The translations under genes and the position numbers were made by a program. The notes beneath the pieces were generated by a model. The model was not told the DNA's origin, searched no databases, and worked only from the letters and a program-made list of their open reading frames with translations. Shown here piece by piece: positions 1 to 64,000 of a stretch of 64,000 nucleotides of DNA. This DNA is from a virus. Taxonomy: Duplodnaviria > Caudoviricetes. Where the stretch lies: the IMG/VR virus record IMGVR_UViG_3300024331_000061, positions 19,784-83,783 of that record; one strand, given 5' to 3'. Numbering within the stretch: position 1 is the first letter of the stretch; every line of letters starts with the position of its first letter.

Positions 1-479
1 GTCTCGGTGTTGCCGACGGACAGGCCCACGCAGGTCCAGCTGCCGGTCTGCGTGGTGGTGATGCTCTTGGTGAACGTCGAGCTGGTGCCAGTCCCGTTGG
101 CCGAGGCCGCGCCAGCCTGGCTGGAGTTCGCCCCGGTCAGGACATAGGGGGTGATCGAGAAGTTGGCCGTGCCGGTGGCGACCGTCCGGGTCACGGTGAC
201 CGTGATGGTGCCGGGCGCGCTGGCGTAGAAGTGGCTGAACTGGTAGGACCCGGCGAACTGGCCGTCGTAGGCGGGCGTGATCGCCGTGTAGCTGTTAGCC
301 AGGGAGTCCGCGCAGGTGACCGTGGGGCCGGTGATCGTGGTGTTCAGGAACCCGATGTTGACGACGATGACGACCATCGAGTTGGCGGGCGGGCTGAAGC
401 TCGCCGTGGCCAGCGTGCCCGAGCTGTTGCCCGTGCTGTCGATGGGCGCAGGCGTCGAGGCGTCCTGGAGGATGGGCAT
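1..479 (-). CDS. Minor tail / receptor-binding protein, N-terminal part (runs off the left edge)
   Basis: ATG at 479 just after the stop of the 749-aa gene. Open to the window edge (MPILQDASTPAPIDSTGNSSGTLATASFSPPANS...). Thr/Gly/Ser-rich beta-type composition. Confidence 0.6.
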   Translation of the reverse strand, partial: MPILQDASTPAPIDSTGNSSGTLATASFSPPANSMVVIVVNIGFLNTTITGPTVTCADSLANSYTAITPAYDGQFAGSYQFSHFYASAPGTITVTVTRTVATGTANFSITPYVLTGANSSQAGAASANGTGTSSTFTKSITTTQTGSWTCVGLSVGNTE

Positions 480-2729
480 CTAGTAGACCGTGACCGTCCC
501 CGCGTACTTCTTGGGCGCTTCAGGCGTGCCCTGGATGAAGCCCCACACGTCGTAGCGCTGGCCGACTACCAGGGTCGGCCCGGTCGAGCCCGGCCCGGTC
601 GGGCACAGCTGCACGAAGCCCTTGCCGGTGCCGCCGGTCAGCCAGGTGCCGGTGAACCAGGTGACCGGCTGGGCTGGCGAGGCCGGGTTGCCCGAGCTGA
701 CCGGCAGGGCGTACTGGCAGACCAGCGCGGTCGGGTCGATGACCGTGCCGTCCAGGTCCGAGGTCCATCGGATCGGGATGTTCTCTTCGCTCAGCGCGGC
801 GATCGGGTCGAACGCGGTCATCTTGATCCTCCACCTGGCTGGCTCGGGCTGGGCTGCCCATCGTGCGTGGCTCATCTCGGCCCTCCACCTGCCTGTCTCA
901 GGCTGTGCTCCCCATCGTGCCGCAAGCGGCCCTGCTCGCCAACGCACCTCGCTCTGGAGCTGCCAGACCTCTCGGGGCGGCAGGACCACGCCCGTGAAGG
1001 CATGGAAGAACTCGACGGTCCCTGCAAGGTCTGAGAAGGCCAGGGTGACGACAGGAGCCAGCAGCTCCACCGCAGCCGCAGAGTCGCCCAGCGGCACGCT
1101 CACGGCCACCTGGAGGGCATCTACGGCCCCCGCCGCGTCGGCCAGCGGGACAGCCGTGCCGGTCACCACGACAAGGGAGTCGGTGACCCCGGCTACGTCA
1201 GCCAGCCCGGCTGAGCTGGTGACGGTGAGCGCCTCGGCTGCGCCCGCGACATCGCTAAGCGCAGCCGAGGCAGTGACAGCCAGGCTATCTACCGCAGCCC
1301 CGGTCTCAGGCCAGGCCACCACGTTGCCGACTACCACGGCGATGGTGTCGGCTGCCCCGGTCACCTCAAGCAGCGGGACGGCGGCTGCGGCGGCCAGGGC
1401 ATCGACCGCACCGGCCTGTTCCGGCAAGGCGACCGCTGCGGTTGCCGCCAGGGTATCGACCGCGCCCGCCGCGTCGGCGTAGGCCGCCTGGAGAGCCACG
1501 CTGATCGTATCGACCGCGCCAGCTGCGTCGGTGAAATTTTCAGCGGTACTTACGGAGAGAATTTCAACGGCCCCGGCCACGTCGGCCAGCGGAGCTGAGC
1601 TGGTGACCGCGAGCGCGTCGATGGCGGCTGCCACGTCCGCCTGCGGGATGGGCTGGCTGACCGCTACGGTGTCGATCGCGGCGGCCACGTCGGCCACGGC
1701 CAGGGCGGCGGACACGACAGGGGCGTCCGCCGCCCCGGCCACGTCAGCCAGGCTGGCCGTCACCGTGGCGGTGCTCGACTCGACGGCCCCGGCTGCGTCG
1801 GCCAGCGGCGCTGAGACGGTCACAGACAGGCTGTCGATCGCGCCCGTCACATCGGCCACGGGTACTGCTGCGGCGGCGCTGAGCGCCTCCGTGGCCCCGG
1901 CTACGTCCCCTAGCGGGGCAGCGGCCGAGACGGCCAGCGCATCGATCGCGCCAGCTGCGTCAGCTACGCCGATGGCCGAGGCACCGCCAGCCGGGGCATC
2001 CGCCGATGGGCGGGGTGCCATCCTGCCCAGGGTGGCCGGGGACCGGCGGCCAGGCGGGATCATCGGCCGGGTAGGCGGGCTGCTGGCAGCGGACAGCACC
2101 TCGAATGCGATAACCCCGAAGGAGTCCAGCGGGTAAGTGAAGGTAAATGTCGCGGTGCCGCCGGGCGATGCCAGGGTGGCCCCGGAGACGTTGCCCGCTC
2201 CCGAGCTGTTGTTCTGGTCGGCCTCAGCTCTCTCAGTGCCCGCGCTCCAGGTCATGCCGCCGGACCCGAACGCGACGAACGCCAGGCACAGCCCGCCCAC
2301 GGTCGTGCCGGTTACAGTGGGCGATCCCGTGGTGGTGTTGGCGTTGAAGCTCGGGGACAGGGTGCCCTCTGCCCCGCCTCCGGTCACCGAGATGGACACG
2401 CCGCCCAGAGCGCTGGTGGTGCCGCTCGCGCTGACCGAGATGGTGAACGCAGACCCAGTAGGCGGGTTGGCGAGCCTGAAGACCTTGACGAACCCGGACG
2501 CGCCGGTCAGCACGGTAGCGGAGACGCTCTGCCCTGGGCTCAGGGCAGTCATCGAGATCCCGTTGTAAGTCGCGGTGACCGTGTGACCGCTGTCGGCGTC
2601 GGCGTTCCCGATGTTGACGCCGACATACAGGGCGGAAGCGCCAGCCCCGCAGGTATGTGTCCAGGTGGCCGCTACGCCGCTGCCCGCGAATGTCGAGGAC
2701 GATACCGCGAAGGCGTCGAAGGCGACCAT
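480..2729 (-). CDS. Tail fibre-like protein with a repeat stalk and a C-terminal domain that may be separately translated
   Basis: 749-aa ORF in the tail-tip region: beta-rich N-domain, ~19-20 aa repeats (D-x-AGA-x-D-x-L-x-V), and an internal GGAGG + ATG at 821. Confidence 0.7.
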   Translation of the reverse strand: MVAFDAFAVSSSTFAGSGVAATWTHTCGAGASALYVGVNIGNADADSGHTVTATYNGISMTALSPGQSVSATVLTGASGFVKVFRLANPPTGSAFTISVSASGTTSALGGVSISVTGGGAEGTLSPSFNANTTTGSPTVTGTTVGGLCLAFVAFGSGGMTWSAGTERAEADQNNSSGAGNVSGATLASPGGTATFTFTYPLDSFGVIAFEVLSAASSPPTRPMIPPGRRSPATLGRMAPRPSADAPAGGASAIGVADAAGAIDALAVSAAAPLGDVAGATEALSAAAAVPVADVTGAIDSLSVTVSAPLADAAGAVESSTATVTASLADVAGAADAPVVSAALAVADVAAAIDTVAVSQPIPQADVAAAIDALAVTSSAPLADVAGAVEILSVSTAENFTDAAGAVDTISVALQAAYADAAGAVDTLAATAAVALPEQAGAVDALAAAAAVPLLEVTGAADTIAVVVGNVVAWPETGAAVDSLAVTASAALSDVAGAAEALTVTSSAGLADVAGVTDSLVVVTGTAVPLADAAGAVDALQVAVSVPLGDSAAAVELLAPVVTLAFSDLAGTVEFFHAFTGVVLPPREVWQLQSEVRWRAGPLAARWGAQPETGRWRAEMSHARWAAQPEPARWRIKMTAFDPIAALSEENIPIRWTSDLDGTVIDPTALVCQYALPVSSGNPASPAQPVTWFTGTWLTGGTGKGFVQLCPTGPGSTGPTLVVGQRYDVWGFIQGTPEAPKKYAGTVTVY

Positions 2730-2757
2730 GCGTTCTCACCGCCCTCCTGGCGGGCGG

Positions 2758-3342
2758 TTAATTGCTCAGCTCGGCCCAGAAGTCAGTGATGGTGACCGAG
2801 GGCGTGCCGGTCACGCTGGACAGGGTGATCCCTACGTCTAGCTGGTTGTTGATCTGCGTGTTCAGCGTGCTGACCGTGCGCAGCGCCGCCGTGATCGGGA
2901 ACGGGAGTACCACGAAGGCTGCCGCCAGCCCGCCTGCCGCGCCGAACCCGTGGAAGACCTTGCCCTGCCCGTGGATCACCCCGTTGGCTGAAACGCCCGT
3001 GCTCACCGCCCGGATGGTGCCGTCATACTCCAGGATGAACGGCCAGGCAGTGGCCGCGACGTTGATGGCCAGCGCGGATGACGCGGCCAGCACGACCGTC
3101 TCCGACGCCACCGCGCTCCCGACCGCGCCCATGCGGAAGTCCAGGACGACAGTTGGCGTGGCTGAGGTGGACGTGACCTCGCCCGTGGCCCGGATGCTCA
3201 GCCGCGCCCCGTCGCCGTAGATCCCGCCGGGCAGGACGGGGACCGGAGCGCCGAGCAGCCCCGAGGTGAGCGCAGCGGCGGTGACCGCCGTGCCCGCCAC
3301 ATTCGGCTGGGGCAGGAGCGGGAACCGCCAGAGCTGGCCCAT
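2758..3342 (-). CDS. Minor tail/virion structural protein
   Basis: 194-aa ORF tightly coupled to its neighbours in the tail operon; beta-rich composition. Confidence 0.6.
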   Translation of the reverse strand: MGQLWRFPLLPQPNVAGTAVTAAALTSGLLGAPVPVLPGGIYGDGARLSIRATGEVTSTSATPTVVLDFRMGAVGSAVASETVVLAASSALAINVAATAWPFILEYDGTIRAVSTGVSANGVIHGQGKVFHGFGAAGGLAAAFVVLPFPITAALRTVSTLNTQINNQLDVGITLSSVTGTPSVTITDFWAELSN

Positions 3343-3620
3343 TAGTTGGTGTCGCCCCAGACGAGCAGGTAACCGGCGTCGTTCGCCAGCCCGGCTGGCA
3401 TGGTGACGGTGGTCCCGCTGACCGTGCAGACAGCGGTCCCGGCGATGGTGGTGGCCAGCATCGTGGCCTGCTTGACCAGCTGGAAGTCCTGGGCGACCCC
3501 GGCCGGGCCGAGGTCCACCGTGTCACCCGCCGTGACCTTGCTGATCCTGTAGAGCACCGTCCGGTCGGGGGCGTCATTGGTGTAGACCGCCCGCAGCTGG
3601 GCTGCTGTGATGGCTGCCAT
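3342..3620 (-). CDS. Small virion structural protein
   Basis: 92-aa ORF with 1-nt stop/start overlaps on both sides. Confidence 0.6.
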   Translation of the reverse strand: MAAITAAQLRAVYTNDAPDRTVLYRISKVTAGDTVDLGPAGVAQDFQLVKQATMLATTIAGTAVCTVSGTTVTMPAGLANDAGYLLVWGDTN

Positions 3621-4339
3621 CAGGTCACCGTGCCAGCGCCGGACGGGAAGCCGAAGCTGATCGTCTCGGTGGCGGTCCAGGTCTGCCCGGCGGCCTTGGT
3701 GCCCTGGGCGCTGACGCCGTGGTTGAAGAAGATGCCGCCCGTGGTGGCGTTGGACACCGAGTCGGCGTTGCCGTTGTCGGTGCCGAACTCAGCCCAGACG
3801 AAGTTGGCCACCGCCGTGCCGAAGATCGAGACGAAGGTCAGCGTGGCCGGGCTGGCAGCGGTCTGGATCGTGGGTGCGCCGGACACCAGCTTGAAGTAGC
3901 TGGTGGTGCTGGCTGCGCCCGTGTCGCCGGTCAGCGTGGTGTTGGCGTAGGCCGCCGCCGTGGCCGACGTGCCGACCCCGATCCGGCCCTGCGTGGCGCT
4001 GAACTTGTTGGTGATCGAGGTGCCCGCGATCGAGCCGAGCAGCGCGACCATCCCGGCGATGCAGACCAGGTTGCAGTTCTCGTCGTGGGTGACCAGGTAG
4101 GGCTTGACGCCGTAGTAGGCGAACTGCCTGGGCGGGATGTCGTGCCAGGGTGGCGCTCCGAAGTCCTTCTGCACATGGCGCAGGGTCCAGGCGGTCTGCT
4201 CTTCGTCCCACCGTTCCACGTGGAACGAGGTCTGGATGGTGAGGAACTCCCGCATGCCGGTCTCCGCGTCCACGCGGAGGTGCTCGGACGCTCCCGTGAA
4301 CTCAGCTCCCGGCCCGAGAGGCGTGTCTGAATAGCTCAT
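3620..4339 (-). CDS. Minor tail protein
   Basis: 239 aa. The IGVGTSATAA...TLTFVSIFGTAVANFVWAEFG segment is typical of actinophage tail-tip proteins; position agrees. Confidence 0.6.
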   Translation of the reverse strand: MSYSDTPLGPGAEFTGASEHLRVDAETGMREFLTIQTSFHVERWDEEQTAWTLRHVQKDFGAPPWHDIPPRQFAYYGVKPYLVTHDENCNLVCIAGMVALLGSIAGTSITNKFSATQGRIGVGTSATAAAYANTTLTGDTGAASTTSYFKLVSGAPTIQTAASPATLTFVSIFGTAVANFVWAEFGTDNGNADSVSNATTGGIFFNHGVSAQGTKAAGQTWTATETISFGFPSGAGTVT

Positions 4340-4346
4340 TGCTCTC

Positions 4347-5312
4347 CTACGTTGCTGCCGCTAGCTGCTGGAACTCATAGGTGACGGCGATCGATCCGCC
4401 CTCGTCCAGGCCGATGAGGCCGGTCTGGGTGCCGTCCGTGACCTGCTTCATCTGGAGCGTCTGGGTGGTGCCGCGCAGCCCCGGCGGGATGGCCACGCTG
4501 AAGGCCCCGGTGATGCCGTGCCGCCACTGGCCGGTGGCCGACGGGATCGAGACGATCGTGGTCGGCATGGACAGGTTGGGCGCGGTGACCGACGCGCCGA
4601 ACACGGGGTTGACGAAGCCACGGGCGAAGCCGGACGCCCAGAGCACGTCGTTGATCTCCCAGTTCATGACCATCGTGGTAGCCCAGAGCGGGATGGGCAC
4701 CTGGAAGTTGAACACGGCGGGCCAGGCCACGCCGGTCGTGCCGACGGTCCAGCTGTTCAGCGAGCCAGGCCCGGTGGCCGCCAGCATCTGCATGATCCGC
4801 TGCGGGTTGGCCACCTGGCGCAGGTCGTGGATCATCGCGTTGGTGATGGCCGAGGTCGAGACGGGGATGTCGATCCGGGCCAGGGCGATGGCGCTGATGC
4901 CGCCGGGCGGGACGGTCGCGGACCCGGACACGCCGCTGATGACGCGGGGGAACAGGATCTGGCCCGAGGCCGGGTTGCCCCAGGGGCTGCCAGCCCAGGT
5001 GGGGTCCTCGGCGCGCACCACGATCATGTCCGAGCGGATCGTGCCGCCGGTCGCGGCGATGGTCAGGGACGTGTCGTTGCCGACGTTGTAGCCGTAGTAG
5101 CTGCCCTGGAACGGCGTCTCCGCGCCGAAGACCACGACCGCGCCGGGGTTGATGATGATGCCCGCGCTCGGCGCTCCGGTCTGGGTGACGATGCAGTCAA
5201 GGTGGCTGACCACGCCCTGGCTGGACAGGGTGGCGCTCTGGAGCATGAGCCGCAGGAAGTTGCCGCTCTCGCTGTTGCCGTCTACCGCGTAGGCGGCGGT
5301 CTGGAAGGTCAT
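4347..5312 (-). CDS. Minor tail protein
   Basis: Start reassigned to ATG 5312 (MTFQTAAYAVDGN), an ATGA overlap with the upstream gene. R-x-D-x-I-V-x-R motif typical of actinophage minor tail proteins. Confidence 0.7.
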   Translation of the reverse strand: MTFQTAAYAVDGNSESGNFLRLMLQSATLSSQGVVSHLDCIVTQTGAPSAGIIINPGAVVVFGAETPFQGSYYGYNVGNDTSLTIAATGGTIRSDMIVVRAEDPTWAGSPWGNPASGQILFPRVISGVSGSATVPPGGISAIALARIDIPVSTSAITNAMIHDLRQVANPQRIMQMLAATGPGSLNSWTVGTTGVAWPAVFNFQVPIPLWATTMVMNWEINDVLWASGFARGFVNPVFGASVTAPNLSMPTTIVSIPSATGQWRHGITGAFSVAIPPGLRGTTQTLQMKQVTDGTQTGLIGLDEGGSIAVTYEFQQLAAAT

Positions 5313-6241
5313 GCCGAGCCCCCGATCGACAGCGCGGCATTGCGCCACTGCACCGTGCACGTCGAGTTGCCGGTGAAGTCCTGTCCGCTGAATCGCACGA
5401 GGGTGGCTCCTGGCTGGATCTGTAGTCCGATCATCGGGTTGCCGGTGAGCAGCCCGGCTACGCTGGTGATCCCGTTCAGCATCGCAGTTCTCGCCCAGGG
5501 ACGGGTGTCTATCGTCAGCGTGTCGGTGTTGCCGAGTATCCCGTTGTAGCCGATCGTGACCGGCGTGTTCACGAAGCTGAAGGCGGGGTAGCTGACCGGC
5601 CCGGCGAATATGATCACCGGCCAGGTCGGCAGCGTGCCGGTGTTGGTGATGACGTTCTGCTGGAAATTAGCTGAGCTGGCCAGCTGGTACGGCGGGATGA
5701 GCGGCGGGGTCAGCGTGCCCCGGAAGCTGGGCTTCTGGGTCAGGATGATGCTCTGCTGCACGTCGCTGTACCACGTGTTGTCAGCGCACTGGAACTGGCT
5801 GGTGAAGGGCACCTGCCCGGTGTAGACCAGTCCGAGTGTCGGCATGATCTTCCGGCCCCGGCCGTAGCAGCGCCGGGTCACCAGCGAACCGGGGTAGAAG
5901 GCCCGCAGCACCTGGACCGGCCCGTTCGCAAACCGCACAACGGGATCGTTCCAGATAGCGGCCAGCGCCGAGTAGGCGTCGAGCGCGTTGACCACGGGCA
6001 CCGGGCTGTACGCGAAGCCGGTCTGGGTGATCACCATGCCAGGCAGCGTGTCCACGCCGAACAGCGTGCCGTCGTGGCCGACCACGGCCTGGTCCTGGAC
6101 GGTAAGCGAGCCGGTGTCCGTGCTGGTGCTCTGGATCTGGATCGAGTTGGCCCCGCGCCCGAAGACGAAGGCGCTCGCGTCTCCGCTGGGCAGGTTCTTG
6201 CCGATCGAGTATTGCCCGGCGCTCAGTGTCGGGTCAGCCAC
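5309..6241 (-). CDS. Distal tail (Dit-like) protein
   Basis: 310 aa directly after the tape measure gene. The N-x-G-x-x-P-x-W-P-x-I-x-x-x-GP and LTIDTRPW motifs are typical of siphovirus Dit. Confidence 0.7.
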   Translation of the reverse strand: MADPTLSAGQYSIGKNLPSGDASAFVFGRGANSIQIQSTSTDTGSLTVQDQAVVGHDGTLFGVDTLPGMVITQTGFAYSPVPVVNALDAYSALAAIWNDPVVRFANGPVQVLRAFYPGSLVTRRCYGRGRKIMPTLGLVYTGQVPFTSQFQCADNTWYSDVQQSIILTQKPSFRGTLTPPLIPPYQLASSANFQQNVITNTGTLPTWPVIIFAGPVSYPAFSFVNTPVTIGYNGILGNTDTLTIDTRPWARTAMLNGITSVAGLLTGNPMIGLQIQPGATLVRFSGQDFTGNSTCTVQWRNAALSIGGSA

Positions 6242-9200
6242 CTGGCATCACCCCTGTCCAGCCCTGCTGCTGTGCCACCCTCAGCCTAAAGCTCAGCTCG
6301 GCAAATGCCTGGGCGAGCGTGCCCCCCTCAGGCAGCATGATGTTCAGCACGTTGGCCAGCTGGCCTGCGGGAGCCGAGCCGCCCGGCCCGGCTGGCGTGA
6401 CCCACTCCTGGCCCTTCTCCCCGAAGGTGTACTGCGTGCCCGACGCACCGAACCCGATGACCGGCTCGCGGATCAGGCCGCCCTTGGCGAAGCCACGGCG
6501 ACCGCCAGCCCCTAGCAGGCCCCGCGCTACCGGGTCCGAGGCCCACGGGCCGTAGCCAGATGAGCTGAACAGGCTGATGGCCGCGCGGGTGTTGTTGGCC
6601 GCGTTGAGCAGGTTGCCGAAGGCCCCGTTCTGCCGGATGCCGCTGGTCGGCGTGATCTGGTACAGGCCCCAGCCGGTGAGGCCGGGGGGCTGGCCCTGCT
6701 GCACCGCGCCGGGCCGGTCACCGGACTCGGCCATGGCGATGGCCGCCATGTTGTTGGCAGCCCAGCCAGGCCCGCCGAGCTGGCTCCACAGCGCCGCGAT
6801 GGCCCTGGCGGACATGGTGCCCGCCGTCGCGCCGCCGCCCCTGGCCGTGCCCAGCCCGCCGGGCGGGACGCCGGTCCACAGCAGCGGCATCGCGTGCAGG
6901 TTCATCAGCTGCGGACCCATGCCGCCGCCCTGGCTGATGACGCGCATGGCGTCCCGCACGATCGCCACATGCCCAGGGTCAGCCCCGCCCGCCGGACTGT
7001 GATAAAAGGCGAGACCACCAGGGACAGGCGGGCTCCTGTGAACCCATGAGCCCTGTGCTTCTGATGTGCGTGGTGCGTTAATACCGAAGTGGTGGTAAAT
7101 CGCTTGCGTAAATCCTGAACAGTCCGCACCACCAGGAACAGCAGTCCCACCCCACACATAGGGTATCTTGCCGATGAACTGCATGGCGTAGTCGGCTATG
7201 GCCGACCCGCTGGCCCCGCCCAGGCCCTGCCCGCTGAGCCACTGGGCCAGGTCGGTGATGATGATCTTGGGCAGCTGGGTCAGCAGGTTCCCGAATGCGC
7301 CACCGGCCCCGCCGTTGCCCAGGTGGTTGGCCAGTCCGGTGAGCGCCTTGGACACCATGGTGAGAGTCGCGCCGGGGTTGGACGTGGGGCTCAGGATCTC
7401 GGACACGATCCGGGGCACGTTGAGCGCGGCGTGCAGGATGTCACCGAGACTCGGCCCGCCGACGGGGTTCACGCCCGAGCCGAAGCGCGCCTGGGCTGGC
7501 GTGACGCCGGGCGGGTTCTGGCCGACCTTGCCGCCCTTGGCGTAGCCGGGGACGCCGATCGTGGCGAGCAGCGGGGCCAGCAGGCTGCTGTGCGCGGCCG
7601 AGAGCACCGTCTCGTCCTTGCTGGCCCGGATCAGCACGTCATCAGCGGTCGGGCCGGTGCCCACGGTGATCTTGCCGCCAGCCGCGAAGTTGCGGATGTA
7701 CGGCGGCCTCGGGATGGGCGCTCCCAGGTGCAGCGCGCTGGTGATGGTGTCGAACCCGTTGGCCACAGCGCCCAGCACGGTGTTGACCACGAACTTGACC
7801 GGGCCTGAGACGACGCTCTTGACGCCATTCCAGAACCGCCCGATGTTGGTGGCGGCGGTCTGGAACCAGCCGGGCACGGTCTTGGTGAAGAAATTGGATA
7901 CGTCGGTCCCGAATACCTGGTGGAACCAGTTGATCAGGTCACGGAACCCGCCCTTTACCGGGTTTATCAGCCGGTTGATCGTGGCGTGGTAGAAGGAGTC
8001 CCAGACGTTAGGTATGGTCCGGGTGAAGAAATTGGAGATATCGGTGCCGAATACCTGGTGCAGCCAGCCCCAGAATGAGCTTGCTACCTTCTGTATCTCA
8101 CCCCAGATAGCCTTCCAGTGCTTGGCCAGCTCGATGACGCCCAGGGCGATCAGGCCGACCGGGCCGAGCAGCGGCAGCAGGAACTTGCCGAACCCGTCCC
8201 AGATGAAGTGCCACGCATCAGCCGCGAGCTGCTTGATCTCGCCCCAGACGGCTTTCCAGTGCTTGACCAGCTCGAAGATCCCGATGGCCAGCGCCGCGAT
8301 GGCGATGATGATCAGCCCGATCGGGTTGGCGGCCAGCGCGGCGTTCAGAATCCACTGGACGGCGGCCCACAGCTTGACCGCGCCCCAGATCGCCAGGAGG
8401 CCGACGACGATGCCCTTCAGCACGTCCGGCGGGATGGCGTTGATCAGGCTGGTCAGCCCGCTAGCCAGGTCCTGGATAACCGAGACCACGGCGGTCGTGA
8501 AGAGGCCGACGAACGTGAGCAGCAGCGGCAGGATGACGGGCAGCACGGAAGCGATGGCCTGGAGGGCCACGGTAGCCAGCTGGGTCAGCGGCGGCAGGAT
8601 GGCCAGCACGGCGCTGACCAGGGCGTTAATCAGGATGCCCGACAGCGCCGAGATGAACTTGATGATAGGCGGCAGCAGCGGGGTAAGTCCGTGGAGAAGG
8701 GCCGTGATCAGCCTGGCCAGCGGCTTGACCAGCGCCTCCAGGGCGTCCCCCAGGATGGCGAAGACGCCGCTGTTCTCCATCACGGTGAAGATCCCGGACA
8801 GCGCCGTGGCGAAGGCAGACAGGCTCGGGGCGACCGCGATCAGCAGCTGGGCGACGGCGGTAAAGGCAGCTACCAAGTCAGTGAGAATGGCACCGGCAAG
8901 GGATGCGATCAGCTTTCCGATAATGGTCAGGAATGGCAGCAGGGACTTAATGACGGCGGCAAAGGTGACGAATACGGGAGCCAGGGCGTTAGCAAATATG
9001 GCTGCCAGTTTCCCGATTATGGGGAATAGCGCCGCTACCACGTCGAGAAGGGCCTTGAGAATAGCCGAGGCTGGCTTGATGACCGGGGCGAACTCAGTCA
9101 GCATGGTGCCCAGGTCCTTGCCGATGGTGGCCATGACCTGGGCGAAGACGTTCAGGGCGGGACCGGCTGCCTTCAGCAGCGAGATCAGGCCGGGTAGCAG

Positions 9201-10214
9201 CCCGGTGACCAGCCCGCCCAGGCCCTTGACCAGCGGGGCGATCAGCGGTGCGGTCGCCCGGAACGCCTGCCCGAGCAGTGGCAGCAGGGTCTGGGCCACG
9301 CTGGTCACGCTGGTCAGAAGCGGCTGGATCAGGGTGCCTGCCCCGGCGAACGCCTGCTTCAGCTCGGGGGTGATCGACCGCATCAGGCTCGGGATTCGCT
9401 TCAGCGCCGCCATCAGCGGGGTCAGCATGCCCTCGGCCCCGGCCATCAGCCCGGCCTTGAGAGCCGCCCCGGCGGCCTGTGCCTCGGCGTACGCCGGTCC
9501 CTGGGTGGCGGGCTGGCCCTTGACGTTCTTGGTCCCGATGAGCGTCTTGGCCCCGAGTGCGGCGAACCCGAGCCCGGCCCCGGCGGTGACCGCCGCGCCG
9601 CCGATCGCGCCGACGGCGGGCAGCGCCCCGAGCGCCGCGCCGCCGAGGCCGAGGATGGTGGCGGCCCGCGTGCCGATCCCGAGGACGCCAGGCCCGATGC
9701 CCTTGAACAGCCCGGTGCCCAGGCCCTGGTTCTGGTTGCCCCCGCCGCCCCGGCTGGCCGCCCTGGCGATGGCCGCCGTGCCGACCGGGCCGATGCCGCC
9801 GCCACCGCCCCCGCCACCGCCGCCTGCGCGCTGCTGAGCGGCCTGCTGAGCCGGTGCGGACGCGGGGGTAGGAGCGTTGACTACCTTGCCGAGCAGCCCG
9901 CTGCTGGCGGCCTGCTGAGGGCTCGGGGAGCCGCTGACCGGATGCGGGCTGAACATCGCGTTGAGCGAGCCGAGCACGGAACCCTGCGGGCTGGACCGCA
10001 GCCGGGAGGCCGCGTCACGGGAGATCTGGTTATCCAGCTGCGCGAACATGGACCGTGCCCGGCCCAGGCTGGCATTATCGAACACCGCCGAGATGCGGAC
10101 CTTGTGATCCTGGCGCTCGAACGCCTTGACCCGTTCCTCAGCCTGGGTCAGCTTGCGGTCGAACAGGGACATCTCGACATCAAGATGTGCCTGGATGGCA
10201 CCCGCATCGAACAT
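6234..10214 (-). CDS. Tape measure protein with C-terminal NlpC/P60 and lysozyme-like domains
   Basis: 1326 aa with long amphipathic repeats. PYVWGG...DCSG...HVAI marks NlpC/P60; AMAESG...GLYQI...N...PW marks a lysozyme/SLT-like domain. Confidence 0.9.
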   Translation of the reverse strand: MFDAGAIQAHLDVEMSLFDRKLTQAEERVKAFERQDHKVRISAVFDNASLGRARSMFAQLDNQISRDAASRLRSSPQGSVLGSLNAMFSPHPVSGSPSPQQAASSGLLGKVVNAPTPASAPAQQAAQQRAGGGGGGGGGGIGPVGTAAIARAASRGGGGNQNQGLGTGLFKGIGPGVLGIGTRAATILGLGGAALGALPAVGAIGGAAVTAGAGLGFAALGAKTLIGTKNVKGQPATQGPAYAEAQAAGAALKAGLMAGAEGMLTPLMAALKRIPSLMRSITPELKQAFAGAGTLIQPLLTSVTSVAQTLLPLLGQAFRATAPLIAPLVKGLGGLVTGLLPGLISLLKAAGPALNVFAQVMATIGKDLGTMLTEFAPVIKPASAILKALLDVVAALFPIIGKLAAIFANALAPVFVTFAAVIKSLLPFLTIIGKLIASLAGAILTDLVAAFTAVAQLLIAVAPSLSAFATALSGIFTVMENSGVFAILGDALEALVKPLARLITALLHGLTPLLPPIIKFISALSGILINALVSAVLAILPPLTQLATVALQAIASVLPVILPLLLTFVGLFTTAVVSVIQDLASGLTSLINAIPPDVLKGIVVGLLAIWGAVKLWAAVQWILNAALAANPIGLIIIAIAALAIGIFELVKHWKAVWGEIKQLAADAWHFIWDGFGKFLLPLLGPVGLIALGVIELAKHWKAIWGEIQKVASSFWGWLHQVFGTDISNFFTRTIPNVWDSFYHATINRLINPVKGGFRDLINWFHQVFGTDVSNFFTKTVPGWFQTAATNIGRFWNGVKSVVSGPVKFVVNTVLGAVANGFDTITSALHLGAPIPRPPYIRNFAAGGKITVGTGPTADDVLIRASKDETVLSAAHSSLLAPLLATIGVPGYAKGGKVGQNPPGVTPAQARFGSGVNPVGGPSLGDILHAALNVPRIVSEILSPTSNPGATLTMVSKALTGLANHLGNGGAGGAFGNLLTQLPKIIITDLAQWLSGQGLGGASGSAIADYAMQFIGKIPYVWGGTAVPGGADCSGFTQAIYHHFGINAPRTSEAQGSWVHRSPPVPGGLAFYHSPAGGADPGHVAIVRDAMRVISQGGGMGPQLMNLHAMPLLWTGVPPGGLGTARGGGATAGTMSARAIAALWSQLGGPGWAANNMAAIAMAESGDRPGAVQQGQPPGLTGWGLYQITPTSGIRQNGAFGNLLNAANNTRAAISLFSSSGYGPWASDPVARGLLGAGGRRGFAKGGLIREPVIGFGASGTQYTFGEKGQEWVTPAGPGGSAPAGQLANVLNIMLPEGGTLAQAFAELSFRLRVAQQQGWTGVMPGG

Positions 10215-10500
10215 CAGGCACCACCCTTCTTCGACCTGTCTGCCTCCAGCTCGGCCCGCATCGCGGTCAGGTCCAGCACGTCCGCGCCCATGTCCACGTT
10301 CTCGCGGACCTTCGGCCCGGCCATGCCCGGCGTCAGCTCCGTGTTCTCTTCGCGGAAGCTGAAGGGCACGCTCTCATCTTCCGCCAGCCCGTCCAGGTAG
10401 CACTTCTGCACGTCCCATGCCAGCTCATCCCACTCGGCCAGCGAGAGGGACAGGTAGCGGCGGATGATGTACCCGATTACCCGGCGCGTGCGCCACGCAG
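10214..10500 (-). CDS. Tail assembly chaperone C-terminal (T) frame, probably reached by -1 frameshift
   Basis: The -1 frame relative to 10477..10908 is open across the junction (...RRVIGYIIRRYLSLSLAEWDELAWDVQKCYLDGL...) and ends at the tape measure start. The upstream (5') boundary, given here as 10500, is uncertain. Confidence 0.6.
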
Positions 10501-10908
10501 ATTCGTCACCTGCGCGTTCCCACCGCCGGTCACGGCTTCCGGGGCCATCACCTCTTGCTGGAGCCAGTTGAAGAAGACAGTGCGGATGCGCATCGGCAGC
10601 TGGCCGATCTGCTCAGCCGTGGGCGTGTCCGAGCACAGCTCCGCGTACACCTCGTTCAGCTTGTTCATGGCCCTGATCTGGATCTCGGGGTCCAGGTCGT
10701 CCAGGGCACCCAGCATCGACACCGGGTCCTCCAGGTCCACGCCCTCGGGCAGGTCCTTCTGGGCTGCCTGGAACGTGTCCTTGACCCCGGCCATGAACGC
10801 CGCGATCTGCCGGTCAGTCGGCTCCGGGATGGTGCCGTGCGCCTGGACGAAGGGCCTCAGGTCGAAGTCGAGCGCCTCTACGACGCCCTCAGCCTTGAAT
10901 CCTGCCAC
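10477..10908 (-). CDS. Tail assembly chaperone (G)
   Basis: 143-aa acidic ORF between the major tail and tape measure genes. Confidence 0.7.
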   Translation of the reverse strand: MAGFKAEGVVEALDFDLRPFVQAHGTIPEPTDRQIAAFMAGVKDTFQAAQKDLPEGVDLEDPVSMLGALDDLDPEIQIRAMNKLNEVYAELCSDTPTAEQIGQLPMRIRTVFFNWLQQEVMAPEAVTGGGNAQVTNLRGARAG

Positions 10909-10917
10909 TTGCTGCTC

Positions 10918-11526
10918 CTAGCTCGTGGCGATGGCCGTGAGGTCAGTCCACGTGATCTGGTTGAACGGGCAGACGGCGTTGAGCGTGAGCGGGTACAGCC
11001 TCTGCTGGGCTGCGCGCCGGTACGCCGTCTGGACCTGCCCGGCGGACACCACGGTGGGGATCGAGAGCACGCGGGCGAAGCCGAGCTGGTTCTTGCCGAC
11101 GAGCGCCACGGCCACCTGCTGGAAGTTGGTGCTCAGCGTGAGCACCGACTTGCCGGGCTGGCCAGCGCCCGCCGGGGTGACCGCGACCGAGCCGCCGTTG
11201 CCCCAGGCAAGGTTGACGTTGGTCAGCGTCTCTTCCGACAGTGAGCAGGTCACCTGGAGGGTGGCGGTGCTGACCGCCACGCCGACCGGCGTCGGCTGCT
11301 CTTCAATCGTCAGGTCCTGGGTGGTCGGGTTGAACGTGACGGTGACGCCAGCCTCGGTGGCTCCCACGTAGGCCCAGCCGAGGCCGGTCCAGGACGAGCC
11401 GACGCCCAGGTTCTGGTCAGACGGCACCGCCGTGCCGACGATCGCCGTGAACAGGATGCCGATCCCGAACAGGACGTTGGTCGTGGTGTAGTTCGGGGGC
11501 GAGTAGACAAGCGGCGGGCCAGCCAT
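10918..11526 (-). CDS. Major tail protein
   Basis: 202 aa; W-x-x-VGAT-x-x-GV motif and T-L-x-E-x-T-x-x-N motif; canonical position. Confidence 0.8.
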   Translation of the reverse strand: MAGPPLVYSPPNYTTTNVLFGIGILFTAIVGTAVPSDQNLGVGSSWTGLGWAYVGATEAGVTVTFNPTTQDLTIEEQPTPVGVAVSTATLQVTCSLSEETLTNVNLAWGNGGSVAVTPAGAGQPGKSVLTLSTNFQQVAVALVGKNQLGFARVLSIPTVVSAGQVQTAYRRAAQQRLYPLTLNAVCPFNQITWTDLTAIATS

Positions 11527-11531
11527 CTAGA

Positions 11532-11906
11532 TCACGTCTCTTCCTGGGTGAGCTTCACACCCGAGTCACTGGCCGCCTCCATCATCGCCTGCACGGCACG
11601 GGCGGGCACTTCGGTGTAGTCCTCGCCCACCTCAAGGCCGTTGTGGACGAAGGCGATATGCGGTGCTTCCACCTTCAGGCGGATTGTCTCGCCAGCTGCC
11701 GCCTGGGCGCGGACGCTGGCCAGCTCGCTCTCCAGCCTGGCTGCCCTGGCGGACAGGTCCTCGTCAGCCGCAGGCTCGGCGCTGGTGCCCAGGGCCGCGC
11801 TGTCGGCCTGGTCGTCCTGGGTCTCGCCTACCATCCGGGCTGCGAGCGTGTCCGTGGCACCGGCCTCTTCCGGTCCCGCGTAGCCGGGCTGACCTGGCTC
11901 TGTCAT
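11532..11906 (-). CDS. Hypothetical virion-region protein
   Basis: 124-aa ORF in the structural operon. Confidence 0.55.
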   Translation of the reverse strand: MTEPGQPGYAGPEEAGATDTLAARMVGETQDDQADSAALGTSAEPAADEDLSARAARLESELASVRAQAAAGETIRLKVEAPHIAFVHNGLEVGEDYTEVPARAVQAMMEAASDSGVKLTQEET

Positions 11907-11919
11907 GTCTCAGATCCTC

Positions 11920-12405
11920 TCACGGCTGAACGGGAATGAGCGTGAAGGCGCGGACCACCAGGTTGGTGGTCGTGGTGAAGTCGATGAGGACGCAGCCCAC
12001 GTCAGCGGCCACGACGGCCTGGCTGTTGAGCGCACCAGCCCACGTCTGCCCGGAGACGCCCTGGATGTTGTAGGTGGCCGGGGACCACGGACCCAGCCAG
12101 CCCGAAGACGTGACGCCGAGGGTGGCCTGGATGGTCGTGCCCGGCGCGTACGTCCCGGTGTTGCCAACCGGGTCTCCGATCAGCACCTGGGAGACGCCAG
12201 CCCCGGCAGCGCCGCTGGCCCAGTACAGCACCACCTGGCCGTTGTTCGGGATGCGGATCGCACCGGAGATGTTCGGCCAGGCGGTGATCGCGCTCGGGCT
12301 GCCCGCGTCGTAGCCGGGCGTGGCCGCTAGCGGGAACACGCTGGTCAGCGGCTGGCTGTTGAGCGGGATCGGCAGCAGCGTCACGCGGGGCTGGGGGAAC
12401 GCCAT
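11920..12405 (-). CDS. Virion structural protein
   Basis: Start reassigned to ATG 12405 (MAFPQPRVTLLP), preceded by AGGAG; beta-rich. Confidence 0.6.
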   Translation of the reverse strand: MAFPQPRVTLLPIPLNSQPLTSVFPLAATPGYDAGSPSAITAWPNISGAIRIPNNGQVVLYWASGAAGAGVSQVLIGDPVGNTGTYAPGTTIQATLGVTSSGWLGPWSPATYNIQGVSGQTWAGALNSQAVVAADVGCVLIDFTTTTNLVVRAFTLIPVQP

Positions 12406-12406
12406 G

Positions 12407-12829
12407 TCAGACTCCTGTAACGATAATGTAACTGCACGTGAACTCGTGCCTGAGGTCCCCTGGATCGACGGGCAGCGGGGTCGGGCCGTTGGTAGCCCTG
12501 TAGGCATTGCTGATCTGTACGCCATCGACCAGCACCGGGAACGGGGCTCGCAGGATCAGGTCATCCAGGAACTGGGCCGTGGCCTCAGGCTCGAACGGGT
12601 CGTCCTGCGGCCCGCGTACCCGCACCTGGAACATGCTGGCGTCTACCACGCCCTCGTCCGCCAGGTAGCCAGGCCCGCCGCCGCCCGTGATGAACACCGA
12701 GCGGTCGGGCTCGTCCAGGATCTGCGGCCCGGCGAACAGCGGGTAGCCGACCTCCTGGGTCGCGTCCCAGCCAAGGGACCTGATCCAGTCGATGATCAGC
12801 TGCGTCTGGGCTACCTGGAGGACGGGCAT
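12407..12829 (-). CDS. Tail terminator / head-tail joining protein
   Basis: 140 aa; GGPG...FQVRVRG...E-F-T-C-S-Y pattern of actinophage tail terminators; position agrees. Confidence 0.65.
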   Translation of the reverse strand: MPVLQVAQTQLIIDWIRSLGWDATQEVGYPLFAGPQILDEPDRSVFITGGGGPGYLADEGVVDASMFQVRVRGPQDDPFEPEATAQFLDDLILRAPFPVLVDGVQISNAYRATNGPTPLPVDPGDLRHEFTCSYIIVTGV

Positions 12830-12830
12830 G

Positions 12831-13334
12831 TCAGCGGCCCCTCAGGTGCGGCGGGGGCTCCTGCTTGTTCATGACGTGCCACCAGATCCACCCGATCAGC
12901 TCGGGCGGCAGGTGCCGCAGCCGGGCCTTGGCCCGCAGCTCGGCGTCCGTCAGCCGGTGCTGCTTGGGCTGGCGGTCGTAGATGCTGCGGACCCCCACGT
13001 GCACCTCGGGGTGCCCGGAGCGGAGCAGGTCACCGAACTCGCGCGGCGCGTTGGCCTCGACCTGATCGCTCAGGTCCTCCATCGCGTTCTCCATCGCCCG
13101 GTGGCCGCCGTCGCGCAGCACGTCACGGGCGTACTGCGCCAGGTAGTCGTCGTAGTTCTCGTACAGCGGGGCCTGGAGATACTGCGCCCGGCCGCCGCGC
13201 GGGTGCCGCAGCTCCAGGTGCTCGTGCTGGTAGTGGGCGTAGACCTGATCCACGGTGACGGTGCCGTGCAGGTTCCCCTCGCGGCTGCCGGTCTTCCGGC
13301 GCAGCTCGGCTACCTGCTCGCTGAAGCTCTTCAT
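12831..13334 (-). CDS. Neck / virion morphogenesis protein
   Basis: Start reassigned to ATG 13334 (MKSFSEQVAEL). The YAHYQHE...HPRGGRAQYL motif is typical of head-tail neck proteins. Confidence 0.6.
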   Translation of the reverse strand: MKSFSEQVAELRRKTGSREGNLHGTVTVDQVYAHYQHEHLELRHPRGGRAQYLQAPLYENYDDYLAQYARDVLRDGGHRAMENAMEDLSDQVEANAPREFGDLLRSGHPEVHVGVRSIYDRQPKQHRLTDAELRAKARLRHLPPELIGWIWWHVMNKQEPPPHLRGR

Positions 13335-13861
13335 GGCATCCAGCTCTGCCCGGACCAGTCCAGCCCGCGCGGGGACCACAGCCCAGCCGGGGTGTCGGAC
13401 TCCAGGTAGCCGTCCTGGCCCACGCGGGTGTTGCTGTCGCTGCCGTTGAAGATGGGCGGGATGCGGTTGACCACGTGGGCCATCTCCGCGCCGACGCCAG
13501 CCCCTGCTACCGCCGGGTCCAGCCTGATCTCTCCCGAGCGCACCGCGTCCAGGATCTTCTGCGCGTTCTGGTACGCGATGAAGGCCGGGTGTGTCGCGGG
13601 TATGGCCTTGGACTTGAGGTAGTTCTTCCAGGCCCAGAAAGCGGCCAGGTCCAGGCACAGGTCGTGGAAGATGTCCGGCGGCACCGCCTGCGGCACGCTG
13701 GAGTCGTAGACCGCCCCGGCGTAGACGCTGATCCGGCTGCTTGCGGTAGCAAGAGCCTGGTTGAGCTGGAGGTCGCTCAGCTGCGCGGGCGTGCCGACCC
13801 CGCTGTCCGTGCCGGACAGCACCTCGCGCAGGTCAGCCAGGGTGGCATACAGGACCGTCAT
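13331..13861 (-). CDS. Head-to-tail adaptor (Mu gp36 / DUF1320-like)
   Basis: Start reassigned to ATG 13861 (MTVLYATLADL). YAT-x-x-D-L, AS-x-x-I-x-x-Y and AY-x-x-A-x-x-x-L-x-x-V-x-x-G pattern. Confidence 0.7.
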   Translation of the reverse strand: MTVLYATLADLREVLSGTDSGVGTPAQLSDLQLNQALATASSRISVYAGAVYDSSVPQAVPPDIFHDLCLDLAAFWAWKNYLKSKAIPATHPAFIAYQNAQKILDAVRSGEIRLDPAVAGAGVGAEMAHVVNRIPPIFNGSDSNTRVGQDGYLESDTPAGLWSPRGLDWSGQSWMP

Positions 13862-14064
13862 GGCACCGCGCAGGCAAGCAGCCAGGCCGCGAAGCCGCCG
13901 AACCCCCAGGCCCACGCCGGGCCGTGGAAGATGCCGCCGACGATGAGCGCGGCGATGGCGAAGCACACGAAGCCGAGGAAGCAGATGAACCGTGACAGGA
14001 ACCACGGGGACCGTGCCACGTAGCCGGACTGTCCCTGGTAGCCGGGCTGGCCTGGAGCTGCCAT
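13858..14064 (-). CDS. Small membrane protein
   Basis: 68 aa with two hydrophobic helices; coupled to its neighbours by overlaps. Confidence 0.55.
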   Translation of the reverse strand: MAAPGQPGYQGQSGYVARSPWFLSRFICFLGFVCFAIAALIVGGIFHGPAWAWGFGGFAAWLLACAVP

Positions 14065-14264
14065 CAGCCTGTCCCTCCGAACGACTGGGCCTCGCTTGGG
14101 TCATTGTCCGTGGTCGTGAGCGAAGTCAGGTTGGAGACGCCGTAGGCGGCCTCCAGCGTGCTACCGGCCGGTACGTCCACGATGGTCCCGCCCGTGACGG
14201 GGAAGTTGCCGCCATCCCAGTTCACGATGATGTCCTTGTTGACCACGCGCGGGTTGGCGGCCAT
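14064..14264 (-). CDS. Small virion-associated protein
   Basis: 66-aa ORF with 1-nt overlaps. Confidence 0.55.
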   Translation of the reverse strand: MAANPRVVNKDIIVNWDGGNFPVTGGTIVDVPAGSTLEAAYGVSNLTSLTTTDNDPSEAQSFGGTG

Positions 14265-14860
14265 CAGTTGCTCACCCCTGCTCCGAATCCGGTCAGCCCG
14301 CCCTCGGCGTGCGCCGGGTAAGGCAGGAGCGTCTGCGGGTTGTACCCGGCCAGCTCGGCCAGGGTGTTGTAACTGGCATAGACCGGCGCGTAGATGCTGG
14401 GCATCGGCGCGGTCCAGGCCCAGGTCGGTGCAGCCGAGTAGACCAGCGTGATCGAGCCGCCAGGCGGCAGCATCACCGAGCTGGGGCTGGCGATGGCGGT
14501 GCCGCTCCGTCCGTCGGCCAGCGCGGTCCAGACCCAGGTAGGCGCAACCGAGTAGGTGATGGCGATCGTGCTGCCCGCCGGGACCACCAGGACACCTGCG
14601 GTCAGGCCCGAGGACACGCCGCCGACCGAGATGACGGTGACCGTACCGGCGGTCACGGTGACCGCGACGGGGAACGGGTTGGTGTTGCTGGCGGCCACCG
14701 TGCTGGCCGGGACAGCTGGCGTGGCGACCACGGGAGCGAGCGGCGGGGCAACCAGGATGCCGGTGACCGTGCCGCCGGTCACCGTGACGTTGACGAACTG
14801 CCCGTTGCTGTTGGGCGCAGCTACCGTGGTGGCCGGTACTGCCGGGGTTACAACGGTCAT
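14264..14860 (-). CDS. Beta-rich head decoration/fibre-like protein with internal duplications
   Basis: 198 aa; TPAVPA(T/S)TVAA occurs twice and P-x-G-x-x-I-x-x-x-YS-x-APTW-x-W occurs twice. Confidence 0.6.
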   Translation of the reverse strand: MTVVTPAVPATTVAAPNSNGQFVNVTVTGGTVTGILVAPPLAPVVATPAVPASTVAASNTNPFPVAVTVTAGTVTVISVGGVSSGLTAGVLVVPAGSTIAITYSVAPTWVWTALADGRSGTAIASPSSVMLPPGGSITLVYSAAPTWAWTAPMPSIYAPVYASYNTLAELAGYNPQTLLPYPAHAEGGLTGFGAGVSN

Positions 14861-14868
14861 CCTGGCTC

Positions 14869-15150
14869 CTAGTTTGCGAGGGCTGCGTGCCCTACGTCAT
14901 CGACACCCTGGGTGAACAGGCGCAGGTTGCCAGCCCCGATCGCCGTGAACAGCGGCCCGGCGGGGTCCAGCACGATGGCCGTGCCCGAGATGAACGTGGT
15001 GGGCCACAGGTAGCCAGCCTGGCCTACTGCCGTAGCCGCGTTGCCGAGCCCGGCGAGCCCGCCGCTTCCCTGCTCGCCCGCAACCGCCGTGGCCAGCGTC
15101 CCGGCGGCCACGGTGACGGTGGAGGTGAGCACATAGCGGTTCAGCGCCAT
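14869..15150 (-). CDS. Small virion-associated protein
   Basis: 93-aa ORF in the head operon. Confidence 0.55.
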   Translation of the reverse strand: MALNRYVLTSTVTVAAGTLATAVAGEQGSGGLAGLGNAATAVGQAGYLWPTTFISGTAIVLDPAGPLFTAIGAGNLRLFTQGVDDVGHAALAN

Positions 15151-15581
15151 CAGAACCCCCAGCCCGGATTGCCGGGCACCAGCTGCTCGCCTGCCGCGCT
15201 GAAGGACGGGTTGACGGCCAGCTGGCCGAAGGTGACGCTGTTCGCGTGCGCCCTGGCGAAGCCGCCCGCGACCGGGATGTTGGTAGCCGTGCCGGTGGTG
15301 GTCACCACGACCACCTCAGCCAGCGCGCCCACGTCGTAGAGCAGGCGCATGCCTGCGGTGAAGCTCGCGCCGCCCGAGGCGACGGTGATCGCCAGCGTGG
15401 TAGCCGGGGTGACCACCGCAGCTGTGGCGGTGCCCGTCGGGGCCACCGCCGTGAAGGTGAACTGCCACTCGCACCCGGAGCAGCGGTACAGGACGCCGCC
15501 CGCGCTCACGTCGATGAACGACCGCAGCGCCTTGCATCGCGGGCAGAGTGCCAGCGAGTTGACGGGGATCGTGGCAACCAT
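15150..15581 (-). CDS. Zn-ribbon-containing protein in the head operon
   Basis: 143 aa with CPRC...CSGC, followed by a beta-rich tail. Confidence 0.55.
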   Translation of the reverse strand: MVATIPVNSLALCPRCKALRSFIDVSAGGVLYRCSGCEWQFTFTAVAPTGTATAAVVTPATTLAITVASGGASFTAGMRLLYDVGALAEVVVVTTTGTATNIPVAGGFARAHANSVTFGQLAVNPSFSAAGEQLVPGNPGWGF

Positions 15582-15584
15582 GTG

Positions 15585-16154
15585 CTACCTGCCTGCCTGG
15601 GCTCGCTGGCGGACGCGGCTCGGGATGATGTCCTCGGCGTCCACCTGGCGAGCGCCAGCCCCCGGATCGCCGTCCCAGTTCTCGCTGCCCGGCTGCGGCT
15701 CCTGGCCCTCGGGCACCTCGCGGTACTCCACGGCTGAGCTGCCCGGCGGGTCCGGTCGCGCGAAGTCCGTCCCCGGCGGGGGAGGGGGCGGCGCATGCAG
15801 CGCGCCGGACACCGCCTTGGGCGGGACGCGGCGCAGCGGCTCGCTGGTCGATCCGGGTCCGGTGGCCGGGCGGATCACCGCGATCCGGCGTCCGTCCCTG
15901 ACGCCGTGCCGCATGTACGTCGCGGCCTCGGCCTCGGTCAGGTGCACCGTCTCGCCCGCCAGCACCAGGTCCGTGTTCTTCTCCGGGTCTCCCCGGCGCG
16001 GCACGGACAGCGGGATCAGGGCGATGTAGGGGTCACCGATGCGGACAGCGGGGGCCATGCCCGCGCTGGCCCGCGCGAGCAGGTCGTCCAGCGTCTTCTG
16101 CTCGCTGGCGGTGAGCGGCCGGGTTTCCTCGGCAGCCTTGGGCTGGGCGGGCAT
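15585..16154 (-). CDS. Hypothetical protein following the major capsid gene
   Basis: 189-aa ORF with a 1-nt overlap with the capsid gene stop; Pro-rich C-half. Confidence 0.6.
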   Translation of the reverse strand: MPAQPKAAEETRPLTASEQKTLDDLLARASAGMAPAVRIGDPYIALIPLSVPRRGDPEKNTDLVLAGETVHLTEAEAATYMRHGVRDGRRIAVIRPATGPGSTSEPLRRVPPKAVSGALHAPPPPPPGTDFARPDPPGSSAVEYREVPEGQEPQPGSENWDGDPGAGARQVDAEDIIPSRVRQRAQAGR

Positions 16155-17065
16155 CAGACTCCAGAGAGCAGGCAGATGGCCAGCGGCTGGTCGAGGCCGA
16201 TGGCGGAAGCCCGCTGGGTGTCGGAGCGCCAGGTCTTCCTGGGCTCGTCACGGTAGAGGGGACCGGCGACGTAGGGCAGCTCGTCCGCGAAGAACCCGGC
16301 GCGCTGGCGCTGCATGACGATCGCGTTGCCAGCCGGGACCTGGCGGCTGACCAGCACGTCCAGGTTGAAGATCTTCTGCGGGAGCTTGCCGGTGTAGAGC
16401 AGGTTCTCGCTGGCGATGTCACCGATGTACGGCGCGGCGAACGTGCTGCTCTGGAGCAGCGTGTTCTTGGTGCCGTGGTTGATGATCAGCGTGTCGGCCT
16501 CGAAGCCGAGCCACTGCGTGACCCCGGACGGGCTGACGATGTTGGCGTTCTCGATGAGGAAGCACGCCTGGGCCAGGTCAGCCCGGATGGTGGCCGCAGC
16601 CGACGCCCAGGTGTTGCTCACCGCGAGCGTCTGGATGCTGGAGTTGGCCACCACCGCCGAGTAGAAGGCGGTGTTCCAGCTGTAGACCATGGTGTTCTTG
16701 ACCTGCATGAGCTGCCGGGTCACCGGGTCTACCGCCTGGCGGCGGCGCATCTCGTCCGAGAGCATGATGGCCATCGCGCGCTCGTGCGTGAAGACCACTC
16801 GCGGGATGCCGATGCTCGTCGGCACGACGGGCACCTCACCGAACTCTGGCCGGATCTCGGGGTAGTCATCCGCGTACAGCGGCGTGCTCTCCGAGTACCT
16901 GACTGCACCACTTGGTGCAGCCCCGCCCATGCGCAGCACCGAGTCCATCACGAACTCGTTCTGGGTCATGTCGAGGATGAGAGCAGGAATGACCAGGGGG
17001 TCCTTCAGCAGCTCATTGACGGTAATGCGCGGTGCATCGCTGTAGCCGCGAGTCCCTACCGGCAT
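16154..17065 (-). CDS. Major capsid protein (HK97 fold)
   Basis: 303 aa after the protease and decoration genes. EFGEVP motif, and the C-terminal D-x-P-x-A-I-x-x-L-x-GV ending typical of major capsid proteins. Confidence 0.85.
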   Translation of the reverse strand: MPVGTRGYSDAPRITVNELLKDPLVIPALILDMTQNEFVMDSVLRMGGAAPSGAVRYSESTPLYADDYPEIRPEFGEVPVVPTSIGIPRVVFTHERAMAIMLSDEMRRRQAVDPVTRQLMQVKNTMVYSWNTAFYSAVVANSSIQTLAVSNTWASAAATIRADLAQACFLIENANIVSPSGVTQWLGFEADTLIINHGTKNTLLQSSTFAAPYIGDIASENLLYTGKLPQKIFNLDVLVSRQVPAGNAIVMQRQRAGFFADELPYVAGPLYRDEPRKTWRSDTQRASAIGLDQPLAICLLSGV

Positions 17066-17088
17066 CGGTCACTCCTTTGTTGTTCAGG

Positions 17089-17586
17089 TCAGACGGTGAG
17101 TCGGACGCGGCCGAGGAAGAAGGATGCCGCGCCCTGGCCGCCGATCTGCTGGGTGAGCATGGCCGCAGCCACGCCTCCGGGGTGCGTGCACTTGCCGACG
17201 ATCTGGTCCGTCGCGGGGGCGACACCGCCTGTGATGAGCGTGCCGTTGGCCGCTGCGATGACCAGCTGGCCCTGCGGCACCGCGCCCGAGAACCAGGCCC
17301 AGATGTCCGTGTGGCCGTAGTAGACGGACACGTAGTCGGTCAGCACGCTGATGTCGATCAGCGGCTGGCCGTAGGCGTTCGCCGCTCCGGTCTGGGTGGC
17401 GATGACGTTGGCGTCGTTGCCCGCGATGCCGAGCGCGAACTTGGACGCCGCCGTGCACGGCTTGACCGTGAGGTCCGTGGTGGGGTTGGTCACCGTAGTG
17501 AACTCAACGAGCTGTCCGCCGTAGATCAGCGTGCTGACCTGGAAGTTGGCAGGACCCATCTTGTAGTGCGGAAGGACTGCACTCAT
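17089..17586 (-). CDS. Capsid decoration/cement protein (DUF2190-like)
   Basis: 165 aa between scaffold and capsid genes; LGIAG-x-D and Q-I-V-G-K pattern. Confidence 0.6.
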   Translation of the reverse strand: MSAVLPHYKMGPANFQVSTLIYGGQLVEFTTVTNPTTDLTVKPCTAASKFALGIAGNDANVIATQTGAANAYGQPLIDISVLTDYVSVYYGHTDIWAWFSGAVPQGQLVIAAANGTLITGGVAPATDQIVGKCTHPGGVAAAMLTQQIGGQGAASFFLGRVRLTV

Positions 17587-17610
17587 CCGACTATCTCTCT
17601 TTCCGGGTTG

Positions 17611-17814
17611 CTAGCTGCCGTTCGATACGGCGAAGCCGAGTCCGAGCTGGTCGTGCATGGTGGTAGTGGCCACGGCCCGCAGGTTGCCCGCGCCGAGCGC
17701 GGTTACCTCGGCCGCGCTCAGCTCCAGCACCTGCTTGACGAAGACCACTTTGGCCGGGTGCTGGTAGTCGGTCGCCGCGATGGTGACCGGGACGGTTACG
17801 ACGAATCGTGACAT
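17611..17814 (-). CDS. Small hypothetical head-region protein
   Basis: 67-aa ORF adjacent to the protease stop. Confidence 0.55.
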   Translation of the reverse strand: MSRFVVTVPVTIAATDYQHPAKVVFVKQVLELSAAEVTALGAGNLRAVATTTMHDQLGLGFAVSNGS

Positions 17815-19011
17815 CTACGACAGGCCCATCTGCTGCTTGGCCCGCGCGATCACGTCGGCGCGCGAGGTCTCCGCAGCGGTGGCCTGGGCGTCCTCGGGGC
17901 CTTCCATCGCGGAGCCCAGCTCCACGCCGAGGTCGAGCATCTGCGCCATCTTGGCGTACTCGCTCAGCACCCGGCGCATGACCTGGCCGGCGTCCACCCG
18001 CGTGCCGCCGGTCAGCTCGATCACGTGCCCGGAGCCCTGGAGCAGCGGCCGGGCCAGCTCGGTGATGTACGGCGGGATGCCGAGGTCAGCCAGGCTGCGC
18101 TTCTCGCCCTCGAACTTCTGGGCATCGAACTGGACCTGGAAGACACCCAGCTGGCGCTCGGTCTCGTCGGCGCGGGCGTTGGCCAGGTCGATGGCCATCT
18201 GGGCCTGGTTGGTCAGGCCGGTGGCGGCAGCGCCAGCCCCGGTCTCGGCCAGGAACTCGCTCTCCAGGTCGGCCAGGTCCTCGTCGCTCATCGCCTCGAT
18301 GAGGTCGGCCAGCTCCTGGTCGGTCAGCTCGTTGTCGGGCTGGCCGCCGGTGCCGTTGGTGCCGCTGGCCGGGGGAGCTGGCGGTGCCGTGCCGAGCAGC
18401 TTGTCCAGGGCAGCCGCGTCCAGGTTGAGCAGCCTGGTCAGGTTGGCCTGCTGCTGGGCGTTCAGTTCGGGCATGGTGTCTTCCTCCCCAGCAAAGCTGG
18501 CTCCGGTGAGATCGATGACAAGAGACGGCGTGTTGGCCGCCTCGATGGTCTGCCACGCGCCCAGACCGGGGATGCGCGGGTCCAGCGTGCCGAGGACGTG
18601 CTGCACGGCGGCGGGGTAGAACTTACCGTCTGACCTGGCATAATTCTCGACAATCCTGGCCGACACCCCCAAATACGGGTTCTCCCTCAGCACCTGCTCG
18701 CCGCGCTCGGTGGGCTGGAGGTACAGCCAGAGGCCGTCATCCTCGGAGCGGAGGTCCGTGATGGTGCCCCTGTGACGCTCGGGATCGTTGGTGTGCGTGT
18801 TCTTCGCGTCGGCTAGCTGGAAGGACACCTGGTCGTAGGCGCGGTCGCGGAACGCCTGCGCCAGGCTGTCGTTGTAGTCCTTGCTGAAGTGCAGCATGCG
18901 GCCCTGGTACTCCACGTCATCGACGGGCAGCACGCGCTTCTTCCAGAGCCGGTTGCCCAGCTCGATCGCGTTGCCCCGGAAGAACGGGGTCAGGACCGCA
19001 GCGGTATCCAT
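17815..19011 (-). CDS. Prohead (capsid maturation) protease with C-terminal scaffold
   Basis: 398 aa. The N-half has H...G-x-I-x-x-L...Y-x-x-VS-x-x-I...L-x-HV-x-x-T-x-x-P, as in Mu I-type proteases; the C-half is acidic coiled-coil. Confidence 0.8.
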   Translation of the reverse strand: MDTAAVLTPFFRGNAIELGNRLWKKRVLPVDDVEYQGRMLHFSKDYNDSLAQAFRDRAYDQVSFQLADAKNTHTNDPERHRGTITDLRSEDDGLWLYLQPTERGEQVLRENPYLGVSARIVENYARSDGKFYPAAVQHVLGTLDPRIPGLGAWQTIEAANTPSLVIDLTGASFAGEEDTMPELNAQQQANLTRLLNLDAAALDKLLGTAPPAPPASGTNGTGGQPDNELTDQELADLIEAMSDEDLADLESEFLAETGAGAAATGLTNQAQMAIDLANARADETERQLGVFQVQFDAQKFEGEKRSLADLGIPPYITELARPLLQGSGHVIELTGGTRVDAGQVMRRVLSEYAKMAQMLDLGVELGSAMEGPEDAQATAAETSRADVIARAKQQMGLS

Positions 19012-19013
19012 GG

Positions 19014-19736
19014 CTACTTCCCGAAGTTGTCGGCCCGCTTGGCGAAGGCGTGCGCCTTCTCGGGCGGCCAGCCCTTGGCCCGCAGCTTCTTGTGCACGCT
19101 CTTGCCCTTGGGACCGAGGTCCTTGGGCGTGTCGTCATCCTCGTCATTGTCGTCGTCCGAGCTGCCTGAGCTGGTGACGCGAGCACCGTTCGATGAGCTG
19201 GAGTTCGGGAAGGCGAACGTGCGGATGGCCGGGACGCCGAAGTGCTCCATCAGCGGGGTCTGGACGGCGGGCGGCTGGAGTCCGGGGGACTCAGCTGGCC
19301 TGGCCAGGCTGGCCGTGCCCTTGTTCCAGGTGGCGAGCAGCTCGCCCAGCGCGCCGCGCTGGTGCGTGTGCGGGCTCAGCTCCTTGCCCTCGTAGACGGC
19401 CTGCCAGCCCTGGTCCCCCTGCCGGATCTCCCCGATCATCCCGCCGCCCCGGCGGTGCCGGATCGAGGCGGTGCCCTGCGGCGTGCGGCTGACCAGCACG
19501 TCATTCGGGCTGGCAACCGGGTAGCGCGGGGTAGCCATGTCAAGCTGCGTTGACAGGCTGACCGTCTCGGCACGGTAGCCGCACCGGGGACAGGCACCCG
19601 GCGCGGGGCTGTTGCCGTCGCCCGCGAACTCCATCACGCCCTGGCCGCGAGCACGGCTGGCGATGAAGGCGGCGAGTTCAGCTGGGTTCGCTGCCCCTCG
19701 CGCGGCGAGCGTTCCCGTTGCCAGGCGACCGGCCAT
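19014..19736 (-). CDS. Putative capsid-internal protein (CPRC knuckle, basic C-terminus)
   Basis: Start reassigned to ATG 19736 after GGAGG; 240 aa; contains MEFAG and LDMAT variants of the repeated linker motif. Confidence 0.6.
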   Translation of the reverse strand: MAGRLATGTLAARGAANPAELAAFIASRARGQGVMEFAGDGNSPAPGACPRCGYRAETVSLSTQLDMATPRYPVASPNDVLVSRTPQGTASIRHRRGGGMIGEIRQGDQGWQAVYEGKELSPHTHQRGALGELLATWNKGTASLARPAESPGLQPPAVQTPLMEHFGVPAIRTFAFPNSSSSNGARVTSSGSSDDDNDEDDDTPKDLGPKGKSVHKKLRAKGWPPEKAHAFAKRADNFGK

Positions 19737-19817
19737 GCGCCCTCCAAGTCTCAACCTCTACTTGAGAGTCAGCGTAGACCGTCAAGCGGCGGATGTTAGC
19801 ACCCGCCGCGCCTGAAA

Positions 19818-19958
19818 TCAGGAATCACCACGCTGGATAGCCTCGTCAACGAACATTTCGGCGGCCTTCGCGGCGTCCTCGGGCTCCATGCCCTTGTCCT
19901 CGAACGAGTTCTTCATCACGGTGATCGCGGTCTGCCGGACATCCTCGGGAACTGGCAT
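19818..19958 (-). CDS. Small acidic hypothetical protein (46 aa)
   Basis: MPVPEDVRQTAITVMKNSFEDKGMEPEDAAKAAEMFVDEAIQRGDS; 1-nt overlap with the upstream stop; not in the ORF track. Confidence 0.5.
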   Translation of the reverse strand: MPVPEDVRQTAITVMKNSFEDKGMEPEDAAKAAEMFVDEAIQRGDS

Positions 19959-20641
19959 CAGACCTTCTTGACGAACTCGGTGATGAGCTGGACGGCGATA
20001 GGCCCGAGCGCGGCTGCGATGGCAATCATCGGGGCCACGCCGACTGCGGACAGGGCCATGGCGATGATGGCACCCGCCAGCGCCACGCCGCCCTCGATGG
20101 CCAGCCGCGTCCGGGCCGCCTTCTGCTCCTTGAGGTCCTGCGCGGCCTTGGTGGCTTCCAGCTCCTTGTTGGTCTTGTCAACCTTGTCGATGATCTCGTG
20201 CACGATCGCGGCGTGCTCGGCGCGCAGCTGCCCGGCCATCTCGGCTGCGGCGGCTGCGGCGCGGGCCTTCGCCACGGCATCTACCTCCGGGGCCACCTTG
20301 GGCAGCTCCCCAGACCCGGACTTGGACTTGTCCTTGGCCTGGCTGCTGATCAGCACGGCCCCGCGCGTCCACTCGCCGTGCAGCCCGCGCATCTCGTGCT
20401 CCCATGCGGCCAGGTCCATCACCTGCTCAGCGATCCCGGCGAGCTGCACCGGGGCCAGCCTGGCCAGCATGGTGCCCACGTCCTGGATCTCGCGCAGCGC
20501 GGCCCCGGTGGCCGACCTGGCCAGCTCGCGGACCCTGGACCGGCCCTCGGCCGCACGGGCGGCCGGGTCCTCGTAGACCCAGCTCAGCACGCCGTACGCC
20601 TGCCGCCCCTGGAGCGTGTCACCGCCAGCCCTGGCACCCAT
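19958..20641 (-). CDS. Putative internal/ejection protein with C-terminal transmembrane hairpin
   Basis: 227 aa; carries the IAEQVMDLA-AWEHEMRGLHGEW linker, a coiled-coil, and two C-terminal hydrophobic helices. Confidence 0.6.
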   Translation of the reverse strand: MGARAGGDTLQGRQAYGVLSWVYEDPAARAAEGRSRVRELARSATGAALREIQDVGTMLARLAPVQLAGIAEQVMDLAAWEHEMRGLHGEWTRGAVLISSQAKDKSKSGSGELPKVAPEVDAVAKARAAAAAAEMAGQLRAEHAAIVHEIIDKVDKTNKELEATKAAQDLKEQKAARTRLAIEGGVALAGAIIAMALSAVGVAPMIAIAAALGPIAVQLITEFVKKV

Positions 20642-23600
20642 CAGGCTGCTCTCCCTTCACGGGCCATGCGCTCAGTATGCGCCGTCTGGTGCACGGTGCG
20701 GACGGCGGCGCGGTGCGCGTTCACGGCGGCTTCCTGCCCGGACCAGGCTTCCAGGATGGCCCGCCTGGTCTCGACCTCCACCCTGGCCATCGCTATCTCA
20801 TCCGTCAGCAGCGGCGCGTCGGGCGAGTCCTTCAGCGCGGCCATGATCACCTGGCGGGCCATCACGTTCACCTTGCGGGACGCGCCCTCGCGGTTGATCT
20901 CGTCGGACAGCTCACGGGTCCGGGCGTAGCCGGGCGTGCTCATCCGCAGGTCGCCGTGGCCCTCGTCCTGGGCCACCTGCTGCACCCAGTCCTGGGCCAT
21001 GGCGGTCTGCCAGCCGTAGTGCCCCCAGGCGCTGCCGTTCTTGATCTTCACCGGGTCCTGGGCCGCCAGGGCCATGTCCGCCAGCGTCTGCATCTGGAAC
21101 CGCATCACGCCCGGCTCCGCAACCTTCCGTTCCCCGATGCCCATCGCCTTGAGGAACTCGGGGGCGTGGTGGATGGTGGCCAGCTCCGTGAACCCTTCCT
21201 CGATCGCGCCCGTGGCCGGGTCCTGGTAGGCGCGCTGGTGGTCGCTGTATTCCTCGCGGTACAGGGTCCTGATGCCGAACGACCGGCGCTTTTCGTTGAT
21301 CTTGGCCTCGCTGCCGCCGATGTCCGCGTGGGTGAACTCGTGCAGCAGCACCTCAGCTGAGTCAGGGTGATCGACCGGGCGGAACTGGTGGGCCATCATT
21401 TCCTCGATGCTCCTGGCCACCACGCCTGAGACTTGCAGCTCCCCGGACCAGCTCATCTGACCGGCGGTGTCGGGGTCATCGATGCCCACGGTGACCTTGC
21501 CGTTCCACGCCTCGCGCCCGCCGCCCAGCAGGCCCGGCACCAGCGGAGCGCCTTTGGCCGCGAAGTCCCTGACGGCCTTGTGCATCGACTCGTAGGACCC
21601 CTCGCCCTGGAGCGGCGGGATGTCCTCCCCGGAGGGCGGGGTCTCCCTGCCGACCGCCGAGCCGTCGAGCCACTTGTTCATGTGCGACCACCGGCCCCGG
21701 TCATCCCGGCTCTCCAGCGGGTTGAAGTGCCAGGCTAGGAGGACCTGATCCCGGATTGAACCGCCGTGGCCAGCTCGGCTGCCATCGCCAGCCGCTCGTC
21801 CTCGGGCAGGTCCGCGTAGCCCTCCGGGACCTTGACCAGCACCTTGGTTGGCGTGCTCTGTGATGCGTCCGCCACCGCTGCCTCCTGTCGGGATCTCGGC
21901 GTAGTCCGGGAGGCTGTAGACCGAGATCTGGTTCCGCGACCTGCCCGCCGCTACCGCCATGGACTTGCTGGCGAAGTTGTCGCTGGGCTCCAGCCACAGC
22001 TTGCCGTCGTGCACCCATCCGCCCAGGTACGCCTGCTTCCCGGTGAACGAGTTCTTCTCGGCCATGATCATGTCATCGATGGCGCGGGTCAGCTTCGCGT
22101 GGTCGTCCAGGATGGCGGCCGGGTACGTGTGCGTGTGGTCTACCTGGGCCACCATGTACCCGCCGGGCGGGCTCTCTCCCGTCCGCACGCTGACGCTGAA
22201 GCCCTTGTGGTGCGCAGCAGCCGTACTGGCTGCGCTCTCAGCTGCGCCGAACCGGGTCCACCGTCCCCGGCTGTCCCGCAGCTCAGCCAGCTCGACAGCC
22301 TGCCCGCTGATGGTAGCCAGCCCGGCTGCCTTCTTCCTCAGGGCCAGGTAGTTCGCCCACCGGATCATCGTCTCGGTGTGCCAGAGCGAGCGCCCGTGGC
22401 TGGCGAAGTCAGCCTGCATGGACCGCAGCCGGGCCTCCATGGCGCGGACCTCGCCCTCGGGGATGCCGTTGGGGTTGGCGAACAGGGCGCGGGTGAACGG
22501 GCTGACGGTGCCCTTCTGCCCGTTCGGGCCGACTACGCCCGGCCGGAAGCCGTTGGTGCCGTAGGCACTTGAATTGTCAATCGGGACCGGCTTGTCCCCG
22601 TCCATCAGGTAGTTGTGCGAATGCCTGTCCGGGTTGTCGATCAGGTAGTCGAGCATCCCGATCCGCAGGCCCCTCGGGCTGGAGAACAGGTCCGGCATCG
22701 CGTCGTACGGGTCCTCGGGGTCCACGTTGCGGTCTGCCAGGTAGCGCTCGGCCAGCACGCCCTTGCTGAAGGCCATGGTGACCTGCTTCGGCCCGCTGCG
22801 GTGCACGGCCGGTGCCCCGGTGCCCTCCACCGCGTCAGCCACGGTGGCCGCCAGCTCTTCGGAGTCGGCCAGGTCCTTGGCCGGGTGGCCCTGCCAGTCG
22901 AGCAGCGTCTTCTGGACCGCCTTCTGGCCGTTGTTCAGAGTCAGGATCTCGGTCCTGCCCTGGAGCCCGTCACCGAGCTTCTTGTGCGAGGCGATCCCGC
23001 TGGCCAGGTCGCTGGCCACCCGCGCCACGCCACCCCGCGTCCAGCGCCCGTGCCGGTCCCGCAGCTCGTGCTCCCAGACGGCCAGCTCGACGGCCTCGTT
23101 CCAGTCGCTGACCACCTGAGCCAGGCTGGTCGTGCCGGGGTGCAGCGGCAGGCCCTCGGCCCCGGCGTACTTCGCCCACTTAGCCCAGGCATTCCTCAGC
23201 ATGGTCGTGCGGCCCTTGGCGCGGGCGTTCTCGGGGCTGGCGGGGTCGGCGGCCTGGACCGCCGTGACGGCCAGGTTGGCGCTCTGCTGGTGCAGCCAGG
23301 TGATGGCCTGGAGCTGGTGCGGCGCGATCGGCGTGCCCTGCTCGTTGAGCTGGCGGGCTGCCTCGCGGTACTGGTCCGCGACGTACTCGTGGTAGCGGGC
23401 CTTGCCGATCGGCGGCTCGATGTTGTCGGGCAGCCGTACGCCCATGGCCACGGACAGGGCGTGCCGGTCGATCACCACATGGCCCTTGGTGTCGGACGGG
23501 GCATCGCCGCCGTTCTCGATAAGGTGCGCGAACGCCCTGGTCTTGGGTGCCTGGAGCGCCTCGTCCACGGTGGCTCCGTCCAGGGCCTCCTGGGCGTTGG

Positions 23601-26109
23601 CCTGCATGGCCCCGCTGATCAGCCCGTCCCCTGGCCCGAGCGCCCGGTGTTCCTCAGCCGCCCTGGCTGAGTTGAACATGTTGACCGGCCAGCTGGCCTG
23701 CGGGCTGTAGGCAGCCAGCAGGATCGCGCCCTTGCGGGCGTCCCCGTCAGCCATCTTGGCAGCCAGCATGTGGGCGTCGGCGTACCAGCGCATCCCCTGG
23801 GCCTTCTCCTGGTCCGAGGATGCCCTGTATGCCGCGATCACGTTGGCCGGGCTGACCGGGTGCGCCCTGAAGAACGGGTGGTCCTCCGGGTGCGGGTAGT
23901 TGATCGGGCTCTTGTTCTTCTTGATCAGCAGCCGCTCGTGCCTGGGCACCATATAACCCGCGCCCCTGCTCCATTGGCCGTGAGCATCCCGCTTCTCAGC
24001 CGGGTTGAACCGCCAGCCCAGATCCAGGGCCTGGGCGCTGATGCCAGCCCAGTTCTGCCCGCCAGCACCGGGAGCCGCGCCGGGTGCGATGTCGTTGAGC
24101 CGCGAGATCATCTGCGTGTACCAGTCATCGTGGCCCAGCCGGTGGAACTCGGGCTTGATCGTGGCCAGGCCCTCTACCAGCTGCTCGTACTCGGCCGTGT
24201 CCAGGACCTCGTTGTGCCAGAAGGGGCTGTTGGTCCCGTAGCTGCTGGCGAAGCCGCCGCTCATGTCGATGGGCACCGGCACGTCATCCGGGGTGATCAT
24301 CCAGTTGAAGTCGTGCCGGTCGGGGTTGGAGATCAGGTAGTCGAGCACACCGATCTTGTGGCCCTGGGGGTTGTCCTCGCTCTCCAGGTCGTAGGTGTCA
24401 GCGCCGCCTGAGTAGTTCCCGGCCACCTCGCCGGGCACGAAGCCCATGATGATCTCGTCGGGCTCGCCGTCCGTCAGGCGGGCTACCGGCGGTGCGCCAG
24501 CCCCGACTACCTGGCTGACGTAGTAGGACAGCTCGTCGGCGTCCGGCATGGACTGGTAGCCGGATAGGTACTTCTTGTGCACGACCTTCTCGCCGCTGGG
24601 CAGCGTGACGATCTCGACGGTGCCCTGGATGCCGTCACTGGAGTCCTCGGAATCACCCATGGCCAGGTCATCCTCGGTGATCTCCTGGAGCTTCCTGACC
24701 TCTGGGCTGTTGTGGCCGACCTCTTCTGGCGGGCTCGGCATGCCCGGCAGCAGGTACTGCTTGACGCCGGGGGCCACCATGACGCCAGGCGGGCTCGGGC
24801 TCGGCGGCGGCGGCGTCGGCTGCTTAGCCGGTTCCTCCATCGCCCGCAGGGCCGTGTCGGACACGTGATGCTCGTTACCGGCCCCGTCGGTGATCAGCCA
24901 GGGCGCATCCGGGTTAGGCGGGTGCGGGTCGAGTGCGACCCACGCCATCGGCCCCGGCCCGCTGACCACCCGGAACTGCATCCCGGCCATGCGATTGATG
25001 TCCGGCGGCTTTGTCGGGCCGAGCAGCGAAGCCGAGTGGTGCTCAGCCATCCTCCTGGCCCAGGCTGCGGCCCCGATCGCGGGCATCTGGGAGATCGGCT
25101 GCTCCTGCCGGATGACCCCGCCGTTCTTCCAGTCGATCAGCCGCCGCATGCCGTCGGGCGCATCGACCACCACGTGGCCGCCTGCCACGGCCACGACACG
25201 GCCCTGGAGGCCCATGCTGCTCTGGGCCAGGTCCCCCTCCTTCGGAGCCCCGGTCCTCGGCATGATGCCAGTGCCCCGGAAATTCCAGGCTCCGGGGATG
25301 TGCGGCGGGACGGCGGGCAGTGCCGGGCCGACCTCGGACAGCGGGACGGTGTGCACGGGCACCCCGCCGTTGCGCCAGTCCACCAGGTGCCGCATGCGGT
25401 CGTTGGCGTCGATGGCCGCGTGACCGCCCGCCACGGAGATGACGGTGCCCCAGACGCCCTGGCTGTTCTTGGCCTGGTCCCCGACTCGCGGCTCCGTGAC
25501 GATCTGGTTGCTGATGAGGCCGCCCCGGACGAACTGCCACGCGCCGAGCAGGTGAGGCACGGGCACGGCACGCCCGGCCCTCAGCGCCCTGTTCCGCTCG
25601 GCCTCTCGCTGCATGGCCTCGCGGCCCTCTTTCAGCGTGCTCGCGCCCTGCGGGAACGGGTGAGCATGCCGGATGATCTGGCCCTGCTCATCGACGGTCC
25701 AGGTCTGTCCGCCAGCCCTCCTGTTGTCGTGCTGCTTGGCCTTCAGCTCGGCAGCCGGTGTCCAGGGCCGGGATACGGGAGCCGGGTGCATCCGGTCCCA
25801 CTCGGCCATGTGCTGACGACGCTGGGCGAGCTGACTGCGGATCGTCTCCGGGCCGTTGCCCTCGGCCTTCAGCCGCCGGGCGATGGCCTGCTCGGTGATG
25901 CCGCCGCCGAACTGCTGGCGGCCCGCCTTGTCCCGTTCATGCGCCGCCTTCTGCCTGTAAACCTCGCTCGGCCAGCCCTGGCGCGCGTTCTCGCGGGCGA
26001 AGGTGTCCGGCCGCCAGGTCGTCTTGATCCACCGGCCGTGGCTGTCCCTCGGGTGCAGGACGCTGTTGAAGAACGCCAGCTCCAGGATCTGCTCGCTGAT
26101 GGTCGTCAC
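20641..26109 (-). CDS. Polyvalent capsid-internal polyprotein (two HipA/PI3K-like kinases, HhH-glycosylase-like domain, unknown domain, HExxH metallopeptidase)
   Basis: 1822 aa. DYLI-x-N-x-DRH-x-x-N...PID occurs twice; VVIDRH...HQLQAITW; LLHEFTH...EEGFTE; five ELA/RDxxGRW-type linkers. Confidence 0.8.
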   Translation of the reverse strand: MTTISEQILELAFFNSVLHPRDSHGRWIKTTWRPDTFARENARQGWPSEVYRQKAAHERDKAGRQQFGGGITEQAIARRLKAEGNGPETIRSQLAQRRQHMAEWDRMHPAPVSRPWTPAAELKAKQHDNRRAGGQTWTVDEQGQIIRHAHPFPQGASTLKEGREAMQREAERNRALRAGRAVPVPHLLGAWQFVRGGLISNQIVTEPRVGDQAKNSQGVWGTVISVAGGHAAIDANDRMRHLVDWRNGGVPVHTVPLSEVGPALPAVPPHIPGAWNFRGTGIMPRTGAPKEGDLAQSSMGLQGRVVAVAGGHVVVDAPDGMRRLIDWKNGGVIRQEQPISQMPAIGAAAWARRMAEHHSASLLGPTKPPDINRMAGMQFRVVSGPGPMAWVALDPHPPNPDAPWLITDGAGNEHHVSDTALRAMEEPAKQPTPPPPSPSPPGVMVAPGVKQYLLPGMPSPPEEVGHNSPEVRKLQEITEDDLAMGDSEDSSDGIQGTVEIVTLPSGEKVVHKKYLSGYQSMPDADELSYYVSQVVGAGAPPVARLTDGEPDEIIMGFVPGEVAGNYSGGADTYDLESEDNPQGHKIGVLDYLISNPDRHDFNWMITPDDVPVPIDMSGGFASSYGTNSPFWHNEVLDTAEYEQLVEGLATIKPEFHRLGHDDWYTQMISRLNDIAPGAAPGAGGQNWAGISAQALDLGWRFNPAEKRDAHGQWSRGAGYMVPRHERLLIKKNKSPINYPHPEDHPFFRAHPVSPANVIAAYRASSDQEKAQGMRWYADAHMLAAKMADGDARKGAILLAAYSPQASWPVNMFNSARAAEEHRALGPGDGLISGAMQANAQEALDGATVDEALQAPKTRAFAHLIENGGDAPSDTKGHVVIDRHALSVAMGVRLPDNIEPPIGKARYHEYVADQYREAARQLNEQGTPIAPHQLQAITWLHQQSANLAVTAVQAADPASPENARAKGRTTMLRNAWAKWAKYAGAEGLPLHPGTTSLAQVVSDWNEAVELAVWEHELRDRHGRWTRGGVARVASDLASGIASHKKLGDGLQGRTEILTLNNGQKAVQKTLLDWQGHPAKDLADSEELAATVADAVEGTGAPAVHRSGPKQVTMAFSKGVLAERYLADRNVDPEDPYDAMPDLFSSPRGLRIGMLDYLIDNPDRHSHNYLMDGDKPVPIDNSSAYGTNGFRPGVVGPNGQKGTVSPFTRALFANPNGIPEGEVRAMEARLRSMQADFASHGRSLWHTETMIRWANYLALRKKAAGLATISGQAVELAELRDSRGRWTRFGAAESAASTAAAHHKGFSVSVRTGESPPGGYMVAQVDHTHTYPAAILDDHAKLTRAIDDMIMAEKNSFTGKQAYLGGWVHDGKLWLEPSDNFASKSMAVAAGRSRNQISVYSLPDYAEIPTGGSGGGRITEHANQGAGQGPGGLRGPARGRAAGDGSRAGHGGSIRDQVLLAWHFNPLESRDDRGRWSHMNKWLDGSAVGRETPPSGEDIPPLQGEGSYESMHKAVRDFAAKGAPLVPGLLGGGREAWNGKVTVGIDDPDTAGQMSWSGELQVSGVVARSIEEMMAHQFRPVDHPDSAEVLLHEFTHADIGGSEAKINEKRRSFGIRTLYREEYSDHQRAYQDPATGAIEEGFTELATIHHAPEFLKAMGIGERKVAEPGVMRFQMQTLADMALAAQDPVKIKNGSAWGHYGWQTAMAQDWVQQVAQDEGHGDLRMSTPGYARTRELSDEINREGASRKVNVMARQVIMAALKDSPDAPLLTDEIAMARVEVETRRAILEAWSGQEAAVNAHRAAVRTVHQTAHTERMAREGRAA

Positions 26110-26300
26110 GGGCGAGCCCAGACGTAGCCGTTGCTCCAGCCGTTCAGGACCCTGAACGCTTCCTCGGGATCACCGCCTGCCTTACGGACGGCTGAGTCGG
26201 CCATGGTCTGGAGGCTAGGGGAGCTGGCCAGCAGCCGCCCGGCGTCCAGGCTGATCGTGCCGAGCTGGCCCTTGGCGTCGAACACCCGCAGCGTAGCCAT
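26106..26300 (-). CDS. Small hypothetical protein
   Basis: 64-aa ORF coupled to both neighbours. Confidence 0.55.
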   Translation of the reverse strand: MATLRVFDAKGQLGTISLDAGRLLASSPSLQTMADSAVRKAGGDPEEAFRVLNGWSNGYVWARP

Positions 26301-28819
26301 CAGCTAGCCAGCAGGATGCCATCTGGCTCATTGGCCAGGGCGATCTGCTTCAGGTCGGCCGCGATCTGCACGTTGAGCTGGTGGATCTGCGCCCGGAGCG
26401 ACGTGATCAGCTGCCCCCTGGTCGGGGCCTTCTTGCCCGCCGGTCCCTTCCTGGCCGGTGCGCCCTTCTTGGCTGGCGTGGCCGCCGCCGTCTTGCCGGT
26501 GGCCCCGGCCTTCTGGGCAGCCTTCGTGGTCTTCTGCTTGACCACCGTCAGCTTGGCCAGCTGCGCGGTGAGCAGCTTCAGCTTGGCCCGGTCAGCCTTG
26601 ACCCGCGCCCGGAGCTGCTGCTTGCTCAGGCCCGCAGATGCCGTCGTGCCGCCGCCTCCCCAGGTGCCGACCGGCGTCCGGGCCTGCGCCGGGTTGAACC
26701 CGGCCAGCTCGATCGCATCGAGCACGTCGCCCCAGCTGTGCGCGTGGGCTCGGGCCTGCTTGGCGCTCCAGTCCGCGCTGGTGGCCGCCGAGGCGGCCCG
26801 CACCTCGGGCCTGACGTTGCCGCCGCCAGCCGCCCAGCGCTTGGATGCGCCCCGCGCGATGGCGATGGCCTGGCTGAGCGTCTTGGCCCGGCCGGTGCGC
26901 AGCAGAGCCCTGGCGATGTTCTGGATGTACGGCGGCAGCTCCATGCCCTTGACGCCCCAGAGCCCCGGCCCGCCCGGCTTGCCGAACGGGTGCGGCTCGG
27001 TCGCCAGCCTGCCGGTGTCGGCGCTCAGCAGGATCGCGGCGTCGATGTCTTCCCAGCTGGCCTGGATGGTGGCCATGATGCCTTGCTTGATCTTGGCGTA
27101 GTAGGCGGGGTCCGCGATGCCCAGCATCTTGGATTGCGCCGGGCTGAATGCGGGCATGGACGCCAGCGCCTCGAAGTCCTGGATCTTCTGCGCCGCTGAC
27201 GCATCCCGCCGGTAGGTCCTGGCGTCCGCCGTGACCGCAGGCCCGTGCGAGTGGAGCTGGCCGGGGTGGGCCGCGTGCAGGTCCTCGTGCACCTTCACGA
27301 AGTCCTCGTAGGTGCGGGTCTCGCGGTTGAACCCGGTGCGGCCGGTGGGCAGCCCGAGCTGGTGGCCCTCCGCGATGTGCTTGATCATCGCTGCCCTGGT
27401 CTTGGGGATGCCGTGGAAGACCCAGCCGTGGCTGTAGCCCTTCGGGCCGGTCAGCTCGATCGCGTCGAGCACGTCAGCCCAGCTGAACTGGATGGTGGGC
27501 GGGCCTGGCGGCATCTCCAGGCTGCCGCTGGCCGACCAGGCGGCCACGTCGTTGTTCCAGCCCGCGACCTTCTTGCCGAACGTGGTGCCTGGTGTCGCCG
27601 CCTCTGCCTTCTTCGCCTTCCGGGCAGCCAGCTCCTGCTGGTATTGCAGGTCCCTGGCCCGGTTCTCGTGGATGTGCGCCAGCACGCTGTCCCCGCCCTC
27701 GCGGGCCACCTGCGCACTGCGCAGCTCACCCGCGATCTGCTGGGAGAGCTTGTCCTTCTTGACCCCGGCGGCGCGGGCACCGCGCTGGAGCTGGATGTTG
27801 GCGAGGACCTCATCGCCGCCCTCGCGGGAGACCTGGGCGGACCTGAGCCAGCCGTGGCTCCAGCCACCCGGTCCTACCAGCTCTACCGCTGCACCCGTTG
27901 AACTCGCCTGGATCATGGCCCGGCGGGCTCGTTCCTCGGCCACCAGCCTGTGCAGCTTGTGCTTGTGCCCCTCGGAGCTGAACATGTTGGCGAAGCCCCT
28001 GGCCTCGCGCTTGGACAGGTGCCTGCCGAACGGCTGGTTGAGCCGTCCTGCCGTCGCCTCCAGGGACGCCCCGGCCTCTACCTGCCGCAGCCAGCCGTGG
28101 CTCCAGCCGCCGGGTCCGGTCAGCTCGACGCCGCCAGCCGGGTTGGCGTGCTTCTGCCCGAGCTTGGCGAAGCCCTTGCGCCCGTACTTCTTCCGCCCGA
28201 TGTACGCGGCCAGCGCACCTGGGTTCCTCGCGCCCCTCTTGGCCAGCGCGCCCTTCAGCGCGCTGAAGTTCTTGCCGCTGCCCGGCTTGGCCCCGGCGAA
28301 CGTAGCCAGCCCGATCACGCCGTCGAGGTCCTCCCAGGACAGCGCCTTGAGATGCTGAGCCTGCGGGGAGACCGCAGGCGCGGCGGCGACGGGTCCTGGT
28401 GCACCATTCGGTGCACCGACGGGGACGGGCTGGCTGGACGGCAGGAACGTCTTACCGCTGGCCGCCGCCATCGCCCGCTTCTGCTCCATGAACCCCTCGT
28501 TGCGGGCTCGCACGTCATCGATGTCCTTGACGTTGAGCAGGTGCCGGTACGCCTGCTGCATGTAGAGCTTGGCTGCCATGTGGCCCTGGTCGTCGTGCAC
28601 GCCGTGGCGGGTGATCTGGAGCGGGGCGAAGCCCTCGATAGCGGCGTTCAGGTGCCGCCTGGCTCCCTCTGTGCGCCCGCTGTCCAGCTCGCGGGCAGCG
28701 TCGGCCAGGTGGTCGTGCACGCTCATGTCGGGGAAGGTCTGGGCCACCTGAGCTGCGAGCTTGCGGATGCCCGCGCTGGTGCGCTGCTTCATGGGGGTGG
28801 TTGGGGTGATCCTAGTCAT
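26300..28819 (-). CDS. Large basic putative capsid-internal polyprotein with repeated ELTGPGGWSHGW modules
   Basis: Start reassigned to ATG 28819 (ATGA overlap with the MuF stop); 839 aa; repeated SW-x-D-x-x-x-A-I-E-L-A linkers. Confidence 0.7.
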   Translation of the reverse strand: MTRITPTTPMKQRTSAGIRKLAAQVAQTFPDMSVHDHLADAARELDSGRTEGARRHLNAAIEGFAPLQITRHGVHDDQGHMAAKLYMQQAYRHLLNVKDIDDVRARNEGFMEQKRAMAAASGKTFLPSSQPVPVGAPNGAPGPVAAAPAVSPQAQHLKALSWEDLDGVIGLATFAGAKPGSGKNFSALKGALAKRGARNPGALAAYIGRKKYGRKGFAKLGQKHANPAGGVELTGPGGWSHGWLRQVEAGASLEATAGRLNQPFGRHLSKREARGFANMFSSEGHKHKLHRLVAEERARRAMIQASSTGAAVELVGPGGWSHGWLRSAQVSREGGDEVLANIQLQRGARAAGVKKDKLSQQIAGELRSAQVAREGGDSVLAHIHENRARDLQYQQELAARKAKKAEAATPGTTFGKKVAGWNNDVAAWSASGSLEMPPGPPTIQFSWADVLDAIELTGPKGYSHGWVFHGIPKTRAAMIKHIAEGHQLGLPTGRTGFNRETRTYEDFVKVHEDLHAAHPGQLHSHGPAVTADARTYRRDASAAQKIQDFEALASMPAFSPAQSKMLGIADPAYYAKIKQGIMATIQASWEDIDAAILLSADTGRLATEPHPFGKPGGPGLWGVKGMELPPYIQNIARALLRTGRAKTLSQAIAIARGASKRWAAGGGNVRPEVRAASAATSADWSAKQARAHAHSWGDVLDAIELAGFNPAQARTPVGTWGGGGTTASAGLSKQQLRARVKADRAKLKLLTAQLAKLTVVKQKTTKAAQKAGATGKTAAATPAKKGAPARKGPAGKKAPTRGQLITSLRAQIHQLNVQIAADLKQIALANEPDGILLAS

Positions 28820-29502
28820 GCCACTCGTACCAGCCTCCTGAACGACGCGCCGTGGGCGCTTGGCAGCATTCTCGCACCGATGTGCGCCGGACCTGGGTAA
28901 CAGCGGCAGTGCGGATGCACCGCGCCGGGCCAGCCGATCAGCGGGATGGCCGTGGCCTCGAAGTTCTTCCCGTTGGCCGCCTTGCACTCGGTGCTCGTGC
29001 GTGCGTCGAGCACCGTGTTCCAGCCGAGCAGGTTGCCGTAGGTCATGGCCGCCGAATCCACCTGGGCAGCTGCCTTCGCCCGGTTCCACATCGCGTCGAG
29101 ATGCTGGCCGAAGTACCGTCGCTCGCGCGCAATTGCATCTGCAAGCGCCTTCTGCAACGGCTGACCGTGGCTGCGGGCCTCGGTCAGGTCGCTAGTAACG
29201 CGGCGGCCAGCTGCGAGGGCGAACTGAGCCCGCCGCAGGTAGTTCTGCCGTGCGGTCGTCAGGGACGCGGAACCAGCGACCCCCGTCCTCTCCGGTGGAA
29301 AGCTCATCACCATATCCAGGACGGCCAGCATCGAGGCGGGTTGCACCTGGGACGTACGGAAGGACGGAAGTAGGCTCGTCAGGACCGCCATGGGTGTCAC
29401 CGCCGAGGCCAGCGCCGTGGCCAGGGCCGCGATAATGGCCGTATCTGTCGCCGTAACCGGCGAGGATGGCGGGGGCGGCGGCTGCTGAGCGGGCGTAGTC
29501 AT
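28816..29502 (-). CDS. Head morphogenesis protein (MuF / SPP1 gp7-like)
   Basis: W-x-T-V-L-D-A-R-T-x-x-x-C...G...P-x-x-x-HP-x-CRC motif; follows the portal gene. Confidence 0.85.
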   Translation of the reverse strand: MTTPAQQPPPPPSSPVTATDTAIIAALATALASAVTPMAVLTSLLPSFRTSQVQPASMLAVLDMVMSFPPERTGVAGSASLTTARQNYLRRAQFALAAGRRVTSDLTEARSHGQPLQKALADAIARERRYFGQHLDAMWNRAKAAAQVDSAAMTYGNLLGWNTVLDARTSTECKAANGKNFEATAIPLIGWPGAVHPHCRCYPGPAHIGARMLPSAHGASFRRLVRVA

Positions 29503-29695
29503 CTGGATCGACTCCCATCGCTACCAGCATGCGCCTGTGCAGGTGCCAGGCCAAGCGCACCCGCTCCGTGTGCTGCCTGTCCGCGTAGACCCGCAGCCGG
29601 TGCACCCGGTACATCAGGATCACCGTCATGACCAGGCTGGCTGCGATGCCCGCCGTGACGAGCTGCTGGAAGTGCTGGTGCCAGTAAACACTCAT
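29192..29695 (-). CDS. Small membrane protein (C-terminal extension overlaps MuF in another frame)
   Basis: ATG overlaps the portal stop; N-terminal TM helix. Only the first ~64 aa lie outside the MuF gene. Confidence 0.45.
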   Translation of the reverse strand: MSVYWHQHFQQLVTAGIAASLVMTVILMYRVHRLRVYADRQHTERVRLAWHLHRRMLVAMGVDPDDYARSAAAAPAILAGYGDRYGHYRGPGHGAGLGGDTHGGPDEPTSVLPYVPGATRLDAGRPGYGDELSTGEDGGRWFRVPDDRTAELPAAGSVRPRSWPPRY

Positions 29696-31287
29696 CAGCC
29701 AGGTTTACCAGCTCGGGCGGCTGGTGTCGGCCCGGCCATCAAAGATCCCGCCCTGGGCGGCCTCGGCGGCCCGCTGACTGGCTGCGCGCCCGGAGGCGGC
29801 GGCGGGCGCAGCCCTGGTGCGCCACCCGGCCGCGCCCCCGCCTGCTGCACGATACCGTGAGCGGCCCCAGCCAGCCCCTGGAGCTGTCCTATGGACCCGG
29901 CGGTCTCCGGGGGCAGGCCCGGCGGCGGGTTCTGCGTCATGGCTTCCTGGCGCTGCGTGGCGGTGGCGATCAGCGCCGCGTGCACCTGGTCCACGTCGAG
30001 CTGGAGGATGCTGGCCATGCGCTCGGTGATCAGGTCGAACACCTGGAGCGGAACGTGCAGGACGGGGGCGGCTGCCATGGTCTGGAACATGGTGAGCAGC
30101 GCGGCCTGCTGCTCGTCCTGGAGCGGGCCGAACTTGGCGCTGGGGAACGCGGCCTCGGGGCCGAAGTTGAGTAGCACCAGCGGCCGGATGATGCCGTGGG
30201 AGTAGGCTTCCGCCTGCTCTTTCGCCACGCCCTGCCTGCTCTTGAGGTAGAACGATGACTGGTCCTGGCTCAGCGAAAAGCTGCCCTTGCCGCCCATTGC
30301 GGAGCCGGTCAGGCCCATGAACCCAGCCAGGACAGAGTGGGTCTGCCAGCCCTCCAGGAACGCCATGGCCTCAGCGAAGAACTTGCCGCCGTCCCCGCTG
30401 GACTCCAGCACGTCGAACAGCTTCTTGTCCTCGGACGGGTGCACCATGCCGACCACGCCGCTGGACTTCAGCGAGGCGATCGAGTCGGCCTTGTCGTTGG
30501 CCTCGGCCTGGTCGTTGCCGTAGACCACGGTCCTGGGCAGCGCCTGGACCTCCAGGAAGTGATACCAGAGGTAGAGCAGCTTCATCTTGGTCTGGTAGCA
30601 CCAGTAGGCCACCTCCATCTCGGACGCGCCGATCAGGGGCTCGCGGTGCTTGCCGTGGGTGTAGATGAAGCTCCGCACGTGCGGGATGTCCACGTAGCCG
30701 GGCGTCTTGGACTTGCTGCTCAGGGCCATCTGGCCGCCGAACAGCCAGACCTGCTGGCGGAACCCGTGCTCGGCCGCCGTGCGCGAGTTATACCGGGCCT
30801 GGCAGGTGGACACCGGCCGGAACGCGATCTTGTCGTAGATGATCTTGCCGTCGTCCGGGCGGACCTTCCAGACCTTCTCGAAGAAGGCCCGGCGGTAGAT
30901 CTGGCCGCTGGTGATCTGGCCGATCAGGTCCACGTTCTGCGTCTGCATGCCGCCGTTGTGGTCCGGGGTGAGCAGCACGCTGTTGACGAAATCGGCCTCG
31001 CCCTTGTCACCCTTGGCTGGGTTGATGCTGAAGTCGGCTTCGCGGATCGGCAGGGTAAGCACGCTCTCGACGGACTGGCAGATGCCGTCCCGCTGGAACA
31101 TCACCTTCATGTCCCGGCTGGTCCACTCGCCGTAATCGAACACGTCGCCGCCGCCGTAGTAGGCGAACAGCCGCTGCCCGATGTCGAACTGGGTGCCGAT
31201 CTCCTTGCCCAGCAGCTGGCTCTTGGTCGTCTTGATGTCAGGCAGCTTCAGGACCTGCGCCAGCTGACCATCCTGCTTCTGGGCCAT
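29695..31287 (-). CDS. Portal protein (Mu gp29 / DUF935-like)
   Basis: 530 aa between terminase and MuF; F-x-F-F-E-K-V-W, G-x-S...AYW and LV-x-LNFG motifs. Confidence 0.85.
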   Translation of the reverse strand: MAQKQDGQLAQVLKLPDIKTTKSQLLGKEIGTQFDIGQRLFAYYGGGDVFDYGEWTSRDMKVMFQRDGICQSVESVLTLPIREADFSINPAKGDKGEADFVNSVLLTPDHNGGMQTQNVDLIGQITSGQIYRRAFFEKVWKVRPDDGKIIYDKIAFRPVSTCQARYNSRTAAEHGFRQQVWLFGGQMALSSKSKTPGYVDIPHVRSFIYTHGKHREPLIGASEMEVAYWCYQTKMKLLYLWYHFLEVQALPRTVVYGNDQAEANDKADSIASLKSSGVVGMVHPSEDKKLFDVLESSGDGGKFFAEAMAFLEGWQTHSVLAGFMGLTGSAMGGKGSFSLSQDQSSFYLKSRQGVAKEQAEAYSHGIIRPLVLLNFGPEAAFPSAKFGPLQDEQQAALLTMFQTMAAAPVLHVPLQVFDLITERMASILQLDVDQVHAALIATATQRQEAMTQNPPPGLPPETAGSIGQLQGLAGAAHGIVQQAGARPGGAPGLRPPPPPGAQPVSGPPRPPRAGSLMAGPTPAARAGKPG

Positions 31288-31318
31288 GGCCCCAGGGTAG
31301 ACCGTGCAGGCTTACCCG

Positions 31319-31531
31319 TTACCGCCCGCCGCGCTGGCGGATGATATAAGCGATCAGCTGGTGAGCGCAGCCGATATCGCTGGCGAGCTTGCGCATGGTC
31401 CACTTCCGCCGGTCCTCGTTGCGCAGCTCCATGATGAGCCGGTCCCGCGAATCACGACGGCGGCCCGCCTCCTGTTCGAGACGAGCCGCCGCCTGATGGT
31501 GCTCACGGGCCTGCTGAGCCCGTATGTCCAC
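31319..31531 (-). CDS. Small HTH DNA-binding protein
   Basis: 70 aa; WTMRKLASDIGCAHQLIAYI helix-turn-helix pattern; directly downstream of Ro60. Confidence 0.55.
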   Translation of the reverse strand: MDIRAQQAREHHQAAARLEQEAGRRRDSRDRLIMELRNEDRRKWTMRKLASDIGCAHQLIAYIIRQRGGR

Positions 31532-31546
31532 TGCTATCCGGCCTCC

Positions 31547-33223
31547 TTACAATGCGCCGCTGGCGAAGTCCGCCAGCAGCCTCGGCACGGCCTGGTCGAA
31601 CCCGGATACGTCCAGCGTGCGCCAGTCGGCCGGGTCCGCGATGGTGAAGTTGGTGGGCGTGTAGGCCACGACAGCCAGCCGGGCGTCGATGCCCATCTTC
31701 TGCCGGTAGTCCTCCAGGGCCTGGTGCGGGTGGATGTCCCCGTACCAGGTCTCGTTGTCGGTGTGGATCTCGAACACGTCCACCGGGATGCGGTGCTTGG
31801 CCGCCTCCAGCATCGGGACGGCGCAGTTCGTGCCGCCCATCTGCATCCCGAGCGCGACCTGCATCACGTCATCCAGGCGCATGCGCGGGCTGATGGGGTA
31901 CTCGCTGATGCCCGAGTTCATCCCGTTGATCCGGGTCCACCGGCTCGGGTAGCTGCCGTGGGTGAACGCGGTGATCATGTGCTGCGGCTCGGTGGCCGCC
32001 GTCACCAGCGCGGCTGCACTGGCCAGCTCGCGGCAGCTGATGGGCAGGCCGCCAGCCGGGTGGCCCATCGAGCCGCTGATGTCCACGGCCACGTTGCGCC
32101 GCTTCCCGGTCACCGGCACCGCGCCGTAGCTCAGGTAGAACGACTCGTCCAGCGCATCGCAGACCTGCTGGCTGACCGGCCAGTGATCCGTGCTGCGGGC
32201 ACCGTGCCCGCTGGCGTAGGTGCGCAGCGCGACCAGCTGGTTGACCGGGTGGATGCGGGCCTTCGCCAGCCCCTCGGCGTCGGTCAGCCGGGCGGTCACC
32301 AGGCGCGTGGTCTCGCTCATGGGGGTGAGCAGGCCGAGGCGGCTGATCTGGCCCAGGCGCTTGACCAGCGTGCCCAGCGGGATGCCGGTGTGGATCAGCG
32401 CGTCCCAGACCTCGGGGCTGGCCAGGGCCTCGGACGGCAGCATCTCGTGCGTCAGCTTGGACGTGCCGGGCGTGCCGTTGTAGTCCCCGATCAGCCGGGC
32501 GATCTGGTGGTTCGTGGTGCCGGGGTGCCAGACCTGCTGGTAGGCGTGCAGCAGCTGGGGCATGTCGCCCTTCAGCCACATCGACTCGCGGCGGCCCTTC
32601 AGGATGTAGTTGAACAGCATCACGTGGCTGCGCGGGATGGGCTGGCGGCCGAAGTGGCTCAGCCGCAGCAGGTCGCGCTGGCTCCAGTCATCGCGGCTCT
32701 TGTACTTCATGACCTGGTAGGCGACCTCATCGGCGTCCTTGTCGGTGTACCACTTGCCGACCGCCTTGGTCAGCGCGCGGCCCCAGCCACGGAACTGCTC
32801 GATGTAGCCCGCGAACGTGAGCAGGTGCGAGCCGGTGCGGCAGACCAGCGGCAGCCGGTCGAGCGCGGCCTGGCGGTAGTGCGTGTCGCCCAGGCTGGCT
32901 GCGGCGGCGAGGGAGAAGATCGCCGGGTTGACGCGCGGTGCGCGCCCGCCGATGCTGATGTCCTCGATTTCCTCGATCAGCCGGTAGTCGTTCGCCTTGG
33001 CCATGCGGATCACCCGCGCAGCTGCGGCCTTGGTCATCTTGGGCTCGGTCGCGTTGAACGTGCCGCCCTCGGTGCCCATGGTCAGGAAGCGCCGCAGCGC
33101 GGTGACCTCGGAAGTCTGGAAGGTGTAGCCCCCGGCGCTGTTGGGCACCTGGCGCGGGTCAGCGCGCCGGGACTGCGGAGTAGGGGACCTGCGGGTGTAT
33201 ATGTCGGAAAGGGAGTCAGGCAT
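31547..33223 (-). CDS. rsr: Ro60 / TROVE-domain RNA-binding protein (Rsr-like)
   Basis: QVPNSAGG...LRRFLTMGTEGGT TROVE N-terminus; vWA MIDAS DISGSM, GGTNC and TDNETW motifs; 558 aa. Confidence 0.95.
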   Translation of the reverse strand: MPDSLSDIYTRRSPTPQSRRADPRQVPNSAGGYTFQTSEVTALRRFLTMGTEGGTFNATEPKMTKAAAARVIRMAKANDYRLIEEIEDISIGGRAPRVNPAIFSLAAAASLGDTHYRQAALDRLPLVCRTGSHLLTFAGYIEQFRGWGRALTKAVGKWYTDKDADEVAYQVMKYKSRDDWSQRDLLRLSHFGRQPIPRSHVMLFNYILKGRRESMWLKGDMPQLLHAYQQVWHPGTTNHQIARLIGDYNGTPGTSKLTHEMLPSEALASPEVWDALIHTGIPLGTLVKRLGQISRLGLLTPMSETTRLVTARLTDAEGLAKARIHPVNQLVALRTYASGHGARSTDHWPVSQQVCDALDESFYLSYGAVPVTGKRRNVAVDISGSMGHPAGGLPISCRELASAAALVTAATEPQHMITAFTHGSYPSRWTRINGMNSGISEYPISPRMRLDDVMQVALGMQMGGTNCAVPMLEAAKHRIPVDVFEIHTDNETWYGDIHPHQALEDYRQKMGIDARLAVVAYTPTNFTIADPADWRTLDVSGFDQAVPRLLADFASGAL

Positions 33224-33249
33224 CGTGATCGTTTCCTTTCATGAAGAAA

Positions 33250-33322
33250 GCCCCGCGAGCATAAGCATTCCGGCCGGGGATACTGTCCGACACGGTAACC
33301 GGCCGAATCCGGCTCGCGGGGC
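33250..33322 (-). ncRNA. Short Y RNA (73 nt; Ro-binding module only)
   Basis: Terminal stem GCCCCGCGAGC/GCUCGCGGGGC with GAGCCGGAUU...UUAUGCUC internal motif and GGUUACCG, shared with the two upstream elements. Confidence 0.8.
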
Positions 33323-33345
33323 ATTCAGTTCTTCTGGGTTGAGCA

Positions 33346-33394
33346 GCTGCCGTGTCCCCCGGTTTGGGGGGGTGAACCAAGGGACACATGCAGC
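33346..33394 (-). other. Long hairpin with C7 loop between Y RNAs
   Basis: GCUGC-AUGUGUCCC-UUGGUU-CACCCCCCCA-AACCGG-GGGACAC-G-GCAGC folds into an extended stem. Confidence 0.6.
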
Positions 33395-33402
33395 CACAAA
33401 AA

Positions 33403-33498
33403 GCGCGGCGAGCATAAATGAAAGCCCGGTAAGAAGTGCCCTTGCGGACACCTTCCCGTTTGGAAGGCGGTAACCGGACCTAATCCGGCTCGCCACGC
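33403..33498 (-). ncRNA. Y RNA (96 nt) with two distal hairpins
   Basis: Same Ro-binding ends (GCGUGGCGAGCCGGAUUAGG...AUUUAUGCUCGCCGCGC); distal hairpins CCUUCC/GGAAGG and UGUCC-GCAA-GGGCA. Confidence 0.8.
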
Positions 33499-33516
33499 GG
33501 ATGATCTTGAGTTATG

Positions 33517-33666
33517 GGCGATGAGCATAAATCTCAGCCTGGGGTTTTAGCGCTCTAGCCCTGAGCTACCGTCCCTGGCCCTTTCGGGTTAGCGGGACGG
33601 GCGGGGACTCCAACCCCGCATCCTCTCCGTTAGCAGCGGTAACCAGACCAATTCCGGCTCATCACC
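33517..33666 (-). ncRNA. yrlA: YrlA-type tRNA-mimicking Y RNA (150 nt)
   Basis: Ro-binding terminal stem, a T-arm (GCGGGG-UUGGAGU-CCCCGC), a closed acceptor-like stem (CCGUCCC/GGGACGG) and a D-arm (GGUAGCUCAGGGCUAGAGC) in permuted order; adjacent to Ro60. Confidence 0.88.
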
Positions 33667-33674
33667 TTGTCCAT

Positions 33675-33703
33675 AAGCTAGACGACTTTCGCCGGTCTGT
33701 CAA
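33675..33703 (-). promoter_or_regulatory. Sigma70/HrdB-type promoter of the Y RNA-Ro60 cassette
   Basis: TTGACA (33703-33698), 17 nt, TAGCTT (33680-33675). The predicted start at ~33668-33666 coincides with the YrlA 5' end. Confidence 0.8.
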
Positions 33704-33708
33704 ATCCA

Positions 33709-35289
33709 TTACCGCCATGCCTTCACGTTGGGCCGCTCGCGGTTCTCCTGAGCCTGGCTGAGCGTGTCATCCTGCGGCGCGAACCCGTCTTCGGTCCAGT
33801 CGCCCCCGGCCCTGGAGTAGGCACCGCCGTGCGCGCTGGCCAGGCGGCGGCGCATGCTGCTCACCCTGCCGCCGGGCTCTTCCTCGATGTCCGGGCCGTA
33901 CTCGGCCAGGTCCTGCATGCCAGCCCACTCCCGCTTGGTGGCGGGCACCAGCGGGCCGAAGGTAGCGTTCAGCCAGAAGTGGCAGCCCCACACCAGCGAG
34001 TCCAGCCTGTCTGGTGAGCGCTCCCCCTGGGCTCCGGTGAAGCTGCACATCTGGTCCTCAAGGTCTACGAAACGCTCGGTGTCGGTATGCCAGATCCTGT
34101 CTCCGCTGTCCGGGTCGGTGATCTGGTATGTGACGGACTTGTTGCAGTGCCGGACTATGCCGCGCTCATACAGGGCCGATACCGGCTCAGCACGGGTCCG
34201 CTTAGCCTGGCTGGCGTGTACCAGCTCGTAGGGGACACGGCCGGTCTCCTTCATGACCTGCTCGAATGTGGACTTCAGCCAGCCCCCGCCGTGGTTCTTC
34301 TCGATCACCAGGGTGGCGTGCAGCTCCTGGGCCTTCTTGATCACCCGCTTGGCGAACATCACCGGGGACTCCTGGCCGCCCCAGCTCTCTATGACGTAGA
34401 CGTGCGGGTCATCGACCTGCCCCCTGGCGACCACGGTGTACGCCTGCTCGTCGCTGTCCTCAGCCCCGTCACTGGGGTCCACGCCGATGTAGACCCTGGT
34501 CAGGAACGTCGGGCCGCCTTCCTCGCCCACGCCGGGGCACTGGATGGAATCGACCAGCTCGCGGGTCCACAGGGCGTTCGCCACGTCGTCCAGCAGCTCG
34601 CCCTCCAGCTCCTGGCGTTCGAGCCGGGTGCCCTTGGCCGCGCCGACGACAGCCCGGTAGAACGCCTCGGACAGGTTGGCGATGTTGTCGATGGTGCGCA
34701 GCCGCCGGGTGATCACGCCGCCGTGCTCGGGCTCGTTGCGGATCAGTGACCGGACCAGCTTGCGCGCCGGTCGGCTGACCTTGGGCGTGCCGGTGGCGAT
34801 GATCTTGGACACGCCCATCCGCACCGCGTACCGCAGCGATTCGCCCCAGGCCACTTCCCACTTCTGCCAGAGCCCGATTTCGTCGCACCAGGCCGCCTTC
34901 AGGTTGCGGCCCTGGATGCGCAGGCCGCCCTCGTCGGCGCTGTCCACGTAGATCACCACGCCGTTGTGCATGACCACCTGGCCGTAGGTGCGCCAGGCGC
35001 TGCGGACCAGCTTGGAGCGGTGGTCCTTGACCTCGGCCATGGAGGTCCCCAGCGCCCTCAGGATGCCGCTCTCGCCCTCCACGCACTTGGTCCAGGCGTC
35101 GGCGTAGGTCGGCGCGATGATGCCGTACTCGCCCTCTCCGTCGGTATCCATGAGCACGATGTCCGCCAGCCCCTGGGCACCGGCCCTGGTCTTGCCGCTG
35201 CCCCGGCCGCCCTGGAGGTAGAACACCCGCCACGGGTCCTCGATAGGCGGCAGCAGCTGCTCGGGCCTGCTGGTCGCGCGCCACCGCAC
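33709..35289 (-). CDS. Terminase large subunit (true start probably ~35364, see findings)
   Basis: Walker A GGRGSGKT, Walker B AWCDEI, nuclease IGVDP...D and SPDRLDSLVW. Confidence 0.93.
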   Translation of the reverse strand: MRWRATSRPEQLLPPIEDPWRVFYLQGGRGSGKTRAGAQGLADIVLMDTDGEGEYGIIAPTYADAWTKCVEGESGILRALGTSMAEVKDHRSKLVRSAWRTYGQVVMHNGVVIYVDSADEGGLRIQGRNLKAAWCDEIGLWQKWEVAWGESLRYAVRMGVSKIIATGTPKVSRPARKLVRSLIRNEPEHGGVITRRLRTIDNIANLSEAFYRAVVGAAKGTRLERQELEGELLDDVANALWTRELVDSIQCPGVGEEGGPTFLTRVYIGVDPSDGAEDSDEQAYTVVARGQVDDPHVYVIESWGGQESPVMFAKRVIKKAQELHATLVIEKNHGGGWLKSTFEQVMKETGRVPYELVHASQAKRTRAEPVSALYERGIVRHCNKSVTYQITDPDSGDRIWHTDTERFVDLEDQMCSFTGAQGERSPDRLDSLVWGCHFWLNATFGPLVPATKREWAGMQDLAEYGPDIEEEPGGRVSSMRRRLASAHGGAYSRAGGDWTEDGFAPQDDTLSQAQENRERPNVKAWR

Positions 35290-35367
35290 GCGCGGGTCCT
35301 CGCTGGGTTTGGACAGCTCATCTGACCAGCTCGCCAGGACGATCTCGTCAGCGGTGGCGGTGATGGC

Positions 35368-35613
35368 CTACTCCGGGCCTAGCTCCGGGGCCAGCGTGAC
35401 CACGGTCGGCGCGTCCACCAGCCCGGCCTTGTGCAGCCCGTCGCGGGTGCGGATGATCAGGTGCCCCAGCTCGTCCTTGCGCTCGGTCTGGAGGCTGTGC
35501 AGGATGTCGTCCTCGTGGCCGGTGATGACGTGCTCGCCGTCGGGCACGTCGCCGGTCGCAGTGACCGCGATGCTGCCGTTGTTGGACTTGATCGTGATCG
35601 TGTAGTCGCCCAT
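35368..35613 (-). CDS. Small hypothetical protein, in frame with and directly upstream of the terminase
   Basis: 81-aa ORF ending in TAG at 35368-35370. Confidence 0.6.
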   Translation of the reverse strand: MGDYTITIKSNNGSIAVTATGDVPDGEHVITGHEDDILHSLQTERKDELGHLIIRTRDGLHKAGLVDAPTVVTLAPELGPE

Positions 35614-35629
35614 CTGCCCAGGGTAACCC

Positions 35630-36403
35630 CTACTTGTGCAGCACGATGGTGATGATGATGGCGATCAGCGAAACCAGCATCGACGCGGCCATCAGGGAGA
35701 CCACCACGTTGCTGTTCCGCAGCCCCTTTTCCTCGCGGCCCTCCCCGGCAGACTCCTTGATGCCCCGCGTGCGTTCCTCGATCGACGTGAGCCGGGTCCG
35801 GGCGTCATCGATCTTGTCATCGAGGGCCTTGCGGCTGGCGCTGCCTACCTGGTCCAGCGCCCTGATCTGCTCCTTGGTGTTGGCCTCGGATACCGCGATG
35901 GCCGCCGTGTTCGACTTGTTCTGCTCCTGCACGGCCTCCTTGGCGGCGGACAGGGCCGCATCCACGGCGGTCTTGCTGGCAGCGAACTGCCCGTCGATCG
36001 CGGCGAACTTCTCAGTCAGCCGGACGGCGATGATCTCGATCTGGCTCATGATGAACTCGCGCTCAGCATCGTCCCGGCTGTCCCGCTCAGCCCGCAGCAG
36101 GCCGACGAACTTATCCAGCTCCCTGGCCGCCAGGGCGATGGCCGTGTCCATGCCGTCGAGCCGCTGCTCGATCAGGGCGCGGGCTGACTCCAGGTCCCCG
36201 GTGAACTCGCGGCGGCGGCTCTCCAGCGCCTCGCCCAGGGCAGTGAACCGGGCCTCGAACGTCTCGCGCAGCGCGGTCAGCTCGCGGCGGAACACCTCGG
36301 TGGCACGTTCGACCGCTTCGGTGGTGAGCGTGGTGGGGTCGGGGATCGGCACCCAGCCGCCCCCCGACGTACGTCCTGGCTGATCAGGCCCGCCGTCTGC
36401 CAT
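35630..36403 (-). CDS. Coiled-coil protein with C-terminal TM anchor
   Basis: 257 aa; long heptad-rich body and a hydrophobic C-terminus. Confidence 0.6.
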   Translation of the reverse strand: MADGGPDQPGRTSGGGWVPIPDPTTLTTEAVERATEVFRRELTALRETFEARFTALGEALESRRREFTGDLESARALIEQRLDGMDTAIALAARELDKFVGLLRAERDSRDDAEREFIMSQIEIIAVRLTEKFAAIDGQFAASKTAVDAALSAAKEAVQEQNKSNTAAIAVSEANTKEQIRALDQVGSASRKALDDKIDDARTRLTSIEERTRGIKESAGEGREEKGLRNSNVVVSLMAASMLVSLIAIIITIVLHK

Positions 36404-36454
36404 ACCTCAATTGTCACCGCAGGGCCTGACAATAACGAACAGCTCAGGTAACGC

Positions 36455-37132
36455 TCAGGCAACGACCTTGAGGTGCTTGCGGAACGTCTCGCGGGCGTGG
36501 CCCTTGCGGTCCAGTGGCACGCCCGAGTCCTCCAGGGCCAGGTCCAGCGCCCGGTCGAGCATCTCCATCGTCTGCTGCCGGATGCCTACCAGGCGGGCGT
36601 CCAGGTTGAGCCGCCCCGTGCTCAGCAGCACGCCGGACAGGTCGCGCAGCGCCTGGGTGTAGAGCGCCACGTCGGTCAGCATCTGCTCGCCGGTCTTGCC
36701 CGCGTAGCCGCGCCGGTTGAGCTTGGCCACTTCCTTGCGCAGGATGTCCTTCCACGTCTTCAGCTCGCCTATGACGGCCATCAGCTCGCCGTAGGGGTCC
36801 GTCACCGGATCGGGGTGCTCCAGGTCCGCAGCGTGCTGCTCGATGATCTCCTGGGCGCGCTCAGGCATCCTGCCGTGCAGCAGGGCCAGGCTGACCTTCG
36901 CCAGCTGGGCTGGCTTGTGCTTGGAGCACGCGGGCGGGTCGGTGCCCTCTGCGGCCAGCTCGGTGCAGACGCCGTGGCGGCACCGCTTCACCCCGGTGAC
37001 CGCCTCGGCTTCCTCCAGCATCGACGCGGGCATGTGCCGCAGGCAGAACTCCATGCCCTCCACCTCGTACCGCTGGCAGCGCCGCCCGCCAGCGTCCGAG
37101 TCGATGCACCGTACTGAGCCGAGGTTCCGCAT
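36455..37132 (-). CDS. Putative terminase small subunit
   Basis: Start reassigned to ATG 37132; two C-x8-C-x9-C-x2-H-like knuckles followed by a helical region; upstream of the large terminase. Confidence 0.5.
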   Translation of the reverse strand: MRNLGSVRCIDSDAGGRRCQRYEVEGMEFCLRHMPASMLEEAEAVTGVKRCRHGVCTELAAEGTDPPACSKHKPAQLAKVSLALLHGRMPERAQEIIEQHAADLEHPDPVTDPYGELMAVIGELKTWKDILRKEVAKLNRRGYAGKTGEQMLTDVALYTQALRDLSGVLLSTGRLNLDARLVGIRQQTMEMLDRALDLALEDSGVPLDRKGHARETFRKHLKVVA

Positions 37133-37268
37133 GTGCTCATTGTGCACGACAAACGCCCCGGCGCGGCGGCACCGGGGCGTCTGCGGCTCGCGCAGCTGGC
37201 GAGGCACCGGGCGGTCCAGGTGCCTGGAGCGGCCAGCTATCCCACTCGCGCGAGCTAAATCGTCGTGA

Positions 37269-37937
37269 CTAGGAGTTGTTCTTGCCCCAGAGCTGGCCAG
37301 TGCGGCTGTGGTCGATGGCGAACTTGACCTGGATGCGGGCACCCTTGACGCCGATCGAGCCGTTGTTGGCCGGGTTGGTCATCACGAGGTGGTTGATCGG
37401 CTCGGTGTAGCTGACGAACTGGCCGTCAGCTGCGCCGAAGTCGGTCACGTTGAAGGTCTGCCAGGGGTTGAACTTGTTGGCGACCGTGTTGCAGACCCGG
37501 AGCTGCGCCGTGGCGAAGCCGTTGGGGTTCACCGAGGACAGGCACAGCCCGGAGCGGACGCCGAGCGGCGCGAACTCCAGGCTCACGGCGCTGCTGGTGA
37601 CGCCGAACCTGTCGGTCAGCGTGGTGGTCGTGGTGATGGCACCGACATTGGCGGTCGAGGTGTCCGTGGTCAGGTGCGTCACGACCACCCAGTCCTCTGC
37701 CTTGTCGGTGGCCGACCGGGTGAAGACGATGATCGGGTTGCCGACGACCTTGGCCGCGCCCTGCACGTCGAGGTCGGGCCGGTTCGGCACCTCGGACTGG
37801 ATGCTGCGGCAACCGTTGAGCGCGATGTCGCATGCGTGCGTGCTGGCGTTCGCCGTGCCGGACAGGCCGACGGCCAGGCCGCCAGCTACCAGCACCGAGC
37901 CAGCCAGGATGGCCAGCCTCTTGTTCCTGCGCTTCAT
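37269..37937 (-). CDS. Secreted protein with ricin-B-lectin-like domain
   Basis: Signal peptide MKRRNKRLAILAGSVLVAGG...ANA; GLCL...LRVC...WQ-x-F and Q-x-W motifs. Confidence 0.6.
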   Translation of the reverse strand: MKRRNKRLAILAGSVLVAGGLAVGLSGTANASTHACDIALNGCRSIQSEVPNRPDLDVQGAAKVVGNPIIVFTRSATDKAEDWVVVTHLTTDTSTANVGAITTTTTLTDRFGVTSSAVSLEFAPLGVRSGLCLSSVNPNGFATAQLRVCNTVANKFNPWQTFNVTDFGAADGQFVSYTEPINHLVMTNPANNGSIGVKGARIQVKFAIDHSRTGQLWGKNNS

Positions 37938-38000
37938 CGTGATCCTTTCGTCATCGTGAGGGCGATCCCCCCACACTTATCGCCCGATTCACACGGGACT

Positions 38001-38474
38001 CTACACCCGGAACGCCATGGTGGGAGCCCACCAGCCGCTCCAGGAGTGCCACCACACCCGTGTACCAGTTTGCTGGGCTCCGAAGGAGGTGTGGTGCCAG
38101 ATCGTTGCGAACTCGACATGCCCGGACCCGAAGAACAGCAGGTCACCGCGCTGGGCCTGGCTGACCGGGACCACACGGGCGTGGGCGTACAGCCAGGCGA
38201 TCATGGCATAGGTGGTGCGGACGGAGGACGGCCAGTGCGGGTTCGTATGCAGCATCGAGGCGTACACCAGGCCCGAGCAGTCGAATACCGCCGGGCCGGT
38301 TCCGCCCCAGCCGTACCAGTGCCCGGCTCCGTGGGCCTCGGCCCAGTTGAGCGCCGCGTTGCCGTAGCTGGTGCTGGCCTGGGCTGGCTGGGTGTGGACT
38401 ACCGCCGTCGCTAGCCCGGTCACCATGGCCACCGCAGCGATCGTGCGCGCAATGCGCGCGTAATTGATGCGCAT
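38001..38474 (-). CDS. Secreted NlpC/P60 peptidoglycan endopeptidase
   Basis: Signal peptide (...AQA), YGWGGTGP-x-x-FDCSGL, GDLLFF-x-x-GHV. Confidence 0.85.
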   Translation of the reverse strand: MRINYARIARTIAAVAMVTGLATAVVHTQPAQASTSYGNAALNWAEAHGAGHWYGWGGTGPAVFDCSGLVYASMLHTNPHWPSSVRTTYAMIAWLYAHARVVPVSQAQRGDLLFFGSGHVEFATIWHHTSFGAQQTGTRVWWHSWSGWWAPTMAFRV

Positions 38475-38476
38475 GG

Positions 38477-39361
38477 TCAGCACCCGTCGTAGGGGGACCA
38501 GTTGTTCTGCCCGCCCTGCGCCATCGCATTGTTGAAGATCTGCGTCTGGTAGCTGGCGCTGGCGTGGCCGAAGCTCGACGCGCTGCCGCCGTATGCCTGC
38601 CAGGTACTGGCGCTGAACTGGTAGAGGCCGTAGTGGCCGCTGGAGTTCATGACCTGCGAGTTCCCGCCGCTCTCGCGGGTGATCACGCACTGCTGGAAGC
38701 CGCTGTAGTTGTGCGGGTTCACGTTGCCCATGCCGCCGCCCGAGCTGACGGTGACCGCCCGGTGGATGACCGTGCTGCCGCCGCCGTGCAGCAGCGAGCA
38801 GGGCATGTCGTGGGCTCCGTCGCCGTCGCCGTCGCCGCAGCCGTACTGCGTGTTGCCGTCGAATTGATCGCGGTGGCCGCCGCTGGCGGACAGCACCGCC
38901 TGCTGCGGGTGCCAGCGCTGCTGCGGCGGGTCGGCGTACTTCAGCTGGGACGGCAGGTACTGGCAGCTGATCGCCAGCTCCTGGCCCGTGCTGATCATGT
39001 TCGCGTTCTTGCCGGTCAGGTGGGCGGCGCGGCTGGCGGCGTAGATGCCGGTCCAGTCACGGGCCTGGCCGTGGCACTGCTCGTCCGCGATCGAGGACAT
39101 CGACTGGCCCGCCTTGACCTGGTAGGTCAGCAGGGCCGCGTCGGACTGCTGGCGGGTGGCCGCCAGGATGTGCCGGAAGCTGAGCTGCATCGCCAGCTTG
39201 TCGGGTCCGGCCGGGACGGACGGGCCGGGGAGGGTTTGCGCCTGGGCGGCGCGGGAAGGCAGGAACACCATGACGAGCGCAGCCAGCCCGGTGAGGGCGA
39301 AAATAACCCCGCCAGCTGCTTGTTTCGTTACCTGCCAGAGGTGCGTGACACGTATCTTCAC
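38477..39361 (-). CDS. Secreted LysM + resuscitation-promoting-factor (Rpf)-like lytic transglycosylase
   Basis: N-terminal hydrophobic signal; LysM (YQVKAGQSMSSIA...W-x-x-IY-x-x...I-x-x-GQ-x-L); Rpf core CVITRESGG...GLYQF-x-x-STW...Q...QG-x-x-x-W-x-x-C. Confidence 0.85.
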   Translation of the reverse strand: MKIRVTHLWQVTKQAAGGVIFALTGLAALVMVFLPSRAAQAQTLPGPSVPAGPDKLAMQLSFRHILAATRQQSDAALLTYQVKAGQSMSSIADEQCHGQARDWTGIYAASRAAHLTGKNANMISTGQELAISCQYLPSQLKYADPPQQRWHPQQAVLSASGGHRDQFDGNTQYGCGDGDGDGAHDMPCSLLHGGGSTVIHRAVTVSSGGGMGNVNPHNYSGFQQCVITRESGGNSQVMNSSGHYGLYQFSASTWQAYGGSASSFGHASASYQTQIFNNAMAQGGQNNWSPYDGC

Positions 39362-39426
39362 CGTTATCCTTCTGCCAGAGCGGTCGCTTCACCGGGGGGC
39401 TTCCTAAGGCGCAAACCCGGCTAGGC

Positions 39427-39438
39427 GCTGTCTACAGC
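39427..39438. promoter_or_regulatory. Palindromic operator TGT-NN-ACA
   Basis: GCTGTCTACAGC; one of 7 intergenic copies. Confidence 0.5.
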
Positions 39439-39472
39439 AAAGCCCAGGTCGCGGTTGCTACCTGGGCTTTGC
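39437..39472. terminator. Intrinsic terminator-like hairpin
   Basis: 13-bp inverted repeat GCAAAGCCCAGGT/ACCTGGGCTTTGC with a 10-nt loop, between the early leftward genes and the rpf gene. Confidence 0.6.
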
Positions 39473-39583
39473 CAAGCGTTCAATAGGCCGCTAGCTAGCG
39501 GCCTGCCTACTCAGCAGACGTGAACGCATGGCAAGCAGCAGCCTAAACCTGCTGCCGGGCCATACGTCAAGGATCTCGGGGGT

Positions 39584-39883
39584 TTACTGCGCGTGCCGCC
39601 AGATGCACAGGCGCGGGATGCACCGGCCGAGGTTGTGAAAATACAGGCTGACCTGCTCAGACGTGTAGCACAGGGTGCAGCCCTCGTCCGCTCCCTTCTT
39701 GTGCAGGGGACAGCGGATGCTGACCAGCGGAGCTGGCTTGGCCATGGTTCCTCCCTCCGCGCACTCATAGCGCCCGGTCCTGGTGTGATACCAGCCGCGT
39801 ACCGTGACGTGGCCGAACTCGTGTCTCTCGAATGCCGTGCAGTCGCGGATCTGCTCCTTGCATTCGGTGCAGGTGATGATCAC
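39584..39883 (-). CDS. Cys-rich hypothetical protein
   Basis: 99 aa with CxxC and C/H clusters; ATGA overlap. Confidence 0.55.
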   Translation of the reverse strand: MIITCTECKEQIRDCTAFERHEFGHVTVRGWYHTRTGRYECAEGGTMAKPAPLVSIRCPLHKKGADEGCTLCYTSEQVSLYFHNLGRCIPRLCIWRHAQ

Positions 39884-40491
39884 CAGTTGCTGATGCCGTA
39901 GATGACCGCCAGCCCGAACAGGCAGGCGGCCAGAGTCTGGGCGATCTCGGTCGGGATGGCCAGCATGATCAGGCCCATGGTGACGAACACCCCGACAGCC
40001 CGGCGGTCGCTGCGCCGCCGCTGGATGGGTGACCTGGCTGGCCTGGCTGGCTCCCTGAGCGCCGCCCTGACCGCCTGCCTGGTCTGCTCGGGCGTCTTCG
40101 GGACGGGCAGCGGCGGGAGCGTGCGCAGCTCATCGCAGTAGACGCACAGCGGCTGCACGTCCGGCCCGATCACCAGCGTCTGCGTCCCGCAGCGGTCGCA
40201 GGTGCCATCGCGCCACTGGCGCTTGGCCGTGGCCAGTGCACCATCTGGTGCACCAGCCTCTTCCAGGATGACCCTGGCTACCGTGCCGTCAGCTATCGCG
40301 CGCCGGATCTTGCGCAGCTCGGCCTCGTCCGGGGGACGCCCGTAGCTGCGGTCCCGGTGCGTCCGGCTCGGGCTGTCCGGGCAGTAGCCGTAGTTGCCGT
40401 GGCCGTCCGCCTCACGCAGCATGTTGCCGAGGGAGCCCGGCTGAAGCTCGCCGCCGCAGTAGTAGCAGCGCCTCAGGGAAGCCTTCGCCAT
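39880..40491 (-). CDS. Zn-finger membrane-anchored hypothetical protein
   Basis: CYYC, CDRC and CVYC motifs; two C-terminal hydrophobic helices. Confidence 0.55.
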   Translation of the reverse strand: MAKASLRRCYYCGGELQPGSLGNMLREADGHGNYGYCPDSPSRTHRDRSYGRPPDEAELRKIRRAIADGTVARVILEEAGAPDGALATAKRQWRDGTCDRCGTQTLVIGPDVQPLCVYCDELRTLPPLPVPKTPEQTRQAVRAALREPARPARSPIQRRRSDRRAVGVFVTMGLIMLAIPTEIAQTLAACLFGLAVIYGISNW

Positions 40492-40745
40492 TGCAGGTCC
40501 TCCCCCAGCTCGAACGCCAGCCCCGGCTCGTCCGTGGCCCGGATGACCGTCCCGGCTGGCTCCCCCGTGCTGATCGCCATGGCGTCAATGATCCCGCTCT
40601 TGCGGACGTTCAGCACGTTGCGCTGCTGCGTTTCGTCAAGCTCGGCGGTGAGCCGGGCCACCTCGGCGCGCAGCTCGCCGTTCTCAGCCCGCAAGCGGTC
40701 ATAATCCGCCAGCTTGCGGGCGTCCTCTGGCCAGTTGACCATCAC
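40473..40745 (-). CDS. Hypothetical coiled-coil protein
   Basis: 90-aa ORF in the leftward operon. Confidence 0.5.
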   Translation of the reverse strand: MMVNWPEDARKLADYDRLRAENGELRAEVARLTAELDETQQRNVLNVRKSGIIDAMAISTGEPAGTVIRATDEPGLAFELGEDLQWRRLP

Positions 40746-41347
40746 ATGCCCTTCGGCCCCAGCTTGTCGAGGTCGATCTCGCCGCCGTCCTCGGGCTCAG
40801 GCCGGGCATGCCGGGGGTGGCCCTCTTCGTGCTGGGCGATCTGGTCGGCCATGTGGGCCATCATCGTGAGCAGCTGGTCCGATGCCTCCAGGCGCTCCTG
40901 GGTGACGTTCTCGCCCGCCTTGACATCGGGGCGGGTCTCGTCCAGCCAGGCCCGGAAGGCGTCAGCGGCCTCGGGCACGGTGTGCAGGTGCTCGATGGCG
41001 AAGCTGGCCAGCGCCAGCGCTCCCGCGCTCTGCGCCGCGCCCTCATCGATCTGCGGGACGGGGATCACCATGGTCTGGTGCGGTCCCCGCATCGCCTCGG
41101 CCACGCGCTCCAGCACGCTGGCCGCGTGGCCCTTGCCCGCCATGGCGCGCTTGGCCATCGTCATGACAGCCAGGTCAGTCAGGCTCAGCGAGTGCTCGCT
41201 GATGTTCTGCTCGGGCAGCGGTGCCCCGTTCTCCTTGGCGTAGACGCGGACCCGCTCGATCAGCTCAGGGTCGCTCTGGATGAGGCTGATGCACATGGAG
41301 GCCACGACCAGGGCCGATGCCTCGGCCCTGTCGATGCGGGTGGTCAT
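40742..41347 (-). CDS. Hypothetical protein
   Basis: 201-aa ORF with ATGA overlaps. Confidence 0.6.
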   Translation of the reverse strand: MTTRIDRAEASALVVASMCISLIQSDPELIERVRVYAKENGAPLPEQNISEHSLSLTDLAVMTMAKRAMAGKGHAASVLERVAEAMRGPHQTMVIPVPQIDEGAAQSAGALALASFAIEHLHTVPEAADAFRAWLDETRPDVKAGENVTQERLEASDQLLTMMAHMADQIAQHEEGHPRHARPEPEDGGEIDLDKLGPKGM

Positions 41348-41694
41348 GATGCGTGCTCCTTCTCGGTGTCAACAGCCTCGCGCAGCCGCTTCACGGCTGC
41401 TCGCTCGTAGGGGGTGAGGGTGACCTGGTTCTCGACGCGGGGCAGGATCAGGTCGATGTCGGAGACCGCCTTGCCGGTGAGGCCGGTGCGGCCCTCCAGC
41501 CAGGCCGCCGGGAGGCGGCCCTGGTGGCTCATGTGGTAGTCGAGCGCGGCAGCCGAGCTGGTCGCGCGCTCGGCTGCCTCGGTCTCGGCGCTGATGGTGC
41601 TGGCGGACTCCCAGTCGTGGATGCCCTGCCGCTGGCCCTCCAGCATGTCCTCGGGCTCGGTCTGCTCGTGACGGCCCTGGTACGGCTCAGGCAT
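41344..41694 (-). CDS. Hypothetical protein
   Basis: 116-aa ORF coupled to its neighbours. Confidence 0.55.
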   Translation of the reverse strand: MPEPYQGRHEQTEPEDMLEGQRQGIHDWESASTISAETEAAERATSSAAALDYHMSHQGRLPAAWLEGRTGLTGKAVSDIDLILPRVENQVTLTPYERAAVKRLREAVDTEKEHAS

Positions 41695-42175
41695 CGCGCG
41701 CCGCCTTGTCCCGCTCGGCCTCGGCCGCCTTCTTCAGGCTGTCCAGCTTCAGCGGGCGCAGGTACAGGTTCAGGTCGGCCTGGGCCTTGTTGCGGGCCTT
41801 GGTGAGCCGTTCCACCTCGGCGGCCTCGGCGTCGGTCAGGCGGCGGGTCACGTCGCCGTGACTGGACCAGCTGGCCAGCTGCTCGGTGTCGCCGCTGTCC
41901 CACTTGACCAGGATGTTGCCGCTGGTCGCGTGGAAGCCGGTCACCTTGCCGTGCTGCACCCGGCCGTCGGCCTGGAGCCGGGTGAACGGGAACTCGAACT
42001 TCGTCTTGATCTTGCGTGCCTTGCGCTCCAGCTCAGCGAAGCTCGTCGCGTCCAGCCGGATGCTCCCGTGACCCGCGCCGGGCGTCTCGATCGTGACGTA
42101 GAACTTCCCGGTCTCGTCGCTGATATCGACCGGGAGGTCCTTCCCGGCCACGCTGATGGTGAGTGCGGTCCTCAT
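41687..42175 (-). CDS. Hypothetical protein, paralog B
   Basis: Start reassigned to ATG 42175 (MRTALTISVAGK); similar to 42172..42651. Confidence 0.65.
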   Translation of the reverse strand: MRTALTISVAGKDLPVDISDETGKFYVTIETPGAGHGSIRLDATSFAELERKARKIKTKFEFPFTRLQADGRVQHGKVTGFHATSGNILVKWDSGDTEQLASWSSHGDVTRRLTDAEAAEVERLTKARNKAQADLNLYLRPLKLDSLKKAAEAERDKAARDA

Positions 42176-42651
42176 GCCGACAGCCCTCCTGCCAGCCGCC
42201 TGGCCTCGTCGGCCGCATCGCGCACCGACTCGAACTGGCGAGCGCTCACGAAGTCGTTCCACGCCTTCTGGGCGTCACGAACGTCCGCGATGAGCTTGCG
42301 CAGCTCGGCCTTGTCCTCGTCGGACAGGCGCGGCATCGCGTCGTTGATGCTGCTGCTGCTGTAGGTCTGCTCGGTCTTGCCGCTGGCCCAGCGGATGAGC
42401 ATGTTGCCGTTGGTGGCGTGGAAGCCCGTGACCATGCCGTCCTGGCCGATCCGGTTGGTGAACGGAAGCTCGAAGCGCACCAGGCGCAGGTCGGCCACCT
42501 TCTGCTCCAGCTGGCGGAAGCTGTCTGCGCTCACGTCGTTCTCTTCGCCCAGGTGCAGCGTGAACGTCGCCTTGTCCCACTCCTTGGGGTGCGTCTCCAG
42601 GTGCACCGGGAACGCCTTGCCGCTGACCGTGATGGTCAGGCCGGTATCCAT
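42172..42651 (-). CDS. Hypothetical protein, paralog A
   Basis: 159 aa; shares SF-x-x-LE-x-K, FE-x-PFT and G-x-VTGFHAT-x-GN-x-L-x-x-W-x-SG-x-TEQ with the downstream gene. Confidence 0.65.
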   Translation of the reverse strand: MDTGLTITVSGKAFPVHLETHPKEWDKATFTLHLGEENDVSADSFRQLEQKVADLRLVRFELPFTNRIGQDGMVTGFHATNGNMLIRWASGKTEQTYSSSSINDAMPRLSDEDKAELRKLIADVRDAQKAWNDFVSARQFESVRDAADEARRLAGGLSA

Positions 42652-42688
42652 CGTTATCGTCTCCTTGATCGTCGTCCGCGTTTCGCGG

Positions 42689-42700
42689 GGTGTTTACATC
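42689..42700. promoter_or_regulatory. Palindromic operator TGT-NN-ACA
   Basis: GGTGTTTACATC in a divergent intergenic region. Confidence 0.55.
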
Positions 42701-42780
42701 CTACTACAACCTACTCTGAAGCCAGCCGATTCCCCAGCTGCTCCAGTCCCCGGCGGCCAGTCTGCCAGGAGGTGCAGCTC

Positions 42781-42972
42781 GTGGGCTACTGCGATACCTG
42801 CGGCAGGTTCGCCCTGCTGCACGAGGTCCTCAAGATATGCAGGCTGTGCCAGCTGAGCTGGCAGCCGCACGACCGCCCGAAGGACCTGGGCATCCGCCGG
42901 TTAGGCTGGGCTCATGGGACAGCCGATCGCGCCGAGCACGCCGGTCCTGATGGTCGCCCTGATGAACCTTAA
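42781..42972 (+). CDS. Small Zn-finger protein
   Basis: GGAGG then GTG; CDTC...CRLC motif; not separately listed in the ORF track. Confidence 0.4.
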   Translation: MGYCDTCGRFALLHEVLKICRLCQLSWQPHDRPKDLGIRRLGWAHGTADRAEHAGPDGRPDEP

Positions 42973-43177
42973 CCAGTCCAGCCAGGCTGGTCCGCTGCCC
43001 AGGGTGCTGACCGGGCACAGCTTCTGGGCCAGCTCGCGCCAGGTGCAGGTCCTCATCGGCGCAGGCCAGGCCCGCCTCTGGACAAACGGCGATCCGCCAG
43101 CCCCTCCCGCTGAGCCCAGGCTGACGGTGAACGGGGTGCCGGGCATGGCCGCCGGGACCACGAACAGCTCACACTGA
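42914..43177 (+). CDS. Hypothetical protein
   Basis: 87-aa ORF with protein-like composition, convergent with the leftward genes. Confidence 0.35.
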   Translation: MGQPIAPSTPVLMVALMNLNQSSQAGPLPRVLTGHSFWASSRQVQVLIGAGQARLWTNGDPPAPPAEPRLTVNGVPGMAAGTTNSSH

Positions 43178-43212
43178 ACCTCGTCTAGATCCCTACTCAG
43201 CCGGTCGGGAAC

Positions 43213-43284
43213 TCAGCGGCGCAGCAGCAGCACCACGACCACGATGATGAGGATCAGGACGATCGCGCCGATTCCGATATACAT
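43213..43284 (-). CDS. 23-aa single-TM peptide
   Basis: MYIGIGAIVLILIIVVVVLLLRR, directly after the upstream gene. Confidence 0.5.
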   Translation of the reverse strand: MYIGIGAIVLILIIVVVVLLLRR

Positions 43285-43293
43285 GCCGGTGAG

Positions 43294-43482
43294 CTACCCG
43301 CCGCGCGCCATGTCATTCATGACGCGCTGGCGCACCGCCTCGGCGCTGGCCTCCCAGTGGGTGCGGACCTCAGGTGAGCTGCCGAACCAGTCAGGCAGGT
43401 GCTCGTCATGGACGCTCTTGTGCCCCGCGTCCTCGCTGTAGGCGTCGTAGGCCACCTGGCCCAGGCTGCGCAGGTCGGCCAT
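43294..43482 (-). CDS. Small hypothetical phage protein
   Basis: 62 aa; LGQVAY-x-AY...W...W-x-A-x-A-x-AV pattern common in phage small proteins. Confidence 0.6.
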   Translation of the reverse strand: MADLRSLGQVAYDAYSEDAGHKSVHDEHLPDWFGSSPEVRTHWEASAEAVRQRVMNDMARGG

Positions 43483-43483
43483 C

Positions 43484-43819
43484 TCAGCCGCGCCCGAGGG
43501 ACGGCACGCCCTGCATCTGGCCCTGGATAGCCGGGGGCAGCGCGGAGAGCTGGGCGGCCAGCACGTGGCCCCAGCAGATCCGCAGCAGGCCCAGCTGCGG
43601 CATGATCGAGATGGAGACCACCTCCGCGAACTGCGGGTCGGGCAGCTGCGCCAGGTGCACGTCGAGCTTCAGCGGCTCCTGGGTGTTCTCCTTCAGGCCC
43701 TGCTCGATCTCGGTCCTGAAATAGCGGTCGAGGTCGTTGCGGTACAGGCCCACGCAGATCGGGCAGAACTCCTTGCCCTCGGGCGGGACAGGGCCGTTGA
43801 CCATCAGGATGGCTCGCAT
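43484..43819 (-). CDS. Hypothetical protein
   Basis: 111 aa; CPIC and CWGH; start-associated motif upstream. Confidence 0.6.
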   Translation of the reverse strand: MRAILMVNGPVPPEGKEFCPICVGLYRNDLDRYFRTEIEQGLKENTQEPLKLDVHLAQLPDPQFAEVVSISIMPQLGLLRICWGHVLAAQLSALPPAIQGQMQGVPSLGRG

Positions 43820-44014
43820 CGTGATCTTGATCCTCTCGTCGTTACGCGCCGCGCCGGGGGTCGGCCTGGCGGTCTGGTCTCAGCACGCTACCGGGCTCGT
43901 GGGCGCAGTCGCACAAGCGGCTGGCCAGCTTATCCAGGTCCGTGATGCCGGGGTCGAGCTGCCGGGCCACCTCGGGGCACTCGTGGTGCCGCCGCTCGCG
44001 GCACGGCGGGCAGA

Positions 44015-44374
44015 TCACCGCTCGATGCCCTTGCGCTCCAGGTCGCGGATCGCGTCCCGCACCCGTGCTCGCTCCAGCTCGTCACGTTCCTCGCGGTCCT
44101 CGCGCTCCCAGCGCTCCAGGACCCACGTGAGCGCCTCAGCGGGCGTCTGCCGGTCCACGATGAGCAGCTGGTCCATGTTCACGTCCAGGTGCCACAGGAC
44201 GCCCTTACGGACGTGCTCACGCTGTCCCCAGGCCGTGTCCGCCAGCCTGCGGCTGGCGTACAGCCGGATCATGCCGCTCGGCAGCCGGACCCAGGTGAAC
44301 ACCGCTTCGGGGTCGCCCTGCTGCGCGGCCCTGATGGCGTCGGCCGCGTGCTCGCGGTACTGCTCGATGCTCAC
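44015..44374 (-). CDS. Hypothetical protein
   Basis: 119-aa ORF with a 4-nt overlap. Confidence 0.55.
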   Translation of the reverse strand: MSIEQYREHAADAIRAAQQGDPEAVFTWVRLPSGMIRLYASRRLADTAWGQREHVRKGVLWHLDVNMDQLLIVDRQTPAEALTWVLERWEREDREERDELERARVRDAIRDLERKGIER

Positions 44375-44562
44375 GCCGCCTCCGTGATGAACTCGGTGCC
44401 GGGCGGCGGCGGGGCCATGCCCAGGATGGCCAGGTCGGCCTCGGTGTCAGTGATGATCATCGCGGTCAGGCAGCCCTCCCCGGCGAAGCCCTGGCAGTAC
44501 CACCAGCCCATCAGGTCGTCGTGGGTCATCGGCCCGTGCTGGAGGCAGCTCAGCGTGATCAC
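44371..44562 (-). CDS. Small hypothetical protein
   Basis: Start reassigned to GTG 44562, overlapping the upstream stop. Confidence 0.45.
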   Translation of the reverse strand: MITLSCLQHGPMTHDDLMGWWYCQGFAGEGCLTAMIITDTEADLAILGMAPPPPGTEFITEAA

Positions 44563-44825
44563 GGCACCTCGCTCATCATCAGCGGGGGCGGCGCGGCTAC
44601 CGCACGCGCCATGTCCGGCCCGTAGCCGTCCGCCGCCTGCGGCCGGATCTCGATGCCGTACATCTTCTGGATGGGCTCGAAGCAGTCCTTGCACAGCTCC
44701 ACGGGCTTCATCTCGTCGTAGCCAACCTGCTCGCCCTGGCTGGTGGTGTGCACGAGCGCCCCGCTCAGGTGCACCGTCAGGTTGATGCACTCCGTGCCGC
44801 AGCCGTCACAGAAAGTTTTCCGCAT
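44559..44825 (-). CDS. Small Zn-finger protein
   Basis: FCDGCG...ELCKDC motif. Confidence 0.6.
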   Translation of the reverse strand: MRKTFCDGCGTECINLTVHLSGALVHTTSQGEQVGYDEMKPVELCKDCFEPIQKMYGIEIRPQAADGYGPDMARAVAAPPPLMMSEVP

Positions 44826-44951
44826 CAGAACCCAACCTTTCCGGGTGCTGAGGGCCTGTAGGAGACGGGCGGGTGGCGGCGAGCCCAGTGCCGCCGGTAG
44901 CGCGCCAGCGTCCTGCGGCGCGGCCTGCGGCTCCAGTCACAGGCCGCGCAG

Positions 44952-45389
44952 CTAACCCGCGAGCCGCCCTGGAGCGGCGGCGGGGTCCTCATCGTCATCG
45001 TCATCGATCCTCTCGATCTTGATCACTCTAGCCTTGCTGATCTCGCCGGTGGCGTCGAAGCAGCGTCGGCAGTGGTAGCTGGTCGTGTCCTTCCCCAGCA
45101 TCAGCGCGTGGGCCTCGCATACGTCCGAGGCATCCAGGTGCTCGCCTATCGTGCACCCGATCCACGCCTTGTGGCTAGCGTTTCCCTTGCATCGCGCCGG
45201 GCCGCTGAAGATGACGCAGCCGCCGTCGGTGAGCTTGGCGTCATCCTGGTTCTCCCAGACCGGTGCCGGGCAGCCCATGAGCTGCTGGAGCCGGTCCTTA
45301 GGCGCTGCTGGCCCCGCCAGGGACAGGGCCTGAGCCCTGCGCCCGGACGAGGCCAGCAGCGCTTCGTCAGCGTCCCTCAGGTCGGTCAA
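44952..45389 (-). CDS. Cys-rich hypothetical protein
   Basis: 145 aa with several Cys/His clusters. Confidence 0.5.
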   Translation of the reverse strand: MTDLRDADEALLASSGRRAQALSLAGPAAPKDRLQQLMGCPAPVWENQDDAKLTDGGCVIFSGPARCKGNASHKAWIGCTIGEHLDASDVCEAHALMLGKDTTSYHCRRCFDATGEISKARVIKIERIDDDDDEDPAAAPGRLAG

Positions 45390-45390
45390 T

Positions 45391-45954
45391 TCAGATGGGC
45401 TTGAACTTCGGGAACAGCCAGACCTGCGTGAACGGGATGTTGCCGTTCGAGAACAGCCAGCGGGCCGTGCGATTGTTGCCCCGGAGCGGCGCGGACAGCA
45501 GCCGCTTGCTCACGCTGATGATGGTGTTGTAGACACCGCCGACGTGGCCGATCGCCAGGCTCTCGGGCACCGTGATCTGCTGGCCGCAGTTGTACGTCAC
45601 CGCGTAGTGGAACACCTGGCCCCTGATCTTGACCTCCTTGGGCTTGCCGCCCAGGCAGATGCCGGGGTGGGCTTTCAGGGCCACGATAATGACGGACTTG
45701 AACCGCGCGATCTTCCAGACCTGCTCCGCGTTGTGCTTGCTGGTGCACGGGGCCAGGTAGACGTACCCGCCGACGTGCGTGGCGGTGGTCAGGCACGGGT
45801 GACGCTGCTGGTCGGCCGTGATGTGGCCCTCAGCGAGCGACGGCGGCGGGCCGGGCTTGGCACTGGCGGCCGGGGTTCCGAGCGTGGCAGCCAGGACCAG
45901 GGCGAGCGGCAGCAGCAGCAGCAGCCACAGCCAGCCCTTGCGGGGCTTGTGCAT
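45391..45954 (-). CDS. Secreted ricin-B-lectin-like protein
   Basis: Strong signal peptide (LWLLLLLPLALVLAA...ASA); CL...LAPC...EQVW and GICL motifs. Confidence 0.6.
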   Translation of the reverse strand: MHKPRKGWLWLLLLLPLALVLAATLGTPAASAKPGPPPSLAEGHITADQQRHPCLTTATHVGGYVYLAPCTSKHNAEQVWKIARFKSVIIVALKAHPGICLGGKPKEVKIRGQVFHYAVTYNCGQQITVPESLAIGHVGGVYNTIISVSKRLLSAPLRGNNRTARWLFSNGNIPFTQVWLFPKFKPI

Positions 45955-45986
45955 GTGCGTCTCCTTGTTTGACTAGGGGGCAGATC

Positions 45987-45998
45987 GGTGTCTACACC
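45987..45998. promoter_or_regulatory. Palindromic operator GGTGT-NN-ACACC
   Basis: GGTGTCTACACC with perfect arms, upstream of 45954. Confidence 0.55.
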
Positions 45999-46510
45999 CA
46001 GTCGTCACCCATGTCAACACCCATGCCGATGAGCTGCTTGCCGCCGGGGGTCCAGTAGTTGCTGGCGTGGCGCTGGCGCAGCGTCAGCAGCACCGTGACG
46101 AGCCGGGGGCTGACCTCGGTGATGCTGTGCGCCTGGTCGTGGCCGAGCCGGTGGATGCTGAACCGGCGGTGCCGCTTATGCGTCACCTTGGCCAGGTCCT
46201 CCGGGTCGGTGTAGACATCCTCGTCGTACCAGCCGAGCTTGCCGCTGAAGAACGTGCGGCTGTGGTCATGCGGGTATTCCCGCTGGTCATCGGCCATGTG
46301 CACGCGGGTCACGTCCAGGCCCAGGTAGGGCGTGCGGAAGACGATGAACCGGGTCAGGAAGCGCTCGCCGTTGATCTCGGACGTGTAGGGCCAGTACGCG
46401 CACCAGCGGCCCTCGTGATTGCGGCCGACGCCCAGCAGCGCCCAGTTGGGCATGCCGCCGTTCTTGCGCTCGGTCTTCGCGGTGACCTGCGGGTTATCAG
46501 TGATCGTCAT
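45992..46510 (-). CDS. Cupin-fold (RmlC-like) protein
   Basis: Start reassigned to ATG 46510; D-x-x-R-x-x-PHDH...F-x-S...Y-x-E and H-x-I cupin motifs. Confidence 0.6.
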   Translation of the reverse strand: MTITDNPQVTAKTERKNGGMPNWALLGVGRNHEGRWCAYWPYTSEINGERFLTRFIVFRTPYLGLDVTRVHMADDQREYPHDHSRTFFSGKLGWYDEDVYTDPEDLAKVTHKRHRRFSIHRLGHDQAHSITEVSPRLVTVLLTLRQRHASNYWTPGGKQLIGMGVDMGDDWV

Positions 46511-46665
46511 CAGAATCGGTTCCTCCAGAGTGTCTTGCGGTGGGTCCAGCGCCACCAGAAGGGCTGGTGCTGGCGGTAGTCGGCCGACATGCCGCAGCTG
46601 CACAGCGCGTCGGTCTCATGTGGCGGCACCTCGTACTTGTGAGGGCCTGTCGCGTTGATCTTCAT
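46510..46665 (-). CDS. Small hypothetical protein (51 aa)
   Basis: MKINATGPHKYEVPPHETDALCSCG...; stop overlaps the next start. Confidence 0.45.
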   Translation of the reverse strand: MKINATGPHKYEVPPHETDALCSCGMSADYRQHQPFWWRWTHRKTLWRNRF

Positions 46666-46682
46666 CGTGGTCCCGTGGCATC

Positions 46683-46919
46683 CTAGCCCGGCTCGTTGGC
46701 CGGATGCGGGGCTTTCGGCTCAGGCAGCCGGGAACCGCGCCGCCGGGGCTCGGCGTCGGCTGCCTTCCTCACCAGCCTGGCCAGCCTGGCCAGGTCGTGC
46801 ACGGGCAGATCGGCCAGCGCATTCGTGATCGCGTCATCGGAGCACGCGACCACGAACCGCAGGTTGTCCCGGCAGAAGCCGGGCGCGATCGGCATCATCC
46901 GGTCATGCGCCTTGGTCAT
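46683..46919 (-). CDS. Hypothetical protein
   Basis: 78-aa ORF with a 4-nt overlap. Confidence 0.45.
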   Translation of the reverse strand: MTKAHDRMMPIAPGFCRDNLRFVVACSDDAITNALADLPVHDLARLARLVRKAADAEPRRRGSRLPEPKAPHPANEPG

Positions 46920-47155
46920 CGCGGGTCCTCCAGGTCGCGGATGGCCGTGATGAGCCGGTCGCGGTCCCAGAGCCCGGCCGCGTCAGCGAGGCTGCCAGCC
47001 CTGTTCTGGTCCTGGAGCCGCAGGTACTCCGCGAGCAGGCCCACCCTGTCCAGCTTCGCCAGCCGGTGCACACGGCTGGCCATGCGGGTGCGCCACTCCG
47101 TTTGCGGGCCGGTGACCTGGCCTGATCCCCAGCTGCCCTCGATCTCAGACATCAT
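46916..47155 (-). CDS. Hypothetical protein
   Basis: 79-aa ORF in a coupled operon. Confidence 0.5.
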   Translation of the reverse strand: MMSEIEGSWGSGQVTGPQTEWRTRMASRVHRLAKLDRVGLLAEYLRLQDQNRAGSLADAAGLWDRDRLITAIRDLEDPR

Positions 47156-47441
47156 CGTGGCCGCCCTCCTTCGCGCGGTAGGCGCGCACGCCGATGTCGG
47201 CGTACAGGCGCTTGCCGCTCGGGATCAGGGCCAGGATGACCGCCGGGGTGACGCCCTCCCTGGCCGCCAGCGAGCCCTGCACCGGGATGCCCCGGATCTT
47301 GTAGTCGGGCGTGATCGCCAGCGGCGAGATGATGTCGCCGGTCAGCCTGCGGGCCTCCCGGAAGGCATTGCCCTCCAGCTCGTCCGGGGTGTCCCCGGTG
47401 ACCAGCACGAAGACGGTGTAGCGGATCTCCTGCTCACTCAT
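47145..47441 (-). CDS. Hypothetical protein
   Basis: 98-aa ORF in a coupled operon. Confidence 0.5.
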   Translation of the reverse strand: MSEQEIRYTVFVLVTGDTPDELEGNAFREARRLTGDIISPLAITPDYKIRGIPVQGSLAAREGVTPAVILALIPSGKRLYADIGVRAYRAKEGGHDDV

Positions 47442-47700
47442 CGGGGCCGTCCTCGTCCTCGGGCACCCAGGTCCAGGTGCCGCCGCCGTGGTTCTTCACG
47501 GCCTCGTCGCCCAGGTACTCGACGTTGGACCGGAACACCTCGATGCCCCGGCGGATGTCACCGGCACCGGCCGTGACCAGATCCAGCGCGACCATGCTGG
47601 GCATGGCATCGCCCTCGGCGTCGGTGTAGTTCTGGGTCAGGTAGCGGACCACCTGATCCGGGCTGGTGCAGATCTCATTGCCCAGGTAGCGGTCGGTCAT
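47434..47700 (-). CDS. Hypothetical protein
   Basis: Start reassigned to ATG 47700, preceded by the start-associated motif. Confidence 0.55.
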   Translation of the reverse strand: MTDRYLGNEICTSPDQVVRYLTQNYTDAEGDAMPSMVALDLVTAGAGDIRRGIEVFRSNVEYLGDEAVKNHGGGTWTWVPEDEDGPDE

Positions 47701-47839
47701 CGTGATCGTTGTCCTCTCGTTGCGCGGCCTTGCGCGCATGGTGTGCTTCCGCCCACTGGAGCAGCGGGCGCTTGATGGCGAACAGGGCCAGGATGCCGAT
47801 GAACACCAGAATCCCGACCCACAGCGGCTCTGGCATCAT
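47675..47839 (-). CDS. Small membrane protein (54 aa)
   Basis: MMPEPLWVGILVFIGILALFAIKR...; ATGA overlap with the upstream stop. Confidence 0.45.
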   Translation of the reverse strand: MMPEPLWVGILVFIGILALFAIKRPLLQWAEAHHARKAAQREDNDHDDRPLPGQ

Positions 47840-48048
47840 GCCGCCCTCTCGGTCAGCGAGCTGATGTCCACCAGCTCAGCTAGCTCGGCCATGGTGCGCG
47901 GGTTGCGCGCATCCGGCCCCTGGTAGTGCGGCGGGGTCCAGAGCACCTGGAATCCGTGCCGCCGGACCCGGTACTCGGAGGTGCGGCCATCGATGCCGAT
48001 GGCCTGCACCTCCAGGCAGCCCGGCCCGTCGAAGACAGGCTGGCTCAT
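47836..48048 (-). CDS. Hypothetical protein
   Basis: MSQPVFDGPGCLEVQAI...; start overlaps the upstream stop. Confidence 0.5.
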   Translation of the reverse strand: MSQPVFDGPGCLEVQAIGIDGRTSEYRVRRHGFQVLWTPPHYQGPDARNPRTMAELAELVDISSLTERAA

Positions 48049-48515
48049 AACCGGATCAGCCTGCAATTCAGCAGGTCGCGGTAGTTGGACGTGAAGTGGT
48101 TGCGGTGCCCGTAGACATCGCAGTCGTACGTGTGGCCCGGCACCAGCTGGGCGTACAGGTCGGTGCTGTTGAACTTGCCGTGCCAGAAGGCGTCGGTGTC
48201 CTTGAAGGTCTCGCCTGGCGTGGTCGGCGTGCCCCTGGTGAAGATCAGGTACTGATGGCCGTTGCTGCCGGTCGCCTGGTCGTCCTTGGACGCCACGGTC
48301 AGCGTGACGTGGGTCTCGGTGCCGAACTGGTAGCTCCAGACCCAGTAGCTGATGCCCGCCAGCCCGCCCAGGATGGCCAGCAGGATGAGCCAGCTGCCGA
48401 TGTGCAGCCGGTGGCTGTCACTGCGGATGCGGCTCGGCCGGGGCACGTAGTACGTGCTGCGCTCGCGGTAGGCGCTGGGCCTGGTGAACGGCCGGTCGTC
48501 TTGCGGGTAGGTCAT
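48045..48515 (-). CDS. Membrane-anchored protein, DUF1523-like
   Basis: TM helix then YLIFT...F-x-x-TD-x-x-x-x-GKFNS-x-D-x-YAQL-x-x-G-x-TY-x-x-x-VYG-x-R. Confidence 0.6.
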   Translation of the reverse strand: MTYPQDDRPFTRPSAYRERSTYYVPRPSRIRSDSHRLHIGSWLILLAILGGLAGISYWVWSYQFGTETHVTLTVASKDDQATGSNGHQYLIFTRGTPTTPGETFKDTDAFWHGKFNSTDLYAQLVPGHTYDCDVYGHRNHFTSNYRDLLNCRLIRL

Positions 48516-48630
48516 GATCGTTATCGTCTCTCCGTGAGATGGTGGGTGCAGGACCCGCCTATGTCCGTCTCGCGCTCAGGATGTCTCGCCTAGCTCGCGG
48601 CTGCATCGTCTTCCGTCCGGGTCCTGCACT

Positions 48631-48642
48631 CGTGTAAACACC
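48631..48642. promoter_or_regulatory. Palindromic operator TGT-NN-ACA
   Basis: CGTGTAAACACC, intergenic. Confidence 0.55.
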
Positions 48643-48942
48643 CTACCAGTGCTCCGGTATTCCGAACAGGAACACCGCGCCGGTATGGCGGTCGGTCATG
48701 ACGAAGCCGTGCACCACGCAGCCCTGCTGCGGAGCGCCGGGATCGCCCCAGTCGTACCGCCGCTCGCACGCGCAGATAACCGGACCCCAGAACTGCACCT
48801 GGGCGTAGCTCTCGCGCTCGAATCGGTGGACGGCATCATGAAACGCCTTCTCGGCGGCCTCGTACGCCGGGTTCACCGCCTGGCCCTGCTGCGCCGCGAG
48901 CATGGCGGCCAGCTGCGGGGGCAGCTCCCCGATCTCGGTCAC
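48643..48942 (-). CDS. Hypothetical protein
   Basis: 99-aa ORF with an ATGA overlap. Confidence 0.5.
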   Translation of the reverse strand: MTEIGELPPQLAAMLAAQQGQAVNPAYEAAEKAFHDAVHRFERESYAQVQFWGPVICACERRYDWGDPGAPQQGCVVHGFVMTDRHTGAVFLFGIPEHW

Positions 48943-49571
48943 GGGGCTGTCTGCCAGTTGCGCGCGATGGCCAGCCTGGCTGCGCTCAGCGTCATCTCGC
49001 CCGCGCAGACATCAGCCCTCAGGTCGTTTTCCACAGGGTCCTTCACATTGGGGACAGGACCGACCTCGGGCCACAGGTTGGTGATGTCGTTGCTGCCGCC
49101 CAGCTCCAGCGGCACCAGGTGGTCCAGCTCGCTGGTCGCGGCGGTCGGGATGTCGTAGGCCGGGTAGGCCACGCTGAACTTGGCGCGGGTCGTCTGGCTG
49201 GCCGGCGGGCGCACTGTCGCGGTCCAGCCCTTCATGCAGATGGTCGAGCGGATCGTCGCCTGGGTCACCTTGGCGTCGGTGCTGCCGGGCGTGCACAGCG
49301 GATCAGGCAGCCTGCCGCTGTCCCGCACATGGCACTGGCCGGGCCTGAGCGACACGCTGTAGGTCACGCGGCCCTCCGTGCCGCTGATGACATGCAGGGA
49401 AGCGCCAGCGCTCGCTGAGGGCGTGCTGGGGGCCTTCTGGGCCGGGCTGCTGCTGGCGGGGCTGGCTGAGCTGGCTGGCGGTGTGCCAGGTGCCTGAGTG
49501 CCAGCGGGCACAGCCGCGCTCGTGCACCCGGCCAGCAGCGCCAGCCCTGCCAGCCAGGCTGCCCTACTCAC
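48939..49571 (-). CDS. Lipoprotein with HNH-like (His-Me) domain
   Basis: Lipobox LAGC; Ser/Ala/Pro linker; ELDHLVPLELGGSN-x-x-x-NLWP...KD-x-x-EN motif. Confidence 0.7.
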   Translation of the reverse strand: MSRAAWLAGLALLAGCTSAAVPAGTQAPGTPPASSASPASSSPAQKAPSTPSASAGASLHVISGTEGRVTYSVSLRPGQCHVRDSGRLPDPLCTPGSTDAKVTQATIRSTICMKGWTATVRPPASQTTRAKFSVAYPAYDIPTAATSELDHLVPLELGGSNDITNLWPEVGPVPNVKDPVENDLRADVCAGEMTLSAARLAIARNWQTAP

Positions 49572-49893
49572 CGCGCCTGCCCGCGCGCTTGGCCCAGCGC
49601 ACCCGCAGCCCTCGCGGCGCGTCGGTCTTGACGCGCACCTGCTCGGCGGTGAACCTGTCCAGCTGAGCTGGCGCGGGCACCTTCGGCTTCTGCCAGCTCT
49701 CGTCCCAGGTGGCCACCAGGCCCTCCAGGTCGTGCCGCTGAGCCTTGCGCGGCATGGACGGGTTGCGGCGGGCGAAGTCGTGCCGCGCCTTATGGCGGTA
49801 GCGGCGCGTCTGTGCTGGCGTCATCGGGCCGCTGCGCTCACCGCAGTAGCTCGCCAGCCTGCGCACCTGGGTCATCGGCGGGGTCTCGCTCAT
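49564..49893 (-). CDS. Basic hypothetical protein
   Basis: 109 aa, Arg-rich, coupled overlaps. Confidence 0.5.
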   Translation of the reverse strand: MSETPPMTQVRRLASYCGERSGPMTPAQTRRYRHKARHDFARRNPSMPRKAQRHDLEGLVATWDESWQKPKVPAPAQLDRFTAEQVRVKTDAPRGLRVRWAKRAGRRGE

Positions 49894-50039
49894 GACGGCT
49901 CTGCCGTGATGTCGATGTCCTCGCCCACCTGGCCCAGCAGGTCGGTGATCACCTCGTAGCCCTCGTTGCTCACGCCCATGGCGTGGCCCTCGTCGGCGTA
50001 CTCGGGGTCGATCGTCATCGTGATGCGGATCTTGCTCAC
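49890..50039 (-). CDS. Small acidic hypothetical protein
   Basis: Start reassigned to GTG 50039. Confidence 0.45.
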   Translation of the reverse strand: MSKIRITMTIDPEYADEGHAMGVSNEGYEVITDLLGQVGEDIDITAEPS

Positions 50040-50287
50040 GGCGTCACCAGCCGCTCCACTAGCACGCGGTACTCCCAGCACAGCCAGCGCAGGCTGTCGC
50101 GGTCGCGCAGGATGCCGTGCTGGTCGCGGCGCTGGATCTGGCTGGATTCCTGCATGGTGGCGGCCTCGGCGTCCAGCTCGGCCGCGCGCCTGCTGAGCAG
50201 CTCAGCCAGCCTGGACGTGGTGAGCGGCTTGTCCTGCTGAGCCCGGTCGATCTCGGCGCGGATGTCCTCGGGTGTCTTCATGACCAT
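50036..50287 (-). CDS. Hypothetical protein
   Basis: Start reassigned to ATG 50287, after GGAG and the start-associated motif. Confidence 0.5.
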   Translation of the reverse strand: MVMKTPEDIRAEIDRAQQDKPLTTSRLAELLSRRAAELDAEAATMQESSQIQRRDQHGILRDRDSLRWLCWEYRVLVERLVTP

Positions 50288-50301
50288 CGTGATCGTCTCC
50301 C

Positions 50302-50493
50302 TCATCGTGGTGCCGCCAGCCCGGCCAGGTGGGCTCGGAAGGCGGCTATGGCCTGCTTCGCGGGCAAGCGTACAGCTACGAGCAGCGGCGCGCAGCCGCG
50401 CCTGCACGTGCAGTTCACGCAGATCTTGTGCTGGTTGCCGACGTAGCCGAGGACTATCCGGTGCTCGGCCTCGGTGTCCAGCACCAGGTGCAC
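50302..50493 (-). CDS. Small hypothetical protein
   Basis: 63 aa with a C-x-x-C-x-C cluster. Confidence 0.4.
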   Translation of the reverse strand: MHLVLDTEAEHRIVLGYVGNQHKICVNCTCRRGCAPLLVAVRLPAKQAIAAFRAHLAGLAAPR

Positions 50494-50518
50494 GTTTTCA
50501 CTCTACGCTGACCTGCGG

Positions 50519-50650
50519 TTACGGCTTCTTCTTGTCGATCTTCTCCTGGATCTTGTCAATGCCGCCCGGCTTGATCTCGGCATCCTTGGAGTCGCCCTCC
50601 TTCTTGATCTCTTCCTTGATCTTCTTGTCTTTGTCCTTGTCAGACGCCAT
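50519..50650 (-). CDS. Highly charged Lys/Asp/Glu peptide
   Basis: MASDKDKDKKIKEEIKKEGDSKDAEIK...; strongly coding-like codon usage. Confidence 0.5.
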   Translation of the reverse strand: MASDKDKDKKIKEEIKKEGDSKDAEIKPGGIDKIQEKIDKKKP

Positions 50651-50710
50651 ATTCGCCAGTCTGTTCGTATCAGGAGCCAGATCATGGTGCACCAATTGGT
50701 GCAGCAGCAC

Positions 50711-51316
50711 TCACTCGGCCTCGGCGGTCAGGTCGGCCAGGGCGTACAGCTCGGGCCAGTTCAGCACCTCGTTGGGCATCCCGGCCGCTGGCGGGAAGCG
50801 GACGATCTGGCCGTCCTCGTCGCGGGCGATGCCGAGCGCCAGCTGGATCAGCTCGACTCCCCGCGCGATGTGGATCAGCAGCGCCTCGGTGTTCCAGCCC
50901 TCGATGGAGGGCGAGGTCACCGGATGCGCCCTGCCAGCCTCTGTGGCTGCCGCTGTGGCCCTGTCCACGATCTGTCCCGGACTCAGCTCGGGGTCGTCGG
51001 ACAGGGGCAACTGGGGCTGCTCGTAGCCGCTGGCGGCCCTGGCGGCCTCCACGGTCTGCGAGCGCACGCCCCGGTACTCGGTGAGCACCGCGTCATAGGC
51101 GTCCCGCAGCTGCGTGCCGGTGACCGAGGTGCCGTCCGCCAGCCCGATCATGGAGTCGCGGAAGCCGCCGGTCTCGCGGTCCTCCAGGTGCGAGCCGATC
51201 GAGCTGGGCGAGCTGAGCCGGGGCTTGGGGCTGAGCTTGTCCCAGTAGGTGGCGAACCAGCCGACCGCATCGGTGCGGGGCTGCTGGTCCTTCAGCCAGC
51301 TTGCGAACGTGGCCAT
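50711..51316 (-). CDS. YozE/SAM-like N-terminal domain protein
   Basis: TF-x-x-WL-x-x-Q-x-x-R-x-D-x-VG-x-x-A pattern. Confidence 0.55.
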   Translation of the reverse strand: MATFASWLKDQQPRTDAVGWFATYWDKLSPKPRLSSPSSIGSHLEDRETGGFRDSMIGLADGTSVTGTQLRDAYDAVLTEYRGVRSQTVEAARAASGYEQPQLPLSDDPELSPGQIVDRATAAATEAGRAHPVTSPSIEGWNTEALLIHIARGVELIQLALGIARDEDGQIVRFPPAAGMPNEVLNWPELYALADLTAEAE

Positions 51317-51374
51317 GTGTGTCTCCCATCGTCATCGGAACCGTACCCCCATCCTAGCCTGTCCAGCCGGTTGA

Positions 51375-51610
51375 CGCAGCCCTCGTTCAAGTTCTAGATG
51401 AGAGTTCCTAGAATCTACATTCTTCACAACAATTACACGTTTTTTGGTAGAACTTTCTCTATATAGGGGGGGTGTTTACTTCCTCTCTATAGGGGACTTC
51501 TTGACCGATTCGTGTAAAAGGTGAAACTAACTAAGATATATATAGGATGATCTAGGCTAGATGGTCAACCAAAGTTGACAGGCTAGAGCGTCAGGACGGT
51601 CACGTTTCTT
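51375..51610. other. AT-rich putative replication origin / promoter region
   Basis: GC ~37-38% over 51421-51540, against ~70% elsewhere; CTCTAT(AT)AGGGG twice; adjacent to the helicase gene end. Confidence 0.55.
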
Positions 51611-51630
51611 ACACGCTTTGCGGAAGACTC

Positions 51631-53148
51631 TCAGACCTTCGCATTCCAGTCGGCGTTCCAGCTCACTCCGTCATATCTGCGCGAGATCTTGTTCCGTACG
51701 ATCCCCGGATACCTGCCCAGCTGGTCCATGAACTCGATCTTGTGCAGCCTGGCCGATCCCTTGCTCCACTGCTCGTAGGCCCGCCAGGCTTCCTGCTGCG
51801 GGACGTAGCCCGGATAACCGCCGGTCACCATGGTGTCAGCGACGAAATCGCCCACCGTGTTCTGCTCGGCCGCGTACTGCTCGGTGGCCGCCTGCACGTC
51901 CAGCGGCATCTCCAGGCCCCCGGTCCTGAAGTATTCGCGGCAGCCCATGGCCAGCAGCGCCAGGATGCCCTCGCGCTCGCTGTGCAGGATCGAGGACGCC
52001 AGGTGCGGGTCCATCTCACCGGCTGGCACCGTCGGCCCGCCGGGGAAGACGATGATCCGCCGCCGCATCGCGGGATCGAAGTTCACCAGGGTCGGCATCG
52101 CGTTCGTAGCCACCCAGATCGTCCAGGTGGACCAGGTGCGCAGTTCCTCGGTGGCGTAGTGGCGGTTGACCGATACCACCGGCTCCCCGGTCAGCCGCTT
52201 CAGCTGCGCCTCATCGATGCTCATCCACTTGCTGGTCTCGGTGATGGTCAGGAACCGCTTGCCCCGGATGCTGTTCTCGGTCCTGGCGTTGCGCCCGTGC
52301 CGGACGACTGTTATCAGGTCGGCGTCCGAATTATGGGCCAGCGGCCCGAGTACCTGGGCCACGATGTGCAGGAGCTGGCTCTTCCCGCTGCCCGTCGGCC
52401 CGCTGATGAAGAAGATCTTCTGCTCGCGGTTGTCACCTAGCAGGCTGTAGCCAAGGCACTTCAGGAAGTAGCAGTAGACCTCGTAGTTGCCGCCGAGCAT
52501 CCGCAGCGCCATCTTGCGGAACCTCGGGCAGTCGGCCTGCGGGTTCCAGCGGTAGGGCAGGGAGTAGGTGATCAGGTCGGACTTGCGGTGCGGCTGCGGG
52601 ACCAGGCTGGCCAGGTTGACGGTGCAGTTGTCGAAATTGAGCAGGCCCGATGTCCGGTTGCCCGCGTCCATCACGTCCTCGGTGCAGCCGCAGGTGCGCT
52701 TCAGCAGCCCGGTCAGCCCGGCCTGACCGGCCTCAGACCGCAGCCTGGCGGCGTATTTCTCGCATGCCAGCCAGGGTGCCCAGGCATCGGTGCGGGCCTT
52801 GTTCCTGGCGCTCTCCGATGCGTCCGTGGGTGTCCGGCGGTCGGCGTCGGACAGCACCCAGCCTTTCGCCGCCTCCAGCATCTGGTCGAGCCGGTTGGAG
52901 AAGTCCAGGGTCACCCGGTCCATCTCGCCGCTGTGATCGGGCGGGTGCGCCTTGCCGTTCCACACGTGCCAGGTGCCGGTGAGCCCGGTGTGGTGCAGCC
53001 CGCCGTCGCGCTCGCCGTCGATGGTCCTGGCCGCGATCTTGTCGTTGCCGGGCAGCGCGGCCTGCGTGGCCCCGGTCGCCATCCGCCCGTCATCCCAGAA
53101 CGCGAGGTACTGCCATGTCCCGCGCGGGCCGCGCGCAGGCTCGCTCAC
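51631..53148 (-). CDS. D5/P4-type SF3 DNA helicase (primase-associated)
   Basis: D5_N-like LLNF-x-NCTVNL...PQA-x-CPRF; Walker A GPTGSGKS; LKRLTGE; ATN-x-x-P...RRR motifs. Confidence 0.9.
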   Translation of the reverse strand: MSEPARGPRGTWQYLAFWDDGRMATGATQAALPGNDKIAARTIDGERDGGLHHTGLTGTWHVWNGKAHPPDHSGEMDRVTLDFSNRLDQMLEAAKGWVLSDADRRTPTDASESARNKARTDAWAPWLACEKYAARLRSEAGQAGLTGLLKRTCGCTEDVMDAGNRTSGLLNFDNCTVNLASLVPQPHRKSDLITYSLPYRWNPQADCPRFRKMALRMLGGNYEVYCYFLKCLGYSLLGDNREQKIFFISGPTGSGKSQLLHIVAQVLGPLAHNSDADLITVVRHGRNARTENSIRGKRFLTITETSKWMSIDEAQLKRLTGEPVVSVNRHYATEELRTWSTWTIWVATNAMPTLVNFDPAMRRRIIVFPGGPTVPAGEMDPHLASSILHSEREGILALLAMGCREYFRTGGLEMPLDVQAATEQYAAEQNTVGDFVADTMVTGGYPGYVPQQEAWRAYEQWSKGSARLHKIEFMDQLGRYPGIVRNKISRRYDGVSWNADWNAKV

Positions 53149-53320
53149 CTGTCGTCACCGATCCGCTGTGCTGGTATCGTCTTCATCGGGCCGCCTCCAT
53201 ATCAGGCATCCACGGGCGGGCTGCGCTTCTGGGGAGTCGCGCGGCCCGCCTTCTGTTGTATGCGTGCGCCCGCGAACCTGGGCGGGGTCCGGGCTCGGGC
53301 TGTTCCACGCTACACCGCGC

Positions 53321-53599
53321 TCAGCCCCCGCAGAAGGAGCACAGGTATCCGTCCTCACCCGCGTCCCGGCGGATGGCCTCACCGGGCTCCCAGCGCTCGC
53401 CGCAGCCCCGGCAGACGCCGCTCCAGCGGGCCTCGATCCACGGACCCAGGCCGTCCTCGGGATTGGCGGTGCGCCACATCGCGGCCCAGTCAGTAGTAAG
53501 GTCCGCAGGCGGGCCGGTTCGTGAGCGCCTATCGGCAATGACTTTGTGCGCGCACATGCTCACGGGCAGCAGGCACCGATAGCAATACAGCTCAGCCAT
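53321..53599 (-). CDS. Small Zn-finger protein between primase and helicase
   Basis: Start reassigned to ATG 53599; CYRC...CAH and CRGC...CSFC motifs. Confidence 0.55.
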   Translation of the reverse strand: MAELYCYRCLLPVSMCAHKVIADRRSRTGPPADLTTDWAAMWRTANPEDGLGPWIEARWSGVCRGCGERWEPGEAIRRDAGEDGYLCSFCGG

Positions 53600-54509
53600 G
53601 GCGTCGGAGCCAGGACGCAGCCGACGCGGCATCGGCGTCCTCGGCGGCCCGGCGGCGGTCGATGAACCGGCGGGCCGAGTCGATGCTGACCAGCACCTCG
53701 TCCCACGGGTAATCGCGCTGATCGGTGTGATCCCAGATGACGCGCAGGCTGCCGGTCACCTCGGCCACGCCAGCTGGCGTGGTCCCGAACTTGCGGAACA
53801 GCGAGCACGCCACCCGGTGCATCATCGAGTTACGCTCGCCTCGCGGGATGCCGCTGACCGTCAGCCCGTCCGGGTCCGGGAGCTGCCCGTGCGAGTTAGC
53901 CGGTGACCCGGCGGAAGCGGCATCCCGCGCCCACAGCGCCAGCCAGCCCGGTGCGGCCACGGGCTGGCACGGGCACGACCCGCCGCCCCATCGGTAGCTC
54001 ACCAGCACCTCGCCGCTGCGCTCGCCGTCATGGCCCCCGGCGGTCACCCAGACCGATGAGGGAGCCGCCGCGACGTATCCGCCCGCCGCCTTCAGGTCCA
54101 CGCCGGGCAGGATGCCCTGGCGGCCGGGGACGCCCTGCGCGGCGTACCACAGGTGCATGCCGCCGCTGGGTGTCTCGGCGGCGGGAGCTGGCCACGGCAG
54201 CTGGCCTCCCCAGGACCGCAGCCACTCCCCGAGCGCCACCTCGCCGTTGTTCCCGTGCTTCACGTCCAGGTCGAGCACGGCCAGGCCGGATGCCCCGCAC
54301 GCGATGCCGATGTTGGCGGCCGGGTCCAGGTCCCACCAGCGGCGAACCTGTCCTGCGTCAGCGGTCGCCCAGTGCACGCCGCCACGGTCGCCCAGCATCT
54401 TGTGCGGCCTCTTGCCGCCAGCCTCCAGCGGCAGCACCGCCAGCCCCATCGAGGCGTAGGTCCCGGCGGCAGCGGCGAAGGGCATCCGCGCCCAGTCGTG
54501 CCCGCACAT
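53592..54509 (-). CDS. Bifunctional primase/polymerase (Prim-Pol) with PriCT-like C-terminus
   Basis: VLPL-x-x-GGKRP, ANIGIACG, VLDLD-x-K, TPSGG-x-H-x-W and G-x-D-x-K-x-x-GGYV motifs; G-x-RN C-terminal motif. Confidence 0.9.
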   Translation of the reverse strand: MCGHDWARMPFAAAAGTYASMGLAVLPLEAGGKRPHKMLGDRGGVHWATADAGQVRRWWDLDPAANIGIACGASGLAVLDLDVKHGNNGEVALGEWLRSWGGQLPWPAPAAETPSGGMHLWYAAQGVPGRQGILPGVDLKAAGGYVAAAPSSVWVTAGGHDGERSGEVLVSYRWGGGSCPCQPVAAPGWLALWARDAASAGSPANSHGQLPDPDGLTVSGIPRGERNSMMHRVACSLFRKFGTTPAGVAEVTGSLRVIWDHTDQRDYPWDEVLVSIDSARRFIDRRRAAEDADAASAASWLRRHG

Positions 54510-54512
54510 GAG

Positions 54513-54767
54513 CTACGCCTGCTCGAACAGGTGCCAGACGTAGGGCTCCGCGATGGCGGTGCCCCGGTAGGTGGTGTCATCGGGCACGTCGTGCCCGGTG
54601 CCGAAGACCCGCAGCCTCGCGGTGAACGGGGTGCCGACACCGGCCAGCGCCCAGACGTGCACCACATCGGTGACGCCGTTGCGGCTGGCGACCTTCACGA
54701 TCGGGCCGGACAGCTCAACGTCGTGCCACTTGCCATCGACCTTGATCTCATAGCGGTAGACGTTCAT
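54513..54767 (-). CDS. Small hypothetical phage protein
   Basis: 84 aa; V-x-G-T-G-H...Y-x-GT...YVWHLFE pattern seen in many phages. Confidence 0.65.
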   Translation of the reverse strand: MNVYRYEIKVDGKWHDVELSGPIVKVASRNGVTDVVHVWALAGVGTPFTARLRVFGTGHDVPDDTTYRGTAIAEPYVWHLFEQA

Positions 54768-55015
54768 TCCGCCGCCGCCTTCGCGGCTGAGTTCATCAGC
54801 TGCTCGAACAGCAGCTCCAGGGTGGGCACGCCGCCCTTGACGCTGAGTACCGCGACCTCGCGCCCGAAGACGCCGACCTTGGTCACGTTGTAGATGTACG
54901 GCTGGTCGAGCGGGCTGGAGGCCGGGATGGTGACCTGGCCCTCATCGAGCTGGCTGGGGTGAACGTCCCTGGTCATGCCCTCCAGGGGTCCGTCGAGAAA
55001 CACGGGGTGCTTCAT
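54764..55015 (-). CDS. Small hypothetical protein
   Basis: 83 aa; FLDGPL-x-G N-terminal motif; SD present. Confidence 0.6.
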   Translation of the reverse strand: MKHPVFLDGPLEGMTRDVHPSQLDEGQVTIPASSPLDQPYIYNVTKVGVFGREVAVLSVKGGVPTLELLFEQLMNSAAKAAAE

Positions 55016-55080
55016 GATGCTCCTATCTTGATCGGGATCTTGCGGCTACGATACCCGGCTGGAACAAGCATCCGGGATCG

Positions 55081-55092
55081 GGTGTTTACAGC
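55081..55092. promoter_or_regulatory. Palindromic operator at the main divergence point
   Basis: GGTGTTTACAGC between the leftward replication operon and the rightward HTH gene. Confidence 0.6.
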
Positions 55093-55118
55093 AGTGACGA
55101 TAACGATGAAGGAGAGAC

Positions 55119-55781
55119 ATGACCACCGTTCTAGACCTGCGCGCCCACGCGCAAGACAGGATGAACCGCATCAGGCAGAACCTGAGCGCCGCAGCCGATG
55201 AGTACCTCCAGGCCCTGGAAGACGAGGACTGGAAGACGCTGGGATTCCCCGACGTGGAGACCTGGCGGGCCGAGCTGATGGCTGGCGTGAAGTTCAGCAA
55301 GGCCGCCCGGCAGGCGATCGTGAAGACGCTGACCGTCCAGGGCAAGACCCAGCGGCAGATCGCCGCCGCGACCGGGGCCGGGATGGGCACCGTCGAGCGC
55401 GACCAGAAGGAAGTTGGTGCACCAAGTGGTGCACAAGCATCACCGCGTCAGCTGGCCGCCCGCGACCGCGAGGCCGCCAAGGACCGGCAGGCACTGCCGA
55501 AGACGAACTTCCAGCAGCCCCGGCAGCAGAGCGCGCCGGGTCCGCGACCGGCGGTGCAGCCGCCAGCCGATCTGCCGCCAGCCCCGGCCGACCCGAAGCT
55601 CACTGAGCACGCTGAGTTCGATGCCAGGGTGCGTCCCTGGCGGGACCAGGGCCTGAGCCGCGAGCAGATCGCCACCACGCTGGGATCGACCCGCGCCAGG
55701 GTATGGGACGCGCTCAGCCGCCTGGAAGGCGAGGACCGCGCGCTCCGCTCGTGTACGTGCGGTAACGCCAGCAGGGTGTAA
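55119..55781 (+). CDS. HTH transcriptional regulator (two HTH motifs)
   Basis: TQRQIAAATGAGMGTVERD and GLSREQIATTLGSTRARVWDAL; SD GGAG. Confidence 0.7.
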   Translation: MTTVLDLRAHAQDRMNRIRQNLSAAADEYLQALEDEDWKTLGFPDVETWRAELMAGVKFSKAARQAIVKTLTVQGKTQRQIAAATGAGMGTVERDQKEVGAPSGAQASPRQLAARDREAAKDRQALPKTNFQQPRQQSAPGPRPAVQPPADLPPAPADPKLTEHAEFDARVRPWRDQGLSREQIATTLGSTRARVWDALSRLEGEDRALRSCTCGNASRV

Positions 55782-55783
55782 TG

Positions 55784-55795
55784 TTTGTTTACACC
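55784..55795. promoter_or_regulatory. Palindromic operator TGT-NN-ACA
   Basis: TTTGTTTACACC upstream of 55829. Confidence 0.5.
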
Positions 55796-55828
55796 GGAAT
55801 GACACAACGGGAGAGGAAGATCACGATC

Positions 55829-56569
55829 ATGACCAACTACACCGAGGCCGTCACCGAGGCCCGGACGCTGGTGAAGCGCTCGGAGACCGATCAGTGGCGG
55901 CTGGCCCAGCTCACCTGGGAGAACGCCAGCCCGTACGAGGCCGACGGCAAGATGAGCCTCACGCAGTGGAGCAGGGACGTGGGCGTGAGCCTGTCCTATG
56001 CGGGCCGCCTGCGCAGGGTCTGGGAAAACTACCAGACCACTAGGAATCTAGACGAGGTTCAGAACCTGCCTCCCTTCAACGAGGCGTACCGCGAGGTCTC
56101 CCCGCACAGCGCCTACACCCCGCCTGCGGATGCCGTCCGCGACATGCAGCCCGAGCGCAAGGCCGAGGTGGCCCGCGAGCTGCTGGCCGACCCGGCGGTA
56201 GCCGATCAGGTCGTCAGCGATCCCGCGTTCGGCAAGAACGTCTGGGACGCCAGGGTTCGCAAGGAGCGCACCCGGCAGGCCGAGGTCCAGCGCACGCTGA
56301 GTGACAACCCGGACCTGGGCCAGGCCAACCGCAAGCTGGGGGACACCGATGCCCAGCTGAGCCTCGGCCAGGTGCTGTCCAAGTTCGCGGCGGGCGTGGC
56401 CGAGGTGCTGCCCCGGTGCGGCCCGGTGAATGAGGGCGAGCGCTTCTGGATCGAGGGTGCCCGCGACCGCGCGCAGCTCGCGCTCAACGCGGTCAACGAG
56501 TACCTCGCCACCGGGGAGCTGATCTCCGATGACGAGCTGACCCGGATGGCAGCGGGCGAGTCCGCATGA
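55829..56569 (+). CDS. HTH-containing helical protein
   Basis: Start reassigned to ATG 55829; SLTQWSRDVGVSLSYAGRL helix-turn-helix. Confidence 0.6.
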   Translation: MTNYTEAVTEARTLVKRSETDQWRLAQLTWENASPYEADGKMSLTQWSRDVGVSLSYAGRLRRVWENYQTTRNLDEVQNLPPFNEAYREVSPHSAYTPPADAVRDMQPERKAEVARELLADPAVADQVVSDPAFGKNVWDARVRKERTRQAEVQRTLSDNPDLGQANRKLGDTDAQLSLGQVLSKFAAGVAEVLPRCGPVNEGERFWIEGARDRAQLALNAVNEYLATGELISDDELTRMAAGESA

Positions 56570-57021
56570 GCATCGGCGGCGACTGCATCCACGACATCCG
56601 GGCCGAGTGGTGCCTGGACTGCAACCCCCCGGCCGATCCTGTCTCCAACCCGCAGATCTGGGGCGAGCAGGCGTTCGAGGTCATCCCGGTGGATGACCCG
56701 ATCCCGCTGGCCGAGGCAGCTGACCTGGCTGGCTTGTCCGAGCACCAGTTCAGCACGGGCGTGGCCTGGCTCCGGGAGACCTACCCGGACCTGCCGCTGG
56801 TCAGCTCCCGCAACGGCCTCCAGTTCACGCTGGACGCCGATCAGGTGCTCCAGTTCCGCGCCGCCCGCATCCGCAGCTCCCTGACCACGGTCAGGCGGGT
56901 GATCCGGGGTGCGGTCCTGCCGTACATCAGGCAGGTCAACCCCTCGGCAGAGCGCCAGCTGGCGCGGCAGGCCAACCGCCTGTTCGAGGACATCCAGGAG
57001 CTTCTGGACATCCCCGTCTGA
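56566..57021 (+). CDS. Winged-HTH-like protein
   Basis: PLAEAADLAGLSEHQFSTGVAWLRE...; ATGA overlap. Confidence 0.55.
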   Translation: MSIGGDCIHDIRAEWCLDCNPPADPVSNPQIWGEQAFEVIPVDDPIPLAEAADLAGLSEHQFSTGVAWLRETYPDLPLVSSRNGLQFTLDADQVLQFRAARIRSSLTTVRRVIRGAVLPYIRQVNPSAERQLARQANRLFEDIQELLDIPV

Positions 57022-57083
57022 TGCACGAACCGGGTGCCCGCGCCTGCGGGCACCCGGCCGACGATCACGATAGAAGGAGAGAA

Positions 57084-57455
57084 ATGCCAACCCCGAGACG
57101 TATCAACCGAAGCTCCCCGTCGCTCTTGTCTAAGAGCGAGCAGGAAGCCTTCGTCAACGCGGTCGAGCAGCGCGATGAGGTCCTCAGGGGCCTGGAGGCA
57201 CTGCTGGGCGTCACCTGGGCTGATCTGAGCTTCGGTGAGAAGGTCAACGCCGCCCAGGCGTACCAGGAGAGCGGTCGCGGCGCTGCCGTCATGGCAGTAG
57301 CGGCCAGGGCCTGGCGGGACCTGGAAGAGCTGGGTGATGCCGCCACCGGCAAGATCAGCCTGGCTGACGAGCTGATCCGGGCTCGTGAGTACATCGACCA
57401 GCTGCGCGTCGAGAACGAGTCCCTGCGCCAGCAGGTGGCCAGGAGGGCATCATGA
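57084..57455 (+). CDS. Helical hypothetical protein
   Basis: Start reassigned to ATG 57084 after AAGGAG; C-terminal coiled-coil; ATGA-coupled to the Cas7-like gene. Confidence 0.6.
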   Translation: MPTPRRINRSSPSLLSKSEQEAFVNAVEQRDEVLRGLEALLGVTWADLSFGEKVNAAQAYQESGRGAAVMAVAARAWRDLEELGDAATGKISLADELIRAREYIDQLRVENESLRQQVARRAS

Positions 57456-58246
57456 GCGCAAGGGACCTGTTCCACGTCGATGATGCCTTCGTGACGTATG
57501 AGGCACAATTGCAGATCAGGGACTTCCTGGTCGGCGGCGTGCCCAGCGGCCCGAGCACCATCCGCAACTGGCTCCGCGCCAGGCTGGACGCCGGGGACAC
57601 CGAGCTGGAAGAGATCATCCGCGAGACGATGGCCGAGCGCAATAGCCCGATGAGCATCGATGAGCAGCTCACCCTGCTCATGGCATCGGATGCCAGCCCC
57701 TCGGTCAACGGATTCAAGAGAATGCCGACTGGTGAGCTGGCGTATGAATCCCGCTGCCTGAAAGGCGGGTTCAAAGAATGGGCCAATTCGGCTTATCCCG
57801 GATTGGACTGGGACGGGAAATGGGCGTCAAAGGACCCCGCTCCCGAGCCCGCTGCCGTTCCCGATCTCCCGGCCAAGGGAAAGCGCAAGCCCCCGGCGCG
57901 CAAAGCCGTATACGGCGTAGCGGGCCAGAAGGGCCTGCTGTCCACCGCAGCTGAGCGGGTGTTCTTCGACCCGCCGCTGATCGGCCTGGGCGTCACGGAG
58001 CCGAGCGCAGTAGAAGAGCGGATCAAGCGCGTTCGTCTTCCCGACGGCCGACCGGCATCCGCTATCTCCAGGGTCGAGGTGGTCGAGAAGCCGCTATTGA
58101 CCTTCGTGGTCAAGATCCGTGACAATTTCCTTTCCGATGAGGCATTGGGCAGGATCTGGATGACCGGCGAAGAAATCGGAATTGGCGCAGACCGCGCCCG
58201 ATCCGACGGGAGATTCGATTTGGTCTCCTGGAAAAGAATCTCGTAG
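57452..58246 (+). CDS. Solo Cas7/RAMP-like RNA-binding protein (Vipr-like)
   Basis: 264 aa; N-terminal beta strand, AYESRCLKGGFKE (RAMP helix-1-like) and C-terminal Gly-rich loop GIGADRARSDGRF-x-x-V; no other cas genes nearby. Confidence 0.7.
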   Translation: MSARDLFHVDDAFVTYEAQLQIRDFLVGGVPSGPSTIRNWLRARLDAGDTELEEIIRETMAERNSPMSIDEQLTLLMASDASPSVNGFKRMPTGELAYESRCLKGGFKEWANSAYPGLDWDGKWASKDPAPEPAAVPDLPAKGKRKPPARKAVYGVAGQKGLLSTAAERVFFDPPLIGLGVTEPSAVEERIKRVRLPDGRPASAISRVEVVEKPLLTFVVKIRDNFLSDEALGRIWMTGEEIGIGADRARSDGRFDLVSWKRIS

Positions 58247-58272
58247 TACCTTGTATCACTGATACGCCACGG

Positions 58273-58296
58273 GCCGGGCGTCGGGAGACGCCCGGC
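58273..58296. terminator. GC hairpin between the Cas7-like gene and the array
   Basis: GCCGGGCGTC-GGGA-GACGCCCGGC, a 10-bp stem. Confidence 0.55.
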
Positions 58297-58329
58297 TTGA
58301 TGTGGCTAACCAAACGCAATTTGACTTCC

Positions 58330-60245
58330 CCAGCCCTGTCACGTCAGGTCTCACCAAACCCGCCCGACTCGCCAGCCCCAGACGGATCAGGCCCCGCCTC
58401 GTCCTAGCCTCGCCAGCCCGACTAGCCTGCCCCTCGCCCCGCCATGTTCCGGCCGCGCTCATCTTCACGCCCCGCCAGCCCGACATGCCGCACCAGGCCC
58501 TTCCGTCCCGGACCGACTACCCGGCCCTCGCCTTAGCCGACGCCCAGCCCCGCCGACTTGTCGCGCCCCCCTCGTGTCAAGCCTCGTCCGCGCCTGCCCG
58601 TCCCTGGCCGCACCGACTCGCCAGTTTCACTATCGCGCCTCGCTCGCGTGCATCCTCGCGCCTCGCCTTCCCGACCACCCGCAACTCGCCTGCCCGCCCC
58701 CGAGCCGACTTGTCACCTCCTTGCCTTGGCCAAGCCATCACCCGCCGACAAGCCAACCCGAGCCGCCCCCGGATCGCCCCGAGCCGCTCCGTGCCCTGCC
58801 GACATGCCGCGTCATGCCATCTCGCGCCTCGCCCGGCCAGGTCTCACCGACTCGCCATCCCATGCCCCGTCAACCCGCGCCGACTCGCCAACTCCTGGCC
58901 CTGTCACCAGCGCACCGCGCCGATCCGTCCCACACCCACCCGACTCGCCGCGCCTGGCCGAACACGGACCTCGCCGTGCCCGTCCGACTTCCCCAGCCTT
59001 GGTCAGCTCCTTGCCGTATCAAGCCGACCACCCTTGCCTAGCCTCGTCAGCCCGTGCCGACTACCCACGAGCAGCCCCACCCATGAACGAGCCTGGCCAT
59101 GCCTCACCGACGAGCCGCGCCGTGCCCCGCCCTGTTCTCACCCACCCCTCATCAGACCGACTGGCCTTGGCCATGCCTGCCCTTGCCGCGCCCGTCTCAG
59201 GCCCCGCCGTGCCCGACCGACGTACCCTGCCTGCATCTTTCCGCACCTGACCATCTTGACTAGCCTTCCCATCGCCACGCCCACGCCACGCCTCGCCGCT
59301 CCCCGCCGACAGTCCGTGTCCCGTCAGATCACGCCTGCCCTAGCCATTCCGCACCGACTAGCCCAGCCTGCCCGCCTCACGCCCGGCCGCACCGACTTGC
59401 CTCGCCGCGCCGCCCCCTTCATCCAGCTCAGACCGACTGGCCGTCCCTCCCCATCCCGATCCGCTCCGACTCGCCATGCTCTAGCCGAGCCTGCCCGACT
59501 ATCCTCGCCTATCCGCGACCGAGCCAGGTCTTCCCACGCCGACTACCCGAGCCGCGCCTGCCCATCCCGACATGCCCCGCCCCGCCTCGCCATGTTCACT
59601 CCGGGCCATACCGACCATCCCTGCCTCTGTCTCGCCACCCCCAGCCGACTTGCCGTCCTCTGACCCGTGCCTGCTTCCTGCCCGGCCTAGCCCTCACGAC
59701 CCGTCAGTCCAGCTCATGTCCCGTCCCGCCGTCCCTCGCCCTGCCGACGCGCCAGTCCATACCACGGCACCCCTCTCCAGACCAGCACGACTTGCCTCGC
59801 CATGCCCCCGACCTCACCCGGCCCAGACCGACTCACCTCGCCTCCCCATCCCTATCCGACTCACCTCGTCAACCCTCCCCTTGACCGCCCGACTTCCCGA
59901 GCCTTCCCGTGCCGCGTCTCGCCGTCCCGACGAGCCTGATCACGCCGTACCTCGCCTGCCCGCACCGACTCGCCCGGCCACGCTCTGCCTCCAGCCCGGC
60001 CTTGCCTGATCGACTGGCCCAACCCAACCGATCCACACCTCGCCACGCCAGCCCGACCCGCCAGCCCGCAGCTCACCACGCCATCGCATGCCGACTGACC
60101 TCGCCTTACACCTCACCTGGCCCGACCCTGCCGACTCGCCAATCTCTCTGCCAGGCCCCTCCTTGCCGTCCCGAGCCTGCCCGACGGCCCAGGCCCGCCC
60201 GATCCGCGCCGGTAGCAAGCCAGCCCGGCAAACCTGTGCGACCCT
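58330..60245 (-). repeat. Array of ~40 pentamer-coded units (GG(Y)NN)n punctuated by GTC; putative guide-RNA array
   Basis: About 40 CCGAC (minus strand GTCGG) delimiters. Spacings cluster near 28, 33, 38-40, 44, 48-50, 54 and 58-62 nt, i.e. roughly 3+5n. GG is fixed at pentamer positions 1-2 on the minus strand. Confidence 0.85.
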
Positions 60246-60251
60246 GACTCC

Positions 60252-60584
60252 ATGGCACCAACCGAAAGCAAAGTGAAAGCATCGACCACCGCAGCTGCGA
60301 TCAGCGGCATGGGCTTGTGGCTGCTGGGGCGGTATGTATTTAAAGGTGCAGTACCTGATGTCGTCACCTCATGGACGTACGTCCTGGTGCCGGGCATCCT
60401 GGCCTGGGCAGCCGGGTACGCGGCGCACCATACGCATAGACCGGACCTGGAGGACCGATCGGCGGGGCTGCCTGGCATCGCCACCCTCGGAATCCCTCCG
60501 ACACGCCCTGTGACCAGGAATAACACCGAGCCACCGCCTGTTCCGGTGACCGAGGAAGGGGGAGCCCAGGCCCCTCCCGTGTAA
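60252..60584 (+). CDS. Putative holin
   Basis: E-x-KVKA-x-T-x-A-x-x...two TM helices...AGY-x-A-x-HT-x-RPD, typical of actinophage holins. Confidence 0.6.
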   Translation: MAPTESKVKASTTAAAISGMGLWLLGRYVFKGAVPDVVTSWTYVLVPGILAWAAGYAAHHTHRPDLEDRSAGLPGIATLGIPPTRPVTRNNTEPPPVPVTEEGGAQAPPV

Positions 60585-60624
60585 CCTGGCCGGATAGGAA
60601 ACGATGACGATGAAGGGAAGTCCG

Positions 60625-61134
60625 ATGGCTGTGCTGGTCGATGGACGTGAGATCGCAGGCGAGCTGGCCTGCCCGCCGGTCAGCACCGAGCTGGACGAGA
60701 ACGACCGCAAGCGTGACAGGTGGGTCACGTTTGAGCTGTACCGCCTGGACAACGGGGGCTGGCTGGCGCACCGGGTGGGGGAGTCGCGGGTCTACCACAC
60801 CCTGAACACGCGGTGCGTGACCAAGACCGGCCGCCCGAGCGGCGACCCGGCCGCCATCGGCCAGCTGCCCGATGACGCGGTGCCCTGCCCGAGGTGCAGG
60901 CCGGACTACCCGGAGAACCTGCCCGACACCGACGGGCCGGTGGCGAGGTTTGAGTTCGCCCGCCACACCTGGGACGAATGCCCGACCGCGTACCTGGTCA
61001 AGGAGAAGCTCACGACGATCAGGAGCCGCGACGGCACGACCAGCACGGTCACGTCCGATCCGGTCGGCAAGCTGCTGCGTGGCGCGGCGCGGAACTACCC
61101 CGAGTTCATCCCGCTGGTGACGCCAGCGGCATAG
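60625..61134 (+). CDS. Hypothetical protein
   Basis: RWVTFELYR...S-x-VYH...CPRC motifs; ATG 60625 follows AAGGGAAG. Confidence 0.6.
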   Translation: MAVLVDGREIAGELACPPVSTELDENDRKRDRWVTFELYRLDNGGWLAHRVGESRVYHTLNTRCVTKTGRPSGDPAAIGQLPDDAVPCPRCRPDYPENLPDTDGPVARFEFARHTWDECPTAYLVKEKLTTIRSRDGTTSTVTSDPVGKLLRGAARNYPEFIPLVTPAA

Positions 61135-61146
61135 ACTGTAAACACC
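61135..61146. promoter_or_regulatory. Palindromic operator TGT-NN-ACA
   Basis: ACTGTAAACACC upstream of 61168. Confidence 0.5.
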
Positions 61147-61167
61147 TACGATGACGATGAGGATGAC

Positions 61168-61587
61168 ATGAAAGAACCACTGACGGTGAAGCCGAGCCCG
61201 TGCGCGAGCTGCCCCTACCGGGTCGGCGTGCCCAGCGGCGTCTGGGCGGCATCGGAGTACGACGCGCTGACCGCCTTCGACGGCGAGCCCTCCGGGCAGG
61301 CCGTGAGCCTGTTCATGTGCCACCAGGCCGATGAGAAACTGTGCTCGGGCTGGGTCGGCCACAAGGACCCGCACGACATGCTGGCGCTGCGCCTGGGCGT
61401 CGTCAGGGGCCAGGTAGCGCCCGAGGCCCTGGAGTACGAGACCGACGTGCCGCTGTTCGCCAGCGGCGCTGAGGCGGCCGAGCACGGCAAGCGGGACATC
61501 GACCACCCGTCCGCCGAGGCCATGGAGCAGGTGTCCAAGATCATCACGGTGCGCGAGAAGCGCGGAGAGCCGGTGAACCTGTCATGA
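61168..61587 (+). CDS. Cys-rich protein (DUF6283-like)
   Basis: PCASCPYR...GVW-x-x-x-EY...FMCH...C-x-GW-x-x-H motif. Confidence 0.6.
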   Translation: MKEPLTVKPSPCASCPYRVGVPSGVWAASEYDALTAFDGEPSGQAVSLFMCHQADEKLCSGWVGHKDPHDMLALRLGVVRGQVAPEALEYETDVPLFASGAEAAEHGKRDIDHPSAEAMEQVSKIITVREKRGEPVNLS

Positions 61588-62159
61588 ACGTCGATGTCAG
61601 CAACCTGGAGCCGGGCACGTTCGGCGTCAGCCACGGATCGGGCATGGGCGGGGAGATCATCCGCCACGCCACCGGCAGCTGGGCCGGGCATGCCTTCGTG
61701 TACGTGGGCGGCGGGATCATCGTGGAGGGAGCGCCGCCGGTAGCCAGGCTGGCATCGGCCGCCCACTACGGGGACGCGATCTGGGCGTGGCGGATGTACG
61801 ACGTTCTGAGCAAGGAGCACAGCGCCCCCGAGATCGAGGCCATGAAAGCCAAGGTGGTCGGCCGGGCGCACGCCCTGGTCGGCACCGCGTACGACTGGCC
61901 CGCCTACATCGGCTTCAGCCTGGAGGTCCTCGGCCTGCGCAGCGGCAAGGAGCTGAGCCCGTTCTTCGTGCATGACAGCTACCGCGTGTGCAGCGCCCTG
62001 GTCGATGACGCCGAGACGTTCGGCGGCGTGCCGATGGACTTCGTGCCCGCTGACGGGCCGGGCATGGACGCCAGCCCCGGCACCCTGGTGACCATGCCGC
62101 CGAATTTGGTGGCCCCCGGAATGTTGTTGGGTCTCATGCAGCGGCTGGATTGGGCTTAA
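61584..62159 (+). CDS. Permuted papain-like (NlpC/P60, YiiX/YaeF-type) amidase
   Basis: His precedes Cys: WAGHAFVY...VE...G-x-x-YDW...VCSALV. Confidence 0.75.
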   Translation: MNVDVSNLEPGTFGVSHGSGMGGEIIRHATGSWAGHAFVYVGGGIIVEGAPPVARLASAAHYGDAIWAWRMYDVLSKEHSAPEIEAMKAKVVGRAHALVGTAYDWPAYIGFSLEVLGLRSGKELSPFFVHDSYRVCSALVDDAETFGGVPMDFVPADGPGMDASPGTLVTMPPNLVAPGMLLGLMQRLDWA

Positions 62160-62269
62160 ATGGACGCATACGCCGTCGCACGGAATACGGCTAATCAAAT
62201 CGACAGTTCAGCCCATGTCCCGTCGGATCGCGCCACACCAGGTCTTACCGACAAACCCGATTCAAGACG

Positions 62270-62455
62270 ATGAGCGCACCCAGCGGAAAATTGCACTACA
62301 GCAGCTGGGTGCGCGAGGGCTACACGCTCTGCGGCCGGGTGATCAAGGGCAGCCTGCGGGTGACCCCTGAAGTCGGCAAGATCACCTGCATCATGTGCAA
62401 GGGCAGCCCGGCGCTGGACGGCCTGCTGGGCAACATGACCCACGCGGGGCACTGA
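62270..62455 (+). CDS. Small Zn-binding hypothetical protein
   Basis: H...TLCG...ITC-x-x-C motif. Confidence 0.5.
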   Translation: MSAPSGKLHYSSWVREGYTLCGRVIKGSLRVTPEVGKITCIMCKGSPALDGLLGNMTHAGH

Positions 62456-64000
62456 TGCCCGACGGTGCGCTCGATCACGTCAAGCTGCACCGCGTGGACA
62501 GCCTGGCTGAGCTGGACAACTGCCGCCGCTGGGCATCGGAGCGGCGGGAGACACCGCTGTTCGCTGACACCGAAAGCGGCGGGCTCAACCCGCACAAGGA
62601 CCGGCACCGGCTCAGCCAGCTCGGGGACAAGCGGCACGGCTGGGCCTTCCCGGTCGGCTGGACCGGCGCGTTCATGGAGCTGCTCATGAACTACGCCGGG
62701 CTGATCGGCTTCCACAACAGCCCCTATGACTGGCGGGTGCTGACCGTGCACGCGGGTGCCGTCCCGCAGTGGCACAAGACCGAGGACACGCTGCTGCTCG
62801 GGCACATCACCGACTCACTGCGGCTGGCCGGGCTGAAGCCGCGCAGCGCCCAGGAGATCGACAGCCGGGCCATACGCGGCGAGACGATGATGCTGGAGGG
62901 CATGGCCGCCCGGCACTGGACGTTCGCGGACGTGCCCGACACCTGGGCTCCCTGGTGGATGTACGGCGCGCTGGACCCGGTGCTGGCGGCGCACCTGTGG
63001 GACCTGCCGAGCTTCCGCCAGGCCCGCCAGCTCTACAGCCAGGCGTATGACACCGAGCGGGCGACCGCGCGGATCTGCGCGAACATGATGCTGACCGGCA
63101 TGATGACCGACGTTCCCTTTGTCGAGCAGAAGATCAGCGAGATCACCGCCTACACCGATAAGGCGGCGAACTGGCTGCGGCGCGAGTTCGGCATCGGCAA
63201 CGTGAACAGCTCAGCCCAGGTGATCGCCGCGATGAACGCCACCGGCATCCCCACGATGGTCTACACCGAGAAGGGCAACCCCTCCCTGGACAAGGAGGCC
63301 CTGAAGTTCTACCGGCACATGTTCCCGCAGCACAGCCACCTGATCGACGCGATCGGCTGGTGCCGCAAGGGCGACAAGCTGGTGGGCAGCTACCTGTCCA
63401 AGTTCCTGGCGCTGCGCGGCTCCGACGACATCATGCACTACAACATCCACAGCTGCCGGGCCAGGACCACCCGGATGAGCATCACCGACCCGCCGATGCA
63501 GACCTTTGACCGGGACGTGCCCGCCGTGCGGGGGAGCTTCCGGCCGCGTCCGGGGCACGTGTTCATCACCATCGACGCCGACCAGATCGAGGCCCGGCTG
63601 GCCGCCCACTTCAGCGCCGACCCGCGCATGATCGCGGACTTCTGGTACGCCGACGAGCACCAGCTGAAGTTCTTCATCGAGATGGCCAGCCGGATCTACA
63701 GCGAGCGGATCACCAAGCGCGACCCGCGCTACACCTGGACCAAGAACGCCACCTACGCCCAGATCTACGGCAGCGGCCTGGACAAGGCAGCTGCCACGGC
63801 TGGCGTGCCCGTCGAGACGATGCGCCCCGCCTACTCGGGGCTGGCGCAGATGTACCCGAACGTCAAGCGGCTGATGGACCGGCTGATCGCGGAGGCGAAG
63901 GGCAAGCGGCCGAAGGTGCAGACCATCGACGGCCGGTGGCTCTACACCTACCGGGGCAAGGAATACGCCCTGCTCAACACGCTGATCCAGGGCAGTGCCA
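62455..64000 (+). CDS. polA: Family A DNA polymerase (3'-5' exonuclease + polymerase), truncated by the window edge
   Basis: ExoI DTE, ExoII HN-x-x-YD, motif A IDADQIEARL, motif B KNATYAQIYG, and LLNTLIQGSA; frame open to 64000. Confidence 0.92.
   Translation, partial: MPDGALDHVKLHRVDSLAELDNCRRWASERRETPLFADTESGGLNPHKDRHRLSQLGDKRHGWAFPVGWTGAFMELLMNYAGLIGFHNSPYDWRVLTVHAGAVPQWHKTEDTLLLGHITDSLRLAGLKPRSAQEIDSRAIRGETMMLEGMAARHWTFADVPDTWAPWWMYGALDPVLAAHLWDLPSFRQARQLYSQAYDTERATARICANMMLTGMMTDVPFVEQKISEITAYTDKAANWLRREFGIGNVNSSAQVIAAMNATGIPTMVYTEKGNPSLDKEALKFYRHMFPQHSHLIDAIGWCRKGDKLVGSYLSKFLALRGSDDIMHYNIHSCRARTTRMSITDPPMQTFDRDVPAVRGSFRPRPGHVFITIDADQIEARLAAHFSADPRMIADFWYADEHQLKFFIEMASRIYSERITKRDPRYTWTKNATYAQIYGSGLDKAAATAGVPVETMRPAYSGLAQMYPNVKRLMDRLIAEAKGKRPKVQTIDGRWLYTYRGKEYALLNTLIQGSA

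What the first reader, a model, noticed from the sequence alone, without database searches (positions are those of the whole stretch)
17815..28819. Shared linker motif suggests a prohead-protease cleavage code across five head genes
Seen: [IVAL]-[ED]-L-[ASTG] recurs at domain borders. In the 1822-aa protein: TISEQILELA, ISAQALDLG, WNEAVELA, TISGQAVELA, IRDQVLLA. In the 227-aa protein: IAEQVMDLA. In the 839-aa protein: GVELTG, AVELVG, SWADVLDAIELTG, SWEDIDAAILLS, SWGDVLDAIELAG. In the protease itself: NAIELG near the N-terminus, VIDLTG at the protease/scaffold junction, AIDLA, GVELG. Established: prohead proteases (e.g. T4 gp21) cut internal head proteins at short motifs. Inference: these genes encode polyproteins that are packaged and then cut into many mature effectors, giving a modular cargo-loading system that could be engineered.
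Basis: partly seen in the sequence, partly recalled or inferred. Interest (0 to 1): 0.8.

Follow-up and report, generated by a model that had tools for sequence, protein, structure and literature searches.

The report
Phage cargo polyproteins with protease-site linkers
An uncultured soil phage strings enzyme modules into giant head proteins, and each joint carries a short peptide that also marks the phage's own capsid protease, so the chains are probably packed into the capsid and cut apart there, although no cutting has been measured.

Summary
Every quoted string is present. The tetrapeptide [IVAL]-[ED]-L-[ASTG] is 3.6 times denser in the five head proteins than in the rest of the 83.8-kb genome (p = 3e-4). 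That excess comes mainly from the 398-aa protein. Without it the 4-mer alone is not significant (p = 0.065).

The real signal is longer. The tetrapeptide opens two bipartite linkers. One is phi-E-L-[AG]...R-[DG]-x-x-G-[RE]-W. The other is phi-E-L-[VTA]-G-P-x-G-[YW]-x-H-G-W. In 48 related viral contigs, 52 and 28 distinct linkers all lie in ORFs upstream of the protease gene. They bound modules that reassort between phages.

The N-terminal domain of the 398-aa protein has the T4 gp21/herpes assemblin fold (Z 11.2) with invariant His73, Ser117 and His138. Four motif sites in its scaffold-like tail are conserved down to about 44% identity.

The cleavage-code reading is therefore well motivated but unproven. 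A conserved zincin (HExxH) module in the cargo protein is a rival cutter, and a docking role is possible.

The RDxxGRW half of the linker is widespread in other polyvalent proteins that lack the E-L-A core.

This scan has reported similar "protease-site linker" polyproteins in other phages. This case is a new variant of a known kind.

The parts
17815..19011 (-). 398-aa protease-scaffold fusion. Residues 1-150 form the assemblin-fold protease domain (window 18562-19011). The rest is a helical, acidic, scaffold-like tail.
   Evidence: AF2 model: residues 1-150 have pLDDT about 90. Foldseek puts T4 gp21 (5jbl) first, E 1.4e-4. VIA gives Z 11.2, rmsd 3.5 A, 131 residues aligned. There are 688 homologues and no Pfam or PHROG match.
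18598..18795 (-). Candidate catalytic residues: His73 (18793-18795), Ser117 (18661-18663), His138 (18598-18600).
   Evidence: All three are invariant in 23 homologues down to 52% identity. They are also present in Araceli gp14 and in the Mwe-JY05 homologue. Their spatial superposition on the gp21 or assemblin triad was not checked.
18955..18966 (-). Protease site 1: I-E-L-G (aa 16-19), near the N-terminus.
   Evidence: Kept as A-[IV]-E-[LM]-[GSA] in about 15 of 23 homologues. Also present in Araceli and Mwe-JY05.
18505..18516 (-). Protease site 2: I-D-L-T (aa 166-169), at the protease/tail junction. Its position resembles a release site.
   Evidence: D167 and L168 are invariant. The site lies in the pLDDT<50 segment 164-179.
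18181..18192 (-). Protease site 3: I-D-L-A (aa 274-277).
   Evidence: A277 is invariant. [IL]-[DE]-[LM]-A is found in all 23 homologues.
18010..18021 (-). Protease site 4: I-E-L-T (aa 331-334).
   Evidence: L333 is invariant.
17914..17937 (-). Protease site 5: L-D-L-G-V-E-L-G (aa 359-366), about 35 residues from the C-terminus. Its position resembles a maturation site.
   Evidence: E364 and G366 are invariant. The site lies in the pLDDT<50 segment 360-376.
17611..17814 (-). 67-aa protein with a conserved V-L-E-L-S site (17716-17727).
   Evidence: ORFs of this size class immediately downstream of the protease account for 24 motif hits across the 48 dereplicated loci. By BLAST, homologues of the 67-aa protein are present in 26 of the 48 loci.
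19014..19754 (-). 246-aa head protein with an L-D-M-A site (19533-19544) just before its conserved core.
   Evidence: An alignment of 38 upstream neighbours of the protease gene shows [AV]-[VIL]-x-[LMF]-[AST] directly before the conserved core RRxPVxSPxDVLVxR. Some homologues start with a type-A or type-B linker.
19958..20641 (-). 227-aa protein with one type-B linker (20351-20455): AGIAEQVMDLAAWEHEMRGLHGEWTRG.
20641..26109 (-). 1822-aa polyvalent cargo protein. It has five modules: PI3/4K-like kinase, DUF7178, a second PI3/4K-like kinase, an unknown 140-aa module, and a C-terminal HExxH module. Each module is headed by a type-B linker, at 26026-26103, 23953-24063, 23023-23127, 22240-22332 and 21670-21780.
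   Evidence: Pfam finds DUF7178 at E 4e-36 and PI3_PI4_kinase twice. Linker alignment A2. The modules reassort with their linkers. In the AF2 model of aa 1250-1460, the folded core has pLDDT 81-95 and the linkers are below 50.
21328..21342 (-). HEFTH motif (aa 1590-1594) of the C-terminal zincin-like module. This module is the rival processing enzyme.
   Evidence: LHE[MLF][IT]H is conserved in 11 of 14 homologous modules. There is no Pfam match.
26300..28819 (-). 839-aa basic head protein. It has three type-A linkers with cores at 28118-28129, 27875-27886 and 27449-27460, each followed by GPxG[WY]SHGW. It also has four SWxD...I-x-L-[AST] sites, for example 26702-26713.
   Evidence: There are 28 distinct type-A linkers in related loci, all upstream of the protease gene.
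28816..29502 (-). MuF-like head-morphogenesis protein that precedes the cargo genes.
   Evidence: Pfam Phage_Mu_F at E 1e-5, below the family's curated cut-off. PHROG head-morphogenesis families match.
29695..31287 (-). Portal protein. It marks the upstream limit of the head module and has no motif.
   Evidence: Portal_Mu at E 3e-30. No motif hits.
16154..17065 (-). Major capsid protein, 303 aa, with no delta domain and no N-terminal motif site.
   Evidence: phrog_1650 at E 1e-70. Its single A-D-L-A lies internally.

Best explanation
The tetrapeptide phi-[E/D]-L-[A/G/S/T] is most likely the recognition site of this phage's own assemblin-fold prohead protease, which is the N-terminal 150 residues of the 398-aa protein.

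**Proposed sequence of events (inferred).**
1. The protease-scaffold fusion and the MuF-linked cargo proteins (839, 1822, 227, 246 and perhaps 67 aa) co-assemble inside the procapsid.
2. The protease frees itself at a release-like site (VIDL|TG).
3. It trims the capsid-binding tail of its scaffold part at a maturation-like site (VEL|GS).
4. It cuts the cargo chains at the start of every linker.
5. This yields about a dozen separate modules that stay in the head and are ejected with the DNA. They include two PI3/4K-like kinases, DUF7178, a zincin and basic proteins.

**Scissile bond (inferred).** By analogy with assemblin (V/L-x-A|S) and T4 gp21 (L/I-x-E|small), which both have a hydrophobic P3 and a small P1', the cut is probably between Leu and the small residue.

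**Second half of the linker.** This half (aromatic-x-H-G-W or R-D-x-x-G-R-W) would then become the N-terminal tag of each mature module. Its role is unknown.

**What is shown.** The fold of the protease, the conservation of the sites, and the linker-module architecture.

**What is inferred.** Packaging, cleavage, the bond that is cut and ejection.
For: **Protease.**
- Fold: (T4 gp21 Z 11.2; herpes assemblins Z 5-7.5).
- His73, Ser117 and His138 are invariant.
- It is the only candidate. The complete genome has no Peptidase_S78 gene.

**Self-sites.**
- Four to five motif copies in the tail are conserved in 23 homologues, in Streptomyces phage Araceli gp14 and in Microcystis phage Mwe-JY05.
- Sites 2 and 5 lie in predicted disordered segments.

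**Enrichment across 48 dereplicated loci.**
- 249 observed against 39 expected in the protease, 52 against 12 in the portal-protease interval, and about 1x elsewhere.
- The unbiased tripeptide scan recovers IEL and ELA in the cargo and in the protease tail only.

**Linkers.**
- 52 type-B and 28 type-A distinct linkers all lie upstream of the protease gene. Many sit at the extreme N-termini of ORFs, like T4 capsid-targeting propeptides.
- Linkers end 2-55 residues before shuffled modules and are predicted to be unfolded.
- The tetrapeptide is the only element shared by type-A linkers, type-B linkers, the SWxD sites, the 246-aa boundary and the protease tail.

**Against the zincin as general cutter.**
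- Three loci with a complete portal-protease interval have linkers but no HExxH.

**The E-L-A core tracks this protease family.**
- RDxxGRW linkers of other polyvalent proteins lack the E-L-A core.
- Where context was available, those proteins sit in contigs with Peptidase_S78 (2 of 5) and never with this protease family.

**Precedent.** T4 gp21 with its capsid-targeting sequence (PMC9026906) and SPN3US gp245 with A-x-E (PMC10052503).
Against: - There is no experimental datum for this phage or any relative. No virion proteome or N-terminal mapping was found.
- In this genome alone the 4-mer is not significantly enriched in the cargo proteins (p = 0.065).
- Several linker copies have L, G, Q, S or N in place of E/D (VLLA, ILLS, IGLA), so the acidic position is not strict.
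- Site 1 of the protease lies in a confidently folded strand, and sites 3 and 4 lie in structured elements.
- Araceli's cargo protein has only one copy.
- A zincin module is conserved at the end of many of these polyproteins.
- The catalytic triad was not superposed in 3D.
- The contexts of class-A and class-B linkers could be sampled in only 5 fragmentary contigs.
Confidence: 0.5

Rival explanations
1. The motif is a docking or capsid-targeting peptide. It would bind the scaffold part, the protease or the inner face of the capsid shell, much as encapsulin cargo-loading peptides or the T4 capsid-targeting sequence do. It would load cargo by avidity, with or without later cleavage.
For: - There are many copies per chain, and copies at the extreme N-termini of ORFs.
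- Flanking residues are conserved on both sides ([ST]-I-[ST]-x-Q before the core; W/H/G-rich after it).
- Sites 1, 3 and 4 of the protease lie in structured elements.
- In T4, targeting and processing reside in the same 10 residues (PMC9026906).
Against: - The tetrapeptide is the only part shared between otherwise unrelated contexts. That fits a protease subsite better than a binding epitope.
- The two best-conserved tail sites lie in disordered segments at release-like and maturation-like positions.
- This reading is not exclusive of the main explanation.
Confidence: 0.2
2. The polyproteins are processed at the linkers by their own embedded zincin-like metallopeptidase (HEFTH at aa 1590), or by another non-capsid protease, as proposed for polyvalent proteins in general. 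The likeness of the 4-mer to the prohead protease tail would then be coincidental.
For: - The HExxH module is conserved in 11 of 14 homologous C-terminal modules.
- Iyer et al. 2017 predict processing by metallopeptidases (PMC5512222).
- The RDxxGRW half of the linker is shared with polyvalent proteins of other lineages that are rich in HEAxH modules, for example P0180 and P0220.
Against: - Three related loci with a complete portal-protease interval carry linkers but no HExxH.
- The E-L-A core is absent from the RDxxGRW linkers of other lineages and is conserved in the protease tail of phages whose cargo has no zincin (Araceli).
- The module has no Pfam match.
Confidence: 0.15
3. The motif has no signalling role. 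The linkers would be flexible hinges or recombination joints inherited by duplication, and the 4-mer reflects the Ala/Leu/Glu-rich composition of a 69% G+C phage.
For: - The 4-mer alone is only 2.2 times enriched in the cargo of this genome (p = 0.065).
- The linkers within one protein are clearly homologous to one another.
Against: - Shuffled-sequence expectation is exceeded 4- to 6-fold in 48 loci, but not on the other strand or in the portal.
- The same core sits in three non-homologous linker types and in the non-homologous protease tail.
- Core residues are invariant at about 50% overall identity, within otherwise variable, low-complexity tails.
Confidence: 0.1

Closest known systems
T4 prohead protease gp21 with the internal proteins IPI-III and Alt, and their capsid-targeting sequences (MEROPS S77)
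   Same: - Same protease fold (Z 11.2).
- A short motif is shared by the protease's own termini and by head-internal, ejected proteins.
- N-terminal propeptides of about 10 residues end in the motif.
- An enzyme cargo (Alt in T4).
   Different: - The motif is phi-[E/D]-L-small, not L/I-x-E.
- Here the sites are internal joints of polyproteins up to 1822 aa, not only N-terminal propeptides of single-domain proteins.
- There is no Pfam or PHROG match to gp21.
- The protease is fused to a scaffold-like tail.
- The host is presumably an actinobacterium and the head genes are of the Mu-portal/MuF type.
Herpesvirus assemblin-scaffold fusion (UL26 type; release and maturation sites, V/L-x-A|S). This comparison rests on my own knowledge of the family.
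   Same: - Assemblin fold (Z 5-7.5).
- His/Ser/His order of invariant residues.
- The protease is fused to a scaffold.
- One conserved site lies at the protease/scaffold junction and another about 35 residues from the C-terminus.
   Different: - The P1 residue is different.
- There are additional internal sites.
- There is no sequence similarity.
- Cargo polyproteins are not a herpesvirus feature.
Polyvalent proteins of phages and conjugative elements (Iyer, Burroughs, Anand, de Souza, Aravind 2017, PMC5512222)
   Same: - Several unrelated effector domains in one chain: kinases, DUF7178 and a zincin.
- The genes sit next to head genes and are predicted to be delivered with the DNA and to be proteolytically processed.
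   Different: - That paper predicts processing by embedded metallopeptidases and, in the text searched, describes no linker motif.
- Here every module is headed by a defined bipartite linker, and its first half matches the capsid protease's own sites.
phiKZ-like phages (SPN3US gp245, cleavage after A-x-E; PMC10052503)
   Same: A prohead protease processes itself, the scaffold-like proteins and abundant ejection proteins at one short motif. Several motif copies occur within a propeptide.
   Different: The motif is different, the phages are jumbo myoviruses, and the substrates are separate gene products rather than multi-enzyme polyproteins.

Membership tests
Assemblin-like prohead serine proteases (T4 gp21 S77 / herpes S21 / HK97 S78 superfamily) | Assemblin/gp21 fold of the catalytic domain | tested here: met
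   AF2 residues 1-150 have pLDDT about 90. Foldseek: 5jbl at E 1.4e-4, probability 1.0. VIA: Z 11.2, rmsd 3.5 A over 131 of 164 residues, followed by about 25 herpes proteases at Z 5-7.5.
Assemblin-like prohead serine proteases (T4 gp21 S77 / herpes S21 / HK97 S78 superfamily) | Conserved Ser and His catalytic residues in the right spatial positions | tested here: inconclusive
   H73, S117 and H138 are invariant in 23 homologues, in the order His-Ser-His as in assemblins. The model coordinates could not be superposed residue by residue.
Assemblin-like prohead serine proteases (T4 gp21 S77 / herpes S21 / HK97 S78 superfamily) | Sequence membership in a curated family model (Peptidase_S78, Peptidase_U9/S77, Mu-like_Pro) | tested here: not met
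   P0001 has no Pfam or PHROG hit. No PDB sequence hit. PF04586 is absent from the whole genome. It is therefore a distinct, unnamed sequence family of at least 688 cluster representatives.
Assemblin-like prohead serine proteases (T4 gp21 S77 / herpes S21 / HK97 S78 superfamily) | The gene lies next to the scaffold and major capsid genes | tested here: met
   The order portal - MuF - cargo - protease - 67 aa - 165 aa - major capsid protein is seen here and in 48 related loci, in Araceli and in Mwe-JY05.
Assemblin-like prohead serine proteases (T4 gp21 S77 / herpes S21 / HK97 S78 superfamily) | Autoprocessing and cleavage of head proteins | not testable with these tools
   This needs biochemistry or virion mass spectrometry.
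Polyvalent proteins (Iyer et al. 2017) | Two or more unrelated effector or enzymatic domains in one polypeptide of a phage or conjugative element | tested here: met
   DUF7178 at E 4e-36, two PI3_PI4_kinase-like regions and a conserved HExxH module. The modules are independently distributed among related loci.
Polyvalent proteins (Iyer et al. 2017) | Embedded zincin-like metallopeptidase | tested here: inconclusive
   The motif LHE[MLF][IT]H is conserved in 11 of 14 homologues. No Pfam model matches and no fold was predicted.
T4-type capsid-targeting propeptides | N-terminal propeptide of about 10 residues ending in the protease motif | tested here: met
   The 1822-aa protein starts V-T-T-I-S-E-Q-I-L-E-L-A. 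At least 10 related ORFs start with [ST]-I-[ST]-x-Q-phi-phi-E-L-[AG] or x-phi-D-L-V-G-P-x-G. This is a match at sequence level only.
T4-type capsid-targeting propeptides | The propeptide directs packaging and is removed | not testable with these tools
   No experimental data were found for this clade.

The most novel reading that the evidence does not exclude
Cargo modules of phage polyvalent proteins may carry a two-part address label.

The second part would be universal: an aromatic-x-P-x-[EQ]-x-R-D-x-x-G-R-W "module head". It is found in more than 500 protein clusters from unrelated phage lineages and appears to be undescribed.

The first part would be lineage-specific: a site matched to whichever capsid protease the phage uses. 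Here that is phi-E-L-A with the new assemblin-fold family. In phages with HK97-type proteases it may be L-x-K|[YF]-S.

If this holds, modules could be exchanged between phages by swapping only the first part. The protease specificity of uncultured phages could then be read from their linkers.
Probability: 0.25. Interest if true: 0.8.

Novelty: new variant of a known kind. Interest (0 to 1): 0.6.

Why it matters
If the reading is right, it gives a readable rule for which proteins an abundant group of uncultured soil actinophages loads into the capsid and injects, and where those proteins are cut. That turns 1-2 thousand-residue "hypothetical" proteins into lists of discrete effectors, including kinases, DUF7178 and zincins. 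It also defines the substrate motif of an unnamed prohead-protease family with at least 688 cluster representatives.

It suggests a simple handle for loading foreign proteins into phage heads, as the capsid-targeting sequence does in T4. The widespread RDxxGRW linker is a separate lead for understanding how polyvalent proteins are built and processed in general.

Tried and rejected
- **Family and sequence searches on the 398-aa protein.** Pfam, PHROGs and a PDB sequence search found nothing. Only the fold search identified it.
- **tblastn of one 39-aa linker against 50,697 phage records.** No hit.
- **The look-up of encoding contigs.** The whole-contig context of linker-bearing proteins could therefore not be fetched. 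The search for related loci and the genome search on handles were used instead.
- **The search for related loci with two class-B polyvalent proteins.** Nothing found.
- **Degenerate DNA pattern for the class-B linker.** It gave 7 contigs, but they are fragments (22-73% complete). The absence of the P0001 protease family in 5 of them is weak evidence.
- **Fold search of the 140-aa fourth module.** No credible match; the best was eIF4E-like at E 0.17.
- **C-terminal HExxH module and the 839-aa protein.** No Pfam match.
- **Downstream enrichment of the motif (109 against 46).** I considered it as evidence against specificity. I rejected that because most of it comes from two conserved single sites that are counted in many related loci.
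- **ORF 58302-59663.** I considered it and rejected it as a gene because its translation is low-complexity.

Full report
**Context.** The window is part of an 83,783-bp viral contig that CheckV rates as complete. It has 69% G+C. Its head module is most like those of uncultured soil viral contigs. More distant relatives are Streptomyces phages of the Araceli group and Microcystis phage Mwe-JY05.

The head genes lie on the minus strand in this order:
- Mu-type portal, 29695-31287
- MuF-like protein, 28816-29502
- 839-aa protein, 26300-28819
- 64-aa ORF
- 1822-aa protein, 20641-26109
- 227-aa protein
- 246-aa protein
- 398-aa protein, 17815-19011
- 67-aa and 165-aa proteins
- 303-aa major capsid protein without a delta domain, 16154-17065

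In a GC3-filtered gene set for the whole genome, the strict pattern occurs 15 times in 3532 residues of the five head proteins. It occurs 23 times in 19,556 residues elsewhere (odds ratio 3.6, p = 2.6e-4). Seven of the 15 are in the 398-aa protein. Without that protein the excess is 2.2-fold and p = 0.065. The bare 4-mer is therefore weak evidence for the cargo proteins of this one genome.

Comparative data settle the matter. I fetched 80 related loci from IMG/VR and dereplicated them to 48 at 85% protease identity. Counts against per-protein shuffles were:
- protease homologues: 249 observed, 39 expected
- portal-to-protease interval: 52 observed, 12 expected
- other upstream ORFs: 134 observed, 47 expected
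- opposite strand: 18 observed, 15.5 expected
- portal: 1 observed, 2 expected

The downstream structural genes show 109 against 46. Most of that excess comes from two single conserved sites that are counted in many loci: the 67-aa protein and one internal helix of the capsid protein.

An unbiased tripeptide scan gave IEL (56 observed, 8 expected), HGW, ELA (119 against 35), GRW and GEW among the most over-represented words in the cargo ORFs. ELA is also enriched in the protease tail (73 against 20). In downstream proteins it is at expectation (18 against 16).

**What the motif is part of.** The tetrapeptide is the first element of longer linkers.
- Type B: [ST]-I-[ST]-x-Q-phi-phi-[E/D]-L-[A/G], then 1-14 residues (often x-W-x-H-E-x), then R-[D/G]-x-x-G-[R/E]-W-[T/I]-x-G. 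There are five copies in the 1822-aa protein, including one at residues 3-28, and one in the 227-aa protein.
- Type A: phi-[E/D]-L-[V/T/A]-G-P-x-G-[Y/W]-x-H-G-W. There are three copies in the 839-aa protein.
- The 839-aa protein also has four S-W-x-D-phi-x-x-[A/V]-I-x-L-[A/S/T] sites.

In the related loci I found 52 distinct type-B and 28 distinct type-A linkers. Every one lies in an ORF upstream of the protease gene. None is downstream or on the other strand. Many sit at the very N-terminus of an ORF. In this genome the linkers occur only in the head module.

**Linkers bound independent modules.** The five segments of the 1822-aa protein have different distributions among the 48 loci: kinase 5, DUF7178 19, second kinase 5, fourth module 8 and HExxH module 14. 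Wherever a segment recurs, a linker ends shortly before the homologous region, whether the segment is at the start of an ORF or internal. This holds for DUF7178 in 15 of 20 proteins, with a gap of 10-55 residues. For the fourth module the gap is 2 residues in three proteins, and the next linker follows about 35-40 residues after it.

An AF2 model of residues 1250-1460, built on a 9-sequence alignment, gives a folded core with pLDDT 81-95. It is flanked by a linker and a Gly-rich tail plus the next linker, both with pLDDT below 50.

**The protease.**
- The 398-aa protein has no Pfam, PHROG or PDB sequence match. It does have at least 688 homologous cluster representatives.
- With a 23-sequence alignment, AF2 folds residues 1-150 at pLDDT about 90.
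- Foldseek ranks T4 gp21 (5jbl) first, at E 1.4e-4 and probability 1.0, followed by herpesvirus proteases.
- VIA-align gives Z 11.2, rmsd 3.5 A and 131 aligned residues for gp21. About 25 herpes assemblins score Z 5-7.5.
- His73, Ser117 and His138 are invariant. I could not superpose them on the known triads.
- The genome has no Peptidase_S78 gene, so this is the only capsid-protease candidate.

The remaining 250 residues are acidic and helical, like a scaffold. Within this otherwise variable tail, four sites are conserved in all 23 homologues down to 52% identity: V-I-D-L-T-G (164-169), A-I-D-L-A-N (273-278), V-I-E-L-T-G (330-335) and V-E-L-G-S (362-366). D167, L168, A277, L333, E364 and G366 are invariant. 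The N-terminal A-I-E-L-G is kept in about two thirds of them.

The same sites are present in Araceli gp14 and in the Mwe-JY05 homologue, at roughly 42-52% identity by tblastn, with seven motif copies each. Site 2 lies at the end of the protease domain and site 5 about 35 residues from the C-terminus. Both are in segments with pLDDT below 50. From my own knowledge, these are the positions of the release and maturation sites of herpesvirus UL26.

**Other head proteins.**
- The 246-aa family is present next to the protease gene in 41 of the 48 loci. It has [A/V]-[V/I/L]-x-[L/M/F]-[A/S/T] directly before its conserved core, and some members start with a type-A or type-B linker.
- The 67-aa protein after the protease carries V-L-E-L-S. 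ORFs of its size and position account for 24 motif hits across the 48 loci.
- The portal, the MuF-like protein and the N-terminus of the capsid protein have no site.

**Mechanism.** The tetrapeptide would be the substrate motif of the assemblin-fold protease. The protease would process its own scaffold part and cut the co-assembled cargo chains at each linker.

Precedents are T4 gp21 with the capsid-targeting propeptides (PMC9026906) and SPN3US gp245, which cuts after A-x-E in itself and in ejection proteins (PMC10052503). The motif here differs from both. By analogy with their hydrophobic P3 and small P1', I infer a cut between Leu and the small residue. This is inference only.

**Rivals.**
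- *Embedded zincin.* The 1822-aa protein ends in a module with a conserved LHE[MLF][IT]H motif, found in 11 of 14 homologues. Iyer et al. proposed such metallopeptidases as the processing enzymes of polyvalent proteins. Against this as the general cutter, three related loci with a complete portal-protease interval have linkers but no HExxH. Araceli keeps the protease-tail sites although its cargo ends in an ADP-ribosyltransferase.
- *Docking or targeting role.* The conserved flanks and the N-terminal copies fit this. It is not exclusive of cleavage.
- *Composition or simple hinge.* The shuffles, the strand and portal controls, and the invariance within variable tails all argue against this.

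**A wider finding.** A profile of 52 type-B linkers was searched against 1.84 billion representatives. It hit 569 proteins at E <= 1e-3 and 118 at E <= 1e-10. Most are 500-3800 residues long with 2-9 copies.

Of the top 149 hits, 81 carry the E-L-A-type core upstream of the RDxxGRW element. Another 54 do not. Those 54 have instead [K/A]-[Y/F]-[S/D/N]-P-D-[Q/E]-P-R-D-x-[H/R]-G-R-W-T. They are typical polyvalent proteins, with ART-PolyVal, DUF7178, ADP-ribosyltransferase and GNAT domains and repeated HEAxH modules.

No Pfam model covers the linker, and Iyer et al. do not mention it in the text I searched.

Seven IMG/VR contigs contain this second linker class. Of the five I examined, none encodes the P0001 protease family and two encode Peptidase_S78. 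The contigs are fragments, so this is only suggestive.

The pattern fits a bipartite label: a generic module head preceded by a site matched to the capsid protease of the lineage.

**Limits.**
- No cleavage, packaging or ejection has been measured for any member of this clade.
- The gene calls are my own GC3-based approximation.
- Counts across loci are not phylogenetically independent, despite the dereplication.

This is a new variant of a known kind: prohead-protease-processed head cargo combined with polyvalent proteins. Earlier reports of this scan describe similar protease-site linkers in other phages, with other motifs.

Noticed in passing
window 58300-60300: A C-rich stretch of about 2 kb (GC skew -0.35) with no credible ORF. 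It is packed with degenerate short direct repeats built on CCGACT(C/A)GCC-like units (27 repeat families).
   Followed up: partly
proteins P0129-P0277 (hits of linker profile A2); loci L083-L089: The RDxxGRW half of the linker is widespread: 569 cluster representatives, with up to 9 copies per protein. It occurs in polyvalent proteins of other lineages with the consensus [KA]-[YF]-[SDN]-P-D-[QE]-P-R-D-x-[HR]-G-R-W-T and without the E-L-A core. No Pfam model covers it.
   Followed up: partly
window 31547-33223 and 33250-33666: A Ro60 (TROVE plus vWA) gene lies between the packaging genes. Earlier notes of this scan report three Y RNAs upstream of it.
   Followed up: no
window 22330-22977 and 24040-26019: Two paralogous modules in the cargo protein have a PI3/PI4-kinase-like catalytic loop (DYLISNPDRHDFNW and DYLIDNPDRHSHNY). 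The Pfam scores are below the family cut-off when the modules are scanned singly.
   Followed up: partly
window 17089-17586: The 165-aa protein between the protease and the capsid gene is annotated 'scaffolding protein' in Araceli. Here it looks beta-rich with no predicted coiled coil, and it has no Pfam match. The real scaffold may be the tail of the 398-aa protein.
   Followed up: no
L002 (Microcystis phage Mwe-JY05) 5187-6359 and 6720-11729: The same decapeptide context V-V-E-L-A-R-Y-V-R-T occurs both in the 390-aa protein annotated 'capsid maturation protease' and in the 1669-aa cargo protein.
   Followed up: no

What the first reader, a model, noticed from the sequence alone, without database searches (positions are those of the whole stretch)
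33250..33666. Three tandem Y RNAs sharing one Ro-binding module but with different distal modules
Seen: all three share 5'-GAGCCGGA(A)UU-x-G...GGUUACCG and 3'-UUAUGCUC within a distinct terminal stem (covarying: GGUGAU/AUCGCC, GCGUGGC/GCCGCGC, GCCCCGC/GCGGGGC). The distal parts differ: a permuted tRNA mimic (150 nt), two hairpins (96 nt), and a minimal loop (73 nt). The tRNA-like T-loop is UUGGAGU rather than UUCGA. Inference: an interchangeable adaptor set that lets one Ro60 ring recruit or block different partners. I know of YrlA/YrlB pairs in bacteria but not of a three-member phage array.
Basis: partly seen in the sequence, partly recalled or inferred. Interest (0 to 1): 0.82.

Follow-up and report, generated by a model that had tools for sequence, protein, structure and literature searches.

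The report
Phage Ro60 gene with three Y RNAs
An uncultured soil phage carries, just ahead of its gene for the ring-shaped RNA-binding protein Ro60, three small RNA genes that share one Ro60 docking stem but have different far ends. The three RNAs are real, but this layout is the usual one in related phages and in actinobacteria, so it is a new example of a known system.

Summary
Three elements lie on the minus strand between the terminase gene and a full Ro60 gene (TROVE + vWA domains): A 33516-33667, B 33403-33498, C 33250-33322. Each has a different, fully paired closing stem and the same core: GAGCCGGA, a second covarying stem, GGUUACCG, and UUAUGCUC on the 3' side.

A covariance model built only from other phage loci finds exactly these three places in 64 kb (83.5, 43.7 and 42.5 bits). 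A is a YrlA-type permuted tRNA mimic. Its odd T-loop (G at position 56) is matched by a C at D-loop position 19.

The novelty claim does not hold:
- Two models found 189 and 198 such elements upstream of Ro60 in about 80 related phage contigs, every one on the Ro60 strand.
- In 55 of those loci the arrays hold 1-6 elements, most often 3-5.
- 80 actinobacterial Ro60 loci gave 196 more.
- A Mycobacterium abscessus prophage has six, none annotated as Y RNAs; one overlaps an annotated tRNA-Thr.

This scan has also noted Ro60 RNA arrays on other DNA. Ro60 binding, processing and partner recruitment are inferred, not shown.

Verdict: a new member of a known kind, of moderate-to-low interest.

The parts
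33698..33703 (-). -35-like hexamer TTGACA, 5 nt after the terminase stop codon
   Evidence: Read. A 17-nt spacer leads to the -10-like hexamer. The same TTGACA is placed alike in the nearest relative. The promoter tool's stricter rule reports no site here.
33675..33680 (-). -10-like hexamer TAGCTT (TANNNT type), about 7 nt before element A
   Evidence: In other loci the first elements are preceded at the same distance by TACAGT-type hexamers. That it acts as a promoter is inferred.
33516..33667 (-). Element A: a YrlA-class Y RNA, made of the Ro60 docking stem plus a permuted tRNA mimic
   Evidence: R2 scores 83.5 bits, E about 1e-18, end to end. Rfam YrlA gives only 22.1 bits, E 0.077.
33552..33619 (-). 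tRNA-like module of A: T arm 33601-33619, acceptor stem 33594-33600/33569-33575 closed by an 18-nt loop, D arm 33552-33566
   Evidence: T-loop G56 is paired with D-loop C19 (AGGGCUA). Across about 100 modules in relatives, positions 19 and 56 stay complementary.
33403..33498 (-). Element B: a Y RNA-like element with the same docking module and two distal hairpins, the second with a GCAA tetraloop
   Evidence: R1 36.4 bits and R2 43.7 bits. Fold z -4.0. A like element with a GCAA-loop hairpin is in the nearest relative.
33340..33397 (-). Extra long hairpin with a C-rich loop, between B and C and without the docking motif; role unknown
   Evidence: -35.8 kcal/mol, z -4.1. Only a chance-level match to 6C RNA. 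I saw no counterpart in the nearest relative's upstream region.
33250..33322 (-). Element C: a minimal Y RNA-like element, 26 nt before the Ro60 start codon
   Evidence: R1 65.3 bits, E 2e-11. Fold z -4.7. Its 25-nt GGUUACC-plus-loop stretch is identical in the nearest relative, while both stems changed with compensation.
31547..33223 (-). Ro60 (Rsr-like) protein, 558 aa
   Evidence: Pfam vWA_Ro60 4e-51 and TROVE 1e-32. PDB 1YVP 1e-92, 2NVO 2e-89. PHROG 850.
31319..31531 (-). Small basic 70-aa protein that often follows Ro60 in relatives; function unknown
   Evidence: tblastn finds it just after Ro60 in about 70 of about 160 phage and actinobacterial loci. No Pfam, PHROG or NCBIfam family.

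Best explanation
This is a Ro60/Y-RNA cassette of an uncultured soil phage. The order is: a promoter-like site directly after the terminase gene, then three small RNA genes, an extra hairpin between the second and third, the Ro60 gene and a small conserved gene.

Shown by sequence and comparison: each RNA closes on itself through a private terminal stem. That stem runs into a constant module (GAGC/GCUC pairs, unpaired CCGGA(A)UU, a second covarying stem, then GGUUACC).

Inferred: this constant module is the docking site for the phage's Ro60 ring, as in bacterial YrlA/YrlB and animal Y RNAs. The distal ends differ, so that Ro60 particles of different make-up form:
- A carries a tRNA mimic with a closed acceptor stem.
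- B carries two hairpins.
- C carries only a short conserved loop.

By analogy with Deinococcus, Salmonella and Thermus phage phiLo, at least one of them probably tethers Ro60 to a host exoribonuclease such as PNPase, or gates access to the Ro60 cavity. Also inferred: the RNAs are cut from one precursor transcript. A may be cleaved by RNase P at the 7-bp acceptor stem, as in Mycobacterium smegmatis.
For: 1. A true Ro60 gene lies 26 nt downstream on the same strand.
2. Model R2, seeded without the window, finds exactly these three elements in 64 kb (83.5, 43.7 and 42.5 bits).
3. The stems covary. In the minimal-class alignment, 13 of 18 pairs show compensatory changes and 93% of cells pair, against 35-42% when the partner is slid. 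Helix 2 was not used to pick the sequences and is 91% paired. The YrlA-class alignment has 22 of 31 pairs with compensatory change.
4. Placement is strict. R1 gave 189 hits and R2 198 in related phage loci, all on the Ro60 strand. All R1 hits and nearly all R2 hits lie upstream of Ro60.
5. The family is tied to an RNA shown to bind Rsr. The published M. smegmatis YrlA 5' probe target matches the class consensus with 2-4 mismatches in many loci (PMC4201824).
6. The tRNA-like fold is supported by tertiary covariation. G56 here goes with C19. Other variants (G55 G56/A18 C19; G55 A56/A18 U19) also keep positions 19 and 56 complementary. 84 modules have the usual C56/G19.
7. The loop of C is under selection: it is 25/25 nt identical in a relative whose Ro60 is 62% identical, while both stems changed.
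8. A promoter-like site sits where first elements of other arrays have TACAGT-type -10 boxes. A spacer motif (AACU[GC]A) is enriched about 18-fold before elements, which fits processing from one transcript.
9. A phage Ro60 with two Y-like RNAs binds host PNPase in vitro (PMC12135203).
Against: - There is no expression, end-mapping, binding or partner data for this locus.
- Rfam's curated YrlA model does not reach its threshold (22.1 against 69 bits). Relatives also fall short (48.5 bits).
- The docking motif is GCCGGA rather than the published GNCGAA.
- Element A alone folds only modestly better than shuffles (z -1.8).
- Helix 1 pairing in my seed alignment is inflated, because I chose the sequences by a closing-stem criterion.
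- Many contigs in the survey are near-duplicates, so the counts are not independent events.
- NCBIfam's Rsr equivalog cut-off is not reached (423 against 900 bits).
Confidence: 0.82

Rival explanations
1. Element C, and perhaps B, works mainly in cis as a structured leader of the Ro60 mRNA. Ro60 would bind its own leader and set its own translation or mRNA stability, rather than C acting as a free adaptor RNA. This need not exclude the main reading.
For: C ends 26 nt before the Ro60 start codon. In 55 phage loci the last element lies a median 29 nt before the start (39 of 55 within 10-60 nt) and is short (median 81 nt; 95 nt or less in 40 of 55). Co-transcription of Y RNAs with rsr is known (PMC4201824).
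Against: The same module also occurs further upstream in arrays, far from any start codon. In the nearest relative the element with the identical loop is second in the array, not last. No pairing between C and the ribosome-binding site was evident on reading the sequence.
Confidence: 0.25
2. The three elements are structured repeats with no link to Ro60 binding. They could be terminators or attenuators, REP-like repeats, or terminase recognition sites, since they lie next to the terminase gene.
For: They lie directly after the terminase gene. B and C are followed by short U runs (UUUUU, UUUCUU).
Against: - U runs after elements are no more frequent than before them across 139 distinct elements (21 against 19).
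- In other phages the array follows Ro60 wherever that gene lies: next to an integrase in Cashline and far from the packaging genes in Catera. Only the nearest relative has the terminase-portal setting.
- The conserved unpaired motifs and the strict strand bias point to an RNA with a specific ligand.
Confidence: 0.03
3. Element A is an ordinary phage tRNA gene, as ARAGORN calls it (tRNA-Ser, anticodon gct).
For: ARAGORN reports tRNA-Ser at 33594-33672. A similar element in a GenBank prophage is annotated tRNA-Thr.
Against: The arms are in the order T arm, acceptor, D arm, with the acceptor closed by a loop and no anticodon arm. Rfam's tRNA model does not match it at gathering score, although it finds true tRNAs in related loci. 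The whole 152 nt fits the YrlA-class model end to end.
Confidence: 0.01

Closest known systems
YrlA of Mycobacterium smegmatis, Salmonella Typhimurium and mycobacteriophages (Rfam RF02553; Chen et al. 2014, PMC4201824)
   Same: Element A lies upstream of Ro60 on the same strand. It has a closing stem with a GNCGAA-like motif on the 5' strand and a tRNA-like domain in the order T arm, closed acceptor stem, D arm. Like the M. smegmatis RNA, which RNase P cleaves, it has a 7-bp acceptor stem. The segment after GGUUACC resembles the published M. smegmatis probe target, with one compensatory pair change.
   Different: It scores only 22 bits on the Rfam model. The motif is GCCGGA, and the 3' strand is UUAUGCUC instead of CACACGCCC. 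The T stem has 6 bp. The elbow pair is reversed (G56/C19). The acceptor loop holds an extra small GAAA hairpin.
YrlB (M. smegmatis, S. Typhimurium) and Yrn2 (D. radiodurans): second, simpler Y RNAs (PMC4201824)
   Same: Elements B and C are extra, simpler RNAs with the same docking motif. They are encoded between YrlA and Ro60 and are probably cut from one precursor.
   Different: There are two of them plus an extra hairpin. Neither B nor C has the T arm reported for M. smegmatis YrlB. I could not compare the sequences directly.
Thermus phage phiLo Ro60 with Yrl1 and Yrl2 (PMC12135203)
   Same: A phage-encoded Ro60 has Y-like RNAs just upstream. Those RNAs have one or two hairpins and a CGAA-type motif. 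A complex with host PNPase was shown in vitro.
   Different: It is a different phage lineage and host. It has two RNAs, and the passages I read describe no tRNA mimic.
Animal Y RNAs (Y1, Y3, Y4, Y5)
   Same: Several small RNAs share one Ro60-binding stem formed by their 5' and 3' ends, with different loops thought to recruit different partners.
   Different: The animal genes are separate and transcribed by RNA polymerase III. Both strands of the binding helix are conserved. They have no tRNA-like module.

Membership tests
Ro60 / Rsr protein | TROVE (HEAT-repeat ring) domain followed by a vWA domain | tested here: met
   Pfam TROVE 1.1e-32 and vWA_Ro60 4.3e-51, both above their cut-offs. Full-length matches to solved Ro60/Rsr chains at E 1e-92 to 8e-88.
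Ro60 / Rsr protein | NCBIfam equivalog NF041674 cut-off (900 bits) | tested here: not met
   423 bits, E 1e-126. The protein is a clear homologue, but outside the narrow equivalog definition.
YrlA (Rfam RF02553) | Reaches the Rfam gathering score (69 bits) | tested here: not met
   Element A scores 22.1 bits, E 0.077, and only the tRNA-like core aligns. A relative's YrlA-class element scores 48.5 bits, also below threshold.
YrlA (Rfam RF02553) | tRNA-like domain in the order T arm, closed acceptor stem, D arm | tested here: met
   The helices covary in relatives. Positions 19 and 56 of the elbow covary.
YrlA (Rfam RF02553) | Encoded within 4 kb of Ro60 on the same strand (criterion of Chen et al. 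2014) | tested here: met
   A ends 293 nt upstream of the Ro60 start codon, on the same strand.
YrlA (Rfam RF02553) | GNCGAAN0-1G motif near the 5' end | tested here: inconclusive
   The elements have GCCGGAAUUGG, GCCGGAUUAGG and GCCGGAUUCGG, so position 5 is G rather than A. Relatives have GCCGGA (most) or GCCGAA at the same place.
Y RNA (functional definition) | Bound by Ro60 in vivo or in vitro | not testable with these tools
   No RNA run was listed for this DNA. This needs immunoprecipitation or a gel-shift assay.
Y RNA (structural definition) | 5' and 3' ends pair into a long stem that holds the conserved binding motif, with a variable distal loop | tested here: met
   Folds. Two stems with compensatory changes in 13 of 18 pairs. 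All three elements fit the models end to end.

The most novel reading that the evidence does not exclude
Phage and actinobacterial Ro60 loci encode ordered, shuffled arrays of up to about six Y RNAs. These could act as a programmable adaptor set that points host RNA-decay or tRNA-handling enzymes at different targets during infection. The short last element would double as an autoregulatory leader of the Ro60 mRNA, and a conserved, uncharacterised 70-aa protein would be a third component of the particle or its regulator.
Probability: 0.15. Interest if true: 0.6.

Novelty: new member of a known kind. Interest (0 to 1): 0.3.

Why it matters
Ro60 with Y RNAs is a conserved RNA-surveillance particle, and its partners in bacteria and phages are mostly unknown. 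This locus adds a clean, compact example inside a phage structural module. More usefully, the survey made here shows that multi-member arrays (mostly 3-5 elements) are the normal layout in this Ro60 lineage. They are not annotated as Y RNAs in the GenBank records I checked, and tRNA finders sometimes call them tRNAs. The papers I could read describe only one or two RNAs per locus. The reversed but still complementary 19:56 pair gives comparative support that the tRNA elbow of these mimics forms. None of this changes the kind of system it is.

Tried and rejected
- Rfam at gathering scores found nothing in the window. At relaxed E-values only a sub-threshold YrlA match appeared, plus chance-level matches to 6C, F6 and mir-139.
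- Megablast of the locus against cultured phages gave no match.
- A search for related loci with the single Ro60 protein found none. An alignment of four Ro60 proteins was needed.
- Most places that matched the exact 5' motif in viral contigs (8 of 12) had no Ro60 in the fetched stretch. I set them aside as unverified.
- Model R1 (minimal class) does not detect element A, even with filters off (10.9 bits), because the insert is too long. I built a second model for that reason.
- I rejected the idea that each element ends in an intrinsic terminator as a general rule. T runs are equally common before and after elements, and the terminator scan found none.
- The promoter scan also found none, because TAGCTT matches TATAAT in only 3 of 6 positions. 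The promoter call rests on my own reading and on conservation of position.
- Sequencing runs: no RNA holder was listed, so I laid no reads.
- The two review papers on bacterial Ro60 (PMC10870794, PMC6542706) are not held. The supplementary tables of Chen et al. 2014 are not held either. I therefore cannot say whether larger arrays were already tabulated there.
- The terminase has no close cultured relative (34% identity or less). The host assignment to Actinomycetota rests on the Ro60 and Y RNA type only.

Full report
**What is there**

The window is part of an 83.8-kb IMG/VR virus record. On the minus strand the gene order is:
- large terminase, 33709-35289;
- a 485-nt non-coding stretch;
- a 558-aa protein, 31547-33223;
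- a 70-aa protein, 31319-31531;
- a Mu-type portal, 29695-31287.

The 558-aa protein is a full Ro60. Pfam gives vWA_Ro60 at 4e-51 and TROVE at 1e-32. Solved structures of Xenopus Ro60 and Deinococcus Rsr match along the whole length at E 1e-92 and 2e-89.

The finding lies in the non-coding stretch, on the Ro60 strand.

**Checking the observation**

- Every GGTTACCG and every TTATGCTC in the 64-kb window lies in them.
- Each has its own fully paired terminal stem, followed by GAGC paired with GCUC.
- B and C fold much better than shuffled sequence (z -4.0 and -4.7). A is weaker (z -1.8).
- ARAGORN calls a tRNA-Ser at 33594-33672. This is a mis-reading of the T arm of element A.

**Comparison with other loci**

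An exact-pattern scan of viral contigs, followed by a search with an alignment of four Ro60 proteins, gave 80 phage loci with Ro60 on the plus strand.

The nearest relative is L011, fetched again as L015. Its amino-acid identity to the window is Ro60 62%, terminase 66% and portal 90%, and it has the same terminase-to-portal setting. It carries four elements:
- a YrlA type with the same UUGGAxU T-loop;
- a minimal one;
- a two-hairpin one with a GCAA tetraloop;
- a fourth of 125 nt.

Its minimal element shares 25 of 25 nt with element C from GGUUACC through the loop, while both stems differ with compensation. The order of the minimal and two-hairpin types is swapped relative to the window.

**Two covariance models**

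R1 was built from 27 minimal-class elements.
- 13 of 18 pairs show compensatory changes.
- 93% of cells pair, against 35-42% when partners are slid.
- I chose the sequences partly by a closing-stem rule, so helix 1 is biased. Helix 2 was not used in the choice and is still 91% paired.
- R1 found 189 elements at E 0.01 or better in the 80 phage loci, all on the Ro60 strand and all upstream of Ro60.

R2 was built from 26 YrlA-class elements of other loci, leaving out the window and its nearest relative.
- It matches element A end to end at 83.5 bits.
- It also picks up B and C through the shared stems (43.7 and 42.5 bits).
- It finds nothing else in the window.
- Across 70 sources it gives 198 hits, again all on the Ro60 strand.

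**How common arrays are**

Merging the two sets of hits over 55 phage loci gives these array sizes: 1 in 5 loci, 2 in 5, 3 in 14, 4 in 15, 5 in 12 and 6 in 4. These are lower bounds, and some contigs are near-duplicates.
- The first element is usually the YrlA type.
- The last is short (median 81 nt) and ends a median 29 nt before the Ro60 start codon.
- The window (152, 96 and 73 nt; gap 26 nt) fits this layout exactly.

The arrays also occur in sequenced phages and in bacteria:
- Mycobacterium phage Catera has two elements and Gordonia phage Cashline has two.
- The Mycobacterium abscessus prophage prophiGD43A-5 has six. None is annotated as a Y RNA, and one overlaps an annotated tRNA-Thr.
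- Eighty Ro60 loci from Actinomycetota genomes gave 196 hits, with up to five per locus.

A three-member array is therefore ordinary for this lineage.

**Link to published Y RNAs**

Chen et al. 2014 (PMC4201824) found YrlA next to Ro60 in 254 bacteria and 22 phages. They showed that M. smegmatis Rsr binds YrlA and a second RNA, YrlB. Both are cut from one precursor, and RNase P cleaves YrlA at its 7-bp acceptor stem.

Their YrlA 5' probe target occurs with 2-4 mismatches in the YrlA-class elements of many loci used here. This ties R2's family to an RNA shown to bind Rsr.

Rfam's YrlA model is narrow. It gives 48.5 bits for a relative and 22.1 bits for element A, against a threshold of 69.

Thermus phage phiLo has two Y-like RNAs upstream of its Ro60. 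These form complexes with host PNPase in vitro (PMC12135203).

**The odd T-loop**

Element A has a 6-bp T stem and the loop UUGGAGU, with G where tRNAs have C56. Its D-loop is AGGGCUA, with C where tRNAs have G19. Across about 100 tRNA-like modules in the fetched loci:
- 84 have U55 C56 with G18 G19;
- the window and its nearest relative have U55 G56 with G18 C19;
- two other phage loci have G55 G56 with A18 C19;
- one actinobacterial locus has G55 A56 with A18 U19.

The 19:56 pair stays Watson-Crick in every variant.

**Transcription and processing (inferred)**

- TTGACA, 17 nt, then TAGCTT lies 5 nt after the terminase stop codon, and its -10 box ends about 7 nt before element A.
- First elements of other arrays are preceded at the same distance by TACAGT-type boxes.
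- Spacers before later elements are enriched about 18-fold for AACU[GC]A. The related ACAACU is the commonest hexamer there, in 23 of 139 spacers.
- U runs after elements are not a general feature.

This fits one transcript that is processed into separate RNAs. No RNA data were available to test it.

**Mechanism and rivals**

The best reading is that the constant module docks on the phage Ro60 and the three distal modules give particles with different partners or different gating. The identity of the elements is well supported. The function is an analogy.

- A non-exclusive rival is that the last, minimal element acts in cis as an autoregulatory leader of the Ro60 mRNA. Its conserved position next to the start codon favours this. 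Against it, the element with the identical loop is second, not last, in the nearest relative.
- Readings as terminators, generic repeats, packaging sites or a true tRNA are rejected on strand bias, covariation, linkage to Ro60 rather than to terminase, and arm order.

**Verdict**

The RNAs are best filed as Y RNA-like partners of a phage Ro60, with A in the YrlA class. The claim that the array is unusual is not supported. This scan has noted Ro60 RNA arrays on other DNA many times. I rate it a new member of a known kind, with interest of about 0.3.

Noticed in passing
window 33340-33397 (-): A 58-nt, near-perfect hairpin (-35.8 kcal/mol, z -4.1) with a C-rich loop UUCACCCCCCCAAA lies between elements B and C. 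It lacks the Ro60 docking motif, and I saw no counterpart in the nearest relative. [quoted passage not shown]
   Followed up: partly
window 31319-31531 (-): A basic 70-aa protein lies directly after Ro60. tblastn finds it in the same position in about 70 of about 160 phage and actinobacterial Ro60 loci. It has no Pfam, PHROG or NCBIfam family. It may be a third component or a regulator of the cassette.
   Followed up: partly
L097 1747-1825 (MW584167.1, prophiGD43A-5); window 33594-33672: YrlA-class elements are mis-called as tRNAs. The GenBank tRNA-Thr(tgt) lies inside a 127-bit YrlA-class hit, and ARAGORN calls a tRNA-Ser inside element A.
   Followed up: yes
L025, L056, L075, L083 (upstream of their arrays): In several phages the Y RNA array directly follows a cluster of 8-20 true tRNA genes on the same strand. 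This window has no true tRNA.
   Followed up: no
L015 (= L011) against the window: The two phages are mosaic: portal 90%, terminase 66% and Ro60 62% amino-acid identity. Array content differs (4 elements against 3 plus a hairpin), and the order of the minimal and two-hairpin types is swapped.
   Followed up: partly
L060-L062, L068, L070-L072, L076-L082, L085: A low-GC group of viral contigs (elements about 31% GC) with Ro60 about 42% identical shows at most one short element upstream of Ro60, not an array.
   Followed up: no
spacers before elements, e.g. window 33323-33339 and 33499-33515 (-): The motif AACU[GC]A recurs in the spacers just upstream of elements across loci, enriched about 18-fold over background; the related ACAACU is the commonest hexamer there. 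It is a candidate processing signal.
   Followed up: partly

What the first reader, a model, noticed from the sequence alone, without database searches (positions are those of the whole stretch)
57452..58246. Solo Cas7/RAMP-like gene in a phage with no CRISPR locus
Seen: RAMP-like signatures (AYESRCLKGGFKE; terminal GIGADRARSDGRF), with no cas1/2/3/5/6 and no CRISPR repeats in the window, immediately upstream of a periodic array. Established: Cas7 proteins polymerise along guide RNA with fixed nucleotide periodicity. Inference: it coats the array RNA one subunit per pentamer. This matches my recollection of recently reported phage VIPR systems (Cas7-ancestral protein plus GGY/NN RNAs), which I cannot verify here.
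Basis: partly seen in the sequence, partly recalled or inferred. Interest (0 to 1): 0.85.

Follow-up and report, generated by a model that had tools for sequence, protein, structure and literature searches.

The report
Phage Vipr protein of VIPR system
This phage gene encodes a small Cas7-like protein of the recently described VIPR family, which sits beside a 1.9 kb array of five-letter-coded guide units. The kind is already known, but in this large clade it is unclear which DNA strand makes the guide RNA.

Summary
ORF 57452-58246 (+) carries both quoted motifs. It folds as a single-domain Cas7-type RAMP (pLDDT 85.8), and its top matches are Csm3 and type VII Cas7 (VIA Z 11.9 and 11.0; Foldseek E 5e-7). 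The complete 83.8 kb phage genome has no Cas1, no other Pfam RAMP hit and no CRISPR-like repeat.

VIPR is real (bioRxiv 2026). A broad profile of this family matches the SUSP1 Vipr clade (hhalign E 2e-6, 132 columns), with the glycine-rich loops aligned. All 60-odd related loci with enough flanking sequence carry a pentamer array beside the gene. A conserved small upstream gene overlaps the vipr start in 33 loci and is a candidate accessory gene. A three-copy model gives a head-to-tail interface (ipSAE 0.50; best control 0.00).

The guide strand is open. The canonical GG-Y-NN code reads only on the strand antisense to the gene. Gene packing, hairpins at the far end of the array and wobble pairs in a leader hairpin point to transcription of the sense, C-rich strand. 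My odds are about 55:45 for sense. No RNA data were available.

An earlier follow-up in this scan already called the array on this same window a VIPR array. I file this as a new member of a known kind.

The parts
57084..57455 (+). Small all-helical protein (123 aa from the gene caller's start; 144 aa from 57021). Its stop overlaps the vipr start (ATGA). Candidate vipr-accessory (vap-like) gene.
   Evidence: hhalign against the conserved upstream gene of relatives gives prob 81%, E 1.2e-5 over 107 columns. An HMM finds this gene overlapping or abutting the vipr start in 33 related loci. The closest Vipr relative shares a contig with a 67%-identical copy. AF2 pLDDT 69.5, helical. No Pfam, PHROG or fold match.
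57452..58246 (+). Vipr-type minimal RAMP (Cas7-like), 264 aa. RRM palm, helical insertion (about residues 34-78), helix-1 (100-114), thumb beta-hairpin (about 186-212), glycine-rich loop (242-254). It also has a K/R/P-rich disordered insertion (about 125-158) that most relatives lack.
   Evidence: AF2 pLDDT 85.8. Foldseek PDB top hits are type VII Cas7, Csm3 and Cmr4 at E 5e-7 to 1e-4. VIA gives Z 11.9, 11.0 and 10.8. BFVD matches viral solo RAMPs at E 2e-12 and 1e-8. hhalign against the SUSP1 Vipr clade gives E 2.1e-6. A homotrimer model gives ipSAE 0.50 against 0.00 for controls.
58273..58296 (.). 10-bp GC-rich hairpin just after the vipr stop. It could be a terminator or a stability element.
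   Evidence: Read directly from the sequence. Comparable hairpins follow the stop codon in L004, L007 and L009.
58287..58312 (+). Gene-proximal 'leader' motif, GACGCC...GGCTAACC. It is homologous to the conserved GCGAC-[hairpin GCCGY..RCGGC]-TAGCC element of relatives, which looks like a unit boundary with a hairpin inserted.
   Evidence: Found in 36 of 44 related loci scanned, giving 22 distinct variants. Stem pair 5 covaries (T:A, C:G, G:C). Wobble pairs are compatible with the + strand only.
58330..60245 (.). Array of about 42 abutting units, each GAC + (NN-S-CC)n on the + strand, equal to (GG-S-NN)n + GTC on the - strand. Units usually hold 5-9 pentamers and many have internal phase slips.
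   Evidence: Pentamer positions 1-2 are near-uniform, position 3 is G 50% / C 22% / T 15% / A 12%, and positions 4-5 are CC.
60252..60584 (+). Next + strand ORF (110 aa, hydrophobic segments). It starts 7 nt after the array and is a neighbour, not shown to belong to the system.
   Evidence: No family hit.

Best explanation
The gene encodes the Vipr subunit of a VIPR-type RNA-guided system carried by an uncultured soil actinophage. The module is a small helical accessory protein (57084-57455), the Vipr RAMP (57452-58246) and a 1.9 kb array of about 42 guide units (58330-60245).

By homology with SUSP1 Vipr, protomers should polymerise head to tail along array-derived RNA, one per pentamer. Each would bury the fixed trinucleotide and expose the variable dinucleotide, which would then read double-stranded DNA of competing mobile elements with a one-base skip and silence it.

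Shown here:
- the fold
- profile-level homology to bona fide Vipr
- the absence of cas genes and CRISPR
- the conserved pairing of gene and array
- the conserved upstream gene
- the pentamer statistics

Inferred: RNA binding, filament formation on RNA, DNA targeting, and the role of the upstream protein.

Guide strand (inferred, about 55%): the array is transcribed with the operon, so the guide is the C-rich sense strand. It would read 5'-GAC-NN-(SCC-NN)n, a non-canonical fixed trinucleotide. The alternative (about 45%) is the canonical GG-Y-NN strand, transcribed antisense.
For: Fold:
- The AF2 model has pLDDT 85.8 and pTM 0.73.
- Every top Foldseek PDB hit is a Cas7-type RAMP at probability 1.0. 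Examples are 8z4j_J at E 5e-7 and 6xn3_F Csm3.
- The top 21 VIA-align rows are all CRISPR RAMPs. Examples are 9g9a_D (Z 11.9, rmsd 4.1 over 157 residues) and 8yhd_A (Z 11.0, rmsd 2.9 over 135 residues).

Family:
- 975 cluster representatives match at E<=1e-3, so the family is large.
- The broad profile A4 against the SUSP1-clade profile A3 gives prob 89%, E 2.1e-6 over 132 columns. It aligns helix-1, the thumb hairpin and the G-loop: G243=G174, G245=G176, R248=R179, G253=G183, F255=F185.
- I located the SUSP1 Vipr in KT454805. It carries the published residues H17, R138 and D177-W178-R179.

Context:
- All 16 genome loci carry the gene next to the array. So do the cultured Microcystis phage Mae-JY09 and the metagenome and IMG/VR loci. 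About 33 of 48 diverse viral loci do too.
- The conserved upstream gene is described.
- The phage has no cas genes and no CRISPR.

Oligomer: ipSAE 0.50 (three runs: 0.43, 0.58, 0.50) against a best control of 0.00. This mark was reached by 20 of 30 solved homo-pairs and 1 of 23 single chains in the tool's calibration. Runs agree on at least 75% of contacts, and partner pLDDT is at least 72. The interface is heterologous: residues 113-117, 229-242 and 250-260 of one copy touch 1-13, 155-160, 168-175 and 221-223 of the next. Solved Cas7 filaments exist, so this pass may reflect likeness to them.

Sense-strand sub-claim:
- In about 27 of 50 arrays the next + strand ORF, with a Shine-Dalgarno site, starts within 70 nt of the array end.
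- In L065 and L070 the array fills the whole gap between an upstream gene's stop and vipr's own ribosome-binding site.
- GC-rich hairpins sit at the far end of the array in at least 8 loci.
- The leader hairpin can pair at position 6 in 15 of 22 variants on the + strand, against 3 of 22 on the - strand.
- The residues that read the two G's in SUSP1, D177 and W178, are replaced.
- Non-canonical fixed trinucleotides beside Vipr-like folds have been reported in 10.64898/2026.10.21.760802.
Against: - No RNA or binding data exist for this family.
- A narrow profile (A1) against SUSP1 or its clade is not significant: E 0.58 and 0.076. The sequence link depends on the broader alignment A4.
- No Pfam, PHROG or PDB sequence hit.
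- No convincing natural target was found for any guide.

Against the sense-strand sub-claim:
- The G-rich strand reproduces the published order exactly. It reads GG, then a pyrimidine-biased position (C 50%, Y 62%), then NN.
- All published VIPR types are G-based, and types II, III and V were confirmed by small RNA sequencing.
- A strong hairpin separates vipr from the array in the window.
- An untranslated C-rich, G-poor RNA would be a natural Rho substrate (established knowledge; not tested here).
- Conservation of orientation across loci may reflect descent from one ancestral arrangement rather than independent evidence.
Confidence: 0.85

Rival explanations
1. Canonical-code reading. The system is a VIPR in which the array is inverted relative to its gene. 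Guide RNAs are the G-rich - strand, (GG-Y-NN)n ending in GUC. They would be transcribed towards vipr from a promoter at or beyond the far end of the array, and would end at the conserved hairpin next to the gene.
For: - GG-Y-NN reads in the same 5'->3' order as SUSP1 vrRNAs, with C preferred at position 3.
- All seven published types use G-based repeats.
- On this strand the conserved gene-proximal hairpin would be a 3' tail, like the SUSP1 tail.
- A hairpin after the vipr stop could insulate the array from sense transcription.
- An earlier follow-up in this scan reached this reading.
Against: - There is no room for a conserved - strand promoter. The array end abuts the ribosome-binding site of unrelated + strand genes in many loci, and abuts vipr itself in L065 and L070.
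- No promoter-like site was found on the - strand.
- Hairpins at the far end of the array would then sit at the 5' end of the transcript.
- The leader stem would carry C-A mismatches on this strand.
- Sense transcripts needed to express the downstream genes would pair with the guides.
- In SUSP1 the arrays run in the same direction as their genes.
Confidence: 0.4
2. A stray Cas7 from a CRISPR system. The gene would be a captured or decayed subunit, for example a decoy that poisons host Class 1 complexes, and the neighbouring C-rich tract would be unrelated.
For: - The best structural matches are CRISPR Cas7 subunits.
- A few family members weakly hit the Pfam RAMPs and Cas6 models.
Against: - Identity to any Cas7 is only 6-16%.
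- No cas genes or CRISPR occur in the phage.
- The pentamer array travels with the gene across proteins of 26-100% identity and hosts from several phyla.
- The gene is under purifying selection.
- The family aligns better to Vipr than to any solved Cas protein.
Confidence: 0.03
3. An RNA-coating regulator rather than a DNA-targeting guide system. The protein would coat the C-rich untranslated tract to block Rho loading or to set the stability of the operon transcript. The variable dinucleotides would have no targeting role.
For: - The array lies inside a co-directional operon and is C-rich and G-poor, the composition that Rho prefers (established knowledge).
- Some relatives have units of only 3-4 pentamers, which is too short for specific targeting (L096).
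- No targets were found.
Against: - Positions 1-2 of each pentamer are near-uniform and differ between units and between loci, while positions 4-5 are fixed. That is the signature of a code rather than a mere binding track.
- Homology to a demonstrated DNA-targeting system.
- The array sequences are fully different among relatives.
Confidence: 0.07

Closest known systems
VIPR systems (Vipr protein plus vrRNA), type II of Escherichia phage SUSP1 and a Pseudomonas fulva prophage. Sources: bioRxiv 10.64898/2026.04.26.720920, 10.64898/2026.04.26.720927 and 10.64898/2026.10.15.759431.
   Same: - Phage-borne, with no cas genes and no CRISPR.
- A minimal single-RRM RAMP with a thumb and a G-loop.
- Profile-level homology (E 2e-6).
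- An adjacent array with a 5-nt period, made of a fixed trinucleotide and a variable dinucleotide.
- A two-gene operon with a small accessory protein.
- A predicted head-to-tail oligomer.
   Different: - The protein is 264 aa, against 195 aa in SUSP1.
- D177 and W178, which read the G's in SUSP1, are not conserved.
- The accessory gene lies upstream, overlaps the vipr start, and has no detectable DNA-binding fold.
- Units are short (usually 5-9 pentamers) and abut directly, marked only by GAC/GTC. They lack individual tails, and about 42 sit in one array, against 4 vrRNAs in SUSP1.
- The GG reading lies on the strand opposite the gene, whereas SUSP1 arrays are GG and co-directional with their genes.
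Divergent VIPR arrays: 'staggered arrays' and NNNGG/YNNNG/NNNNG repeats (10.64898/2026.04.26.720920), and non-canonical fixed trinucleotides GAC/NN, CAC/NN, WGT/NN and TGH/NN (10.64898/2026.10.21.760802).
   Same: - Abutting units in which the end of one marks the start of the next.
- A relaxed third position.
- A Vipr-like fold next to the array.
- GAC occurs here as the first fixed trinucleotide of each unit on the + strand.
   Different: I could not see the figures or data tables, so I cannot say whether this clade is one of the seven types or one of the 21 non-canonical clusters. The staggered arrays were not confirmed by RNA sequencing in the paper.
CRISPR Class 1 backbone subunits: Cas7 family (Csm3, Cmr4, type VII Cas7, Csf2).
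   Same: - RRM palm, thumb hairpin and glycine-rich loop.
- Polymerisation along RNA with a fixed register.
- They are the best structural matches (Z 10-12).
   Different: - No Cas5, Cas6, Cas10, Cas3 or Cas1-Cas2, and no repeat-spacer array.
- A 5-nt rather than a 6-nt register.
- Sequence identity of 6-16%.

Membership tests
VIPR / Vipr | RAMP fold with a single RRM core, a thumb and a glycine-rich loop, and no second RRM. | tested here: met
   AF2 model with pLDDT 85.8. Foldseek and VIA top hits are all Cas7-type RAMPs. It is a single domain of 264 aa, with the G-loop at 242-254 and a beta-hairpin at 186-212.
VIPR / Vipr | Sequence relationship to an experimentally characterised Vipr (SUSP1 / X1U2U4 clade). 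| tested here: met
   Broad family profile A4 against SUSP1-clade profile A3 gives hhalign prob 89%, E 2.1e-6 over 132 columns. The narrow profile A1 alone is not significant, at E 0.076.
VIPR / Vipr | Stand-alone or two-gene locus with no cas genes and no CRISPR array. | tested here: met
   The whole 83.8 kb virus record has no Cas1 hit, no Pfam RAMPs hit and no repeated 18-mer. Rfam finds nothing.
VIPR / Vipr | Adjacent tandem pentamer repeats with a fixed trinucleotide and a variable dinucleotide. | tested here: met
   130 NNNGG units in runs of at least four, against 15 +/- 8 simulated. The array is conserved beside the gene in relatives.
VIPR / Vipr | The transcribed RNA carries GGY/NN. 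| tested here: inconclusive
   GG-Y-NN reads only on the strand antisense to the gene. Context favours sense transcription. No RNA-seq run was listed for this DNA, so the transcribed strand could not be checked.
VIPR / Vipr | Viral or proviral location. | tested here: met
   The genome is an IMG/VR virus record. Relatives lie in IMG/VR contigs, in a cultured phage, and in Streptosporangiales genomes, in what look like prophage regions.
VIPR / Vipr | An accessory vap gene in the operon. | tested here: inconclusive
   A conserved small gene overlaps or abuts the vipr start in 33 loci, and the window copy matches it at E 1.2e-5. It has no fold or family match. No published vap1-6 sequences were at hand for comparison.
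VIPR / Vipr | Forms a ribonucleoprotein filament with one protomer per repeat. | not testable with these tools
   Only a protein-only model was possible. Three copies give a head-to-tail interface with ipSAE 0.50 against 0.00 for controls. The pass may reflect likeness to solved Cas7 filaments.
VIPR / Vipr | Base-reading residues of the SUSP1 G-loop (D177, W178, R179). These define the SUSP1 clade, not the whole family. | tested here: not met
   R179 aligns with the invariant R248. D177 aligns with A246 and W178 with D247. The broad family consensus is G-A-x-R-S-Q-G.
CRISPR-Cas Cas7 (types I, III, IV, VII) | Encoded with other cas genes next to a repeat-spacer array. | tested here: not met

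The most novel reading that the evidence does not exclude
A very large Vipr clade (about 1,000 clusters at 50% identity) breaks one of two rules that hold in SUSP1. The clade spans phages with 46-70% GC. Either its guides are the C-rich sense strand, or the canonical G-rich guides are always transcribed antisense, inside tightly packed co-directional operons.

In the first case the guides would read 5'-GAC-NN-(SCC-NN)n, processed from the operon transcript. The protein would have switched from burying GG to burying CC while keeping the pentamer register.

The first option would be a 'mirror' VIPR code with a new RNA specificity. It would also carry a conserved 5' leader hairpin and a new accessory protein.
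Probability: 0.5. Interest if true: 0.8.

Novelty: new member of a known kind. Interest (0 to 1): 0.6.

Why it matters
VIPR is a months-old discovery proposed as the ancestor of CRISPR effector complexes and as a new programmable DNA-binding tool.

This locus extends it to actinobacterial phages with an unusually large guide library of about 42 units. It also anchors a clade of roughly a thousand protein clusters that share a conserved three-part module.

The clade poses a sharp and cheap question: which strand is the guide? If the sense C-rich strand is used, Vipr proteins can evolve new fixed-trinucleotide specificities. That would widen the design space for orthogonal programmable repressors. 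It would also mean that strand assignment by GGY motif search alone can mislead.

If the antisense strand is used, these systems show an unusual convergent layout whose promoters are still unknown.

Tried and rejected
**Sequence and structure look-ups**
- Pfam and PHROG scans of the protein found no family.
- A PDB sequence search with the narrow profile found nothing. The broad profile gave only a sub-threshold Csm4 G-loop match at E 0.11.
- hhalign of the narrow profile against the single SUSP1 Vipr (E 0.58) and against its clade (E 0.076) was not significant.
- Nucleotide search against phage records found no match.
- Rfam at gathering thresholds found nothing in the window. An E-value scan of three low-GC relatives found nothing relevant.
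- The tandem-repeat finder sees only fragments of the array, because units slip phase. A global Fourier period-5 signal is weak for the same reason.

- Sequencing runs: no RNA holder was listed, only three soil DNA runs. Laying their contigs showed a near-identical variant but too few array differences to test whether the NN positions are hypervariable.
A sub-alignment (A6) worked.
- My first use of the 'of' parameter with a locus id was an error.

**Target searches with the one-base-skip rule**
- In the phage's own genome plus related loci, the best-match fractions equal those of shuffled guides: 0.863 against 0.851.
- An exact scan of IMG/VR with the 9-pentamer guide at 58801 hit three homologous contigs, inside a small-terminase gene, with every skip base on a wobble position.
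- Their large terminase is nearest to Ralstonia-type phages, and about one chance hit is expected by my estimate. I treat this match as probably chance.
- The guide at 59308 gave 0 hits.
- A 10-pentamer guide from Nonomuraea rhizosphaerae gave 0 hits with up to 1 mismatch in 301 genomes of its order.

**Other**
- The promoter and terminator scan of 56900-60800 found no informative site on either strand near the array.
- Fold search for the upstream protein gave no match at E<=0.001.
- I first took the disordered K/R/P-rich loop (residues 125-158) for the thumb. I rejected this after the alignment with SUSP1 placed the thumb at the 186-212 hairpin.
Full report
**1. What is there**

It has no Pfam or PHROG family.

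It is followed by a 10-bp GC-rich hairpin at 58273-58296. After that comes about 1.9 kb that is roughly 50% C and 20% G on the + strand, without codon periodicity.

The whole genome is a single 83.8 kb IMG/VR virus record rated complete. It has no Cas1, no Pfam RAMP hit and no 18-mer present three times. Rfam finds nothing in the window. The gene sits in the early/replication block, with an HTH protein, DUF6192, a primase-polymerase and DNA polymerase I nearby.

**2. The protein is a Cas7-type RAMP**

A word-indexed search found 186 relatives of 43-75% identity. All are unnamed. Most come from metagenomes and from Streptosporangiales genomes.

An alignment of 36 relatives has invariant blocks at G28-G29-x-P31, N86-G-F-K-R, R101/K104/E109 and I242-G-x-G-x-D-R-x-R-x-D-G253.

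The AlphaFold2 model built on that alignment has mean pLDDT 85.8.
- Foldseek against the PDB returns only Cas7-type subunits at the top: type VII Cas7 8z4j_J at E 5e-7, then Csm3, Cmr4 and Cas7-11.
- An independent all-against-all structural search gives Csm3 9g9a_D at Z 11.9, type VII Cas7 8yhd_A at Z 11.0, Csm3 6ae2_B at Z 10.8 and Csf2 at Z 10.1. The first 21 rows are all CRISPR RAMPs.
- Among predicted viral structures, the best matches are other solo viral RAMPs at E 2e-12 and 1e-8.

The topology is an RRM palm with a helical insertion, a beta-hairpin thumb (about 186-212) and a glycine-rich loop before the last strand. A K/R/P-rich disordered loop (about 125-158) is absent from most relatives.

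Comparison with a near-identical variant in a second soil sample shows 11 of 12 substitutions on third codon positions. The gene is therefore maintained by selection.

**3. Is it a Vipr?**

VIPR systems are described in 2026 preprints. They consist of a minimal RAMP (Vipr), usually a second accessory gene (vap), and RNAs made of GGY/NN pentamers. They occur mainly in phages, and one protomer binds each repeat. The exposed NN read double-stranded DNA with one base skipped.

I located the SUSP1 locus in KT454805. The 195-aa protein at 28474-29061 (-) carries the published H17, R138 and D177-W178-R179. The YNNGG tracts lie on the same strand as the gene.

The narrow family profile does not match SUSP1 significantly. 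An exhaustive profile search then showed that the family is large: 975 cluster representatives at E<=1e-3. A broader alignment of 45 representatives matches a profile of the SUSP1 clade with probability 89% and E 2.1e-6 over 132 columns. The match lines up helix-1, the thumb hairpin and the G-loop: G243=G174, G245=G176, R248=R179, R250=R181, G253=G183, F255=F185.

The two SUSP1 residues that read the guanines are not conserved. D177 aligns with A246 and W178 with D247. The broad-family G-loop reads G-A-x-R-S-Q-G.

**4. The module is conserved**

All 16 genome loci carry a C-rich pentamer array directly after the gene. These come from Streptosporangiales, an Acidimicrobiales MAG and a Dormibacteria MAG at 26% identity. 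So does the cultured phage Mae-JY09 at 27% identity. Further metagenome and IMG/VR loci agree.

No flanking gene is shared with the window except one. That gene is small (about 125-145 aa), and its stop overlaps or abuts the vipr start in 33 loci. The window's copy (57084-57455) matches it at E 1.2e-5. It recurs at 67% identity, on a contig of the same length as the one that holds the closest Vipr relative. It is predicted to be all-helical with a C-terminal long helix, and has no recognisable fold or family. It is the natural candidate for the accessory gene.

**5. Array anatomy**

On the + strand each unit reads GAC followed by pentamers NN-S-CC.
- Positions 1-2 are near-uniform, which is notable in a genome of about 67% GC.
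- Position 3 is G 50%, C 22%, T 15%, A 12%.
- Positions 4-5 are CC.

In a trinucleotide/dinucleotide register, a unit starts with GAC and ends with SCC, so units abut with no spacer. About 40% of units are perfectly in phase, and the rest have 1-3 nt slips. Typical units hold 5-9 pentamers. A distant relative has only 3-4 per unit, with a conserved GACAATCC head.

At the gene-proximal end, most close relatives share the motif GCGAC-[GCCGY...RCGGC]-TAGCC. This is a unit boundary with a small hairpin inserted. The fifth stem pair covaries (T:A, C:G, G:C).

**6. Oligomerisation**

Three copies of the protein, modelled with the family alignment, gave ipSAE 0.50 (runs 0.43, 0.58, 0.50) against 0.00 for three controls. 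In the tool's calibration this mark was reached by 20 of 30 solved homo-pairs and 1 of 23 single chains. Runs agree on at least 75% of contacts, and partner pLDDT is at least 72.

The interface is heterologous. Helix 229-242 and the G-loop region of one copy pack against the N-terminus and strands 168-175 and 221-223 of the next. That is what an open-ended filament needs. Cas7 filaments have been solved, so the pass may reflect that likeness. It does not show binding.

**7. Which strand is the guide?**

In SUSP1 two rules hold together: the arrays run co-directionally with the operon, and the RNA carries GG. Here they conflict, because GG-Y-NN reads only on the strand antisense to the gene.

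*For the antisense G-rich strand:*
- The order GG, then a pyrimidine-biased position, then NN, is exactly the published one.
- All published types are G-based.
- A hairpin follows the vipr stop codon.

*For the sense C-rich strand:*
- In 48 diverse viral loci of the broad family (GC 46-70%), arrays are C-rich on the gene strand in about 33. This holds whether they lie downstream or upstream of the gene, and there is only one clear exception.
- In about 27 of 50 arrays a Shine-Dalgarno-preceded + strand ORF starts within 70 nt of the array end. These downstream genes are unrelated between loci, so a conserved - strand promoter has nowhere to sit.
- In L065 and L070 the array fills the entire gap between an upstream gene's stop and vipr's own ribosome-binding site. 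The sense strand must therefore be transcribed for vipr to be expressed.
- Strong GC-rich hairpins lie at the far end of the array in at least 8 loci. That is where a terminator of a sense transcript belongs.
- In the one exception, L075, the upstream array is inverted. Its leader-type hairpin still faces the gene and a strong hairpin still closes the far end, which is the same 5'-to-3' layout on the C-rich strand.
- The leader stem can form a sixth pair in 15 of 22 variants on the + strand (14 G-U, 1 A-U), against 3 of 22 on the - strand. The only wobble at pair 5 is also on the + strand.
- The residues that read the guanines in SUSP1 are replaced.
- An October 2026 preprint reports Vipr-like folds next to arrays with other fixed trinucleotides: GAC/NN, CAC/NN, WGT/NN and TGH/NN.

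*Cautions:*
- Conserved orientation may be inherited rather than independent.
- The sixth pair rests on conserved letters, not on covariation.
- A C-rich untranslated RNA would attract Rho.

I put the sense strand at about 55% and the antisense strand at about 45%. No RNA data could be obtained.

**8. Targets**

Using the one-base-skip rule, in-phase units gave no enrichment over shuffled controls in local sequence.

One 9-pentamer unit matched a small-terminase gene exactly in three homologous IMG/VR contigs, with every skipped base on a wobble position. Those phages look proteobacterial, and about one chance hit is expected by my estimate, so I do not count it. Two other long guides had no hit.

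**9. Verdict**

This is the Vipr protein of a VIPR-type system, not a stray Cas7.

The kind is already described, and an earlier follow-up in this scan had identified the neighbouring array on this same window. This report adds:
- the structural and profile-level evidence for the protein
- the conserved upstream partner gene
- the predicted head-to-tail interface
- the size of the clade
- context evidence that questions the 'antisense' assignment of the array

Noticed in passing
window 57824-57925 (residues about 125-158 of the Vipr-like protein): A K/R/P-rich, low-confidence insertion is present in the window protein and its two or three closest relatives, but deleted in most of the family. 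It could be an extra nucleic-acid contact or a linker.
   Followed up: partly
L019:1629-1654, L020:750-775, L021:1285-1310 (IMG/VR contigs): The 9-pentamer unit at window 58801 matches, under the one-base-skip rule, 18 of 18 specified bases in a small-terminase gene of three related contigs. All skipped bases fall on codon wobble positions, and one wobble difference is tolerated. The phages look proteobacterial, so this is probably chance.
   Followed up: partly
L077:3546-3735: In a 46% GC relative, a near-consensus promoter (TTGACA-17-TATCTT) precedes a roughly 150-nt region with three long complementary segments (10-14 bp). The region ends in a hairpin plus T-run, and lies between the Vipr-like gene's neighbour and the pentamer array. 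No Rfam match; the RNA is unidentified.
   Followed up: partly
L094:1400-1930: Perfect palindromic hairpins built around AATGGCCATGGCCATT recur three times, spaced about 260-290 nt apart, inside or beside the pentamer array of a 53% GC relative. They may be sub-array separators or processing sites.
   Followed up: no
L001:6890-6945: One unit in a Streptosporangium locus contains the pentamer AAGCC repeated 10 times in a row. This is either a low-complexity 'guide' or a replication-slippage product.
   Followed up: no
window 58180-58450, run X2: A second soil sample holds a near-identical phage, plus minor contigs that diverge right after the vipr stop. One of them carries the canonical GACGCCGTG leader motif that the window lacks. 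This suggests the gene-array junction varies within the population.
   Followed up: no
window 60252-60584: A 110-aa ORF with hydrophobic segments starts 7 nt after the array and has no obvious Shine-Dalgarno site. Its expression seems to depend on transcription through the array.
   Followed up: no
L023 and L049, just downstream of their arrays: The gene that follows the array in these relatives looks WhiB-like by eye (cysteine pattern). It is not homologous to the window's downstream gene.
   Followed up: no
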